This document shows, in pieces, positions 1 through 64,000 of a stretch of DNA of 64,000 bases. The notes beneath the pieces are model-generated. The model worked only from the letters and a program-made list of their open reading frames with translations, was not told the origin of the DNA and ran no database searches. How positions within the stretch are numbered: position 1 is the stretch's first letter; each line of letters begins with the position of its first letter. Source of the stretch: Malacoraja senta (Eukaryota). The translations under genes were made by a program, and so were the position numbers. Location: the NCBI GenBank assembly GCA_038087875.1, contig CM075995.1, forward strand, positions 6,822,001 to 6,886,000, written 5' to 3'.

Positions 1-642
1 GCCAGCGTGTCTGACTTCTGATAAATTCATTAATCAACAGCTGAGAAATATTTAGCTTTGGCATATTGTTAGTTCCATGGACACAGTTGAAGTTAGTTGC
101 TTTATTTTACTTATGGCATTTTTTGCTTTATGTTAATGATGACATTTAGTTTATACAGGACTCAGAAGAGTTTAAATGGCAATGCCAATCCAGTTCCTGG
201 AATGGCTGCCAACATCTATTTGAGTAAATGCAAAGTAAATACAGTATTTACTCAGTGGTTAAGGACAGGGTGGACCACAGAAACGGCTTGGTAGGCTGAA
301 TTCTCAAAAATACCAATCAGCAATCTTTAACATGCCAATTTTAATAAGTGGATTGCATGTTTCAGCGCAGGGAGCCTCTAATGTACAAGGAAGCATCTGC
401 ACCGAAGTTGGTTTACACCGGATATGGGCACAAAATGCTGGATTAATGCAGCAGATCAGGAAGCATCTCTGGAGAAAAGGAATAGGTGACGTTTCGGGTC
501 GAGATCCTTCTTCAGACTGATGCAGATACGGGACGCAGGTGGTTACGGGGAGAAGGCAGGAGAATGGGGTGAGATAGATCAGCCACGATTGAATGGTGGA
601 GTAGACATGATGGGCCGAATGGCCTAATTCTGCTCCTATCAC

Positions 643-955
643 TTGACCAGTGGGGTGCCGCAAGGCTCGGTGCTGGGACCCCAGTTGTTTACAATATATA
701 TTAACGATTTAGACCAGGGAATTAAATGTGACATCTCTAAATTTGCGGATGACACAAAGCTGGGTGGCTGCGTGAGCTGCGAGGAGGATGCTATGAGGCT
801 GCAGGGAGACTTGGATAGGTTGGATGAGTGGGCAGAAGCGTGGCAGATGCAGTATAATGTGGATAAATGTGAGGTTATCCACTTTGCTGACAAGAACAGG
901 AAGGCAGATTATTATCTGAATGGTGTCAGATTAGGAAAAGGGGGAGGTGCAACGA
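643..955 (+). mobile_element. CR1/HER1-like LINE ORF2 fragment (RT core)
   Basis: Translates to TSGVPQGSVLGPQLFTIYINDL...FADDTKLGG...WQMQYNVDKCEVIHF, typical CR1-clade RT motifs. Confidence 0.9.
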
Positions 956-1550
956 GACAGGCCCTTCGGCCCAACTTGCCTACCCCGGCCAACATGTCCC
1001 AGTTTAAACTAGTCCCACCTGCCTGCGCTTGGTCCAGATCCCTCCAAACTTGTCCTATCCATGTACCTGCCTAAAAGTGGGCTTTTGTTTGAGTTTAGCT
1101 CGGCATTCACACCTTTGGGACGTCTTCCCAGTTGACGCATTCCTTCGGGGTGCAGAGTCCCTGAGGACGGGTGGCAACTGCACGCAGCTGGATTCACGGT
1201 ACCTCGGGAAGAAACTCAGCACCTTTCTCAGGTGCTGAGCTCCTGGGGGAAACGTGCTGATCGAGCAACTTCTCCCACAGCTCAACATTTAAAGTGACAA
1301 CTTATTTTTATATTTTTACTTTGCGCAAAGTAAGCATTTTTTTCAAAGCCCATCTTTAATCGTTCGTGAACTGAGCAGCATGCTAGCTAGACACAAAAGG
1401 CTGGAGCAACGACACGATACGATAGAACTTTATTTATCCCAGGTGGGAAATTGATCTGCCAACAGTCTTAAAAAACACAAAATACACGAAACAAACAAAA
1501 TACATGAAACTCAACCGGTCAGCATCTCTGCCTACCTGCATTCCACCCGG

Positions 1551-1885
1551 GTTTAGTTTAGTTTAGTTTAGCGATACGATGCGGAAACAGGCCCTTCGGC
1601 CCACCGGGTCCGCGCCGACCAGCGATCCCCGCACATTAACACTATCCTACACACACTACCAAGCCAATTAACCTACAAACCTGTATGTATTTGGAGTGCG
1701 GGAGGAAACCGAAGATCTCGGAGGAAACCCACGCAGGTCACGGGGAGAACTAAGAAACTCCGTACAGACAGCTCCCGTAGTCGGGATGGAACCCGGGTCT
1801 CCGGCGCTGCTTTTGCTGTAAGGCAGCACCTCTACCGCTGCGCCACCGTGGCCGCCCACTACCGCTGCGCCACCGTGACCGCCCA
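1551..1885 (-). mobile_element. HE1-like tRNA-derived V-SINE with a duplicated ~27-bp head
   Basis: Minus strand reads gggcggccacggtggcgcagcggtag (twice), then B-box gggttc, body and (ctaaa)n tail; matches other copies in the window. Confidence 0.85.
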
Positions 1886-2435
1886 CTTTGGTTCTGACAG
1901 TCTCCAATATCGATGCCTCTCATTATTAGTGGGCTGTGAGCATTTCTCAGACATCACTCCACCCTCTTTTCCCTTCCCTCCTCTGTGCCCCCACCTGAAC
2001 TCCCATCTATTTCTGCTCCACGCCCACCTTCCCTCCATCCCAACCGCCTTCTTCCAACATCTGGCTTCACAATCCACAACTACACAACCTGTCTCACACC
2101 TTCTGTTCTTCTCACTGGCCTTTGTCTGTCATCCATCTGCCTGTCAAAGAAAAATCCCCTCGTCCGCATTGACCTATTACCTGCCACGCCATGTCCCGCT
2201 TTCCCCCTTTTCCAGCCCTGGCAACATATTCCAGACCCCCATCACTCTCTGTGTGAAAGAATCTTGCCCCGCACACCTCCATTAATTATCCCCCTTCTCA
2301 TTTTATAACTATGGCCTCTAATGTTGGACATTTCCACCCTGGTTGAGTTTAGTTTAGTTTAGTTTAGAGATACAGCGCGGAAAGAGGCCCTTCGGCCCAC
2401 CGAGTCTGCGCCGACCAACGATCCCCGCACACTAA

Positions 2436-3661
2436 TAGCCCTGTCCCATGGTACGAGTTCATTCCAAGAGCTCTCCCGAGTTTTAAAAAAATCACACTCG
2501 TGGTAAGCACAGAGAATGAACGTAGCGGTACGTCGGAGCTCGGGGACATCTCTTAGCGGCTCGTAACGCTAACGGCAGGTACTCGGGAAGACTCGCTAAC
2601 GGCAGGTAAGCACGGGAAGACTCGTGAAGATTTTTCAACATGTTGAAAAATGTCCATGAGAGCCCCGAGTACCGACGAGTGGCCATTACCGTAAATCTGA
2701 GTGAGGAGGATGCTAGGAGGCTGCAAGGTGAATTGGATAGGTTGGGTGAGTGGGCAAATGCATGGCAGATGCAGTATAATGTGGATAAATGTGAGGTTAT
2801 CCACTTTGGTGGCAAGAACAGGAAAGTAGACTATTATCTGAATGGTGGCCGATTAGGAAAAGGGGAGATGCAACGAGACCTGGGTGTCATGGTACACCAG
2901 TCATTGAAAGTAGGCATGCAGGTGCAGCAGGCAGTGAAGAAAGCGAATGGTTTGTTAGCATTCATAGCAAAAGGATTTGAGTATAAGAGCAGGGAGGTTC
3001 TACTGCAGTTGTACAGGGTCTTGGTGAGACCACACCTGGAGTATTGCGTACATTTTTGGTCTCCTAATCTGAGGAAAGACATTCTTGCCATAGAGGGAGT
3101 ACAGAGAAGGTTCACCAGACTGATTCCTGGGATGTCAGGACTTTCATATCAAGAAAGACTGGATAGACTCGGCTTGTACTCTCTAGAATTTAGAAGATTG
3201 AGGGGGGATCTTATAGAAACTTACAAAATTCTTAAGGGGTTGGACAGGCTAGATGCAGGAAGATTATTCCCGATGTTGGGGATGTCCAGAACAAGGGGTC
3301 ACAGTTTAAGGATAAGGGGGAGGTCTTTTAGGACCGAGATGAGAAAAACATTTTTCACACAGAGAGTGGTGAATCTGTGGAATTCTCTGCCACAGAAGGT
3401 AGTTGAGGCCAGTTCATTGGCTATATTTAAGAGGGAGTTAGATGTGACCCTTGTGGCTAAAGGGATCAGGGGGTATGGAGAGAAGGCAGGTACGGGATAC
3501 TGAGTTGGATGATCAGCCATGATCATATTGAATGGCGGTGCTGGCTCGAAGGGCCGAATGGCCTACTCCTGCACCTATTTTCTATGTTTCTATCTCCGAG
3601 TTCGAATCAGGGCAAACTCGGGAGAGCTCTTGGAATGAACACGTACCGTGGGACAGGGGTT
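2436..3661. mobile_element. PIF/Harbinger-like MITE, family 1, interrupted by CR1
   Basis: ~45-bp TIRs (CCCTGTCCCAYGGTACGAGTTCATTCCAAGAGCTCTCCCGAGTTT), TAA TSD at 2433-2435 and 3662-3664; uninterrupted sister copy at 25743-26072. Confidence 0.85.
2699..3591 (+). mobile_element. 5'-truncated CR1 LINE (ORF2 C-terminus, 3' UTR and microsatellite tail)
   Basis: Open frame through LVRPHLEYC...RRLRGDLIETYK...TRGHSLRI...RVVNLWNSLP; tail ctatgtttct; flanked by ATCT. Confidence 0.92.
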
Positions 3662-4047
3662 TAACACTGTCCTACACACACTAGGGACGATTTACAAGTT
3701 TCACCGAAGTCAATTAACCTACAAACCTGGACGTCTTTGGAGCGTGGGAGGAAACCGGAGCGCCCCTGGAAAACCCATGCAGGCCATAGTCAGGATCAAT
3801 CTATGGCACTGCAAGGCAGCAACTCTACCGCTGCGCCACCGTGCTGCCTAAGGAATGTTGTCTTGGTTCGACCTGAAACATCACCGATCCATGTCCTCCG
3901 GAGATGCTGCCTGACCCACTGAGTTTCTCCAACACTTTGTGTCTGGCTGATGGGAGGTCATAGATTGAGGTAAAGACCCACTGTGGTCTGTGGAACCTAC
4001 TGGTCTTACATTGCCACAAGACGCCTTTCCGCTGCCTATCACATTCC

Positions 4048-4562
4048 GCTGCCTAGCACATTCCAGGGTGCAGGAGTATGTGCCGAAGGGCATGTGGGAG
4101 ATTGGTGCCCAAGATCCTATAGCGGAGCAAGATAGACCACTCCTTCTAAATGCAATGGGCTGACGTGTAGTACGCAACAGAACGGAACGTGGGCCTTTAT
4201 TTCATCCATTTCAGTAACCCGACCCGACCCGACTCGCAGTGTAATCAACGTTGCGGGGGAACAGTTTGTGTTAATAAATTATAATTCTGAAAATGAGGAG
4301 AAGATTTTTACCAAATAACTTTTATTTTTACGAGGATGTTTCCGTAACCGGCTTCCGTCTCCGCACTAGTATCTAAGCTCCGCTGTGACGGGATCTTTGG
4401 TGTGGAGACGGAAGCCGGTTACGGAAATGGGGCCGAAAATTACCCATGAATCTGCCCATGACCGTACTACGTCTTTTTCGTCGAGTGGTCTATCTTGCTC
4501 GCTATAGGATCTTTGATAGGTGCAGTCACCGCAAAGGCTCTGTGGGAAAGGACCACAGTCTC
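4048..4562 (+). mobile_element. Tx1-like LINE ORF2 C-terminal remnant, split by a MITE
   Basis: After removing 4109-4523 it reads CLAHSRVQEYVPKGMWEIGAVTAKALWERTTV, resembling a Tx1 ORF2 C-terminus (recognised from memory). Confidence 0.6.
4109..4515. mobile_element. Non-autonomous DNA transposon with 8-bp TSD (P- or hAT-like)
   Basis: ~34-bp TIRs CA/CAAGATCCTATAGCG(G)AGCAAGATAGACCACTC; TSD ATTGGTGC (4101-4108) and ATAGGTGC (4516-4523). Confidence 0.85.
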
Positions 4563-4704
4563 AGGCCCTGCCTGGACTGCACACGGAGGGGTTAGACACA
4601 TAAGACACCCTCCCTAATGCTACAGCAAAACACAAATTACCTGTAGGAACTTATCACATGCAGTGTGGTGGGCAGATGGAATGAGCTGCCAAAGGACTTT
4701 GAGT

Positions 4705-5247
4705 TACATAGAAACATAGAAAATAGGTGCAGGAGGAGACCATGTGCCCTTCCTGCCAGCACCGCCATTCATTGTGATCATGGCTGATCATCCACAATCA
4801 GTACCCCGTGCCTGCCTTCTCCCCATATCTCTTGATTCTGCTATCTTTAAGAGCTCTATCTAACTCTCTCTTGAAAACATCCAGTGAATTGGCCTCCACT
4901 GCCTTCTGAGGCAGAGAATTCCACAAATTCACAACTCTGGGGGTGAAAACGTTTTTTTCTCATCTCAGTTTTAAATGGCCTCCCCTTTATTCTGAGACTG
5001 TGGCCCCTGCTTCTGGATTCCCCCAACATTGGGAACACTTTTCCTGCATCTAGCTTGTCCAGTCCTTTTAGAAGGGTGTGAGGGGATCTTATTGAAATAG
5101 AGCTCTTGAAGATAGCGGAGTCAGGGAATATGGGGAGAAGGCAGGAACGGGGTACTGAATGTGGATGATCAGCCATGATCACAGTGAATGGCGGTGCTGG
5201 CTCGAAGGGCCGAATGGCCTACTCCTGCACCTATTATCTATTGTCTA
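4705..5247. mobile_element. Two CR1 3'-end fragments in opposite orientation (4705-5068 minus, ~5095-5247 plus)
   Basis: CR1 3' UTR (ggctcgaagggccgaatggcctactcctgcacc) and C-terminal ORF2 residues on both strands. Confidence 0.85.
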
Positions 5248-5359
5248 TCCACTGACTTGGTCTCTACAGCCTTCCGTTGCCTGACTATCCAGTCAGCGGA
5301 AAGACAATACATGATTCCAATTGAGCCATTCACAATGTACAGATATATGATAAAGGGAA

Positions 5360-6550
5360 TAATCATAATCATACTTTATTAGCCATGTACGTTTTGCAAA
5401 ATACGAGGAATTTCATTTGCCATGCAGTCATACCAATAAAAAGCAACAAGACACACAAAATACATTTTAACATGAACATCCACCAGTGACACCTCCACAT
5501 TCCTCACTGTGATGGAAGGCGAAAAAAAAGTTCAAATCTCATCCCTTCTTTGTTCTCCCGCGGTCAGGAGCCTCGAGCCTTCCGTTGACGGGACAATCTT
5601 GGCTCGCATAGCCAGCGGTCGGGCCCTCCGCGTCCGGGCGATCTCAGCTCCCCGCAACGGGCGATCGGACCCCGGGTCGGGGCTAGTCAAACCTCCTGCG
5701 ACTTTGGAACTTCCCGACATCGGTCTCTACCCGAGACCGTGAGCTCCTCGATGGTGGAATCCGCAGGCCGCGGTTGGAGCGTCGATTCCAGGGATGGGAT
5801 GGCAGGCTCCGATGGTAAATCCATGGCCCCGCGGTGGCGCTTAAAGTCAGTCTCTTCCTCCTAATAGATAAATCAGACCAATTCATAACGAGTTGGTCTC
5901 CATTTGTCGTCTTTTTGGAATCATATGGTGCAACACAATTGTAAAAGCTAATTGTCTCGGGACTGGGCGAGGGATGGTCAAGAGTATAAATAATGATCTC
6001 CTTACTTCTTTTTTTTATTTTTTGTTTTTTACTCTCTTTTCCCCATTTTCTTTTCTTTAACTTTCTTCTCTCATTCTTTTTTCTTCTTCTTCACACACTA
6101 TATATCTCATGTTTTTCTATACTTCATCATCTAATTTATTTTTCTTATTCTTCTTTATTATAATAAAAAAATAAGAAGCTGTACATAAAATGTATTATGA
6201 AAATATATATTAGGCACTTTGGTGCCATACGATTGTACTTACTTCTAATAAAATAAAAATATAAAAAAAAAATAAAAAAAAAAAAAAAGAAAGCAATAAA
6301 GAAAGAGTTGAGCGCAGCAAAAAAAAAAAAAAAAAAAAAGTCAGTCTCGAGCAAGACCTCCAGCTAGGCCGCAGAGGGACCGGAGATACGATCCGGAAAA
6401 ACATCGCATCTCCATCAAGGTAAGAGATTGAAAAAAAGTTTCCCCCCACCCTCTCACCCACCCCCCACATTAAACAAACCAGGGAACATTAACACATAAT
6501 TTTAAAACACACTAAAAATATCAAAAAAGACAAAAAGACAGACAGAACGT
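5360..6550 (-). mobile_element. Unclassified GC-rich interspersed repeat hosting an L1 insertion
   Basis: Shares blocks with 40415-41218 (aacatccacca...cactgtg.tggaaggc, GC-rich core, gaaaaagtt...ccccccac...A-rich block); short-repeat tail on the minus strand. Confidence 0.55.
5855..6336 (+). mobile_element. 5'-truncated L1 (ORF2 last codons, 3' UTR, double poly(A))
   Basis: FLLIDKSDQFITSWSPFVVFLES resembles the ORF2 end of the L1 at 58.5 kb; 12-bp TSD AAAGTCAGTCTC at 5843-5854 and 6337-6348; TT/AAAG target site. Confidence 0.85.
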
Positions 6551-7202
6551 TGATTACACTGCGAGTCGGGTGATGGATTACGGTGAATTATGTTTTTAGT
6601 GCAAGTCCAGTAAAGACTGATCAAAGATAGTCTGAGGGTCTCCAATGAGGTAGATAGTAGACAGTCTCGTTGTTGGTAATATGAAGACAGACACAAAATG
6701 CTGGAGTAACTCAGTGGGACAGGCAGCATCTCTGGAGAGAAGGAATGGGGGACGTTTTGGGTCGAGACCCTTCTTCTGACTGGATGGTTCAGTTGCCTGA
6801 TAACAGCTGGGATGAAACTGTTCCTGGATCAGGAAGGGCTTGTTTCGGAACTGGGAACCCGCCCAGAGAGAGAAGGCCGCCCAGCCCGGCCCCTGCTTGC
6901 TCCGTGGACCGGAGAGGAGGGAGTCGGAGTTGGGGATGGAGGGCCGGTGAGCAGGCCGGCTGTGGGAGGGAGTGCATGGACTCGTCGGAGGAGTGGACCG
7001 CTGGAGGCCTTGCAGCAGCCTGGGACTCGGCTGGACCGGGAGCCGCTCACAGAGGCCGAGCGCGTGGACCGGACGTGGCCTACAGCAGTGGAGCAGCGGC
7101 GGAGGACACCACGGCTACGCTTGGCCAGGCCGACCCTGCAACGTCGCCATGACAATGGGCCTTCATGGTCAGGCCAAGAACCCTGCCCTTGCCCCTGCAC
7201 TT

Positions 7203-7943
<741 letters not shown>

Positions 7944-8344
7944 CCTGCACTTACAACAACTGGGACTTGAAAATGGCATCAAACTGGCGACTCTGTCTAC
8001 TGTCTTAATGTACTGTACACTTGTACTGTGTCTGAGATGCTTAAATAATATGTATCTGAGTACTTATGTATAGTGATACTTGTACTGAACTGTATACAAA
8101 ACTGAATTTCACTGTACCTCGGTACATGTAACAACTAAAGTACCATTGAACCATTGAATCATTGAGGCAGGTACAGTAACAATAAAAGATATTTGGATTC
8201 AGTTCGAAGGTAGACAAAAATGCTGGAGAAACTCAGCGGGTGAGGCAGCATCTATGGAGCGAAGGATTCAGTTCAGTCAGTTGGTGCAAGAATCGGAAAG
8301 GCTTGCAGGGATATGGGCCAAATGCTCAGTACACATGACAATAA

Positions 8345-8445
8345 ACCTACCTACCTGCCCACCTACCTACCTACCTACCTGCCCACCTGCCTACCTACCT
8401 ACCTACCCACCTGCCTACCTACCTACCTACCTTACTGCCTATCTA
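8345..8445. repeat. (CTAC)n microsatellite
   Basis: Direct reading. Confidence 0.9.
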
Positions 8446-8464
8446 CCGCGGTTGACAATGAGGA

Positions 8465-9320
8465 ATGAGTGAGTGGTTTGAATATGTGTGTGTGAGTGTG
8501 TAAGATTGATGGTGTTGAGTGTGTGGGTGCATGAGTTTGTAAGAGTGAATAGTTTGAAAGTATGCGTGTGTGTGCCAGAATGAGTGGTCTGTGCGTGCGT
8601 GTAGGAATGTATAAGAGTGGGTGCTTTACGGGCGTGTGAGTGTGTTGGAGTGTGAGTAGCTTGAGTGTGGGTGAAAGTGCGCACGAACATGTCTGTGCAC
8701 GTGTGCGTGCGTGTTTGAGTGCGTGAATAAGTGTGTGCGTGTGTGATTGTGAGCGTGAATGGATGTGTGTGCATGTCTGTGAGTGAGCTTAAGTGTGTGC
8801 ATGGGAGTGTGAATATGTGTGTGTGCACGTGTGTGTGAGTGTGAATGGGGGTGGGTGTGTGAGTGTGAATGGGTGTGTGTGCGTGCGTGTATATGAGTGT
8901 GAATGGGTGTGTGTGCGTATGAGTGTGAGAGTGAATGGATGTGTGTGTGTATGAGCGTGCATGTGCATGAGTGTGAATGGGTGTGTGGGCGCGCGTGTGC
9001 ATGAGTGTGAGCAGGTGTGTGTGTGTATATGAGTGTGAATGGGTGTGTGCGTGCGTATGAGTGTGAATGGGTGTGTGTGTATGAGTATGAATGTGTGTGT
9101 GTGTGTATGAGTGTGAATGGGTGTGTGGGCGCGCGTGTGCATGAGTGTGAGCAGGTGTGTGTGTGTATGAGTGTGAATGGGTGTGCGCGTGCGTATGAGT
9201 GTGAATGGGTGTGTGTGTATGAGTGTGAATGTGTGTGTGTATATGAGTGTGAATGGGTGTGTGTGTATGAGTGTGAATGTGTGTGTGTGTATATGAGTGT
9301 GAATGGGTGTGTGTGCATGC
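8465..9320. repeat. GT-rich mini/microsatellite (ATGAGTGTGAATGGGTGTGTGT units)
   Basis: Direct reading; it is the source of the spurious His/Thr ORFs. Confidence 0.9.
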
Positions 9321-9654
9321 ACACCTGTGACTTAGGGGCTTGCTGTGCCTCATCAAATAATATTCACAATATCAAATTAGTTTGGACAAGAGCCCTTTTA
9401 ATTTCTCCTCCCGGTTTTCCGATTTCCTGAAGAGCTGGTTTATGCATCACTGCAGCTGATGAATAGGGCAGCAATGTGGGCAGGAGGTTGCTTTGTTACA
9501 AATGGGTGGTTATGATACCAACATTACACCAGTAACTGTATTTCAAAGGTACTGCATTAGACTAATGTGCCCGGAACTATCCTGAGGCCTGGGGACATCG
9601 CTGCCGTCTCTGTTCCCTTTTAATTTCTAGGTTACCTGTAGCACAGATAGATAG

Positions 9655-9780
9655 TGAGGCCAAACGCAAATTGGAGGAACAGCACCTCATATTTCGCTTG
9701 GGCAGCTTACAACCCAGCGGTACGAGTATTGATTTCTCAAACAACCCTTGCTTTCCCTCTCTCTCCGTCCCTCCCCCACC
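9655..9780 (+). mobile_element. Penelope-like element 3' fragment
   Basis: KRKLEEQHLIFRLGSLQPSG.IDFS, the C-terminus of a Penelope-type GIY-YIG endonuclease domain. Confidence 0.75.
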
Positions 9781-9784
9781 CGAA

Positions 9785-10015
9785 TTTAGTTTAGTTTAGA
9801 GATACAGCATGGAAACAGGCCCTTTGGCCCACCGAGTCCACGCCGACCAGCGATCCCCGCACACTGACACTCCCCTACACACACTAGGGAGAATTTGCAA
9901 TTTTACTGATGCCAATTAACCTACAAACTTGTACGTCTTTGAAGTGTGGGAGGAAACCGGAGCTCCCGGAGAAAACCCTCGCAGGTCACGGGGAGAACGT
10001 ACAAACTCCGTACAG
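9785..10015 (-). mobile_element. HE1-like SINE (5'-truncated)
   Basis: Body and tail match other copies. Confidence 0.8.
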
Positions 10016-10248
10016 AGAGATAGAATGAGCCATGATTGAATGGTGGAGTAGACTAAATGGGCATTTTGGCCTAATTCTGCTCCCATCACTTATGAACTTA
10101 TGAGTAAGGTTGAATGGAATAAAATCTGAATAAGCAAAAACAAGAAATCTGCAAAAATATTTCCGACTTTCTCAGCGGCAACACATACATTCATTTGTGT
10201 TGTACCTGGTAGTGTTCATAAAACAATCATCATAAGTTGTTGCTGTAT

Positions 10249-10970
10249 AATGGTGGCCGATTAGGAAAAGGGGAGATGCAATGAGACCTGGGTGTCATGG
10301 TACACCAATCATTGAAAGTAGGCATGCAGGTGCAGCAGGCAGTGAAGAAAGCGAATGGTATGTTAGCATTCATAGCAAAAGGATTTGAGTATAGGAGCAG
10401 GGAGGTTCTACTGCAGTTGTACAGGGTCTTGGTGAGACCACACCTGGAGTATTGCGTACAGTTTTGCCATAGAGGGAGTACAGAGAAGGTTCACCAGACT
10501 GATTCCTGGGATGTCAGGACTTTCATATGAAGAAAGACTGGATAGACTTGGCTTGTACTCGCTACAATTTAGAAGATTGAGGGGGGATCTTATAGAAACG
10601 TACAAAATTCTTAAGGTGTTGGACAGGCTAGATGCAGGAAGATTGTTCCCGATGTTGGGGAAGTCCAGGACAAGGGGTCACAGTTTAAGGATAAAGGGGA
10701 AATCCTTTAGGACTGAGATGAGAAAAACATTTTTCACACAGAGAGTGGTGAATCTCTGGAACTCTCTGCCACAGAAGGTAGTTGAGGCCAGTTCATTGGC
10801 TATATTTAAGAGGGAGTTAGATGTGGCCCTTGTGGCTAAAGGGATCAGGGGGTATGGAGAGAAGGCAGGTACAGGATACTGAGTTGGATGATCAGCCATG
10901 ATCATATTGAATGGCGGTGCAGGCTCGAAGGGCCGAATGGCCTACTCCTGCACCTATTTTCTATGTTTCT
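10249..10970 (+). mobile_element. CR1 3' fragment of the same young subfamily as 2699-3591, with an internal deletion
   Basis: Near-identical sequence to 2840-3590. Confidence 0.9.
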
Positions 10971-11494
10971 AAGTTCATAAGTGCTAGGAACAGAATTAGG
11001 CCATTCGGCCCATCAATTCCACTCTGCCATTCAATCATGGTTGATCCATCTCTCCCTCCTAACCCCATTCTCCTGCCTTCTCCCCATAACCTCTGACACC
11101 CGCACTAATCAAGAATCTATCTATCTCTGCCTTAAAAATATCCACGGACTTGGCCTCCACAGCCGTCTGTGGCAAAGAATTTCACAGATTCACCACCCTC
11201 CGACTGAAGAAATTGTTGATTCTGGAAAATAAACTACGAGGCCATAATATATTAAACTTTGGCCTTATTCAGTTTTTAAACCACAAGAATAATAAGGTCT
11301 TAAGCCTTATGCAGTTCCCTCATCCATCCACCCTGCCAGAACTAATCCAAAATCTCCCCCCCCCCCCCCACCTCCTGCTGCCCCAAGGCTATTTCTCTCA
11401 TTAAATTGAAATAATTTGTCAGGAGACTAACTATGAAATTCCAGCTCCCTAACGAGAGATCAAAACTGAAGCTGAGAATTAAAATTAACTCAAA

Positions 11495-11830
11495 ATGGCG
11501 GCACAGTGGCACAGCGGTAGAGTTGTTGCCTCACAGCGCCAGAGACCCGGGTTCGATCCTGACTTCGGGCACTTGTCTGTACGGAGTTTGTACGTTCTCC
11601 CCGTGGGTTTCCTCCGAGTTCTTCAGTTTCCTCCCACACTCCAAAGACGTACAAGTCTGTAGGTTATTTGGATTAAGTGAATTTGTAGGTTGCAGGTTAA
11701 TTGGCTTGGTATAAAAATGTAAAACTGTCTCTAGTGTGTGTGTGGGGTGGTGTTGGTGCGTGGGATCGCTGGTCGGCGCGGACCTGCTGGGCCGAAGGGC
11801 CTGTTTCTCTGAACTAAATTAAAATGAAAA
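11495..11830 (+). mobile_element. HE1-like SINE, full length
   Basis: A-box tggcacagcggt, B-box gggttcgatcc, CR1-like tail gggccgaagggcctgttt. Confidence 0.85.
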
Positions 11831-12059
11831 CTAAAATCAGATTACAAATTAGGGCTTTGTTAATGGGGAATGCATTAAAGTCCAACTTGTTGGGAGAGTA
11901 AATACTTTGGACAATGTTTATTTTAGTTACTGCCGGATCTGCTGAGTTAATCCGCAGCATTTTGTGTCTACCTTTAGTTTAGTTTAGCTTTAGAGATGCA
12001 GCGTAGAAACGGGTCTTCCGGTCCACTTAGTCTGTGCCGACCAGCGATCCCCGGAAAGT

Positions 12060-13010
12060 TTCAGTTCAGTTTATTGTCACGTGTACCGAGGTACAGTGAA
12101 AAGCGTTTGTTGCGTGCTATCCAGTCAGCGGAAAGACAATTCACGATCACAATTGAGCCATTTACAATGATACATGATAAGGGAATAACTTTTAGTGCAA
12201 GATAAAGCCAGTGAAGTCCGATCAAGGATAGTCCGAGGGTCTCCAATGAGGTAGATAGTAGTTCAGGACTGCTCTCCAGTTGTGGTACGATGATTCGCCT
12301 GATAACAGCTGGGAAGAAACTGTCCCTGAATTCCTGCTTTGTCCCCATATCCCTTGATTCCGTTAGCCCTAACTCTCTCTTCAATACATCCAGTGAATTG
12401 GCCTCCACTACCTTCTGCGGCAGAGAATTCCACAGATTCACAACTCTCTGGGTTGTTCTAAATGGCCTACCATGAACCTCTATCTGAAGATAGACATAAA
12501 CAACGAAGGGAATAACGTTTAGTGCAAGGTAATCTAGCAAAGTCCGATCAAAGATAGTCCGAGGGTCACCAATGAGGTAGATAGTAGTTCAGGACCACTC
12601 TCTGGTTGTGGTAGGATGAGTCAGTTGCCTGATAACAGCTGGGAAGAAACTGTCCCTGAATCTGGAGGTGTGCGTTTTCACACTTCTGTACCTTTTGCGC
12701 GAGTGGCCAGGGTGCGACTGGTCCTTGATTACGCCGATAGCCTTGCCCAGGCAGCGTGAGGTGTAAATGGAGTGAACGGAAGGGAAGATAGACACAAAAT
12801 GCCGGAGTAACTCAGCGGGACAGGCAGCATCCCTGGAGAGAAGGAATGAGTGATGCTTCAGGTCGAGACCCTTCTTCAGACTGTGATAACGGAAGGGAGG
12901 TCGGTTTTGTGTGACTGCTGCGTCCACAATTCGCTGCGATTTATTTTGCGGTCTTAGACCTGGAGCTGCTCCCAAACCAAGCTGTGGTGCATCCCGGTGA
13001 AATGCTTCAT
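12060..13010 (-). mobile_element. Rex1/Babar-like LINE 3' fragments mixed with CR1 and Penelope pieces
   Basis: SIYTSRCLGKA..IKDQSHPGH...KRYRSVKTHTSRFRDSFFPAVIRQL, typical Rex1 ORF end; tail gtacacgtgacaataaac. Confidence 0.75.
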
Positions 13011-13589
13011 CTCAGAGCTTTTCCAGCCCTGCCGTTATTCCTACGGGGAAGTGCAAGTCCCAGCCTTAATCCTCCCACCCCCCCCCCGCCCACACCACAC
13101 GAGGAACAAAGGCAGGATGGTTCTGAACGAGAGACAGGACGGACTGTGCTCGGGGACTCGTGGCAAGTGGGGAGTTCAATGAAGTGTTTGTGTAACAGTT
13201 GCTGCAACACTAATCTGAGCTTCACTCAGATGGCCAGACAGTGCGCGCTGGTGCAGGGGGCTTCCGCGCTGGTTTGTCTGAGCTGCAGAATGCAACGCTC
13301 GTTGGAATGAATGATAGTTTGCCGTATGTCTTTGAGACTGGGCCAAACAGGGTCTTCCTGAAGGTTTTACTGCACCTCCCCATAACCAGCCTGGGCAGCA
13401 GATTAAAGGCAAAGTCACTTCCTCTGCTTTGGGGGAGTGAGCAAATTCCTTTGATTTGACTGCTTTAATTGATTTCATCAGTTTGCACGGAGTTCGATGT
13501 CCCTCTTCTGGTTTGGTGGGGGGGGGGGGGGGGGTGGGGGAGAGAGAGAGAGAGACAGAGACAGAGAGAGAGACAGAGAGACAGAGACA

Positions 13590-14280
13590 GAGTCAAGTCA
13601 AGTCACTTTTATTTATATAGCACATTTAAACAACTCTCGTTGACCAAAGTGCTTGACATTGGTGGAGGCACTAACGTTATACAACAGTGGTTCATAGATT
13701 AAGTACAAACATAAATACATACATATAGCCCTCACTCAGAGGACGTCAAGAAAGGCTTGAGAGTAAAGATGAGTTTTAAGTCTCGACTTAAAAGAGTCGA
13801 TGGAGGGGGCAGTTCTGATGGGAAGGGGGATGCTGCTCCACAGTCTAGGAGCTGCAACCGCAAAGGCGCGGTCGCCCCCGAGCTTATGCCTAGACTGCGG
13901 GATGTTCAGCAACCCCAAGTCGGCCGATCTGAGGGACCTGGATGTGGTGTGGTGGGTAAGCAGACTTTTGATGTAGGTGGGGGCAAGCCCATTGAGGGCT
14001 TTGTAAACATAAAGGAGGATCTTGAAAATGTATTCGGAACCGCACAGGGAGCCAGTGGAGAGAGGCCAGGATCGGGGTGATGTGGTCCCTTTTTCGGGTG
14101 CCCGTCAGGAGTCTCGCTGCGGCGTTTTGGACCAGTTGCAGGCGGGACAGGGAAGATTGGCTGATGCCAGTGTAAAGGGAGTTGCAGTAATCTAGGCGGG
14201 AGGAGATAAATGTGTGGATGATCTTTTCGAGGTCATCAAACTGGAGGAATTGTTTTATTTTAGCTATCGTCCGAAGCTGG
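13590..14280 (-). mobile_element. L2-clade LINE 3' fragment flanked by (GA)n tracts
   Basis: FISSRLDYCNSLYTG...LQLVQNAAARLLTG...HITPILASLHWLPV and GGDRAFAVAAPRLW; tail ataaataaaagtgacttgac. Confidence 0.88.
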
Positions 14281-14607
14281 AAGAAGAGAGGGAGAGAGAG
14301 AGAGAGAGACAGAGACAGACAGAGAGAGAGAGAAAGAAGGAAAAAGAGAGATGGGAGAAAGAGGAAGGGAGGGAGGGGGGAGAGAGAAAGAGCAAAAGGG
14401 AGAGAGACGGAGAGGGGGAGGGGGAGAGAGAGACAGAGGGAGCTGAGGCTATGGCATCTGGTCCTAGACTCTCCCACGAGTGGAAACATCCTCTCCACAT
14501 CCACTCTATCCAAGCCATGCACCGTGTGCAGGGAGTGGATGCGAAAATGGGATAACATGAACCAGTGTGAACGTGTGATCAATGGTAGGTAACCAGAAAA
14601 TGAATTA

Positions 14608-14907
14608 GGGCGGCATGGTGGCGCAGCGGTCGAGCTGCTGCCTTACAGCGCCAGAGACCCGGGTTCGATCCCGAGTACGGGTGCTGTCTAATAGGATTTT
14701 GCACATTCTCCCCGTGACCTGTGTGGGTTTTCTCCGGGTGCTCCGGTTATCTCCAACCCTCTAAAGACGTGCAGGTTTGTAGGTCAAATGTAAAAATTGT
14801 CCCTAGCGCCTGTGGGATAGTGTTAGTGTGCGGGGATCGCTGGTCGGTACGGACTCAGTGGGCCGAATTGCCTGTTTCCGCGCTGTATCTCTAAACGAAA
14901 CTAAACT
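14608..14907 (+). mobile_element. HE1-like SINE, full length
   Basis: gggcggcatggtggcgcagcggt...gggttcgatccc...gtatctctaaac. Confidence 0.88.
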
Positions 14908-15084
14908 TATGCAGCAAGAAACGTCCTTCCCTCAATAAATGAAAACCAATAAAACTATAGGTGCTGGAAAGAGAAATGAATGACAGAAAATGCTGGAGTC
15001 GCACAATAGGTCAGGTGTAGACACAAAATGTTGGAGTAACTCAGCGGGCCAGGAGCGAGAAGGAAGAGGTCGGACCCTTCTTCA

Positions 15085-15345
15085 GGGGAAAGGCAAACGA
15101 GAGATACAGACGGTGATGCAGAGAGATATAGAATAAGTGAATGAAAGATATGCAAAAAAGTAACGATGATAAAGGTTAACAGGCCATTGTTAGCTGTTTG
15201 CTAGGTGAGAATGAGAAGCTGGTGCGACTTGGGTGGGGGAGGGGTGGAGAGAGAGGGAGTGCAGGGGTTACTTGAAGTTAGAGAAATCGATATTCATACC
15301 ACTGGGTTGTACGCTGCCCAAGCGAAATATGCGGTGCTCTTCCTG
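15085..15345 (-). mobile_element. Penelope-like 3' fragment
   Basis: Minus strand EEHRIFRLGSVQPSGMNIDFS plus 3' UTR shared with 42983-43378. Confidence 0.7.
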
Positions 15346-15419
15346 CTTCTACAGGTAGACGCTATAGATGACAGGTGTGGCAGGTCATACCTGCAGGTCT
15401 TTGGGTGAGCCTGGGTCAG

Positions 15420-16602
15420 GCAGGTGGTCAAAAAGGCATTCGGCACTTTACCCTTCGTCAGTCAGAGTATTGAGTATAGAAGTTGGGAGGTCATGTTGCA
15501 GTTGTATAAGACGTTGGTGAGGCCGCATTTAGAGCATTGTGTTCAGTTCTGCGCATCATGTTCTAGGAAAGATGTTGTCAAGCTGGAAAGGGTGCAGAGT
15601 AGATTTACGAGGAAGTTGCCAGGACTAGAGGGCCTGAGCTGTGGGGTGAGGTTGTGCAGGCTAGGACTTTTTTGAATGTCCCATCTACATCAGTCCCACC
15701 TGCCTGCGTTTGGCCCATATCCCTCTAAACCTGTCCTATCCATGTACCTGTCTAAATGTTTCTTAAACGTTGCGATAGTCCCTGCCTCAACTACCTCCTC
15801 CAGCAGCTTGTTCCATACACCCACCATCCTTTGTGCAAAAACGTTACTCCTCAGGTTCCCATTAAATCTTTCTCCCACTCACCTTAAACCTATGTCCTCT
15901 GGTTCGCAATTCCCCTACTCTGGGAAAGAGACTCTGTGCGTCTACCCGATCTATTCTTCTCAGAGATTCTGCATATCTGGAGAACATGGATAGGTGACAT
16001 TTTGAGAGAAAACCTTTCTTCAGTCTGGCGAAAAGACTCCTCTGTGTAGGAAGGAACTGCAGATGCTGGTTTAAACCGAAGACCGCCCCCTAATTTGAGG
16101 AAGGACATTCTTGCTATTGAGTGAGTGCAGCGTAGGTTTACAAGTTTAATTCCCGGGATGGCGGGACTGTCACATGCTGAGAGAATGGAGCAGCTGGGCT
16201 TGTACACGCTGGAGTTTAGAAAGATGAGAGGGTATCTCATTGAAACATATAAGATTGTTAAGGGTTTGGACATGCTAGAGGCAGGAAACATGTTCCCAAT
16301 GTTGGGGGAGTCCAGAACCTGGCGCCACAGTTTAAGAATAAGGAGTAAGCCATTTAGAACGGAGACGAGGAAACACTTTTTCTCACAGAGAGTGGTGAGT
16401 CTGTGGAATTGTCTGCCTCTGAGGGCGGTGGAGGCGGGTTCTCTGGATGCTTTCAAGAGAGAGCTAGATAGGGCTCTTAAAAATAGCGGAGTCAGGGGAT
16501 ATGGGGAGAAGGGTACTGATTGGTGATGATCAGCCATGATCACATTGAATGGCGGTACTGGCTCGAAGGGCCGAATGGCCTACTCCTGCACCTATTGTCT
16601 AT
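15420..16602. mobile_element. CR1 fragments (15420-15668 plus, 15676-15958 minus, 16088-16602 plus)
   Basis: LVRPHLEHCVQF, RMVGVWNKL and RVVSLWNCLP motifs and CR1 3' UTR. Confidence 0.85.
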
Positions 16603-17083
16603 TGAAGAGAGACACAAAATGCTGGAGCAACTCAGCGGGACAGGCAGCAACTCTGGAGAGAAGGAATGGGTGGCCGAAGAAACGTCACCCATCCCTTCTC
16701 TCCAGAGATGCTGCCTGTCCCGCTGAGTTACTCCATCGCTTTTAGTGTCTGCCTTCGGAATTACACCAGCATCTGTAGTTCCTTCTTACACATACATATG
16801 AAGTATTGCATTACATATTCAAAAGCCACTAAAAGCCACTAAAAGCCACAAAAGTCAATAAAACCTCAATGCCGTTATCCGTTCAAACCGATGAAATCAA
16901 TTAAAACAGTCAAATCAAAGGAATTTGCTCACTCCCCCAAAGAAGAGGAAGGGACTTTGCCTTTAATCTGCTGCCCTGGCATGTTATAGGTAGGAGCAGT
17001 AAAGCCATCAGGAAGACGTTGGCTCACTCAAACAGACAACCTTCCCATTCCTATACTAAACATTTTGTTTTCAAGAGAGTGTT

Positions 17084-18192
17084 AGAAACATAGAAAATAG
17101 GTGCAGGATGAGGCCATTCGGTCCTTCGAGCCAGCACCGCCATTCACTGTGATCATGGCTGATCGTCCACATTCAGTACCCCGTTCCTGCCTTCTCCCCA
17201 TATACCCTGACTCCGCTATCTTTAAGAGATCTATCTAACTCTCTCTTGAAAGCATCCAGGGAACTGGCCTCCACCGCCCTCTGAGGCAGAGAATTCCACA
17301 GACTCGCAACACTCTGTGTGAAAAAGTGTTTCCTCGTTTCCGTTCTAAATGGCTTACCCCTTATTCTTAAATGCAGGAGGAGGCTATTTGGCCCTTCGAG
17401 CAATTTATTGTGATTATGGCTAATCATCCACAATTGGCAACCCGTGCCTGCCTTCTCCCCATATCCCTTGATTCCACTAGCCCCTAGAGCTCTATCTAAC
17501 TCTCTTTAAAATTCATCCAGTGAATGGGCCTCCACTGCCTTCTGTGGCAGAGAATTCCACAAATTCACAACTCTGGGTTAAAAAGATTTTTCTCATCGCA
17601 GTTTTAAATGGCCTCCCCTTTATTCTTAGACTGTGGCCCCTGGTTCTGGACTCACACAACATTGGGAATTTTTTTCCTGCAGCTAGCTTGTCCAGTCCAT
17701 TTTAAAATTGTATACATTTCAATAAGATACCCTCTCATCCTTCTCAATTCCAGTGAATACAAACCCAGTCGTTCCATTCTTTCACAAGGTCATAAGTGAT
17801 AGGAACAGAATTGGGGCATTCGGCCCATCGAGTCTATTCCGCCATTCAATCATAGCTGATCTATCGTATCCTCCTAACCCCATTCTCTTGCCTTCTCCCC
17901 ATAACCCTCGACGCCTGTACTAATCAAGAACCTATCTATCTCTAGCTTAAAAATATCCATTGACTTGGCTTCCACAGCTTTCTGTGGCAAATAATTCCAT
18001 AGATTCACCACCCTCTGACTAAAGAAATTCCTCCTCATCTCCTTCCTAAAGGAACGTCTTTTCATTTGAGACTGCGACCTCTGGTCCTAGACTCTCCCAC
18101 TAATGTAAACATCCTCTCCACATCCACTCTATCCGGGCCTTTTGCTATTCCATAAAGTTTCAATGATCTCTGTAAACTCCAGCGAGTACAGG
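17084..18192 (-). mobile_element. Stack of three CR1 3' fragments
   Basis: Three successive CR1 3' UTR and ORF2 ends from different subfamilies. Confidence 0.82.
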
Positions 18193-18667
18193 CGAATACG
18201 GCAAACTATCATTCATTCCAACGAGCGTTTCATTCTGCAGCTCAGACAAACCAGCGCGGAAGCCCCCTGCACCAGCGCGCACTGTCTGGCCATCTGAGTG
18301 AAGCTCAGATTAGTGTTGCAGCAACTGTTACACAAACACTTCATTGAACTCCCCACTTGCCACGAGTCCCCGAGCACAGTCCGTCCTGTCTCTCGTACAG
18401 AACCATCCTGCCTTTGTTCCTCGTGTGGTGTGGGGGGTGGAGGAGGATTAAGGCTGGGACTTGCACTTCCCTGGGGGAATAACAGCAGGGCTGGAAATTC
18501 CCACAGTGGCTGCACGCCCAGGATCACAGACAGTTCAGTTCAGTTCAGTTTAGTTTATTGCCACGTGTACCGAGGTACGGTGAAAAGCTTTTGTTGTGTG
18601 CTACCCAGTCCGCGGAGAGACGATACATGATTACATGCGAGCCATTTACAGTGTACAGATACATGAT

Positions 18668-20329
18668 AGAAACATAGACAATAGGTGCAGGAGTAAACCA
18701 TTCAGCCCTTCGAGCCAGCACCGCCATTCAATGTGATCATGGCTGATCTTCCCCAATCAGTACACCGTTCCTGCCTACTCCCCATATCCCCTGACTCCAC
18801 TATCTTTAAGAGCCCTATCTAGCTCTCTCTTGAAAGTATCCAGAGAACCGGCCTCCACCGCCCTCTGAGGTAGAGAATTCCACAGACTCACAACTCTCTG
18901 GGTGAAAAAGTGTTTCGTCATCTTCATTCTAAATGGCTTACCCCTTATTCTTAAACTGTGGCCCCTGGTTCTGGACTCCCCCAACATCGGGAACATGTTT
19001 CCTGCCTCTAGCGTGTCCAAACCCTTAATAATCTTATATGTTTTAATAAGATGCCCTCTCATCCTTCTAAACTCCAGAGTATACTCCATTCTTGGGAATT
19101 AACCTTGCAAATCTACGCTGCACTCCCTCAATAGCAATAATGTCCTTCCTCAAATTAGGGGACCAAAACTGCACACAATACTCCAGGTGTGGTCTCACTA
19201 GGGCCCTATACAACTGCAGAAACACCTCTTTGCTCCTATAATCAACTGCTCTTGTTATGAAGGCCAACATGGGACCCCCAGATCCCATTGTACTTCCCCT
19301 TTTCTCAATTTGACACCATTTAGATAATAATCTGCCTTCCTGTTTTTGCTACCAAAGTGGATAACCTCACATTTATCCACATTAAACTGCATCTGCCATG
19401 CATCTGCCCACTCACCCAACCTGTCCAAGTCACCGTGCATTCTCATAGCATCCTCCTCACAGTTCACACTGCCACCCAGCTTTGTGTCATCTGCAAATTT
19501 GCTAATGTTACTTTGAATCCCTTCATCTAAATCATTGATGTATATTGTAAATAGCTGCGGTCCTAGCACCGAGCCTTGCAGTACCCCACTAGTCACTGCC
19601 TGCCATTCTGAAAGGGACCCGTTAATCCCTACTCCTGCCAACCAATTTTCTGTCCATGTCAGCACTCTACCCCCATCTGCCCTCATTTTAATCTCCTATG
19701 TGGGACCTTATCAAATGCTTTCTGAAAGTCCAGGTACACTACATCCACTGGCTCTCCCTTGTCCATTTCTCCGTTACATCCTCAAAAAACTGGTCTATAA
19801 TTCCGTTTTCTCTCTCCCGCCTTTCTGAAAAAGTGGGATAACATTAGCTACCCTACAATCCACAGGAATTGATCCTGAATCTATAGGAGATTGGAAAATT
19901 ATCACCAATGTGTCCACGATTTCTAGAGCCACTTCCTTAAGTACCCTGGGATGCAGATCACCAGGCCATGGGGATTTATCAGCCTTCAGTCTCATCAGTC
20001 TACCCAACACCATTTCCTGCCTAATGTGGATTTCCTTCAGTTCCTCCGTCACACCAGATCCTCAGGCCACTAGTACATCAGGAAGATTGTTTGTGTCCTC
20101 CTTAGTGAAGACGGATCCAAAGTACCTGTTCAACTCATCTGCCATTCCTTATTCCCCATAATAAATTCACCTTTTTCAGTCTTCAAGGGTCCAACTTTGG
20201 TCTTAACTAATTTTTTCCTCTTCACATACCTAAAGAAGCTTTTACTATCCTCCTTTATATTCTTGGCAACTTACCTTCGTACCTCATATTTCCTCCACGT
20301 ATTGCCATTTTAGTTATCTTCTGTTGCTC
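18668..20329 (-). mobile_element. Longest CR1 copy (degenerate ORF2 linker, RT and 3' UTR)
   Basis: DKSP.PGDLHPRVLKE, VTSGVLQGSVLGP, FADDTK and VRPHLEYCVQFWSP across frameshifts and deletions. Confidence 0.92.
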
Positions 20330-20519
20330 TTATCCATTGATTCCGTTAGCCCAAAGAGCTCTATCTAACTCTCTCTTGAACACATCCAGTGAATCGGCCT
20401 CCACTGCCTTCTGTGACAGAGAATTCCACAGATTCACAACTCTCTGGGTGAAATTTGCTTCCCTCATCTCAGACCTAAATGGTCTACCATGGACCTCTAG
20501 CTGAAGATAGACACAAACT

Positions 20520-20853
20520 ACGAAGGGAACAACGTTTAGTGCAAGGTAAAGCCAGTAAAGTCCGATCAAAGATAGTCCAAGGGTCACCTATGAGGTAGAT
20601 AGTAGTTCAGCACAGCTCTCGGGTTGTGGTAGGATGATTCAGTTGCCTGATAACAGCTGGGAAGAAACTGTCCCTGAATCAGGTGTGCGTTTTCACACCT
20701 CTAAACCTTTTGCCCGATGGGAGAGGGGAGTAGAGGGAGTGGCCAGGGGACGACTGGTCCTTGATTATGTTGCTGGCCTTGCCGAGACAGTGTGAAGTGT
20801 AGATGGAGTCAATGGAAGGGAGGTTGGCTTGTGTGATAGTCTGGACTACGTCC
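20520..20853 (-). mobile_element. Rex1/Babar-like 3' fragment
   Basis: TITQANLPSIDSIYTSHCLGKASNIIKD...SPLPSGKRFRGVKTHT. Confidence 0.78.
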
Positions 20854-20998
20854 ATGGCAGGCTGTGTGATCACAGCTCTGTCAGAGGCGCTACGTCAATG
20901 CAGCCTATTGAGGGTCGGGGATTGTTATCCATCGGAGTACGCTGAATGTGGCGAGGGGTTACTGCGATGGGCCCGTGTAGACGTCTGGGAGTAGTTGG

Positions 20999-21300
20999 GG
21001 CAGCACGGTGGCGCAGCATTAGAGTTGCTGCCTCACAGCGCCAGAGACCCGGGTTCGACCCTGACTACAGGTGCTGTCTGTACGGAGTTTGTACGTTCCC
21101 CCCGTGACCTGCGTGGGTTTATCTCCAGGTGCTCCAGTTCCCTCCCACACTCGAAAGACGTACAGGTTTGTGATTGGCTTTGGTAAAGATTGTTAATTGT
21201 CCCTAGTGTGTGTAGGATAGTGTTAGTGTGCAGGGATCGCTGGTCGGCGCGGACAAGGTGGGCCGATGGGCCTGTTTGCGCAATGTATCTCTAAACGAAA
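20999..21300 (+). mobile_element. HE1-like SINE, full length
   Basis: A and B boxes, body and tail as in the other copies. Confidence 0.85.
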
Positions 21301-21359
21301 CTTCCCAAAGTTGCCCGTGTGGGGCATTTAACTCCCAGTCCTTGCAATATAGCTGGGCG

Positions 21360-21672
21360 CACGTGTATACACATACACACACACACATATATATATACAC
21401 GCTTACACACACTTACACAAACACACACGCATATACACACACACACACACACACATATATATACACGCTTACACACACACTTACACAAACACACACGCAC
21501 ATACACGCACTTACACAAACACACACATGAACGCACACACACACTTACACAAACACATGCATGTATACACACATGCGTGAACATATACTCACGCACGCAT
21601 ACCCATGCACACGTAAACACACATGCATACACTTACACACATACACATGCACACACAAACACACACACACAT
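21360..21672. repeat. (CA)/(TA)-rich microsatellite
   Basis: Direct reading. Confidence 0.9.
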
Positions 21673-21732
21673 CTGTTAAATCTTTGCCCCCCCTCACCTT
21701 AAATTTGTAAATCAATCACTATTTCTAGCTGA

Positions 21733-21960
21733 AGACAAACGCAAAATGCTGGCGTAACTCAGCGGTTCAGGCAGCATCTCTGGAGAGAAAGACTGGGTGA
21801 CGTTTCGGGTCGAGACCCATATTCAGACCCAGGTCCGAAGAAGGGTCTCGACCCGAAACGTCACCCATTCCCTCTCCCAGAGATGCTGCCTGTCCCGCTG
21901 AGTTACTCCAGCGTTTTGTGTCTACCTTCTGTTTGAACCAGCATCTGCAGTTCCTTCCTA
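21733..21960. repeat. Palindromic Penelope-end-derived element (similar at ~16608-16790, 23625-23810, 31312-31520, 43400-43590)
   Basis: aaaatgctgg.gtaactcagcgg...cgtttcgggtcgagaccc followed by its reverse complement. Confidence 0.75.
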
Positions 21961-22688
21961 TTATTTCTAGCTGTACTAACAGTAACTACATTCTGCAATC
22001 CGTTTCGTTCTCTTTGCTCTACCTTTTGTATTTGAGTTTGGCATGACTGTGTTCATGTGTAGTGTTATTTGATTAGATTGGATAGCATGCAAACAAAAGC
22101 TTCTCACCGTACCCCTGTACACATGGCGATAATAAAGCTGGATGTCAGGTTTTCATGCAGAGGGTGGAGTGCATATAGAAACATAGAAAAAATAGGTGCA
22201 GGGGTGGGCCATTCGGCCCTTCAAGCCAGCACCTTTATTCAATATGATCATGGCTCAGAAGGCAGTGGAGACCAATTCACTGGATGCATTTAAAGGAGAG
22301 TTAGATAGAGCTCTTAGGGCTAGCGGATTCAAGGGATATGGGGAGAAGGCAGGAATGGGGTACAGATTGTGGATGATCAGCCATGATCACCTTGAATGGC
22401 GGTGCTGGCTCGAAGGGCCGAATGGCCGACTCCTGCACCTATTGCCTATGTAACTATGGCTGATCATCCAAAATCGGTACCCCATTCCTGCTTTTTCCCC
22501 ATATCCCTTGATCCCTTTGGTCCTACGAGCTAAATCTAACTCTCTGGAACAATGTGGTGGAGGTCAGTACTTCACTTGGACGATAGTTTAGTTTCGTTTA
22601 GTTTATTATTGTCAACATGTGCCGAGATACAGTGAAAAGCTTTTTGTTTTGTGCCATCGAGTCAGTGCAAAGATAATAAATGTTTACA

Positions 22689-23443
22689 ATGGGCGGATAT
22701 CTCTTTTAAAACATGGGGGGGGTGACACAAAGAGGGAGGGCATAGAGGGGAGAGAGAGATGGGAGAGAGAGAGGGGGCAGAGAGGAATGTTATAACGCGC
22801 CGCCGACCCATTTTGGCTGCCGCCGAACAAGCCCCCCCTCCCCCACCACAACCCCCCCCACATTTCTCCCTTCTTCATGGCGGCCCTGTGATGTCTCGAC
22901 TCTGACAACTCGAGGGACCTACCCAGTACCCGGTAACCTACCTTGTATTCACTGGAGTTTAGAAGGATGAGGGAGGGATCTTATAAAAACATATAAAATT
23001 ATAAAAGGGCTGGACAAGCTAGATGCAGGAAAAATGTTCCCAATGTTGGGCGAGTCCAGAACCAGGGGCCACAGTCTTAGAATAAAGAGGAGGTCATTTA
23101 AGACTGAGGTGAGAAAAAACGTTTTCACCCAGAGAGTTGTGGCGGGCCGGATGTGGCCCGCGGGCCATAGTTTGGAGACCCCTGACGTGCGCGTACGTAC
23201 GTATATGCGCATGATACGGTAATTACAGCTAGCACTGGCTTAATTGGGAAGAGTGCAGCGTGAGCTTCCTTCCGTGGTGGGTGGGAGCACTTAGGGGGGT
23301 AAAGGGGCTGGAGAATAGGCCTAAGTTACATTTCGACATACATAAGAAAACATGGGGGGGTATTGTCCCCCACCTCGCAAAACATGGGGGACACGTCCCC
23401 CCCCCCCCCCCCCCCCCACTTACCCCCCGGGATTTCCGCCCAT
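22689..23443. mobile_element. Putative non-autonomous DNA transposon containing a CR1 piece (22948-23140) and a hAT/Charlie-like terminus (23141-23184)
   Basis: Short TIR ATGGGCGGAWATC at both ends and subterminal aaaacatggggg repeats; minus strand CAGGGGTCTCCAAACTATGGCCCGCGGGCC resembles a Charlie end. Confidence 0.55.
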
Positions 23444-24344
23444 AAGCTGCACACACAGTGTACAGATACAGGATAAAGGGATAAAACTACACACTAGGGG
23501 GCAATTTTACAGAGGCCAATTAACCTAGTAACCTGCACATGTATTAGGAGTGTGAGAGGAAACCGGAGCTCCCGGAAAAACCCACGTGGTCACAGGGAGA
23601 AAGTACAAACACTGTACAGACATCAAAGGTAGACAAAAGTGCTGGAGAAACTCAGCGGGTGCAGCAGCATCTATGGAGCGAAGGAAATAGGCAACGTTTC
23701 GGGCAGAAACCCTTATTTCCTTCGCTCCATAGATGCTGCCTGCACCCGCTGAGTTTCTCCAGCACTTTTGTCTACCTTCGATTTCCCAGCATCTGCAGTT
23801 CCTTCTTGAACACTGTACAGACATCACCTGTCGTCAGGATGGAACCCGGGTCACCGGCGCTGTAAGGCAGCAACTCTACCGCTGCGCCGCCTGTTCAAAT
23901 AGAGTTATAAAGCTTGAAAACAGACCCTTCGGCCCAACGTGTACACGAGTTCTATCCTACATGCTCGGGACAATTTTGACCAAAGCCAATGTGCCCGGCG
24001 TGGGGGGGACGGCCGTGAGGGAGGTGGTGGGAGGACAATGTACAGATGCCAATTAGCCTACAAACCTGCACGCCTTTGGAGCGTGGGAGGAAACTGGAGC
24101 AGCCGGAGGGAAACCCACGCAGGTCACGGGGAGAACGTACAAACTCCGTACAGGCAGCACCCGTGGTCAGGATCAAACCCGGGTCTCTGGTGTTGTGAGG
24201 CAGCAACTCTATTGCTGCACTATCGAACCTGTCCAAATGTCCATTAAATGTTGTTATATTAGGGATAACTCTCCTGTGGAATGTAAAACGGATTAATGGC
24301 GTCAGTGGGCAGTAATGAAAACATGTTTTTTTACATGCCTCCTC

Positions 24345-24650
24345 CGTGGCCAGAGTGAGCGCCACCGTAAACTGGAGGAGCAGCACCTCAAATTCCGCTT
24401 GGGCAGTCTGCACCCTAGCGGCATATACATTGACTTCTCCAATTTCCGGTAGCCCTTGCTGTCTCCTCCCCTTCTCAGCTCACCTTCAGCCCTCTGGCTC
24501 CTCCTCTTCCTTACTCCTTTCTTCTCCCCGCCCCCCCCCCCCCACCCTACATCAGTCTGAAGAAGGGTTTCGGCCCGAAACGTTGCCTATTTCCTTCGCT
24601 TCATAGATGCTGCTGCACCCGCTGAGTTTCTCCAGCAGTTTTGTCTACCT
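24345..24650 (+). mobile_element. Penelope-like 3' end with a hammerhead motif
   Basis: RKLEEQHLKFRLGSLHPSGIYIDFS followed by CTGAAGA-AGGGTTTCGGCCC-GAAA-CGTT. Confidence 0.78.
24553..24590 (+). ncRNA. Minimal type I hammerhead ribozyme motif
   Basis: CUGAnGA at 24557-24563, stem II GGG/CCC, GAAA at 24577-24580, NUH triplet GUU. Confidence 0.65.
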
Positions 24651-25742
24651 TTTTTTTTTACAGAAAACCAGTCCATCATACACAAATCAAAAGGTGATTT
24701 TGTTCATCTTACACATTAATAGAGTTATAATCATAGAGTGATACAGTGTGGAAACAGGCCCTTCAGCCCAACTTGTCCACGCCGACCAACAGGCCCCCAT
24801 CTATACTAGTCCCAACAGCCCGCGTTTGGCCCGTATCTCTCCAAACCTGTCCTATCTATGTACCTTCAGATTCAGTTTAGGTTATTGTCACGTGTACCAA
24901 GGTACAGTGGAACGCTTTTGTTGAGTGCTAACCAGTCAGCGGGAAGACAATACATGATCACAATCGAGCCATTCCAGTGTACCTGTCCAAATGTTTCTTA
25001 CAACGTTGCGATAGTCCCTGCCTCAACTGCCTCCTCCGGCGGCTCGCTCCACACACCCACCGCCCTTTGTGTGAAAAAGTTGCCCCTCAGGTTCCCGTAA
25101 ATTTTTCCCCCTCTCGCACGTTAATAAATTCATCAATAACCAATTGTCGGAACAGTGAGCTACTCACTGGTTATTCCTCAGGTGCTTGGTTGTCAGAGTA
25201 ACGCCTTTGTAATGCTTTCTAATGTGGGGTATAAACGGTTCCACATGTTACTTGGCCTAATGAAAATATCATGTGATCGAACATGGAACTGTCAATTGTT
25301 TCTTAATAAACAGTTTCAAAAAGGCGATGACAGGCTGTAGGCTTGCTTTATACATCAACGATTAAAGCAATAGAGGGTCCAATCATTTTGTGATATTTTC
25401 GCAGCTGATTTAAGGGCTGATTCTGTGATCATGTTACACTATTTACGAGCAAAGGCCGGGACAGCAAAATCTCAAGTCAAAAGGAACTGCAGATGTTGGT
25501 TTATACCAAAGATAGACGCAAAAGGCTGGAGTAACTCAGCGGGTCTGGCAGCATCTCTGGAGAAAATGGATAACTGACGTTTCAGGTCAGGACCCTTCTT
25601 CAGATTGAGTGTGGGTGGTGGCGGGGAGGGCTGTGGACGGCTCGAATGTGATCATGTATTGTCTTTCCGCCAACCGGTTGGCACGCAACAAAAGCGTTTC
25701 ACTGTATCTCGGTACACGTGACAATAAACTAAACTGAACTAA

Positions 25743-26072
25743 AAGCCCTGTCCCACGGTACGAGTTCATTCCAAGAGTTCTCCCGAGTTTGCCCTGATTC
25801 GAACTCGGAGATTTACGGTAATGGCCACTCGTCGGTACTCGGGGCTCTCGTGGACAGTTTTCAACATGTTGAAAAATCTTCACGAGTCTTCCCGTGCTTA
25901 CCTGCCGTTAGCGAGTCTTCCCGAGTACCTGCCGTTGGCGTTACGAGCCGCTAAGTGACGTCCCCGAGCTCCGACGTACCCGCTACGTTCATTCTCCGTG
26001 CTCACCACGAGTTTGATTTTCTTTAAACTCGGGAGAGCTCTTGGAATGAACTCGTACCGCGGGACAGGGCTT
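25743..26072. mobile_element. PIF/Harbinger-like MITE, family 1 (intact, 330 bp)
   Basis: TIR AAGCCCTGTCCC... / ...GGGACAGGGCTT; TAA TSD at 25740-25742 and 26073-26075; opposite orientation to the 2436 copy. Confidence 0.9.
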
Positions 26073-26849
26073 TAACTCGCAATGTCTGTGCCGACCGCTT
26101 TGGAAAGGGGAATAGATTGGGTAGACGCACAGAGTCTCTTGCCCAGAGTAGACGAATCGAGGACCAGAGGACATAGGTTTAAGGTGAAAGGGGGGAAAGA
26201 TTTAATGGAAACATGAGGGGTAACTTTTTTACACAAAGGGGTGCTGGGTGTATGGAACGAGCTGCCGGAGGAGGTAGTTGAGGCAGACTATGACAACGTT
26301 TAAGAAACATTTGGATAGGTACATGTGCAGTATAGGACAGGTTTAGAGGGATATGGGGAAGTGAGGAATGGGTGGCTGATTTTACACTCAATAAACTTGA
26401 GTCTTCCGGGAAAGTGGAGAGGGCCTGCGTGTGCTAGGTTATTCCTACATGGAACCTGCTGAAATCCCACTCACCCGTAAATCAAACATGTAAACATGCG
26501 AGATTACGTGCTAGCATAGAGTCATGGAGTGATACGGCGTGGAAACAGGCCCATTGGCCCAACTTGCCCACACTGACCAACATGTCCCATCTACACTAGT
26601 CCCACCTGCCTGTGCTTGGTCCATATCCCTCCAAACCTGTCCTGTCCATGTACCTGTCTAACTGTTTCTTAAACGTTGCGATAGTCCCTGCCTCAACTAC
26701 CTCGTCTGGCAGCTCGTTCCATTCACATAGCGCTTGGTTGAACTGTGCCCACCAACCTCCTACCCCCTCTGGAGTTCCCTTCAGCCAGACCTCGGATCGG
26801 ACAGTTTGATCTGAAGGGGCTCAAGAAATATGGGCAAATACGGAAATTA

Positions 26850-27155
26850 GGGCGGCACGGTGGCGCAGCGGTAGAGTTGCTGCCTCACAGCGCCAGAGAC
26901 CCAGGTTCAATCCTGACCACGGGTGCTGTCTGTACGGAGTTTGTACCGTGACCCATGTGGGTTTTCTCCAAGATCTTCCGTCTCCTCCCACACACCGAAG
27001 ACGTACAGGTTTGTCGGTTTATTGGCTTGGTGTGAAATGTGAAATTGTCCCTTGCGTGTGTAGTAGGGTAGTTGTTAATGTGTGGGGATCGCTGGTTGGC
27101 GTGGACTCAGTGGGCCGAAGGGCCTGTTTCCGCGCTGTAACTCTAAACTGAACCA
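26850..27155 (+). mobile_element. HE1-like SINE, full length
   Basis: gggcggcacggtggcgcagcggtagagttgctgcctcacagcgccagagacc... Confidence 0.87.
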
Positions 27156-27166
27156 AAGTAAATACT

Positions 27167-27777
27167 TGACAATAGACAATAGACAATAGGTGCAGGAGTA
27201 GGCCATTCGGCCCTTCGAGCCAGCACCGCCATTCAATGTGATCATGGCTGATCATCCCCAATCAGTACCCCGTTCCTGCCTTCTCCCCATATCCCCTGAC
27301 TCCGCTATCTTTAAGAGCCCTATCTAGCTCTCTCTTGAAAGTATCCAGAGAACCGGCCTCTGAGGCAGAGAATTCCACACACTCACAACTCTCTGTGAGA
27401 AAAAGTGTTTCCTCATTTCCGTTCTAAATGGCTTATCCCTTATTCTTAAACTGTGGCCCCTGGTTCTGGACTCCCCCAACATCGGGAATATGTTTCCTGC
27501 CTCTAGCGTGTCCAAACCGTTAACAATCGTATATGTTTCAATAAGATCCCCCTCATCCTTCTAAACTCCAAAGTGTACATTCTCTCAGCATATGACAGTC
27601 CCGCCATCCCGGGAATTAACCTTGTAAACCTACGCTGCACTCCCTCAATGGCAAGAATGTCCTTCCTCAAATTAGGGGACCAAAACTGCACACAATACTC
27701 CAGGTGTGGTCTCACTAGGGCTCTGAACAACTGCAGAAGGACCTCTTTGCTCCTATACTCGACTCCTCTTGTTATAA
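27167..27777 (-). mobile_element. CR1 3' fragment
   Basis: RALVRPHLEYCVQFWSPNLRKDIL...TRGHSLRIR and 3' UTR. Confidence 0.9.
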
Positions 27778-29194
27778 CTTTAAACGGACTGAGAGAAACA
27801 TGCTCGGCCGTTACTGTAGACGGTGACTGAATAGAAAGTTTATTGTAGGAAATTTGACCACTTTGAGAGGAAATCCAAAATATATATATATATATGTATG
27901 GATGTTTTCATTAACATGATATATGTGGATGTGAAGTTATTGGCAAGCGGAGAAAGTATTTAATTGGAAAAAAAGAGCCGTTTCAGATATTTTATAAGAC
28001 ATGTCTCGAGGAAAAGCTACCGTATCTAAACCTACTTTCTCTCCAATTCGAAATTTTTTCCATCCACACAGCAATAAATTTAAATCCATTGATCATAAGA
28101 TCATAAGTGATAGGAGTAGAATCTCCTAAATTTATCCCTTTTAAGGTCATAAGGTCATCTGATAGGTAGAATTAGGCCATTCGGCCCATCAAGTCTACTC
28201 TGCCATTCAATCAGGGTTGACCCATCTCTCCCTCCTAACCCCATTCTCCTGCCTTCCCCCCCCCCCCATAACCCCTGACACTCGCACTAATCAAGAATCG
28301 ATCTACCTCTACTAAAGGAAACTGTTGGTTTAACTTCAGTAGTACGTGAGGAGAGAGAGAGGGAGAGAGTCTGGCCGTTAATTTTTTTTCATCGTCGATA
28401 GCAGTGGCATTGTGTTTAAAAAGTTCCCTGAACTCAGTAAAATGTTCCACGATAGTTCACAGGGGTGGGGGGGGGGGGGGGGAGTTAGCAATAGACAATA
28501 GGTGCAGGAGTGGGCCATTCGAGCCAGCACCGCCATTCAATATGATCATGGCTGATCATCCCCAATCAGTACCTCTCGGCACAATGGTGAAGATTGTACA
28601 TTGTCCTTAGTGCGTGTAGGTTGCTGTTAGTGTCGTTTAGCCACACTCCTAAGACTTACAGGTTTGTAGGTTAATTGTCCTCTGTAAATTGCCCTTAGTG
28701 TGTAGTATGCAAAACTGGGAGAGCATAGAACGAGTGTATGGGTGATCGCTTGGTCGGTGCGGACTCGGTGGGCTGAAGGGCCTGCTTCCGTGCCGTACTC
28801 TTAACTAAACTAAACTACACTGTGCAATAATAATTTTGCAATTCCGATGTAGCAATCTGCATTACGTAAGCATGCTTGGCATGGCTTGGCGTGGCACAAG
28901 CATTGCGGTGCCACAAAGGAGCATTCAGGGTGACTACAAGCTTGGACCAAACTCTCGCAACAGTTGTCAGGAAGCTATTTAACATCCGTTAGTTTCTTTC
29001 AAATGCTTTGTGTGAATGCGCTGATATGCACGTTCATTTCAAGGCCTTGATTGTTCATTTGAACAACCACTCACCATGATGTTGCCAGGACTCAGTTCAG
29101 TTTCAGTTCAGTTTATTGTCACGTGTACCGAGGTACAGCGAAAAACTTTTTGTTACGTGCTAACCAGTCAGCAGAAAGACAATACGTGATTACA

Positions 29195-29770
29195 ATAGAC
29201 AATAGGTGCAGGAGTAGGCCATTTGGCCCTTCGAGCCAGCACCGCCATTCAATGTGATCATGGCTGATCATCCCCAATCAGTACCCTGTTCCTGCCTTCT
29301 CCCTATATCCCCTGACCGCTATTTTTAAGAGCCCTATCTAGCTCTCTCTTGAAAGCATCCAGAGAACCCGCCTCCACCGCCCTCTGAGGCAGAAAATTCC
29401 ACAGACTCACCGCTCTCTGTGAGAAAAAGTGTTTCCTCGTCTCCGTTCTAAATGTCTTACTCCTTATTCTTAAACTGTGGCCCCTGGTTCTGGACTCCCC
29501 CAACATCGGGAACATGTTTCCTGCCTCTAGCGTGTCCAAGCCCTTAACAATCATATATGTTTCAATGAGATACCCTCTCATCCTTCCAAACTCCAGAGTG
29601 TACAAGCCCAGCTGCTCCATTCTCTCAGCATATGACAGTCCCGCCATCCCGGGAATTAACCTTGTAAACCTACGCTGCACTCCCTCAATAGCAGGAATGT
29701 CCTTCCTCAAATTAGGGGACCAAAATTGCACACAATACTCCAGGTGTGGTCTCACTAGGACTTTGTACAA
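29195..29770 (-). mobile_element. CR1 3' fragment inserted in a Rex1 3' UTR
   Basis: ORF 29303-29887 carries the CR1 C-terminus; Rex1-type sequence lies on both sides. Confidence 0.88.
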
Positions 29771-29905
29771 TTGAGCCATTTGCATTGTACAGATACATAA
29801 GGGAATAACATTTAGTGCAAGGTAAAGCCAGCATAGTCCGGTTAAAAATAGTCCAAGGGTCATCGGATGTAGATAGTAGTTCAGCACTGCTCCCTGGTTG
29901 TGGTA

Positions 29906-30690
29906 GGACTCGAGGGCCTGAGCTATAGGGGGAGGTTGAGGCAGGCTAGAACTCTATTCCTTGGAGTGCTGGAGGAGGATGAGGGGTGATCTTATAGAGG
30001 TGTACAAATTCGCGAGAGGAATAGATCAGGTCTCTTGCCCAGAGTAAGGGAATCGGGAACCAGAGGACATAGTTTTAAGGTGTGGTGGGGAAAGCTTCAA
30101 TGGGAACCTGAGGGGTAACTTTTTCACACAAAGGGTGGTGCGTGTATGGAACGAGCTACCGGAGGAGGTAGTTGAGGCAGGCACTATCCCAATGTTTAAG
30201 AAACATTTAGACAGGTGCATGGATAGGACAGGTTTGGAGAGATATGGGTCAAACGCGGGCAGGTGGGACTAGTGTAGATAGGACATGTTGGCCGGTGTGG
30301 GCAAGTTGGGCCGAGGGGCCTGTTTCCACACTGTGTGGTTCTCTCTCTCCAAATTATCTTCTGCAATGATTCTCAACACTGGTGGCCTGTAAGGATGTGT
30401 TCTCAGCCTCCTCCTAAACCCTTTATACACCCCCTCTAGCCCTGGCAACTTCCTCGTAAATCTTCTCTGCACCCTTTCCCAGCTTGACAACATCTTTCCC
30501 ATAACATGGTGCCCAGAACTGAACACAATACTGCGGCCTCACCAACGTCTTATACAACTGCAACATGACCTCCCAACTTCTACGCTCAATACTCTGACTG
30601 ATGAAGGCAAATGTGCCAAAAGCCTTTCTGGTCACCCTATCTACCTGAGGTGTCACTTTCAACAAACTATGCACCTGCACTTCTAGATCC
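29906..30690. mobile_element. HER1-like CR1 fragments (29906-30335 plus, 30437-30690 minus)
   Basis: Tail gggccgaggggcctgtttccacactg is shared with the SINE tail; EVMLQLYKTLVRP motif. Confidence 0.8.
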
Positions 30691-30719
30691 TGTGATTTAT
30701 CACCATAAATTTAGTTTCC

Positions 30720-30995
30720 TTGAGAGATACAGCGCGGAAAGAGGCCCTTAATCCCACCGATCCGCGACAACCAGCAATCCCCGCGCACTAGCTCTATCCC
30801 ACACACACTAGGGACAATTTGTAATCTTTACCGAAGTCATTTACCACGTCTTTGGAGTGCGGGAGGAAACCGGAGCACCCGGAGAAAACCCACGCAGGTC
30901 ACGGGTGAGAACGTACAAACTCCGTGCAGACAGCACCCGTAGTCAGGATGGAACCCGGGTCTCTGGTGCTGTGAGGCAGCAACTCTACTGCTGTA
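30720..30995 (-). mobile_element. HE1-like SINE
   Basis: Matches other copies. Confidence 0.82.
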
Positions 30996-31122
30996 CTTAA
31001 CTGTAGATGCTGGTTAAATACACTGACAGGTGGGACTAGAGTAGATGGGGCATTTTGATTGGCACGGTCTTTGGGCCAAAGGGCTTGTTTCCATGCATAA
31101 GACTCTCAATGGGGCCTGACCA

Positions 31123-31160
31123 AAGTCTGAAGAAGGGTCTCGACCCCGAAACGTCACCCA
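31123..31160 (+). ncRNA. Minimal type I hammerhead ribozyme motif
   Basis: CTGAAGA at 31127-31133, AGGGTCTCGACCCC, GAAA at 31148-31151, CGTC (GUC cleavage triplet). Confidence 0.65.
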
Positions 31161-31696
31161 TTCCTTCTCTCTCTCTCTCGAGATGCTACTGGTCCCGCTG
31201 AGTTACTCCAGCATCTTGCGTCTATCTTCTGACCAAACTCCTATCGACTTGCAAATTGATCAATTTCAATGTGCATTTTCAGAACATGCATCAACAGACC
31301 ATTGCAACAAAAGATAGACACGGAATGCTGGAGTATCTCAGCGGGACAGGCAGCATCTCTGGAGAGAAGGAATCTGTGTTGTTTCAACTCGAGACCCTTC
31401 TTCAGACTTGACCCGAAACGTCACCCATTCCTTCTCTCCATAGATGCTGCCTATCCTGCTGAGTTACTCCAGCATTTTGTGTCTTTCTTCGGTTTAAACC
31501 AGCATCTGCAGTTCCTTCCTACACCTCCTGACCATTGTGACAAAGTACATCAGAGCCAATTATCCCCCCATGTGCATTCATTAGGTCATGTGACAGGTGC
31601 AGAATTAGGCCATTCGGCCCATCAAATCTACTCCGCACTTCAATCATGGCTGATCTATCTCTCCCTCCTAACCCCATTCTCCTGCCTTCTCCTTTA

Positions 31697-32008
31697 AGGG
31701 TGGCACAGTGGTTGGGTTGCTGCCTTACAGCGCCAGAGACCCGGGTTCGATCCCGACTACGGGCGCTGTCTGTACGGGGTTTGTACGCTCTCCCCGTGAT
31801 CTGCGTGGGGTTTCTCCGAGATCTTTGGTTTCCGCCCACACTCCAAAGACTTACAGGTTTGTAGGTTAATTGACTTGGTATAAATGTACAAATGTAAAAT
31901 TGTCCCGAGTGTGTGTAGGATAGTGTTATTGTGCGGGATCGCTGGTCGGCGCGGACTCGGTGAGCCAAAGGGCCTGATTCCGCACTGTATCTCTAAACTA
32001 ACTAAACT
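31697..32008 (+). mobile_element. HE1-like SINE nested in a CR1 3' fragment (31585-32310, minus)
   Basis: The CR1 sequence gccttctc|cccata is split by the SINE. Confidence 0.82.
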
Positions 32009-33289
32009 CCCCATACAGCCTGGCACCCGTACTAAGCAAGAATCTATCCGTCTCTGCCTTAAAAACATTCATTGACAGCCTCCACAGCTTTAAATCGTGA
32101 TGAATTCCACTGATTCACCACCCTCTGACTAAAGAAATTCATCCTCGTCTCCCTCCTAAAGGAACGTCCTTTAATTCCGAGGTTAAGACCTCTGGTCCTA
32201 GACTCTCCCACTAGTGGAAACATCCTCTCCACATCCACTCTATTCAGGCCCTTCACTATTTGATAAAGTTTCAATTAGGTTCCCCGTCATCCTACTAAAC
32301 TCCAGCAAGTAGAGTGCCAGCGCCGACAAGCACTTTCCATCTCCACCCACTGATCGACAAGGGAAGTTGGCAGCCCTTAGTGTTAATAAAACAGCTGCTG
32401 CTATATTTTTCCTTGGGCCCTGTCAGTGAAATATTTTTAATAACAGTACAGTACTTCATTTGATTCCAAACTCGCTCTGTGTCTTTCAAAGAAATAAACG
32501 GCAGCACTTACAGCGCCAGAGACCCGGGTTCGATCCCGACCACAGGTGCTGTCTGTACGGAGTTTGTACGTTCTACCCGTGACCTGCGTGGGTTTTCTCC
32601 GGGTGCTCCGGTTTCCTCCCACACTCCAATTTAGTCTTTGTTTTTCATTGCTTTTGTCTCAAGATGTTTCCTGGGGCATGTTCCTCTTTGCCTTTCTAAG
32701 TGCGTACGTGATTACAGGTTCAGGAACAGCTTCTTCCTTACAGCCATCAGCCTATTAAACACTGCAACCTCCAAATAAACTCTGAACTACATAAACTATT
32801 AATGTTATTATTGCACTTTTAATGTTTGTTTTATGTGTACATATGTGTGCGTGTGTGTATATAATATATACATATATCGTCTGTCACCAGTCTGACAGTC
32901 CCCGATTACATTTTATCTCTGTTTGCTTTGTTGTCAACTTTTCCTGGCTAACAATGATCAATTCTACATTTTCCTTGAACACCATCTCTTTTGATGTCTT
33001 GTTTTCACACCTTACCCTTCCTTATTTCTGTGTCTCCCTCTCCCCTGACTCTCAGTCTGAAGAAGGGTGTACATATATCTATATTACTAAAAGTAAGATC
33101 TTGACCGCTTTTGACTCACTGCGATGTGATTTCCGAGAGAACGCCGCCACTTACGGCCGTCACTTTTGGCCACCTCACTCAGAGCCCCCCTCCACCGGAC
33201 TGGACTGGAAGATTTTTCCCATCGATGAAAAATCAGAGAGATATTAATGTTTTAAAAAATGTCGCCATTCTCTCTGCTGCCCCTGCTGG

Positions 33290-33355
33290 TGGGAGGGGGA
33301 GGGACTATAAAACCCGGAAGTGGTGTGCCTCACTCAGTCTCTGCAAGATGGAGGA
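33290..33355 (+). promoter_or_regulatory. Putative Pol II core promoter 1 inside Helitron A
   Basis: GGGGGAGGG box, TATAAAA at 33306, ETS-like CCGGAAGT at 33314, Inr TCAGTC with its A at 33336 (30 bp from TATA), YY1-like CAAGATGG at 33344. Confidence 0.5.
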
Positions 33356-33444
33356 AGCGAGGTCACGTTTCTCTGAGCTCTGAATAACACTGAGCACATG
33401 TCTACTCAACTGTGAGTGCCCTTAATGTGGTTTGAAAATGAAAA

Positions 33445-36400
33445 TATGGTTGCTTTGAAATGCTGCACTGCAAAAAAAATGGATGTTGTTGGTGGTGGTA
33501 ACTGCTTTGAAAGACTGCACTGCAAAAAAAATGGCTGTTGTTGGTGGTGGTAACTGCTTTGAAAGGCTGCACTGCAAACAAAAAGGCTATTTTTGGTGGT
33601 GGTAAATGCTTTGAAAGGCTGCACTGCAAAAAATGGCTGTTGTTGGTTGTGGTAACTGCTTTGAAAGGCTGCACTGCAAAAAAATGGCTGTTGTTGGTGG
33701 TGGTAACTGCTTTTAAAAGACTGCACTGCAAAAAAAAATGGCTGTTGTTGGTGGTGGTAACTGCTTTGAAAGGCTGCACTGCAAAAAAAATGGCTGTTGT
33801 TGGTGGTGGTAACTGCTTTGAAGGGCTGCACTGCAAAAAAATGGCTGTTGTTGGTGGTGGTAACTGCTTTTAAATGGCTGCACTGGGGGAAAAAAGGCTG
33901 TTGTTGGTGGTGGTAACTGCTTTGAAAGGCTGCATTACAAAAAAAATGGCTGTTGTTGGTGGTGGTAACTGCTTTAAAAGGCTGCACTGCAAAAAAAATG
34001 GCTGTTGTTGGTGGTGGTAACTGCTTTGAAAGGCTGCACTACAACAACAAAAATGGCTGTTGTTGGTGGTGGTAACTGCTTTGAAAGACTGCACTGCAAA
34101 AAAAATGGCTGTTGTTGGTGGTGGTAACTGCTTTGAAAGGCTGCACTGCAAAAAAAAAGGCTGGTTTTGGTGGTGGTAAATGCTTTGAAAGGCTGCACTG
34201 CAAAAAATGGCTGTTCTTGGTTGTGGTAACTGCTTTGAAAGGCTGCACTGCAAAAAAAATGGCTGTTGTTGGAGATGGTAACTGCTTTTAAAAGGCTGCA
34301 CTGCCAAAAAAAATGGCTGTTGTTGGTGGTGGTAACTGCTTTGAAAGGCTGCACTGCAAAAAAAATGGCTGTTGTTGGTGGTGGTAACTGCTGTGAAAGG
34401 CTGCACTGCAAAAAAATGGCTGTTGTTCGTGGTGGTAACTGCTTTTAAATGGCTGCACTGGGGGAAAAAAGACTGTTGTTAGTGGTGGTAACTGCTTTGA
34501 AAGGCTACATTACAAAAAAAATGGCTGTTGTTGGTGGTGGTAACTGCTTTGAAAGGCTGCACTGCAAAAAAAATGGCTGTTGTTGGTGGTGGTAACTGCT
34601 TTGAAAGGCTGCACTGCAAAAAAATGGCTGTTGTTGGTGGTGGTAACTGCTTTTAAATGGCTGCACTGGGGGAAAAAAGGCTGTTGGTGGTAGTAACTGC
34701 TTTGAAAGGCTGCATTACAAAAAAAATGGCTGTTGTTGGTGGTGGTAACTGCTTTAAAAGGCTGCACTGCAAAAAAAATGGCTGTTGTTGGTGGTGGTAA
34801 CTGCTTTGAAAGACTGCACTGCAAAAAAAATGGCTGTTGTTGGTGGTGGTAACTGCTTTGAAAGGCTGCACTGCAAAAAAATGGCTGTTGTTGGTGGTGG
34901 TAACTGCTTTTAAAAGACTGCACTGCAAAAAAAATGGCTGTTGTTGGTGGTGGTAACTGCTTTGAAAGGCTGCACTGCAAAAAAAATGGCTGTTGTTGGT
35001 GGTGGTAACTGCTTTGAAAGGCTGCACTGCAAAAAAATAGCTGTTGGTGGTGGTAACTGCTTTTAAATGGCTGCACTGGGGGAAAAAAGGCTGTTGTTGG
35101 TGGTAGTAACTGCTTTGAAAGGCTGCATTACAAAAAAAATGGCTGTTGTTGGTGGTGGTAACTGCTTTAAAAGGCTGCACTGCAAAAAAAATGGCTGTTG
35201 TTGGTGGTGGTAACTGCTTTGAAAGGCTGCACTGCAACAAAAAAAATGGCTGTTGTTGGTGGTGGTAACTGCGTTGAAATGCTGCAGTCCCAAAAAATTG
35301 GCTGTTGTTGGTGGTGGTAACTGCTTTGAAAGGCTGCTGCACTGCAAAAAAAATGGCTGTTGTTGGTGGTGGTAACTGCTTTGAAAGGCTGCACTGCAAA
35401 AAGAAATGGCTGTTGTTGGTGGTAACTGCTTTGAAAGGCTGCACTGCAAAAAAAAAGGCTGTTGGTGGTGGTAACTGCTTTGAAAGGCTGCACTGCAAAA
35501 AAAAGGCTTTTGTTGGTGGTGGTAACTGCTTTGAAAGGCTGCTGCACTGCAAAAAAAATGGCTGCTGTTGGTGGTGGTAACTGCTTTGAAAGGCTGCACT
35601 GCAAAAAAAATGGCTGTTGTTGGTGCTGGTAACTGCTTTGAAAGGCTGCACTGCAAAAAAAATGGCTGTTTTTGGTGGTGGTAAATGCTTTGAAAGGCTG
35701 CACTGCAAAAAATGGCTGTTGTTGGTTGTGGTAACTGCTTTGAAAGGCTGCACTGCAAAAAGAAATGGCTGTTGTTGGTGGTAACTGCTTTGAAAGGCTG
35801 CATTGCAAAAAAAAAGGCTGTTGGTGGTGGTAACTGCTTTGAAAGGCTGCACTGCAAAAAAAAGGCTTTTGTTGGTGGTGGTAACTGCTTTGAAAGGCTG
35901 CTGCACTGCAAAAAAAATGGCTGCTGTTGGTGGTGGTAACTGCTTTGAAAGGCTGCACTGCAAAAAAAATGGCTGTTGTTGGTGGTGGTAACTGCTTTGA
36001 AAGGCTGCACTGCAAAAGAAATGGCTGTTTTTGGTGGTGGTAAATGCTTTGAAAGACTGCACTGCAAAAAATGGCTGTTGTTGGTTGTGGTAACTGCTTT
36101 GAAAGGCTGCACTGCAAAAAATGGCTGTTGTTGGTGGTGGTAACTGCTTTTAAAAGACTGCACTGCAAAAAAAAATGGCTGTTGTTGGTGGTGGTAACTG
36201 CTTTGAAAGGCTGCACTGCAAAAAAAATGGCTGTTGTTGGTGGTGGTAACTGCTTTGAAAGGCTGCACTGCAAAAAAATGGCTGTTGTTGGTGGTGGTAA
36301 CTGCTTTTAAATGGCTGCACTGGGGGAAAAAAGGCTGTTGTTGGTGGTAGTAACTGCTTTGAAAGGCTGCATTACAAAAAAAATGGCTGTTGTTGGTGGT

Positions 36401-38635
36401 GGTAACTGCTTTAAAAGGCTGCACTGCAAAAAAAATGGCTGTTGTTGGTGGTGGTAACTGCTTTGAAAGACTGCACTGCAAAAAAAATGGCTGTTGTTGG
36501 TGGTGGTAACTGCTTTGAAAGGCTGCACTGCAAAAAAATGGCTGTTGTTGGTGGTGGTAACTGCTTTTAAAAGACTGCACTGCAAAAAAAATGGCTGTTG
36601 TTGGTGGTGGTAACTGCTTTGAAAGGCTGCACTGCAAAAAAAATGGCTGTTGTTGGTGGTGGTAACTGCTTTGAAAGGCTGCACTGCAAAAAAATAGCTG
36701 TTGGTGGTGGTAACTGCTTTTAAATGGCTGCACTGGGGGAAAAAAGGCTGTTGTTGGTGGTAGTAACTGCTTTGAAAGGCTGCATTACAAAAAAAATGGC
36801 TGTTGTTGGTGGTGGTAACTGCTTTAAAAGGCTGCACTGCAAAAAAAATGGCTGTTGTTGGTGGTGGTAACTGCTTTGAAAGGCTGCACTGCAACAAAAA
36901 AAATGGCTGTTGTTGGTGGTGGTAACTGCGTTGAAATGCTGCAGTCCCAAAAAATTGGCTGTTGTTGGTGGTGGTAACTGCTTTGAAAGGCTGCTGCACT
37001 GCAAAAAAAATGGCTGTTGTTGGTGGTGGTAACTGCTTTGAAAGGCTGCACTGCAAAAGAAATGGCTGTTGTTGGTGGTAACTGCTTTGAAAGGCTGCAC
37101 TGCAAAAAAAAAGGCTGTTGGTGGTGGTAACTGCTTTGAAAGGCTGCACTGCAAAAAAAAGGCTTTTGTTGGTGGTGGTAACTGTTTTGAAAGGCTGCTG
37201 CACTGCAAAAAAAAATGGCTGCTGTTGGTGGTGGTAACTGCTTTGAAAGGCTGCACTGCAAAAAAAATGGCTGTTGTTGGTGGTGGTAACTGCTTTGAAA
37301 GGCTGCACTGCAAAAAATGGCTGTTGTTGGTTGTGGTAACTGCTTTGAAAGGCTGCACTGCAAAAAGAAATGGCTGTTGTTGGTGGTAACTGCTTTGAAA
37401 GGCTGCACTGCAAAAAAAAAGGCTGTTGGTGGTGGTAACTGCTTTGAAAGGCTGCACCGCAAAAAAAAGGCTTTTGTTGGTGGTGGTAACTGCTTTGAAA
37501 GGCTGCTGCACTGCAAAAAAAATGGCTGCTGTTGGTGGTGGTAACTGCTTTGAAAGGCTGCACTGCAAAAAAAAATGGCTGTTGTTGGTGGTGGTAAATG
37601 CTTTGAAAGACTGCACTGCAAAAAATGGCTGTTGTTGGTTGTGGTAACTGCTTTGAAACGCTGCACTGCAAAAAATGGCTGTTGTTGGTGGTGGTAACTG
37701 CTTTTAAAAGACTGCACTGCAAAAAAAAATGGCTGTTGTTGGTGGTGGTAACTGCTTTGAAAGGCTGCACTGCAAAAAAAATGGCTGTTGTTGGTGGTGG
37801 TAACTGCTTTGAAAGGCTGCAGTGCAAAAAAATGGCTGTTGTTGGTGGTGGTAACTGCTTTTAAATAGCTGCACTGGGGGAAAAAAGGCTGTTGTTGGTG
37901 GTAGTAACTGCTTTGAAAGGCTGCATTACAAAAAAAATGGCTGTTGTTGGTGGTGGTAACTGCTTTAAAAGGCTGCACTGCAAAAAAAAATGGCTGTTGT
38001 TGGTGGTGGTAACTGCTTTGAAAGACTGCACTGCAAAAAAAATGGCTGTTGTTGGTGGTGGTAACTGCTTTGAAAGGCTGCACTGCAAAAAAAATGGCTG
38101 TTGTTGGTGGTGGTAACTGCTTTTAAAAGACTGCACTGCGCAAAAAAAAATGGCTGTTGTTGGTGGTGGTAACTGCTTTGAAAGGCTGCACTGCAAAAAA
38201 AATGGCTGTTGTTGGTGGTGGTAACTGCTTTGAAAGGCTGCACTGCAAAAAAATAGCTGTTGGTGGTGGTAACTGCTTTTAAATGGCTGCACTGGGGGAA
38301 AAAAGGCTGTTGTTGGTGGTAGTAACTGCTTTGAAAGGCTGCATTACAAAAAAAATGGCTGTTGTTGGTGGTGGTAACTGCTTTAAAAGGCTGCACTGCA
38401 AAAAAAATGGCTGTTGTTGGTGGTGGTAACTGCTTTGAAAGGCTGCACTGCAACAAAAAAAATGGCTGTTGTTGGTGGTGGTAACTGCGTTGAAATGCTG
38501 CAGTCCCAAAAAATTGGCTGTTGTTGGTGGTGGTAACTGCTTTGAAAGGCTGCACTGCAAAAAAAAAAAGGCTGTTGTTGGTGGTGGTAACTGCTTTGAA
38601 AGGCAGCACGGCAAAACAAAAATTGGCTGTTTTTG
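33445..38635. repeat. Tandem array of ~52-bp units (~100 copies)
   Basis: Unit GGCTGTTGTTGGTGGTGGTAACTGCTTTGAAAGGCTGCACTGC(A)6-10T. Confidence 0.97.
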
Positions 38636-38837
38636 GAAGAAACTTGACAACTTCCTGTTTGCACTGGATATTGATTTTAGATAAAACGCTCCCACTTACG
38701 GCTGTGTTTTTTTTAGTAAGATACTCAGTTCCTCGCCATACATCAGGTGCAGAGGATTCTTCCCATGAATGGAAAATAAAAGTGTCATTAGTGTTTAAAA
38801 AAATGTTGAGAATCTCTCTCCTGTCAATCACGCCATG

Positions 38838-38920
38838 AAGGCCACGCCCCTTCCAGTTGGAGGGGGAGGGATTATAAAACCCGTAAGTGTGGGTGTGGCT
38901 CAGTCTCTGCAAGATGGGGG
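38838..38920 (+). promoter_or_regulatory. Putative Pol II core promoter 2 inside Helitron A
   Basis: GGCCACGCCCC (Sp/KLF-like), GGGGGAGGG, TATAAAA at 38873, Inr TCAGTC with its A at 38902, CAAGATGG at 38910. Confidence 0.48.
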
Positions 38921-39039
38921 AGAGAGAGGTCACGACTCTGTCTGAGCTGTGAATCATCTGAACACAATGAATGTCTACTGAACTGTGTGTGGTGTTTATG
39001 TGGTGTTTTGTGTGGTTTTATAGAGGTTTTATGGTGGTT

Positions 39040-40020
39040 TCATCCTGCTTGAAATGGTATGAAACTGCATTTGAATGTGGTGGCCTTGCACCCTGCTTGA
39101 AATGGTATGAAACTGCACTTCAATTTGGTTCTCTTGCACCCTGCTTGAAGTGGTATGAAACTGCACTTGAATTTGGTGGCCTTGCACCCTGCTTGAAATG
39201 GCATGAAACAGCACTAGCATTTGGTGGCCTTGCACCCTGCTTGAATTGACATGAAACTGCACTTGAATTTGGCGGCCTTGCACCCTGCTTGAAGTGGCAT
39301 GAAACTGCACTTGAATTTGGTGGCCTTGCACCCTGCTTGAAATGGAATGAAACTGCCCTTGAATTTGGTGGCCTTGCACCCTGCTTGAAATGGAATGAAA
39401 CTGCACTTGAATTTGGTGGCCTTGCACCCTGCTTGAAATGGCATGAAAGTGCACTTGAATTTGGTGGCCTTGCACCCTGCTTGAAATGGTACGAAACTGC
39501 ATTTGAATTTGGTTCCCTTGCACCCTGCTTGAAATGGAATGAAACTGCACTTGAATTTGGTGGACTTGCACCCTGCTTGAAGTGGTAGGAAACTGCACTT
39601 GAATTTGGTGGCCTTGCACCCTGCTTGAAGTGGTAGGAAACTGCACCTGAATTTGGTGGCCTTGCACCCTGCTTGAAGTGGTAAGAAACTGCACTTGAAT
39701 TCGGTGGCCTTGCACCCTGCTTGAAGTGGTATGAAACTGCAATTGAATTCGGTGGCCTTGCACCCTGCTTGAAGTGGTAAGAAACTGCACTTGAATTTGG
39801 TGGCCTTGCACCCTGCTTGAAGTGGTAGGAAACTGCACCTGAATTTGGTGGCCTTGCACCCTGCTTGAAGTGGTATGAAACTGCAATTGAATTTGGTGGC
39901 CTTGCACCCTGCTTGAAGTGGTAAGAAACTGCACTTGAATTTGGTGGCCATGCACCCTGCTTGAAATGGTAGGAAACTGTATTTGAATTTGGTTGCCTTG
40001 CACCCTGCTTGAAATGGAAT
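39040..40020. repeat. Tandem array of 48-bp units (~20 copies)
   Basis: Unit GAAACTGCACTTGAATTTGGTGGCCTTGCACCCTGCTTGAARTGGTAT; gives a 16-aa period in the ORF track. Confidence 0.97.
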
Positions 40021-40414
40021 TTCAAGGAATAGCCGTGAGTCAACTGCCAGCCCACCAGCCGTGAGTGAGCTGCCAGCACATCAGGCGTGAGGGACTGAGC
40101 TGCCACCCCAAGAATCCATTTGACCCACAATGTCCATACTAACCAGTCCCTTCAGCCCACAGTACCCATACTAGCGCTCCAGAAAGCCCCCCCCCACTGG
40201 CTACCAATATTGGAATTGGTGGAGAGGTGGAATATTGCATTGTGGGACCAGCCTTCCCGTGTGAACATGGGACCCAACGGGGGGGGGGGGGGGGGGGTCC
40301 CACATAGTCTAGTGTGTATATATATATATAGTACATACTCACATTGTAGGAGCCATTTATGCTTAGGATATGTGTCAAATTGCCATTACACACATATACA
40401 TATATATATATAGT

Positions 40415-41218
40415 CAATAGTCAGATTTATTCGTCGCAATAAAGTGCAGTGAAATGAATTTGCCAGCAGCGGTACAATAAAAAAAGAACACACAAAGCAC
40501 AATAAAAATTTAATACAAACATCCACCACAGCATTCATCACTGTGGTGGAAGGCACAAAGTTTAGTCAGTCCTCCTCCATTTTCCCCTGTGGTCGGACCA
40601 CAACCCTCCGCAGTCGCCGCTGCGGGCAGCCAGATGTGCAGACAAGGTAAGTCCTGAATTGGTGCTTCCCTACCGGAGACTGCGGCTTCAAGATGGTGTA
40701 GGCCGCAGGCCGGCGGTCGAAGATCTAAAGTCCCCGCCGCGCTGCAGTTAGAGGCACCGCAGACCGCGGCTTCAAAAGATGTTGTAGGCCGCGGGCCGGC
40801 GGTCGGAGCTCCTGTCCAGGTTTCCCCGGCGAGGGATCCCAGGCTCCGGACGCCGCGCCAGCTGGAGCTCCGTAGACCGCGGCTTCAGGCTGCCGCGGGC
40901 CAGCGATCGGAGCGCTTCCTTCTGACGAAGGCTCGCCCGCTCTGCGATGAAAAAGTCTACGCTACGCCTGCTGCTGAAGCCCCGGGCCCATCTCCGGGAA
41001 AGGCCGCACCGATCCTTTGTGTTAGGCCGCGAGGGAGGCGACATGGAAAAAGTTGCCTCTCCGTGGAGGAGGCGACCGAAGCGGTTTCCCCGTTACCCCC
41101 CCCACACAAGACACACCAAGAAACATTAAAAACACACATTGGGACATACTAAAAAAACAAAAAAAGTAGAAAATGACTAACACGCTGCTGGCAGGGTAGC
41201 CAGCTTGCAGCGCCCCCC
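40415..41218 (-). mobile_element. Unclassified GC-rich interspersed repeat related to 5360-6550
   Basis: Shared terminal blocks, CpG-rich core with internal repeats (agaccgcggcttca), tail ataaatctgactattgacta. Confidence 0.55.
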
Positions 41219-41664
41219 ACCGACACATATAGAGACACAAAATATATATATACACATACTGTATATATAGACACACATATATACACACAGAACTTTTTTT
41301 TCTCTCTTGTTTATTATATAGTTTACATGTTTACATATTCTGTTGTGCTGCAGCAAGTAAGAATTTCATTGTTCTATCTGGGACATATGACAATAAATCA
41401 CTCTTTGATTGTGGATACAAGCATTTGCAAGCATCCAAGTAATAAAGTGGATACTCCCAGTTGACTAGAGTGGGTTTCTGTAAGTTACAAGACCTCTTTG
41501 GTACCATGTAAAGAATAAATTGTACATGCTGCAGTAATTTCACAAATGTATTGAAGTTATTGCAAGAATTTAATGTTGCTTTAATCTGTTTTAAGGGAAA
41601 TTCCTCAGCCCACAGTTTAGGATGAAGGATGGAGACATAAGGAACTGCAGATGTTGGAATCTTA

Positions 41665-42983
41665 CATAGAAACATAGAAAATAGGTGTAGGAGGAGGCCA
41701 TTCAGCCCTTCGAGCCAGCACTGCCATTCATTGTGATCATGGCTGATCGTCCCCAATCAATAACCCGTGCCTGCCTTCTCCCCATATCCCTTGATTCCAC
41801 CAGCCCCTAGAGCTCTATCTAACACCCTCTTAAATCTCTACAAATTCACAACTCTCTGGGTGAAAAAGCTTTTTCTCACCTCAGTCTTAAATGGCCTCCC
41901 CTTTATTCTAAGACTATGGCCCCTGGTTCTGGACTCGCCCAACATTGGGAACATTTTTCCTACATCTAGCCTGTCCAGTCCTTTTATAAGTTTCTATAAG
42001 ATATCCCCTCATCCTTCTAAACTCCAGTGAATACAAGCCTAGTCTTTTCAATCTTTCCTCATATGACAGTCCCGCCATCCCAGGGATCAATCTCGTGAAT
42101 CTACGCTGCACTGCCTCAATCACAAGGATGTCCTTCCTCAAATTAGGAGACCAAAACTGTACACAATACTCCAGATGTGGTCTTACCAGAGCCCTATACA
42201 ACTGCAGAAGAACCTCTTTAAGGGCCTGTCCCACGGGCATGCGACTCCATGCGGCAAGCGCGACCTAACCGCAAGCGGGGGCTGTGCGGAGGCCGCGCGG
42301 AGGTCGCGGGGCCGGTCCCACTTCGATCGCCGGAGCAGTATGGAGTTGTGCGGAGCTGGTCCCGACATCATGCGGGGCTCCGAAAAACTGACACTGTTCA
42401 AAAATTACGTGCGGCAACGGCCTGCCGCCCCGCAGCCGCATCGAGGCCGTGCGCACCACCTCGACGGCGGTGCACACCGCCTCGACGCCGGACGCAGCCG
42501 CCTCGCCGCCGTACGCACCGTCTTGACGTCACTCGACCTCCGCGCGGCCCCCGCTTCCGATTTGGTAGCGCTTGCCGCATGCAGCCACATGCTGGTGGGA
42601 CCAGCCCTGTACGGGGATCACTCGTCCTCCGCGCGGCCCCCGCGGGGCCCCCCGCTTGCGGTTAGGTCGCACTTGCCGCATGGAGTCGCATGCCCGTGGG
42701 ACAGGCCCTTTACTCCTATACTGAAATCCTCTTGTTATGAAGGCCAACATTCCATTAGCTTTCTTCACTGCCTGCTGTACCTGCACGCCAACTTTCAGTG
42801 ACTTGTGTACAAAGACGCCCAGGTCTCGCTGCACCTCCCCCTTACCTAACCTAACCCCATTGAGATAATAATATGCCCCCTTGTTTTTGTCGCCAAAGTG
42901 GATAACCTCACATTTATCTATATTATACTGCATCTGCCACGCATCTGCCCACTCACTCAACCTGTCCAGGTCACCCTGCAACC
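41665..42983 (-). mobile_element. CR1 fragment interrupted by a MITE
   Basis: LQGDLDRLSEWADAW...GFQYRSK|EVLLQLYRALVRPHLEYC is continuous across 42221-42712. Confidence 0.9.
42221..42709. mobile_element. PIF/Harbinger-like MITE, family 2 (489 bp, GC-rich)
   Basis: ~60-bp TIRs AGGGCCTGTCCCACGGGCATGCGACTCCATGCGGCAAG...; TTA TSD at 42218-42220 and 42710-42712. Confidence 0.92.
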
Positions 42984-43378
42984 CTTCTTCAGACTAGTTA
43001 GGGATAAGGGAAACGAGAGATATAGACAGTGATGTGGAGAGATAAAGAACAATGAATGAAAGATATGCAAAAAAGTACCTATGATAAAGGTAACAGGCCG
43101 TTGTTAGCTGTTTGTTTTGTGAAAACGAGAAGCTGGTGTGACTTGGGTGGGGGAGGTGTAGAGAGAGAGGGAATGCCGGGGCTAGCTGAAGTGAGAGAAA
43201 TCAATGTTCATACCGCTGGGGTGTAAGCTGCCCAAGCGAAGTATGAGATGCTGTTCCTCCAATTTGTGTATAGCTTCACTCTGACAATGGAGGAGACCGA
43301 GGACAGAAAGGTCACTGTGGGAATGGGAAGGGGAATTAAAGTGTATAGCAACCGGGAGATCAGATAGGTTCAGGCGGG
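42983..43378 (-). mobile_element. Penelope-like 3' fragment
   Basis: PVAIHFNSPSHSHSDLSVLGLLHCQSEAIHKLEEQHLILRLGSLHPSGMNIDFS. Confidence 0.82.
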
Positions 43379-44369
43379 CAGAGAACATAGAACAATACCG
43401 ACACAAAACAGCTGGAGTAACTCAACAGGTCAGGCGGCATCTCTGGAATAAAAGGAATACTTAACGTTTCGGGTCGAGACCCCTCTTCAGACTGCCTCTC
43501 TGAAGAAGGGTCTCGACCCAAAACATCAAGTATTCCTTTTATTCCAGAGATGCCGCCTGACCTGTTGAGTTACTCCAGCTGTTTTGTGTCGGTATTGTTC
43601 TATGTTCTCTTACGAGCAATCGCTGCATCATTGCGTTGCAGAATATCAAGCGTTGTGTTCTCCAGAATCGACACCCGCCATCTTTACCAAGCTTAAAAGC
43701 TTAACAAAACCGAGAGAAATCCAGTCTAACAAATGGGAAAGAAATGCCAAGTCGATAAAAGAGCAATAGGTTGCAGATAATGCTAAGCAACGTCACTCCT
43801 GTGATAATTACCATGCTCGACGTAGCTCCTGTGGCTGGGATGAAAGTTTAAAAAAAAGAGAAAGATCTGGAGCATGAGGCAACCTGCAATTACTGTTATT
43901 GGAGGCTGTTATTGGAGTATTTTTAGAAACCGTTGAGTATGCTTTTAAATGTGACATTGAAATAAGAAATGTTCAGCGGAAACAATGAGAGGTGATCGTT
44001 TAAGCCATGCACTGCTGTTTGCAAACTAGAGCGATTTTGTTAGGCATTGCTCACCGCTAGAAATTGTTCACCGATGATATTATAACATTATGTAGGAGGA
44101 ACTGCTGCTGCCGGTTTAGAAACATAGAAACGTAGAAAATAGGTGCAGGAGTAGGCCATTCGGCCCTTCGAGCTAGCACCGCCATTCATTATGATCATGG
44201 CTGATCATCCACAATCAGTACCCTGATCCTGCTTTCTCCCCATATCCCGAATCCGATAGCCCTAAGAGCTAAATCCAACTCTCTCTTGAAAATACACCGA
44301 AGATAGATACATAATGCCGGAGCACCTGGAGGAAACCATGCATATCATATGTGGAACATACAAAGTGCA

Positions 44370-44830
44370 CATGGTATTGGGGGTAGGGTGTTGACGTGGA
44401 TAGAAAGTTAGTTGGCAGACCGGAAGCAAAGAGTAGGAGTGAACGGGTCCTTTTCAGAATGGCAGGCAGTGGCGAGTGGAGTGCCGCAAGGCTCGGTGTT
44501 GGGGCTGCAACTGTTTACCATATATATTAATGATTTGGAAGAGGGAATTAGGAGCAACACTAGCATGTTTGCGGATGACACAAAGCTGGGTGGCAGTGTG
44601 AATTGCGAAGAGGATGTTAGGAGGTTGCAGGGTGACCTGGACAGGTTGAGTGAGTGGGCAGATGCGTGGCAGATGCAGTATAATATAGATAAATGTGAGG
44701 TTATCCACTTTGGTGGCAAAAACAAGGGGGCAGATTATTATCTCAATGGGGTTAGGTTAGGTAAGGGGGAGGTACAGCGAGACCTGGGTGTCCTTCGCGT
44801 GCAGGTACAGCAGGCAGTGAAGAAAGCTAA
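44370..44830 (+). mobile_element. CR1 RT fragment
   Basis: RKQRVGVNGSFSEW..VASGVPQGSVLG...FADDTK. Confidence 0.9.
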
Positions 44831-45027
44831 TAGAATATCAGGTGGTGCAGGCTCGAATGGCTCAATGGCCTCCTCCTGCACCTATTATCTATGTTTCTAC
44901 AGCATCTGAGGTCAGGATTGTACCAGGGTCTCTGGCACTAGGAGGTAGTGGCTCTACCAGCTGCGCCACCATGCCACAAAGCTACTTCCTGCCTACCGAT
45001 ACTAATACCACTAATACCAAAGCTTTT

Positions 45028-46207
45028 AGTCTCTTGCCCAGAGTAGGGGAATTGAAAGGCCAGGACTCTATTCCTTGGAGCGCAGGAGGATGAGGGTGAT
45101 CTTATAAAGGTGTACAAAATTATGAGAGGAATAGTCTCTTGCCCGGAGTAGGGGAATCGAGAACCAGAGGATATAGGTTTAAGGTGAAGGGGGAAAGATT
45201 GTATAGGAATCTGACTTTTTCGCACAAAGGGTGGTGGGTGTATGGAATGAGCTGCAAGAGGAGGTAGTTGAGGCTGGGACTATCGCTACGTTTAAGAAAT
45301 GTGTAGACAGGTACATGGATAGGACAATTTTACAGGGATATGGACGAAACGCAGGCAGGTGGGACTAGTGGAGCTGGGACATATTGGTCGGTGTGGGCAA
45401 GTTGGGCGAAGGGCCTGTTTCCACGCTGTATCACTCTATGACGAACTCATTCCATCGGTTTGTATAAGACATCCCGTTTCCCTTGGGTAGACTGAGCTAC
45501 AACTGAGCATTTACTTTGATTGTGTTTATTTGAGCGATACAGCGTGGAAACGCACCGACCAGCGATCCCTGCACATTAACACTACCCTACGCACACTGTG
45601 GACAATTTACACTTATACCAAGCCAATTAACCTACAAACCTGTACGTCTTTGGAGTTCACAAGTTCATGTTCACAAGTTATAGGAGTGGAATTAGGCCAT
45701 TCGGCCCATCGAGTCTACTCCGCCATTCAATCATGGCTGATCTCTGCCTCCTAATCCCATTTTCCTGCCTTCTCCCCATAACCCTTGACACCCGTTCTAA
45801 TCACGAATTTGTCTATCTCTGCCTTAATAATATCCACTGACTTGGCCTCCACAGCCCTCTGTGGCAATGAGTTCCACAGATTCACCACCCTCTGACTAAA
45901 GAAGTTCCTCCTCACCTCTTTTCTAAAAGGGCACCCTTTAATTCTGAAGCCATGACCTCTGGTCCTGGACTCTCCCACCAGTGGAAACATCCTCTCCACA
46001 TCCACTATCCAGGCCTTTCATTATTCTATAAATTTCAATGAGGTCCCCCCTCAACCTTCTAAACTCCAGCGAGTACAGGCCCAGTGCAGTCAACGCTCAT
46101 CATATGCTAACCCACTCATTACTGGAATCATTCATGTAAACCTCCTCTGGACCCTCTTCAGAGCCAGCACATCCTTCCTCAGATATGGAGCCCAAATTTG
46201 CTCACAG
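45028..46207. mobile_element. CR1 3' fragments (45028-45442 plus; 45655-46207 minus, nested in a SINE)
   Basis: CR1 C-terminal motifs and tails; SINE halves at 45530-45655 and 46207-46340. Confidence 0.8.
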
Positions 46208-48399
46208 TGTGGGAGGAAAGCGAAGATCTGAGAAAAACCATGCAGGTCACAGGCAGAGCGTACAAACTGTACAGACTGCCTCCGTAGGCACGGCAAGAGC
46301 TGTAAAGCAGCAACTCTACCGCTGCGCCACCGTTGCCACCTTCATTTTATGATGCAGTTATTTTTTTCACTCATAGTCATAGAGTGAAACAGGTCCTTCG
46401 ACCCAATTTGCACACAACGACCAACATGTCCCACCTGCACTAGTCTCACCTGCTTGCGTTTGGTCCCTATCTCTCCAAACCTGCCCTATCCAAGTACCTG
46501 TCTAACTATTTCTTAACCTTTCGGATAGTCCTCAACTAGCTGAGCCTGAAGAAGGATCTCGACACGAAACGTCACCCATTCCTTCTATCCAGAGATGCTG
46601 TCTGTCCCTCTGAGTTACTCCGGCATTTTGTGTCTCTCTTCATCTACCTCCTCCGGCAGCTTGTTCCATACACCCGCCACCACTTTGTATGAAAAAATTA
46701 CCCCTCAGATTCCTACTGAGTCTTTTCACCTTTACCTTGAACCTATGTCCTCTGGTCCTCGATTCCCCTACGCTGGGCAAGAGACTTTGTGCGTCTGCCC
46801 GATGTATTCCTCTTCTTGGTGACGATGCTGCTGTGATCGCCTGTGTTGTTTGCGGTCCCTGGCTGTTTTCTGTCGTCCCGAGCCTTGTGCAAGTAAATCA
46901 TCTGCCTGAATTGAGGAACAAAATAGCAGTTTACGCAACATGCACTGATGTGTCATCTCGTGCCATTTAGAGGAGTGTTATGATACTGGAAAATTATATA
47001 CTTCAGTGATCTACGTACTGTAAGGGTCAATTAGGCTTTCGTGGATGTGACAAGCAATGCTCTGTATCCACCATTTCACTCTTTTTTTTCCCCTTTGTAT
47101 CTTCATAAGTGACCATAAGATCATGTGATAGGAACATAGAAACATAGACAATAGGTGCAAGAGTGGGCCATTCGCCCTTCGAGCCAGCACCGCCATTCAA
47201 TATGATCATGGCTGATCATCCAAAATCAGTACCCCGTTCCTGCTTTCCCCCCATATCCCTTGACTCCATTAGCACTAGGAGCGAGATCTAACTCTCAAGG
47301 CAGAATTAGGCCATACGGCCCATCAAGCCTACTCCGCCATTCAATCATGGCTGATCTATCTCTCCCCACTTCTGCCCATAACCTCTGACCCCATTCTATT
47401 CAAGGATCTCTGCCTTAAATATATCCACTGACTTTGCCTCCATGGCCTTCTGTGGCAAAGAATTCCACAGATTCACCACCCTCACTCGGAGTAATGGGGG
47501 GAGCCGATTAACTCACAAGAACATATTAGAATGGCATGTATGAAAGCTAATCATATGTAGGAATCTTGGTCAGCCAAGTTTTAGGGTCATAGAGTCATAC
47601 AGTTCAGTTCAGTTTATTGTCATGTGTACCGAGGTACAATGAAAAGCTTTTGTTGCGTGCTGTCCAGCCAGCGGAAAGATGATATGTGCTTGCAATCAAG
47701 CCGTCCACAGTGTACAGATACATGATACGGGAATAGAAAAAACGGTAAGGCGGAAACAGGCTCTTCGGCCCATCGAGTCCGCACCGACCTGCGGTCCCCG
47801 CACATTAACACTGTCCTGCACACATTAGGGACAATTAACATTTGTACCCGCCTTCAAACATGATTCGGGCAGCCCGATGGCGCAGCGGTAGAGTTGCTGC
47901 CTCACAGCGCCACACACCCGGGATCGATCCTGACTACGGGTGCTGTCTGTACGGAGTTTGTACGTTCTCCCCGGAACAGCAGGATCTGGATCGATTGGCC
48001 AGGTGGGCTGAGGAATGGTTGATGGAATTTAACAGAGAGAAATGTGAGGCGTTGCATTTTGGGACGTCTATTTTGGAACACTCCCCAGAGGCCTACCGTT
48101 CACTGTGTAGGTCGTGCCCATGAGTCTGAGAAGGGTCTCGACCCGAAACGTCGCCTATTCCATCGCTCCATAGATACTGCCTCACCCGCTGAGTTTCTCC
48201 AGCATTTCTGTCTCCCTTTTATACCAAGCCAAGTATATCACTGTGCCGCCGTGCCGCCCCTCTCTGTAGGACAAACTGTTTCAGGAACTGCATGAGCAAC
48301 CTGCGTAACCTTGTGGCCTCACGAAAGTCTGATATAACTGTGGCATGACCTCCCCAGATTCTGAGTACAGAGAACCCAGACACTCAAAAAAGGTCTCGA

Positions 48400-49030
48400 C
48401 TTCCTCATCTGGCAGCTCGTTCCACACACCCACCACACTTTGTGTGAAAAAGTTAAATGTTACCCCTCAGGTTCCTATTCTTTCCCCCCTCGCCTTAAAC
48501 CTATGTCCTCTGGTTCTCGATTCCCCTACTCTGGACAAGATCGTCTACCCGATCTATTCCTCTCATGATTTTGTACATCTCTATAAGATCACATCTCATC
48601 CTTCTGCACTCCAAGGAATGGAATCCCAGCCTGCTCAGCCTCTATCAATAGCTCAGTCCCTCGAGTCCCGGCAACATCCTCGTAAATCTTCCTTGAACCC
48701 TTTCTTGCTTGACAACATATTTCTTAAAACATGGTGCCCAGAACTGAACACAATACTCTTAAATGCGACCTCACAAAGCCTTATACAACATGAACTCCCA
48801 ACTTCTTTTCTCAATACTCTGGCTAATGACCACCCGAACTACCTGTGACTCCACCTTCAGGGAACCGTGCACCTGCACTCTTCGATCCCTCTGCTCTACA
48901 ACACTCCCCAGAGCCCTACCATTCACTGTGTAGGTCCTGCCCATATTAAACGTCCCAAAATGCAACACCTCACATTTCTCTCTGTTAAATTCCATCAACC
49001 ATTCCTCAGCCCACTGGCCAATCGATTCAG
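48400..49030 (-). mobile_element. Degenerate CR1 fragment
   Basis: WAEEWLMEFNREKCEVLHFG motif. Confidence 0.8.
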
Positions 49031-49219
49031 ACCCTGCTGTCACGGGGAGAACGTACAAACTCCGTACAGACAGCACCCGTAGTCAGGATCGATCCCGGGT
49101 GTGTGGCGCTGTGAGGCAGCAACTCTACCGCCAAGTCTGTGCCGACCAGCGATCCCCACACTCTTACACGAACTAGTGGGGGAGGATGATGGGGAAAATG
49201 GAATGCCTTTCATTGCAAA

Positions 49220-49256
49220 TGCATATATAATATATGTATATATATATATGCATATA

Positions 49257-49296
<40 letters not shown>

Positions 49297-49323
49297 TATA
49301 TATATATATATATACATATATGC

Positions 49324-49361
<38 letters not shown>

Positions 49362-49398
49362 GCATATGCATATATATATATGCATATAATAATAATAC

Positions 49399-49440
<42 letters not shown>

Positions 49441-49443
49441 ATA
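49220..49443. repeat. (TA)n microsatellite
   Basis: Direct reading. Confidence 0.95.
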
Positions 49444-49751
49444 TCTATAATACTAAACTCTTCGTCTTGTTTGTGACTGTGTGTGTGTGTGTGTGTGTGA
49501 ATATCTGATTAATTCCTATTTTCTACCACAAACGCTAGGCCACAGCCTTCCCATTTTCACACATTCTACTTACATTTTTCCCGTTGAGGTGATAAACATC
49601 TTCCCGTCGCATTCCCACCTATATTTCCAAAGTTTTTAATCATTTCAAGTTTTAAGAACAGCCCGAAAACTCACCCTTTTCGGAACCCCCCCCCCCCCCC
49701 CAGAGTGACGTCAATGCACTCGCAGGGCAGGACGAGACATTCTCCCTCTAC
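49444..49751 (+). mobile_element. Possible 5' end of a third Helitron-like family, truncated by the gap
   Basis: A|TCTATAATACTAAACTCT resembles the starts of families A and B and follows (TA)n; the 3' end is not visible. Confidence 0.5.
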
Positions 49752-49951
49752 NNNNNNNNNNNNNNNNNNNNNNNNNNNNNNNNNNNNNNNNNNNNNNNNN
49801 NNNNNNNNNNNNNNNNNNNNNNNNNNNNNNNNNNNNNNNNNNNNNNNNNNNNNNNNNNNNNNNNNNNNNNNNNNNNNNNNNNNNNNNNNNNNNNNNNNNN
49901 NNNNNNNNNNNNNNNNNNNNNNNNNNNNNNNNNNNNNNNNNNNNNNNNNNN
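49752..49951. other. Assembly gap (200 N)
   Basis: Run of N. Confidence 1.
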
Positions 49952-50417
49952 TTTCCTCCACCACTCCAATTTAGTCTTTGTTTTTCATTGCTTTTGTCTC
50001 AAGATGTTTCCTGGGGCATGTTCCTCTTTGCCTTTCTAAGTGCGTACGTGATTACAGGTTCAGGAACAGCTTCTTCCTTACAGCCATCAGCCTATTAAAC
50101 ACTGCAACCTCCAAATAAACTCTGAACTACATAAACTATTAATGTTATTATTGCACTTTTAATGTTTGTTTTATGTGTACATATGTGTGCGTGTGTGTAT
50201 ATAATATATACATATATCGTCTGTCACCAGTCTGACAGTCCCCGATTACATTTTATCTCTGTTTGCTTTGTTGTCACCTTCTCCTGGCTAACAATGATCA
50301 ATTCTACATTTTCCTTGAACACCATCTCTTTTGATGTCTTGTTTTCACACCTTACCCTTCCTTATTTCTGTGTCTCCCTCTCCCCTGACTCTCAGTCTGA
50401 AGAAGGGTGTACATATA

Positions 50418-53400
50418 TCTATATTACTAAAAGATCTTGACCGCTTTTGACTCACTGCGATGTGATTTCCGAGAGAACGCCGCCACTTACGGCCGTCATT
50501 TTTGGCCACCTCACTCAGAGCTCCCCTCCACCGGACTGGACCGGAGGATTTTTCCCATCGATGAAAAATCAGAGAGATATTAATGTTTTTAAAAAGTCGC
50601 CATTCTCTCTGCTGCCCCTGCTGTGGGAGGGGGAGGGACTATAAAACCCGGAAGTGGTGTGCCTCACTCAGTCTCTGCAAGATGGAGGAAACGAGAAGGT
50701 CACGTTTCTCTGAGCTCTGAATAACACTGAGCACATGTCTACTCAACTGTGAGTGCCCTTAATGTGGTTTGAAATGAAAATATGGTTGCTTTGAAATGCT
50801 GCACTGCAAAAAAAATGGCTGTTGTTGGTGGTGGTAACTGCTTTGAAAGGCTGCACTGCAACAAAAAAAATGGCTGTTATTGGTGGTGGTAACTGCTTTG
50901 AAAGACTGCACTGCAAAAAAAATGGCTGTTGTTGGTGGTGGTAACTGCTTTGAAAGGCTGCACTGCAAAAAAAAAGGCTGTTTTTGGTGGTGGTAAATGT
51001 TTTGAAAGGCTGCACTGCAAAAAAATGGCTGTTGCTGGTTGTGGTAACTGCTTTGAAAGGCTGCACTGCAAAAAAAATGGCGGTTGTTGGTGGTAGTAAC
51101 TGCTTTGAAAGGCTGCACTGCAAAAAATGGCTGTTGTTGGTGGTGGTAACTGCTTTGAAAGGCTGCACTGCAAAAAAATGGCTGTTGTTGGTGGTGGTAA
51201 CTGCTTTTAAATGGCTGCACTGGGGAAAAAGGCTGTTGTTGGTGGTGGTAACTGCTTTGAAAGGCTGCATTACAAAAAAAATGGCTGTTGTTGGTGGTGG
51301 TAACTGCTTTAAAAGGCTGCACTGCAAAAAAAATGGCTGTTGTTGGTGGTGGTAACTGCTTTGAAAGGCTGCACTGCAACAAAAAAAATGGCTGTTGGTG
51401 GTGGTAACTGCTTTGAAAGACTGCACTGCAAAAAAAAATGGCTGTTGTTGGTGGTGGTAACTGCTTTGAAAGGCTGCACTGCAAAAAAAATGGCTGTTGT
51501 TGGCGGTGGTAACTGCTTTGAAAGGCTGCACTGCAAAAAAATGGCTGTTGTTGGTGGTGGTAACTGCTTTGAAAGGCTGCACACAAAAAAATGTCTGTTG
51601 TTGGTGGTGGTAACTGCTTTTAAATGGCTGCACTGGGGGGAAAAAGGCTATTGTTGGTAGTGGTAACTGCTTTGAAAGGCTGCATTACAAAAAAAATGGC
51701 TGTTGTTGGTGGTGGTAACTGCTTTGATAGGCTGCACTGCAAAAAAAAATGGCTGGTTTTGGTGGTGGTAACTGCTTTTAAATGGCTGCACTGGGGAAAA
51801 AAAGGCTGTTGTTGGTGGTGGTAACTGCTTTGAAAGGCTGCATTACAAAAAAAAATGGCTGTTGTTGGTGGTAACTGCTATAAAAGGCTGCACTTCAAAA
51901 AAAAAGCTGTTGGTGGTGGTAACTGCTTTGAAAGGCTGCACTGCAAAAAAAAGGCTTTTGTTGGTGGTGGTAACTGCTTTGAAAGGCTGCTGCACTGCAA
52001 ACAAAATGGCTGTTGTTGGTGGTGGTAACTGCTTTGAAAGGCTGCACTGCAAAAAAAAATGGCTGTTGTTGGTGGTAACTGCTTTGAAAGGCTGCACTGC
52101 AAAAAAAAAAGGCTGTTGGTGGTGGTAACTGCTTTGAAAGGCTGCACTGCAAAAAAAAGGCTTTTGTCGGTGGTGGTAACTGCTTTGAAAGGCAGCACGG
52201 CAAAAAAAAAATGGCTGTTGTTGGAGGAAACTTGACAACTTCTTGTTTGCACTGGATATTGATTTTAGATAAAACGCTACCACTTACGGCTGTGATTTTT
52301 GAGTAAGACACTCAGTTCCTCGCCATACATCAGGTGCAGAGGATTCTTCCCATCAATGGAAAATAAAAGTGTCATTAGTGTTTAAAAAAATGTTGAGAAT
52401 CTCTCTCCTGTCAATCACAGTTGGAGGGGGAGGGATTATAAAACCCGTAAGTGTGGGTGTGGCTCAGTCTCTGCAAGATGGGGGAGAGAGAGGTCACGAC
52501 TCTGTCTGAGCTGTGAATCATCTGAACTCAATGAATGTCTACTGAACTGTGAGTGTGGTGTTTATGTGGTGTTATAGTGGTTTTATGGTGGTTTCATCCT
52601 GCTTGAAATGGTAGGAAACTGCATTTGAATGTGGTGGCCTTGCACCCTGCTTGAAATGGTATGAAACTGCACTTCAATTTGGTTGTCTTGCACCCTGCTT
52701 GAAGTGGTATGAAACTGCACTTGAATTTGGTGGCCTTGCACCCTGCTTGAAAAGGCATGAAATAGCACTAGCATTTGGTGGCCTTGCACCCTGCTTGAAT
52801 TGACATGAAACTGCACTTGAATTTGGCGGACTTGCACCCTGCTTGAAGTGCCATGAAACTGCACTTGAATTTGGTGGCCTTGCATCCTGCTTGAAATGGA
52901 ATGAAACTGCACTTGAATTTGGTGGCCTTGCACTCTGCTTGAAGTGGTTGGAAACTGCACTTGAATTCGGTGGCCTTGCACCCTGCTTGAAGTGGTAGGA
53001 AACTGCACTTGAATTCGGTGGCCTTGCACCCTGCTTGAAGTGGTAGGAAACTGCACCTGAATTCGCTGGCCTTGCACCCTGCTTGAAGTGGTAAGAAACT
53101 GCACTTGAATTCGGTGGCCTTGCACCCTGCTTGAAGTGGTATGAAACTGCAATTGAATTCGGTGGCCTTGCACCCTGCTTGAAGTGGTAAGAAACTGCAC
53201 TTGAATTTGGTGGCCTTGCACCCTGCTTGAAGTGGTAGGAAACTGCACCTGAATTTGGTGGCCTTACACCCTGCTTGAAGTGGTATGAAACTGCAATTGA
53301 ATTTGGTGGCCTTGCACCCTGCTTGAAGTGGTAAGAAACTGCACTTGAATTTGGTGGCCATGCACCCTGCTTGAAATGGTAGGAAACTGCATTTGAATTT

Positions 53401-53713
53401 GGTTGCCTTGCACCCTGCTTGAAATGGAATTTCAAGGAATAGCCATGAGTCAACTGCCAGCCCACCAGCCGTGAGTGAGCTGCCAGCACATCAGGCGTGA
53501 GGGACTGAGCTGCCACCCGAAGAATCCATTTGGCCCACAATGTCCATACTAACCAGTCCCTTCAGCCCACAATACCCATACTAGCGCTCCAGAAAGCCCC
53601 CCCCCCCCCCCCACTGGCTACCAATATTGGAATTGGTGGAGAGGTGGAATATTGCATTGGGGGACCGGCCCTCCCGTGTGAACATGGGACGCAACGGGTC
53701 CCACATAGTCTAT
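50418..53713 (+). mobile_element. Helitron-like family A, second copy (arrays at 50785-52225, ~28 units, and 52594-53430, ~17 units)
   Basis: Same 5' end and same left flank as 33078; 3' GGGACGC-aac-GGGTCCC-ACATAGT-CTAT (CTAG mutated). Confidence 0.82.
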
Positions 53714-53751
53714 TGTGTGTATATATATATATTATATCTATCTATCTTCTA

Positions 53752-56401
53752 TCTATTATTATATAAAACTCTCTGGCTGTCGTCCGTCTGTACGGCTGTA
53801 CGTCTGTACGTCCAACGTTCTGCTTGACTTTCCCGCCTTTGATACCGCCCCGCGCCCGCGCGGCGCGCGGAAACGCCGATATTTTTTACCGTTTCTAAAG
53901 AGGTTACGTTTATCTTTACGAATAGACGATCCCGATTAAATTTGGTCGTGTTTAGGTACGCTTTTTAAAATAAAATACCTCTACCCCCCCCAAACCAAAC
54001 ATTTCAAAATGTTTAAAAAAACAGCTCAGCCGTAGAATGTTAGTAAAGATTCCGTTGTGTGATGTCACAATGCACAATGATCACAGATGTCCAATCGGAA
54101 TGGATCCATTTACATATGCCTTTGCGGCGACCCAAGCCCCGGCCCCTCCCCCCCAACCCCCGCAGCATTGGGCATTGTGACATCACAAAACGGAACCTTC
54201 ATTTACATTCTATTGCTGAGAGCTGTTTGTTTAACATTTTTAAATGTCCCCATTCCCTATCACCCCCACACACGTGGCGACGCCCTGCGACACGTGTGAC
54301 AAATCGAAATGAATCCGTTTACATATGCCTTGGCAGCAGCCCCAGCCCCAGCCCCTCCCCCCACCCCCGCAGCCTGTGTCACGTGTGTGGCAATAGAGAA
54401 AGAGGATTGGGGGTGATAGGGAATGGGTAACAGATGGACTGTCCCTACCCCTCCTACTTCAACTCTCCCTCCCCACTCTTCCCCCTCTCTCCTCCCCCCC
54501 TCCCTCCCCTCCCACACCCTCTCTTCCCCCTCCACCACCCCTCTTCACCCCCATCTCCCCCTACCCCCTTCCCCTCTCTCTGGCACCACTCCCCGCTACC
54601 CCTCTGCCCCTCACTCACCACTCTTCCCCTCTCCCTCCCCCACCTCTATCCCTCCCCCCTCCCTCTCTCCCTCTCTTCCCCCTACTCCTCTCCCCTTCCC
54701 CTCATCCCCTCTCTCCACCTCTAACATCCCCTCCCCCCCTCCCCCCTTCCTGCCCTCCCCGCTCTCCTCCCACTCCCCACTCTCCTCCCCGTCCCTCTCC
54801 CCCCACCCTGCTCTCTTCTCCCTCACCAACTCTCCCCTTTCCTCCTCCCCCTCTCTCCTCCCTCCCATCCCTCCCCTCTTCTCTCCCCACCCCCTCCCCC
54901 CCTCTTCTCTCCCAACCCCGTCGCCACCCTCCACCCTCCCCACACCTCTCTACCCTTCTCCTCGCCTTACCCACCCCTCTCTCTTCCCCCTCTCCTCACC
55001 CCTCTCCCTCTCACCCCCTTCCTCCTCCCACCCCCATTACTCTCTCCCACATCCCACTTCCCTCTCTCACCCCGTCCCCTTCCCCCTACCCCGCTATCCC
55101 TCTTCAACCACTCCCCCTACACCTCTCCCCCTCCCTCTCTCCCACTTCCACCACTCCCCCTACACCTCTCCATCTCCCTCCCCATTCTTCCACTTAACTC
55201 CCAAACCCATCCCCATCTCCCTCCACAACCCCCTCCCCCACCCCTCTCCCCCCTCCCTTCTCTCTCACTCCCCACTCTTCCACTCTCCCTCCCCCACCTC
55301 TATCCCTCCCCCCTCCTCTCCCTCTCTTCCCCCTACTCCTCTCCCCTTCCCCTCATCCCCTCTCTCCACCTCTAACATCCCCTCCCCCCCTCTCCCCCCT
55401 TCCTGCCCTCCCCGATCTCCTACCACTCTCCTCCCCCTCCCTCTCCCCCACCCTGCTCTCTTCTCCCTCACCAATTTCTCCCCTTTCCTCCTCCCCCTCT
55501 CCCCTCCCTCCCCCTCTCCTCTTCTCTCCCCACACCGTCTCCCTCTCCCCTCTTCTCTCCCCACCCCGTCTTCCTCTCCACCCCTCCCCGCCTGTGTTTG
55601 GGGGGTGGTTAGTGTGAGTGTGATGCCGCAGCCCCCCCCCCCTCCCGCAAACGCGCGTTGGGAAAACAGCCCGCCAACAGTCTCTCTGTCTCTAAGACAG
55701 AACTGAAGATGCTTGAAAATCAAAAAAATGCTTCATAACCTCAGCGGGTGCAGCAGCATCTATGTATCAAAAGAAATAGACAACGTTTCCTGAAAACCCG
55801 TCTGAGGATGGGTTTCCGCCAAAAACATTGCCTATTTCCTTCACTCCATAGATGCTGCTGCACCCGCAGTGTTTCTCGAGTTTTATTGTGTGTACCAGTC
55901 TATCTGTCTCTCCCCTCTCTCTCTCTCTCTGCCCTTCTCTCTTCACAGCCCGCGACTCAACTCATGCACGCCTGCTCCAACCCACCCCCTTCACCTCTCT
56001 CCCCATCCTCTTCTTCCTCTCTCCACCCCTCTCCTCTCTCACCCTCCTCTCTCCCCACCTTCCTCACCCCCCTTCCTCTCAACCCTCCTCCTCCCCACCT
56101 CACAATTTTTTTTTTAACATTAAAATTTCACTCTCTACACTACCCCCCCCCCTCGAGACGTACCTGAGAGGTGAGGGCTATTCGTCAGTGGATAGGGTGG
56201 AGATGGAATAAAAGAAGAAAATTAAAATATTAATATAATATCAAGGGGTGTGATGAGTGTGTGTGTTTGTGGGTGCCAGATTCACACCCCGCAACCCTGC
56301 TTTGGAGGTACAGAACCAACGGGTGGTTAGTGTGACGTCACTGCCCCCCGCCCCAAACGCAGGTTCGGTGTCCAGACCCAACGGGTCTGCACTTGGTCTA
56401 G
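53752..56401 (+). mobile_element. Non-autonomous Helitron-like element, family B, copy 1
   Basis: 5' A|TCTATTATTATATAAAACTCTC plus (CGTCTGTA)n; 3' hairpin CAGACCC-aac-GGGTCTG (56373-56389) then CACTTGGT-CTAG|T. Confidence 0.82.
54450..55590. repeat. CT-rich polypyrimidine tract with an internal duplication (shorter version at 57070-57545)
   Basis: Direct reading; it is the source of the Pro/Ser/Leu ORFs. Confidence 0.9.
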
Positions 56402-58071
56402 TATACTTTTAAAACTCTCTGGCTGTCGTCCGTCTGTACGTCTGTACGTCTGTACGTCTGTACGTCCAACGTTCTGCTTGACTTGTCCCGCCTTTGATAC
56501 CGCCCCGCGCCCACGCAGCGCGCGGAAACGCCGATATTTTTTACCGTTTCTAAAGAGGTTACGTTTATCTTTACGAATAAAGAAAAACCTTCATTTACAT
56601 TCTATTGCTGAGAGCTGTTTGTTTAACATTTTGAAATTTCCCCATTCCCTATCACCCCACACACGTGGCGACGCCCTGCGACACGTGTGACAAATCGAAA
56701 TGAATCCGTTTACATATGCCTTTGCAGCACCCACAGCCCCAGCCCCTCCCCCCAACCCCACAGCCTGTGTCGAAAGGCGTCGCCACGTGTGTGGGGGGGA
56801 TAGGGAATGGGGAAATTTCAAAATGTTTTAAAAAAAACAGCTCTCAGCAATAGAATGTAAATGAAGGTTCCGTTTTGTGATGTCACAATGCACAATGCTC
56901 AAAGATGTCCAATCGAAATGAACCAATTTACATATGCCTTTGCAGCAGCAACAGCACCAGCCCCTCCCCCCACCCCCCGCAGCCTGTGTCGAAGGGCGTC
57001 GTCACGTGTGTGGCAATAGAGAAAGAGGATTGGGGGTGATAGGGAATGGGTAACAGATGGACTGTCCCTACCCCTCCTACTTCAACTCTCCCTCCCCACT
57101 CTTCCCCCTCTCTCCTCTCCCCTCCCTCCCCTCCCACACCCTCTCTTCCCCCTCCACCACCCCTCTTCACCCCCATCCACCCACCCCCTTCACCTCTCTC
57201 TTGCACCACTCCCCGTAACCCCTCTGCCCCTCACTCCCCACTGTTCCCCTCTCCCTCACCCACCTCTCTCCCTCCCCGTCCCTCTCTCCCTCTCTTCCCC
57301 CTACTCCTCTCCCCTTCCCCTCATTCCCTCCACCCCTCTCCCCCCTTCCTGCCCTCCCCGCTCTCCTCCCACTCCCCACTCTCCCCACCTCCCTCTCACC
57401 CACCCTGATCTCCTCTCCCTCCCCAATCTCTCCCCTTTCCTCTTCCCCCTCTCCCCTCCCTCCCCCTCTCCTCTTCTCTCCCTACCCCGTCTCCCTCTCC
57501 CCTCTTCTCTCCCCACCACGTCTTCCTCTCCACCCCTCCCCCGCCTGTGTTTGGGGGGTGGTTAGTGTGAGTGTGATGCCGCAGCCCCCCCTCTCCCTCC
57601 CGCAAACGCGCGTTGGGAAAACAGCCCGCCAACAGTCTCTCTGTCTTTAAGACAGAACTGCAGATGCTTGAAAATCAAAGGTACACAAAAAAATGCTTCA
57701 TAACCTCAGCGGGTGCAGCAGCATCTATATCAAAAGAAATAGACAACGTTTCGTGAAAAAACCGTCTGAGGATGGGTTTCCGCCAAAAGCATTGCCTATT
57801 TCCTTCACTCCATAGATGCTGCTGCACCCGCAGTGTTTCTCGAGTTTTATTGTGTGTACCAGTCTATCTGTCTCTCCCCTCTCTCTCTCTCTCTGCCCTT
57901 CTCTCTTCACAGCCCGCGACTCAACTCATGCACGCCTGCTCCAACCCACCCCCTTCACCTCTCTCCCCCATCCTCTTCTTCCTCTCTCCACCCCTCTCCT
58001 CTCTCACCCTCCTCTCTCCCCACCTTCCTCACCCCCCTTCCTCTCAACCCTCCTCCTCCCCCACCTCACAA
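56402..58071 (+). mobile_element. Helitron-like family B, copy 2 (head-to-tail with copy 1, interrupted by L1)
   Basis: Begins directly after CTAG with tatacttttaaaactctctggctgtcg; homologous to copy 1 up to cacctcacaattttt (copy 1 position ~56105). Confidence 0.82.
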
Positions 58072-58505
58072 TTTTTTTTTATTTTTTTTTTTTTTATTTT
58101 TTTTTTAATTTTTATTTATTAGAAGTACATTACATCACAGCCACATACATTAATACTCGTCATTTATATCTTCTTACAATTAATGTACTCCCTTTATTTA
58201 TTTTTTTTACACTAAAGAAAGAAAAGATTGAAAGAGAGAAGAAAGTGAAGGAAAAAGTGCAAGTGTAGAAAAGTGTAGAAAATGTAACAACAAAAAAAAA
58301 AGGACGAGGACCCTATGAGAGCGAAATTAAAAACAAAAAGAAAAAGAGTTAAGAAATAGGCCCTAAGAAAAGAAAAGAGAGAGAGAAAAAAAGAAAAACA
58401 AATGTTTTTTATTGAGCATCACGTAAATAGGACATACCAACTCTTCAACTATCATCCCCCCTTACCCGACCTCAATTTTTTATTTTTTTAAAGTACTTTT
58501 GCACC

Positions 58506-61500
58506 CTATGTTTGTAATAATTCTATAAATGCAGACCACGTCAGGTGGAAGTGATCTGGTTTACCTGCTAGGAGGAGTCTTATCTCTTCAAGGTGTAGTG
58601 TTTCAAACATATTTGAAATCCACATATTTATAGTTGGTATTGGAGCCTTCTTCCAAAATTTTAGAATTAGCTTTTTTCCAGTTATTAACCCATAATCCAT
58701 TAATTTCTTTTGAAACACATTTAGTTCTGGATCATCTTCCGTTATTCCGAAGATAATCCATTCTGCTTTGGGTATCAGTCTTGTTTTAAATAACTTTGTA
58801 AAGATTTCAAAAATTTCATTCCAAAATTTTTGAATTTTTGTACAGAAGACAAATGAGTGCGCTATAGTTGCTTCTTGGGATTGACATTTATCACAAATAG
58901 ATGATACGTTTGGGAAAATTTTATGAATTTTAGTTTTCGAATAATATAATCTATGTAAAATTTTAAATTGTATTAAAGTGTGTCTTACATTAATCGAGCA
59001 TTTATGTACTTTTAATAAGTATTCATTCCAACTTTCCTTTGAAATTTTAATAGCTAACTCTTGTTCCCAGTCTCTTCTGATACCCTCCGTAGATGGTATT
59101 TGTACATTTAAGATAATATTGTACAAATATGATATTAAGTTTGTTGATTCCGCTTTTGTCTGCATTGCCTCGTCCAGTACATCTGCTGGGTTATTATGAT
59201 GATCTTTTATATATTTTTTCAAATAGTCGCATATTTGAAAGTATTTAAAATATTGATTATTTCCGAGTTTATATTTTATTTGTAATTGTTGAAATGAAAG
59301 TAATTTTCCAGTTTCATACAAGTCACCAAGCGTTTTAATTCCTAGTCTATCCCATTGTGTATAAGCTTTATCTATAATAGAAGGACTAAACGAAGGGTTA
59401 TTGACTATAGGTAATAAAAGTGATAAGTTTCTTAATTTTAAATTTTGTTTTATTTGTTTCCAAATACGGATTGTACTATGAATAATTGGGTTCTTATTAT
59501 AGTTTATGTTATTCAATTTCATTGGAGAGAGGAGGATCGCTCCAATGTTTCTAGAGGAGCAATCCTCTTTCTCCATTACAATCCAGTCTACTTGCTGGGC
59601 GGAGTTATCCATCAGTTGAATCATGTTTTTAATATTTACTGACCAATAATAATACATAAAATTGGGTAGTGCTAGACCCCCCAATACTTTAGATTTATTC
59701 AGATGGGTTTTTTGTATTCTATGTGATTTATAGTCCCATATAAAATTAGTGATATCTGAGTCGAGTTTTTTAAAAAACTTCTTAGGTAAGTATATAGGAA
59801 TTGATTGAAATAGGTATAAAATTTGTGGTAAAAAGATCATTTTTATTGCGTTTATTCGGCCTATTAAAGACATCGGAAGCGTTTTCCAGAATTTAATTAA
59901 TGTATTCAGTTTATTAAGTAGGGGGTCAAAATTTGCCCTGAGCATACCTTGATATGCTCTGGTAATTTCGATTCCCAAATATTTAAATTTTTCTGTAGCT
60001 ATTTTAAAAGGGAATTTTAAAAGATGTGTTGAATCTTTCGGTTTTATTGACATAATTACACTTTTATTCCAATTTATTCTATATCCAGAAAAAGATCCGA
60101 AGTCTTCAATTAAATTTAATATATTTGGTATAGTGATTTGAGGTTTTGTAATATACAATAATATATCATCCGCGTATAAAGATATTTTATTATATGAGTC
60201 TTTAGTATTATATCCATGAATATCAGGGTGTATTCTAATTTTTTCTGCTAGCGGTTCAATAATGAGAGCAAACAGCTGTGGTGATAATGAGCATCCTTGT
60301 CTATTTCCCCCTTGATAGTTGAAATTTCGAGGATAATATGTTATTAGTAAGTATTCTAGCTGTAGGTTTGTTATATAGTAACTTAATCCATAAAATAAAA
60401 TTCTCTCCCAGTTGAAATTTTTGTAATACTTTATCCATATAATTCCATTCTACTTGATCAAATGCTTTTTCAGCATCCAGCGAAATAATTGATAATTCTT
60501 GATCTTCAGATTTGTGTGAGTGCATTATGTTGAGTAGACGTCTCATATTATTAGAAGAGTATCTCTTAGGGATAAACCCTGTCTGATCTGGGTTTATTAA
60601 TTTACTAATGTATTTACTTAATCTTCTGGCTAATGTTTTCGCTAATATTTTTTGATCTGTGTTTAACAATGCTATAGCTCTATATGAGCCAGGTTCTTCT
60701 AAATCCTTATTTTTCTTAGGTATTAATGTAATCGTTGATTCCGCTAATGTATCAGGTAGTATTCGTTTTTTAAAAGCGTATTGGTACATTTTTTGTAATC
60801 TTGGTATTATTTTATCATAAAAGTTTTTATAAAATTCATTAGTAAATCCATCAGGGCCTGGTGTTTTTCCATTTTTTAGTGAGTTTATTGTATCTTCTAA
60901 TTCCTTAATTGAGATTTGTGCACCCAGTTCCTCTTGTTCCTTCAGCTCTAACTTTGGAAGATTACAGGTATCCAAGAACTTTGTGATATTATTGGAATCA
61001 ATTATCGTTTTAGATGTATACAAATTCTCGTAAAATTGCGCAAATCTTTTATTAATATCCTTCGGTGTTGTTAATAATTCCCCTTTATCTGATTTGATCT
61101 TTGGTATAGTATGTTCCTTTTCTCGTTTTTTTAGCTGGCGAGCCAAAAGTTTATGCGGTTTATCCCCAAATTCAAAGTGCTCTTGTTTTGTAATTTGAAA
61201 AAGTCTTATAAGTTTGGCAGATAATAATTTATTTAATTTAAATTTTAAAATTATTATTTTATTATGTTTATCTATTGTTGGATCTTTAGCATTATCTATA
61301 TCCATTTGTCTAATAAGTTCTTCTAACTGTCTTTGTTCATTCTTATTCTTTTTATTTTGAAAAGCTTGATATGAAATTATAATACCCCTAATGTATGCTT
61401 TAAAAGATTCCCAAAGTAAAGTAGGCGATATATCTGAAGTATCATTTGTTTGAAAAAAGACCTCCATTTGTTCTTTTAAATATATACTCGCTTGTGGATC

Positions 61501-62298
61501 TTTTAAAATTTGAGAGTTAAATCTCCAGAATGAATTATTCTTAGACAGTCCTTCCAGTTTTAAAAAGAAAGTTAGTGGAGAATGGTCTGAAATTGAATTT
61601 GTATGATATATTGCATTAGATGTTTGGGGGATTAATTTTGTATCCAGCAGAAAGTAGTCTATACGTGAGTATGTCTTATGTACCATTGAGTAAAACGAAT
61701 ATTCCCTGCCAGTTGGATTCACAATTCTCCAAACATCTGCTATATTAGTGTTGTTTATGTAGGTATTGAGGAGTTCCCCAGTTTTCGATTTCATATTCCC
61801 TCTCTGTTTTTGACTTGATTTATCTAAGTACGGGTCTAAAACACAATTAAAGTCTCCGCCTATTATAACATTTTGATAGTTTGACTCTGCAATTATATTG
61901 AAGATTTTATTGAAAAAGTGGGGGTTATCAAAGTTAGGGGCATATATATTTACCAAAGTAAGTGGAGTGTCATGGATTTCTCCATTAACTATTAGGTATC
62001 TCCCTTCTATATCTGTTATAATATTCTTTGCTTTAAATGGTATACCTTTTCTTATGATAATTGACGTGCCTCTAGATTTTGAAGTGAATGAAGAGTGGTA
62101 TGTTTGACCTATCCATTTCGCCCTCAGCCTAACTTGGTCCTGAGGTTTTAGGTGTGTTTCTTGTAGGAAGGTAATGTCAGAATTATACATTTTTAGCTGA
62201 GCTAATATCTTACCCCTTTTGATAGGTTCATTAATACCTCTTATATTCCAACTACAAAATGAGACTCCTCCTAGGTTCTTTTGTGTGGTGTCATGCAT
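58506..62298 (-). CDS. L1 ORF2 (APE endonuclease, RT, CCHC) with one +1 frameshift at 60307-60311
   Basis: SWNIRG, FLQETH, NIYAPN, GGDFN, YSRIDY, SDH; KTPGPDG, SLDAEKAFD, RQGCSLSP, YADD (60165-60176), FKYLGI, CDKC-x8-H-x4-C. Removing one base gives 1263 aa. Confidence 0.93.
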
Positions 62299-63103
62299 TT
62301 TGAATAATTATAGTACCTTTGAATCTTGTGGTGCGTCCATATCCCAGGTCTTTAGGTATTGGGGGAGTTTTTGAATTATTAACTTTTGTTGGTATGTCCA
62401 TATTATTCTTATCACTAAACACAAAACACAAACAAGTGATTTTATGTAATAAAAAAAAAACTAAAAAAGTGAGGCTACAGTGTCTATAGTCGGCACTGTA
62501 GCAAGTGACCCACCTGTAGGTGGGAAAAAACCTTATTTTGACTTCCATTGCGTTGTTGCTCAACTCGCTCCGCTCTCTTAGTTAATCATAACATATTAAA
62601 ATATTAAAACGAGGCCTCACATTCATATATATAATACAATTTTACCCTGATATTTCCTTATAACATATATATATATCAGAGTTTAATTATTAAACCAATA
62701 TTTTTGATTTCAATAAGAATCAGCTGTTGGTTGAAGGGGTTAACGAGACGTGCTCCTGGACATAAGCCAGGAGCTCGTTTCTCATCCCCTCCTCCCGCTT
62801 ATAGACAAGGTTACAATTTATTAAAAATTCATATTAGTATGTTAGTTCATTATTTTTTTGTTTTTTTTGTTAGTATTCTAATCTAACCTGCATAACTTTT
62901 AAAGTTGTTAATAGGATAAGTTCTTACAATTGGTTATAACATTTTAATCAATAAGCAATTATTTTCTAATTCATATCCCGTTATAAAGTTGTTTACACGT
63001 TTTGAACAGAAAATGTCCTTGCTTCAACATTCCGGAGATAACAGTGTAACTATCCCCAGACAAAACATAGCTGAGAATTATTCGGATCTGCCAAAGCTCC
63101 CTT

Positions 63104-64000
63104 TTATTTCTGTCTTTCAACAATCGTTTGGGCATATTTGAAAGCGTCTTCAGGCTTAACAAATGACTTTTCAAGACCATTAAAAGAAATACGCATTTTA
63201 GCGGGATAAAAAACCCCGAATCTGACCCCTTCTCTCCCTCTTAAAAGATCTTTAACCTTATCAAATTTGTTTCTTTTTTGCACAATTTCATGTGGGTAGT
63301 CCCTGAATATCTTAATAGTGTCTTTGTCCAGCCGTAATTGTACACCATATTTGATATGGGTCATAACATATTCCAGTTCTGCAGTGTCTCGAAATTTCAC
63401 TATAATATGTCGTGGATAAGCTTTTCCCGCATCAAATCTTTTTCCAAATCTTGGGACACGATGAGCCACTTCGATTTTCGGTTCCTTGGGAAGATTCAAC
63501 AGTTGTTTCAACAAGCCCATGGCAAATTCACGTACCTGTTCCCCTTCTGCCCCCTCTGAAACACCAAGAATCCTCAGATTCTGGCGTCTAGAACGAGCTT
63601 CCAGGTCCAGGCATTTGAATGAGACTTTCTCTAATTGAGTCCCCATTTGTAGTGATGCTTGTTCGTTTTCTCGCCTCATTTGCTCATGTTCTTGCCTCAA
63701 TTTCGCCATGTCTTCAACCAGTCGTGCCGTATTTTTCTCCAATTCCGTGATTGTCTGCATACTTGCAGCTACTGTTTCAAGTACAGCCGTGAACTTATCC
63801 GTAGTAATTACATCCATTTTATCCATTTTCTCTGATAGTCCATCTTTCACCTCATCAATTCGTTTATTCATAGTGTCCAGTAAATCCGTCATATTCTTCT
63901 GGTTACCAGCATTTAAATCCTTCATCATCTTCTGCATTCCTTCCATCATTTTTGCCGAATTTTCCTTCATTTCCTTCTTATCTTCCACCCTATTATCCGA
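63104..64000 (-). CDS. L1 ORF1 (coiled coil, RRM, CTD); N-terminus probably beyond the window
   Basis: LEARSRRQNLRILGVSEGAEG, IEVAHRV, PRHIIVKF, IFRDYP, YPAKMRI. The track's start codon is GTG and the frame is open to the window edge. Confidence 0.9.
   Translation of the reverse strand, partial: SDNRVEDKKEMKENSAKMMEGMQKMMKDLNAGNQKNMTDLLDTMNKRIDEVKDGLSEKMDKMDVITTDKFTAVLETVAASMQTITELEKNTARLVEDMAKLRQEHEQMRRENEQASLQMGTQLEKVSFKCLDLEARSRRQNLRILGVSEGAEGEQVREFAMGLLKQLLNLPKEPKIEVAHRVPRFGKRFDAGKAYPRHIIVKFRDTAELEYVMTHIKYGVQLRLDKDTIKIFRDYPHEIVQKRNKFDKVKDLLRGREGVRFGVFYPAKMRISFNGLEKSFVKPEDAFKYAQTIVERQK

Follow-up and report, generated by a model that had tools for sequence, protein, structure and literature searches.

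The genomic sequence studied here, a stretch of 64,000 nucleotides from Malacoraja senta (referred to as the window in the following), contains at positions 33078–40312 an element of 7.2 kb that bears the complete signature of an HLE1 Helitron as defined in PMC11417382, running from A/TC to CTAG/T (slashes mark the insertion borders; Table 1). It is probably a non-autonomous member of a very abundant skate family, mobilized by a RepHel protein in trans and composed of a duplicated left part, two arrays carried as passengers and inherited promoter-like cargo. This is a well-known kind of element, of which only the doubled, putatively promoter-like layout is unusual; its class is known to be abundant in skates, and what the locus contributes is its anatomy. 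A previous, sequence-only reading of the window had likewise seen a non-autonomous canonical Helitron with two arrays, and this part of its interpretation stands. Its proposal of an undescribed system does not, since HLE1 Helitrons are abundant and catalogued in skates, with 11,154 calls in Leucoraja erinacea according to the HELIANO supplement (PMC11417382), and since the excerpted reports cited below contain precedents for two arrays, for a doubled left end and for a cargo of promoter, exon and donor alike.

Table 1. Features of the Helitron at 33078–40312 and of related elements in the window.
Feature	Position	Strand	Details
5' TC end and leader 1 (left terminal sequence)	33078–33450	+	A/TC at 33077/33078
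Promoter-like core of leader 1 (predicted)	33291–33417	+	G-rich box 33291–33303; TATA 33306; ETS-like site 33314–33321; initiator-like A 33336; ATG 33348 (strong context); donor-like GTGAGT 33412
52-bp minisatellite, 100 units	33451–38636	+	TRF: 52 bp x 99.8, score 8111
Leader 2, a divergent duplicate of the first	38641–39043	+	Alignment to leader 1
Core parts of leader 2 (putative)			TATA 38873; initiator-like A 38902; ATG 38914
48-bp minisatellite, 20 full units and one partial	39044–40017	+	TRF: 48 bp x 20.3, score 1577
3' segment	40018–40312	+	26-bp dimer 40031–40091; terminator hairpin 40268–40302; CTAG/T 40309–40312/40313
Second copy of the same insertion, including flank	49952–53713	+	Shared flank 49952–50417; element 50418–53713
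Helitron-like family B, different from the element at 33078–40312	53752–56401	+	Internal comparison of end structure

The two ends and the two arrays were recovered much as they had been read from the letters. At the 3' end, a perfect 8-bp stem (40268–40275/40295–40302) ends 6 nt before CTAG and encloses a loop of 19 nt, which is lengthened by a poly-G run; among the 347 CTRR/T sites of the window, nine have a comparable stem upstream. The last 91 nt of the element fold, as a whole region, no better than shuffled sequences (z -0.92). As the folding energy is thus unremarkable, we assign the terminator hairpin from its stem, which is perfect, and from its loop motif, which a second Helitron end has in common with it: the 10-mer ACCCAACGGG occurs in the window only at 40272 and 56376, each time shortly 5' of a CTAG/T. 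The element sits between A and T in a TA/TG microsatellite, which resumes 3' of it with the T and a TG/TA tract. At this one locus, no abutting repeat of 2–14 nt is found at the element ends, and its first and last 100 nt share no subterminal inverted repeat of at least 11 nt, the longest exact match being 7 nt.

These features bear on the possibility that the carrier is of the Helentron type (HINE) or a MITE, or that a plain dispersed satellite block has its TC and CTAG ends by chance. Internal satellite arrays are indeed commoner in HLE2/HINE elements, as described in the excerpt of PMC7492417, and 39 of 43 Xenopus arrays are Helitron2-derived according to that of PMC12001565; yet the absence of subterminal inverted repeats and of a target-site duplication, together with an A/T rather than a T/T insertion site, argues against a HINE. 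Similarly, TC and CTRR are frequent by chance, as the number of CTRR/T sites in the window illustrates, but chance ends would neither share a hairpin loop with a second CTAG end nor coincide with the point at which other loci begin to match. We therefore regard this group of explanations as extremely improbable.

The element has no coding capacity. No Rep or helicase family was detected in the 81 frames scanned, as the sequence-only reading had anticipated, and none of the 17 stop-to-stop frames of at least 30 aa in both leaders and the 3' segment (17/17) matched a Pfam family. Three minus-strand array frames did yield Pfam matches (Fibrinogen_BP, TnpW, DUF7751 and others), which we rejected as artefacts that sum over repeated short stretches. 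Rfam gave 0 matches across the entire 64,000-nt window, and neither array dimers nor either element end surpassed shuffled sequences in folding (z -0.9 to +1.6). The element would be copied in trans by a RepHel protein from another locus, which would nick it at the 5' TC, displace the strand through the element and stop at the hairpin before CTAG; no duplication would accompany insertion of the product between A and T, in this case in the TA/TG microsatellite. This course of nicking, displacement and termination reportedly goes back to the work on Helraiser, from which we extend it to the skate element.

A likely source of such a protein are skate Helitrons of the type of Helitron-1_AmRa and Helitron-2_AmRa, whose RepHel proteins are listed for Amblyraja radiata in the supplement of PMC11417382. 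Together with the L. erinacea calls, they represent the same element class in the same host group and at similarly high abundance, a comparison by the names and counts given in this supplement.

The window holds further Helitron-like ends, at 49444, 53752–56401 and 56402, which, like a second copy of the element, are absent from the earlier reading. Family B starts similarly (TCTA...TAAAA), shares the loop motif of the hairpin and likewise ends in CTAG. The second copy follows a 200-N gap and begins with 466 bp of upstream flank in common with the first copy; its element terminates in CTAT instead of CTAG and has a mismatch in the stem. The shared flank differs at 4 of 466 positions (99.1% identity) and the element at 23 of 1,012 (Fisher p 0.06), and both copies diverge about 20 nt past the 3' end, though they are not independent; given the shared upstream flank, we rejected a separate insertion. 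Homology between dispersed copies extending past TC and CTAG had been named as evidence against the element. Formally, the 466-bp flank match makes the second copy such a case, but a local duplication or a haplotype adjoining the assembly gap explains it better, and three contigs from elsewhere start to match at the TC end (see below). We also considered a composite reaching from the Helitron-like end at 49444 through the gap, and discarded it because its stretch has no counterpart upstream of the first copy.

Sequencing runs indicate how widespread these sequences are. Between 0.38 and 0.48 of 458 sequence words were found in 14 runs, which represent 7 organism labels and 9 studies, and no run contained half of them. 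No RNA run was listed among them, and a further nine runs were left out, six with small shares of the words and three with almost none. As the leaders and the 3' segment account for 25.5% of the distinct 31-mers and the flanks for 19%, the best-matching runs must contain array words as well, provided that sampling was even. Over 33088–33450, the summed contig depth, which is not a copy number, reached 1.4e4–9.4e5 in three DNA-like runs, versus 24–35 for long contigs of run X3 (another run, X15, was first guessed to be RNA and flagged as probably DNA on alignment). Three long X3 contigs, among 32 of 75,388 pieces, begin to match at 33074, 33075 and 33080, and those fitting from 33075 and 33080 carry 1068 and 790 unrelated bases beforehand. 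The TC end therefore looks like a true element boundary, although none of the 24 loose-end rows considered (of 2,010) had a loose end at 33078. This supports the leader as a dispersed repeat of high copy number, its homology beginning at TC in these three long contigs. At many leader positions the window copy has a letter other than the majority one in the runs, and subfamilies therefore exist. The bins at 32640–32695 were uncovered in all four aligned runs, and pattern scans gave 0 matches in metagenome and viral contigs, collections not expected to contain skate DNA. Elsewhere in the window, a CR1 protein matches L. erinacea at 93%, Mobula at 85%, Hypanus at 83% and Pristis at 63% identity, which places the host near the skates; the named matches of an L1 protein are teleosts at 37–44% and do not place it.

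The interior of the element is built around its two leaders, whose homology was confirmed at 70.6% identity over 255 bp (E 3e-31) within the same copy and reaches 73.2% over 302 bp (E 6e-41) between leader 1 and the leader 2 of the second copy. Leader 2 lacks the first ~20 nt of leader 1 and hence the TC end. We infer that the left part, comprising the leader and the sequence following it, was duplicated long ago; the inner leader would then have lost its TC end, and the short units expanding behind the two leaders would have differed. Alternatively, the locus could be a composite of two related Helitron subfamilies, one with leader 1 and the 52-bp array, the other with leader 2, the 48-bp array and the 3' end, joined by nested or adjacent insertion, such that the 7.2-kb unit is not mobile as such. 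Leader 2 would then be a relative of leader 1 clipped at its 5' side, and both the clustering of Helitrons of this genome in TA tracts (49444, 50418, 53752, 56402) and the leader subfamilies would fit. However, neither a hairpin-CTRR/T end between the cassettes nor a TC start before leader 2 is present, and array words are found in several other species, which makes such a composite very unlikely. The second copy has an identical cassette junction, which is not independent evidence in this question.

Both leaders retain a core resembling a GC-box, TATA, initiator and ATG, in which the putative G-rich box, TATA, ETS-like, initiator-like and donor-like elements at 33291–33417 are named after consensus motifs. 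Most likely, this core is inherited cargo, derived either from an autonomous parent, whose promoter and first exon it would represent, or from a 5' end captured from the host. It has also to be considered whether the leaders work as promoters for Pol II, each with a splice donor after a short first exon, such that every copy can transcribe its satellites or splice into genes nearby, and whether the core was kept for this reason. The spacing from TATA to initiator, 30 nt in leader 1 and 29 nt in leader 2, would suit such a role, and among the 7 TATA/initiator composites on both strands of the window only 3 lie beyond the leaders, two of which are one duplicated flank site. Between the leaders, the core is identical at 54/63 positions versus 132/189 in the upstream part (Fisher p 0.013, for a window picked after looking), but it does not differ from the downstream part (69/88, p 0.29), and selection in autonomous ancestors would account for its conservation equally well. 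Moreover, the ETS-like site is changed in leader 2, the donor-homologous site at 38985 is degenerate in leader 2 of the first copy, and the frames from the ATG end after 11–12 codons and are shifted between the two leaders. On paper, the donor at 33412 could be spliced to a leader 2 acceptor in an RNA polyadenylated at 38775, the single AATAAA of the whole element, but such motifs are common.

A precedent for an active unit is HelibatN3 of Myotis, likewise an HLE1 element with a promoter, a short coding start (six codons) and a donor near its 5' end, which was amplified to about a thousand copies (excerpts of PMC4778049 and PMC4224331). There, the donor gene, NUBPL, and activity were shown, whereas the skate core is known from its motifs; furthermore, HelibatN3 has a single cassette, and these excerpts describe no arrays in it. 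On balance, we consider an active transcription unit unlikely; it would be compatible with a non-autonomous Helitron and bears on function only. Quite unlikely, too, is the wider reading of a skate-wide Helitron that spreads, in thousands of copies, a doubled working promoter-exon-donor module with a minisatellite in intron position after each; similarly doubtful is that it would thereby seed two satellites and supply transcription starts across skate genomes, in the manner of HelibatN3 but with two modules in each element and with array length as a means of tuning. Activity of the cores would add skates to the vertebrate lineages in which Helitrons distribute ready-made promoters in large numbers, and would allow a test of how Helitron transcription is linked to satellite birth, with the little skate as a tractable model.

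Other parts of this anatomy recur in known elements, as described in the excerpts of the respective reports. Cg_HINE_10_13 and Cg_HINE_11_12 of Crassostrea gigas (PMC7492417) are likewise non-autonomous rolling-circle elements that disperse two consecutive satellite-like arrays, but are of the Helentron type, with subterminal inverted repeats, TT sites and monomers of 100–500 bp, and no duplicated promoter-like leader is described in that excerpt. HelenXT233 of Xenopus tropicalis (PMC11417382) also combines two non-identical left terminal sequences as a direct repeat in one element; however, it is an autonomous HLE2 in which each left end marks its own subfamily. Length-variable internal minisatellites make up much of the non-autonomous copies of HelitronY1/Y1A in C. 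elegans (35 bp; 10.64898/2026.08.08.743475) and of Heli2Xen in Xenopus laevis (166 bp; PMC12001565), which differ in host and unit and are described there with a single array type.

In the skate element, the arrays would be passengers that lengthen and shorten in place. A common origin of the 52- and 48-bp units is not supported, their alignment score of 26 being matched by 200 of 500 shuffles. Within the 52-bp array, 34698 and 36355 mark two occurrences of one block of 13 units, and a 7-unit block is present three times. These repeated multi-unit blocks, together with the unit counts of the two copies of the same insertion (100 versus 28 units of 52 bp, 20 versus 17 of 48 bp), show that the arrays grow and shrink, by slippage and unequal exchange. 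With ~2% divergence of the unique parts, the difference between 100 and 28 units indicates that the internal arrays change fast after insertion.

By inspection, the Helitron-like element begins with TC, preceded by A, and ends with CTAG, followed by T, and the anatomy that a sequence-only reading had given it, with these two ends, two tandem arrays and two homologous leaders, is borne out. The leaders are 70.6% identical over 255 aligned bp (E 3e-31), and leader 1 matches leader 2 of a second copy over 302 bp at 73.2% identity. As this homology begins about 20 nt inside leader 1, leader 2 does not possess a TC end. The 3' hairpin lies 6 nt upstream of CTAG and consists of a perfect 8-bp stem and a loop of 19 nt, which is stretched by a poly-G run. 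On both strands of the window, a G+C-rich perfect stem of at least 6 bp is found upstream of 9 of the 347 CTRR sites that are followed by T, and a 10-mer from the loop region occurs at two places only, at 40272 and before the CTAG (followed by T) that ends at 56401. When folded in silico, the terminal 91 nt are no more stable than shuffled sequences (z -0.92). We found no target-site duplication in the form of an abutting repeat of 2-14 nt at the ends, and no inverted repeat longer than 7 nt between the first and the last 100 nt. On this set of ends, we consider it very improbable that the carrier is not a Helitron or is of the Helentron/HINE type (HLE2).

Features of the window discussed here
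Feature	Position	Strand	Description	Basis
Helitron-like element (copy 1)	33078-40312		leader 1, 52-bp array, leader 2, 48-bp array, 3' segment	sequence inspection
52-bp array	33451-38636		99.8 units	Tandem Repeats Finder
48-bp array	39044-40017		20.3 units	Tandem Repeats Finder
Second copy	50418-53713		28 and 17 full units (52-bp, 48-bp); ends CTAT
Hammerhead-like-core repeat	33030-33068; 515, 24557, 25603, 31127, 31405, 43490, 46546			pattern match
Third Helitron-like family, start	49444-49751		TC after 227-bp AT microsatellite
Family B, two copies	53752-58070		head-to-tail
Long L1-type LINE	58071-64000	minus	ORF2 in two frames, 58509-60449 and 60304-62307

The assignment to Helitrons without Rep/helicase was likewise right: a Pfam scan matched none of 81 reading frames to a Rep/helicase family. 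Of these frames, 17 came from the leaders and the 3' segment, 58 from Helitron-like stretches nearby and three from the 48-bp array; the other three were retroelement controls, two of which gave reverse-transcriptase matches. Rfam yielded no match in the window. We regard the element as most probably a non-autonomous canonical Helitron (HLE1), which would be mobilized in trans by the Rep/helicase transposase RepHel. As shown for Helraiser (PMC4778049), the left end would be indispensable and the hairpin would serve as terminator. The two leaders may stem from an ancient duplication of the left part, with a different unit expanding behind each; relatedness between the 52-bp and 48-bp units is not demonstrable (an equally high score is reached in 200 of 500 shuffles). 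That the element is a composite of two subfamilies peculiar to this locus seems unlikely to us.

Clearly, the family of this putative HLE1 Helitron occurs in great abundance. For 32630-40700, 23 runs were listed; 14 of them, from nine studies and under seven organism labels, contain 0.38-0.48 of 458 short sequence samples, and none of the 23 contains half. The leaders and the 3' segment account for 25.5% of the distinct 31-mers and the flanks for 19%, so that, if sampling was even, the runs with the highest shares must include samples from the arrays. When contigs were aligned to 32640-33450 at 85% likeness, summed depth over the leader was 1.4e4-9.4e5 in three DNA-like runs, which is not a copy number, compared with 24-35 for long contigs in run X3. 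Homology between dispersed copies had been expected to stop at TC, and it does so at the 5' end in three long X3 contigs, among 32 of 75,388 aligned pieces listed: two have 1,068 and 790 unrelated bases before fitting from 33075 (record 27, 1,295 bp) and 33080 (record 28, 945 bp), and the third, on the minus strand in our own reading of its orientation, fits from 33074 (record 26, 1,638 bp). The homology thus starts at TC, within a few TA-rich bases. No loose contig end at 33078 appears among 24 of 2,010 rows listed.

The second copy represents one and the same insertion, either by local duplication or as an uncollapsed haplotype, since both copies share 466 bp of upstream flank (32612-33077 and 49952-50417; 99.1%, 4 substitutions, 0.86%) and are each followed by a TG/TA tract, after which they diverge. 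In the unique parts of the element, 23 of 1,012 positions differ between the copies, and this divergence is not significantly different from that of the flank (p 0.06). The shared flank begins directly after a 200-N gap, a possible sign of an uncollapsed haplotype in the assembly. In the 48-bp array, the order of the outer units agrees between the two copies, but units further inside have been gained or lost. Within the 52-bp array of copy 1, a block of 13 units is present twice and one of 7 units three times; the arrays thus change size in place. CpG is nearly absent from both arrays (observed/expected 0.04 and 0.07), and the 52-bp array combines a strong GC skew (+0.38) with an A-tract in each unit.

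The suggestion of an undescribed system did not hold, as abundant skate HLE1, double arrays, doubled left ends and promoter cargo all have precedents. The HELIANO supplement (PMC11417382) gives HLE1 calls in four of eight chondrichthyans: Leucoraja erinacea has 11,154, Mobula birostris 4,818, Hypanus sabinus 1,651 and Carcharodon 1. It also has RepHel entries from Amblyraja radiata (Helitron-1_AmRa, Helitron-2_AmRa). Double arrays are in print for two Cg_HINE elements (PMC7492417), internal minisatellites for HelitronY1 (10.64898/2026.08.08.743475) and Heli2Xen (PMC12001565), and two left ends, comparable to the two leaders, for HelenXT233 (PMC11417382). HelibatN3 carries promoter-exon-donor cargo (PMC4778049, PMC4224331). 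Listings of the literature searched gave no published description of the element's family, for which Repbase or Dfam may well have an entry. The element is real, but belongs to a known kind; only the doubled promoter-like leader stands out and deserves further attention.

Both leaders contain a G-rich box, TATAAAA and, 30 and 29 nt after it, an initiator-like TCAGT, followed 12 nt later by an ATG in strong context and, 60-70 nt further, by a donor-like site; the names promoter, initiator and donor are labels that we assume for these motifs. Frames from the ATG stop after 11-12 codons. Counting both strands, seven TATA-initiator composites occur in the window: the leaders account for four, the duplicated flank for two and an AT tract for one. 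Between leaders, the core is 86% identical (54/63), compared with 70% upstream (132/189; p 0.013, with the interval chosen post hoc) and 78% downstream (p 0.29). Leader 2 of copy 1 has a 23-bp segment (38831-38853), absent from the second copy, with what we take to be an extra GC/CACCC-box-like motif just upstream of the G-rich box. In the simplest reading, the core would be inherited cargo, either a promoter with first exon from an autonomous parent (in Xenopus, ChIP peaks mark the 5' end of Heli1Xen1, which is autonomous; PMC12001565) or a captured host 5' end, as in HelibatN3. It is possible, if rather doubtful, that the leaders are active promoters, which would add to the reading as a trans-mobilized Helitron and not replace it.

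The surroundings are a gene-poor mosaic of interspersed repeats. The flank upstream of the element is another abundant repeat, which continues differently after 33068 in some 500-600 contigs of each DNA run; we take it to be of Penelope type, with a minimal hammerhead-ribozyme-like core. Seven complete cores were matched in the window, without an Rfam match at gathering level, and the copy next to the Helitron breaks off 9 nt short of TC. Other Helitron-like families have ends at 49444, 53752-56401 and 56402, with TA-rich tracts preceding the three that have a TC start. The first copy of family B has a hairpin-CTAG end at 56401, to which the second adjoins directly, without a clean TC; their interiors are C/T-rich, of low complexity and with internal inverted segments, a partial end-like motif lies at 56316, and the second copy is cut by an L1 tail. 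The third family is cut by an assembly gap (49752-49951). The best named matches of the window's CR1-type retroelement protein reach 93% identity in L. erinacea, 85% in Mobula, 83% in Hypanus and 63% in Pristis, which makes a skate the most probable host. The L1-type LINE has reverse-transcriptase and endonuclease Pfam matches in ORF2, ORF1-like sequence upstream and best relatives that are 56% identical.
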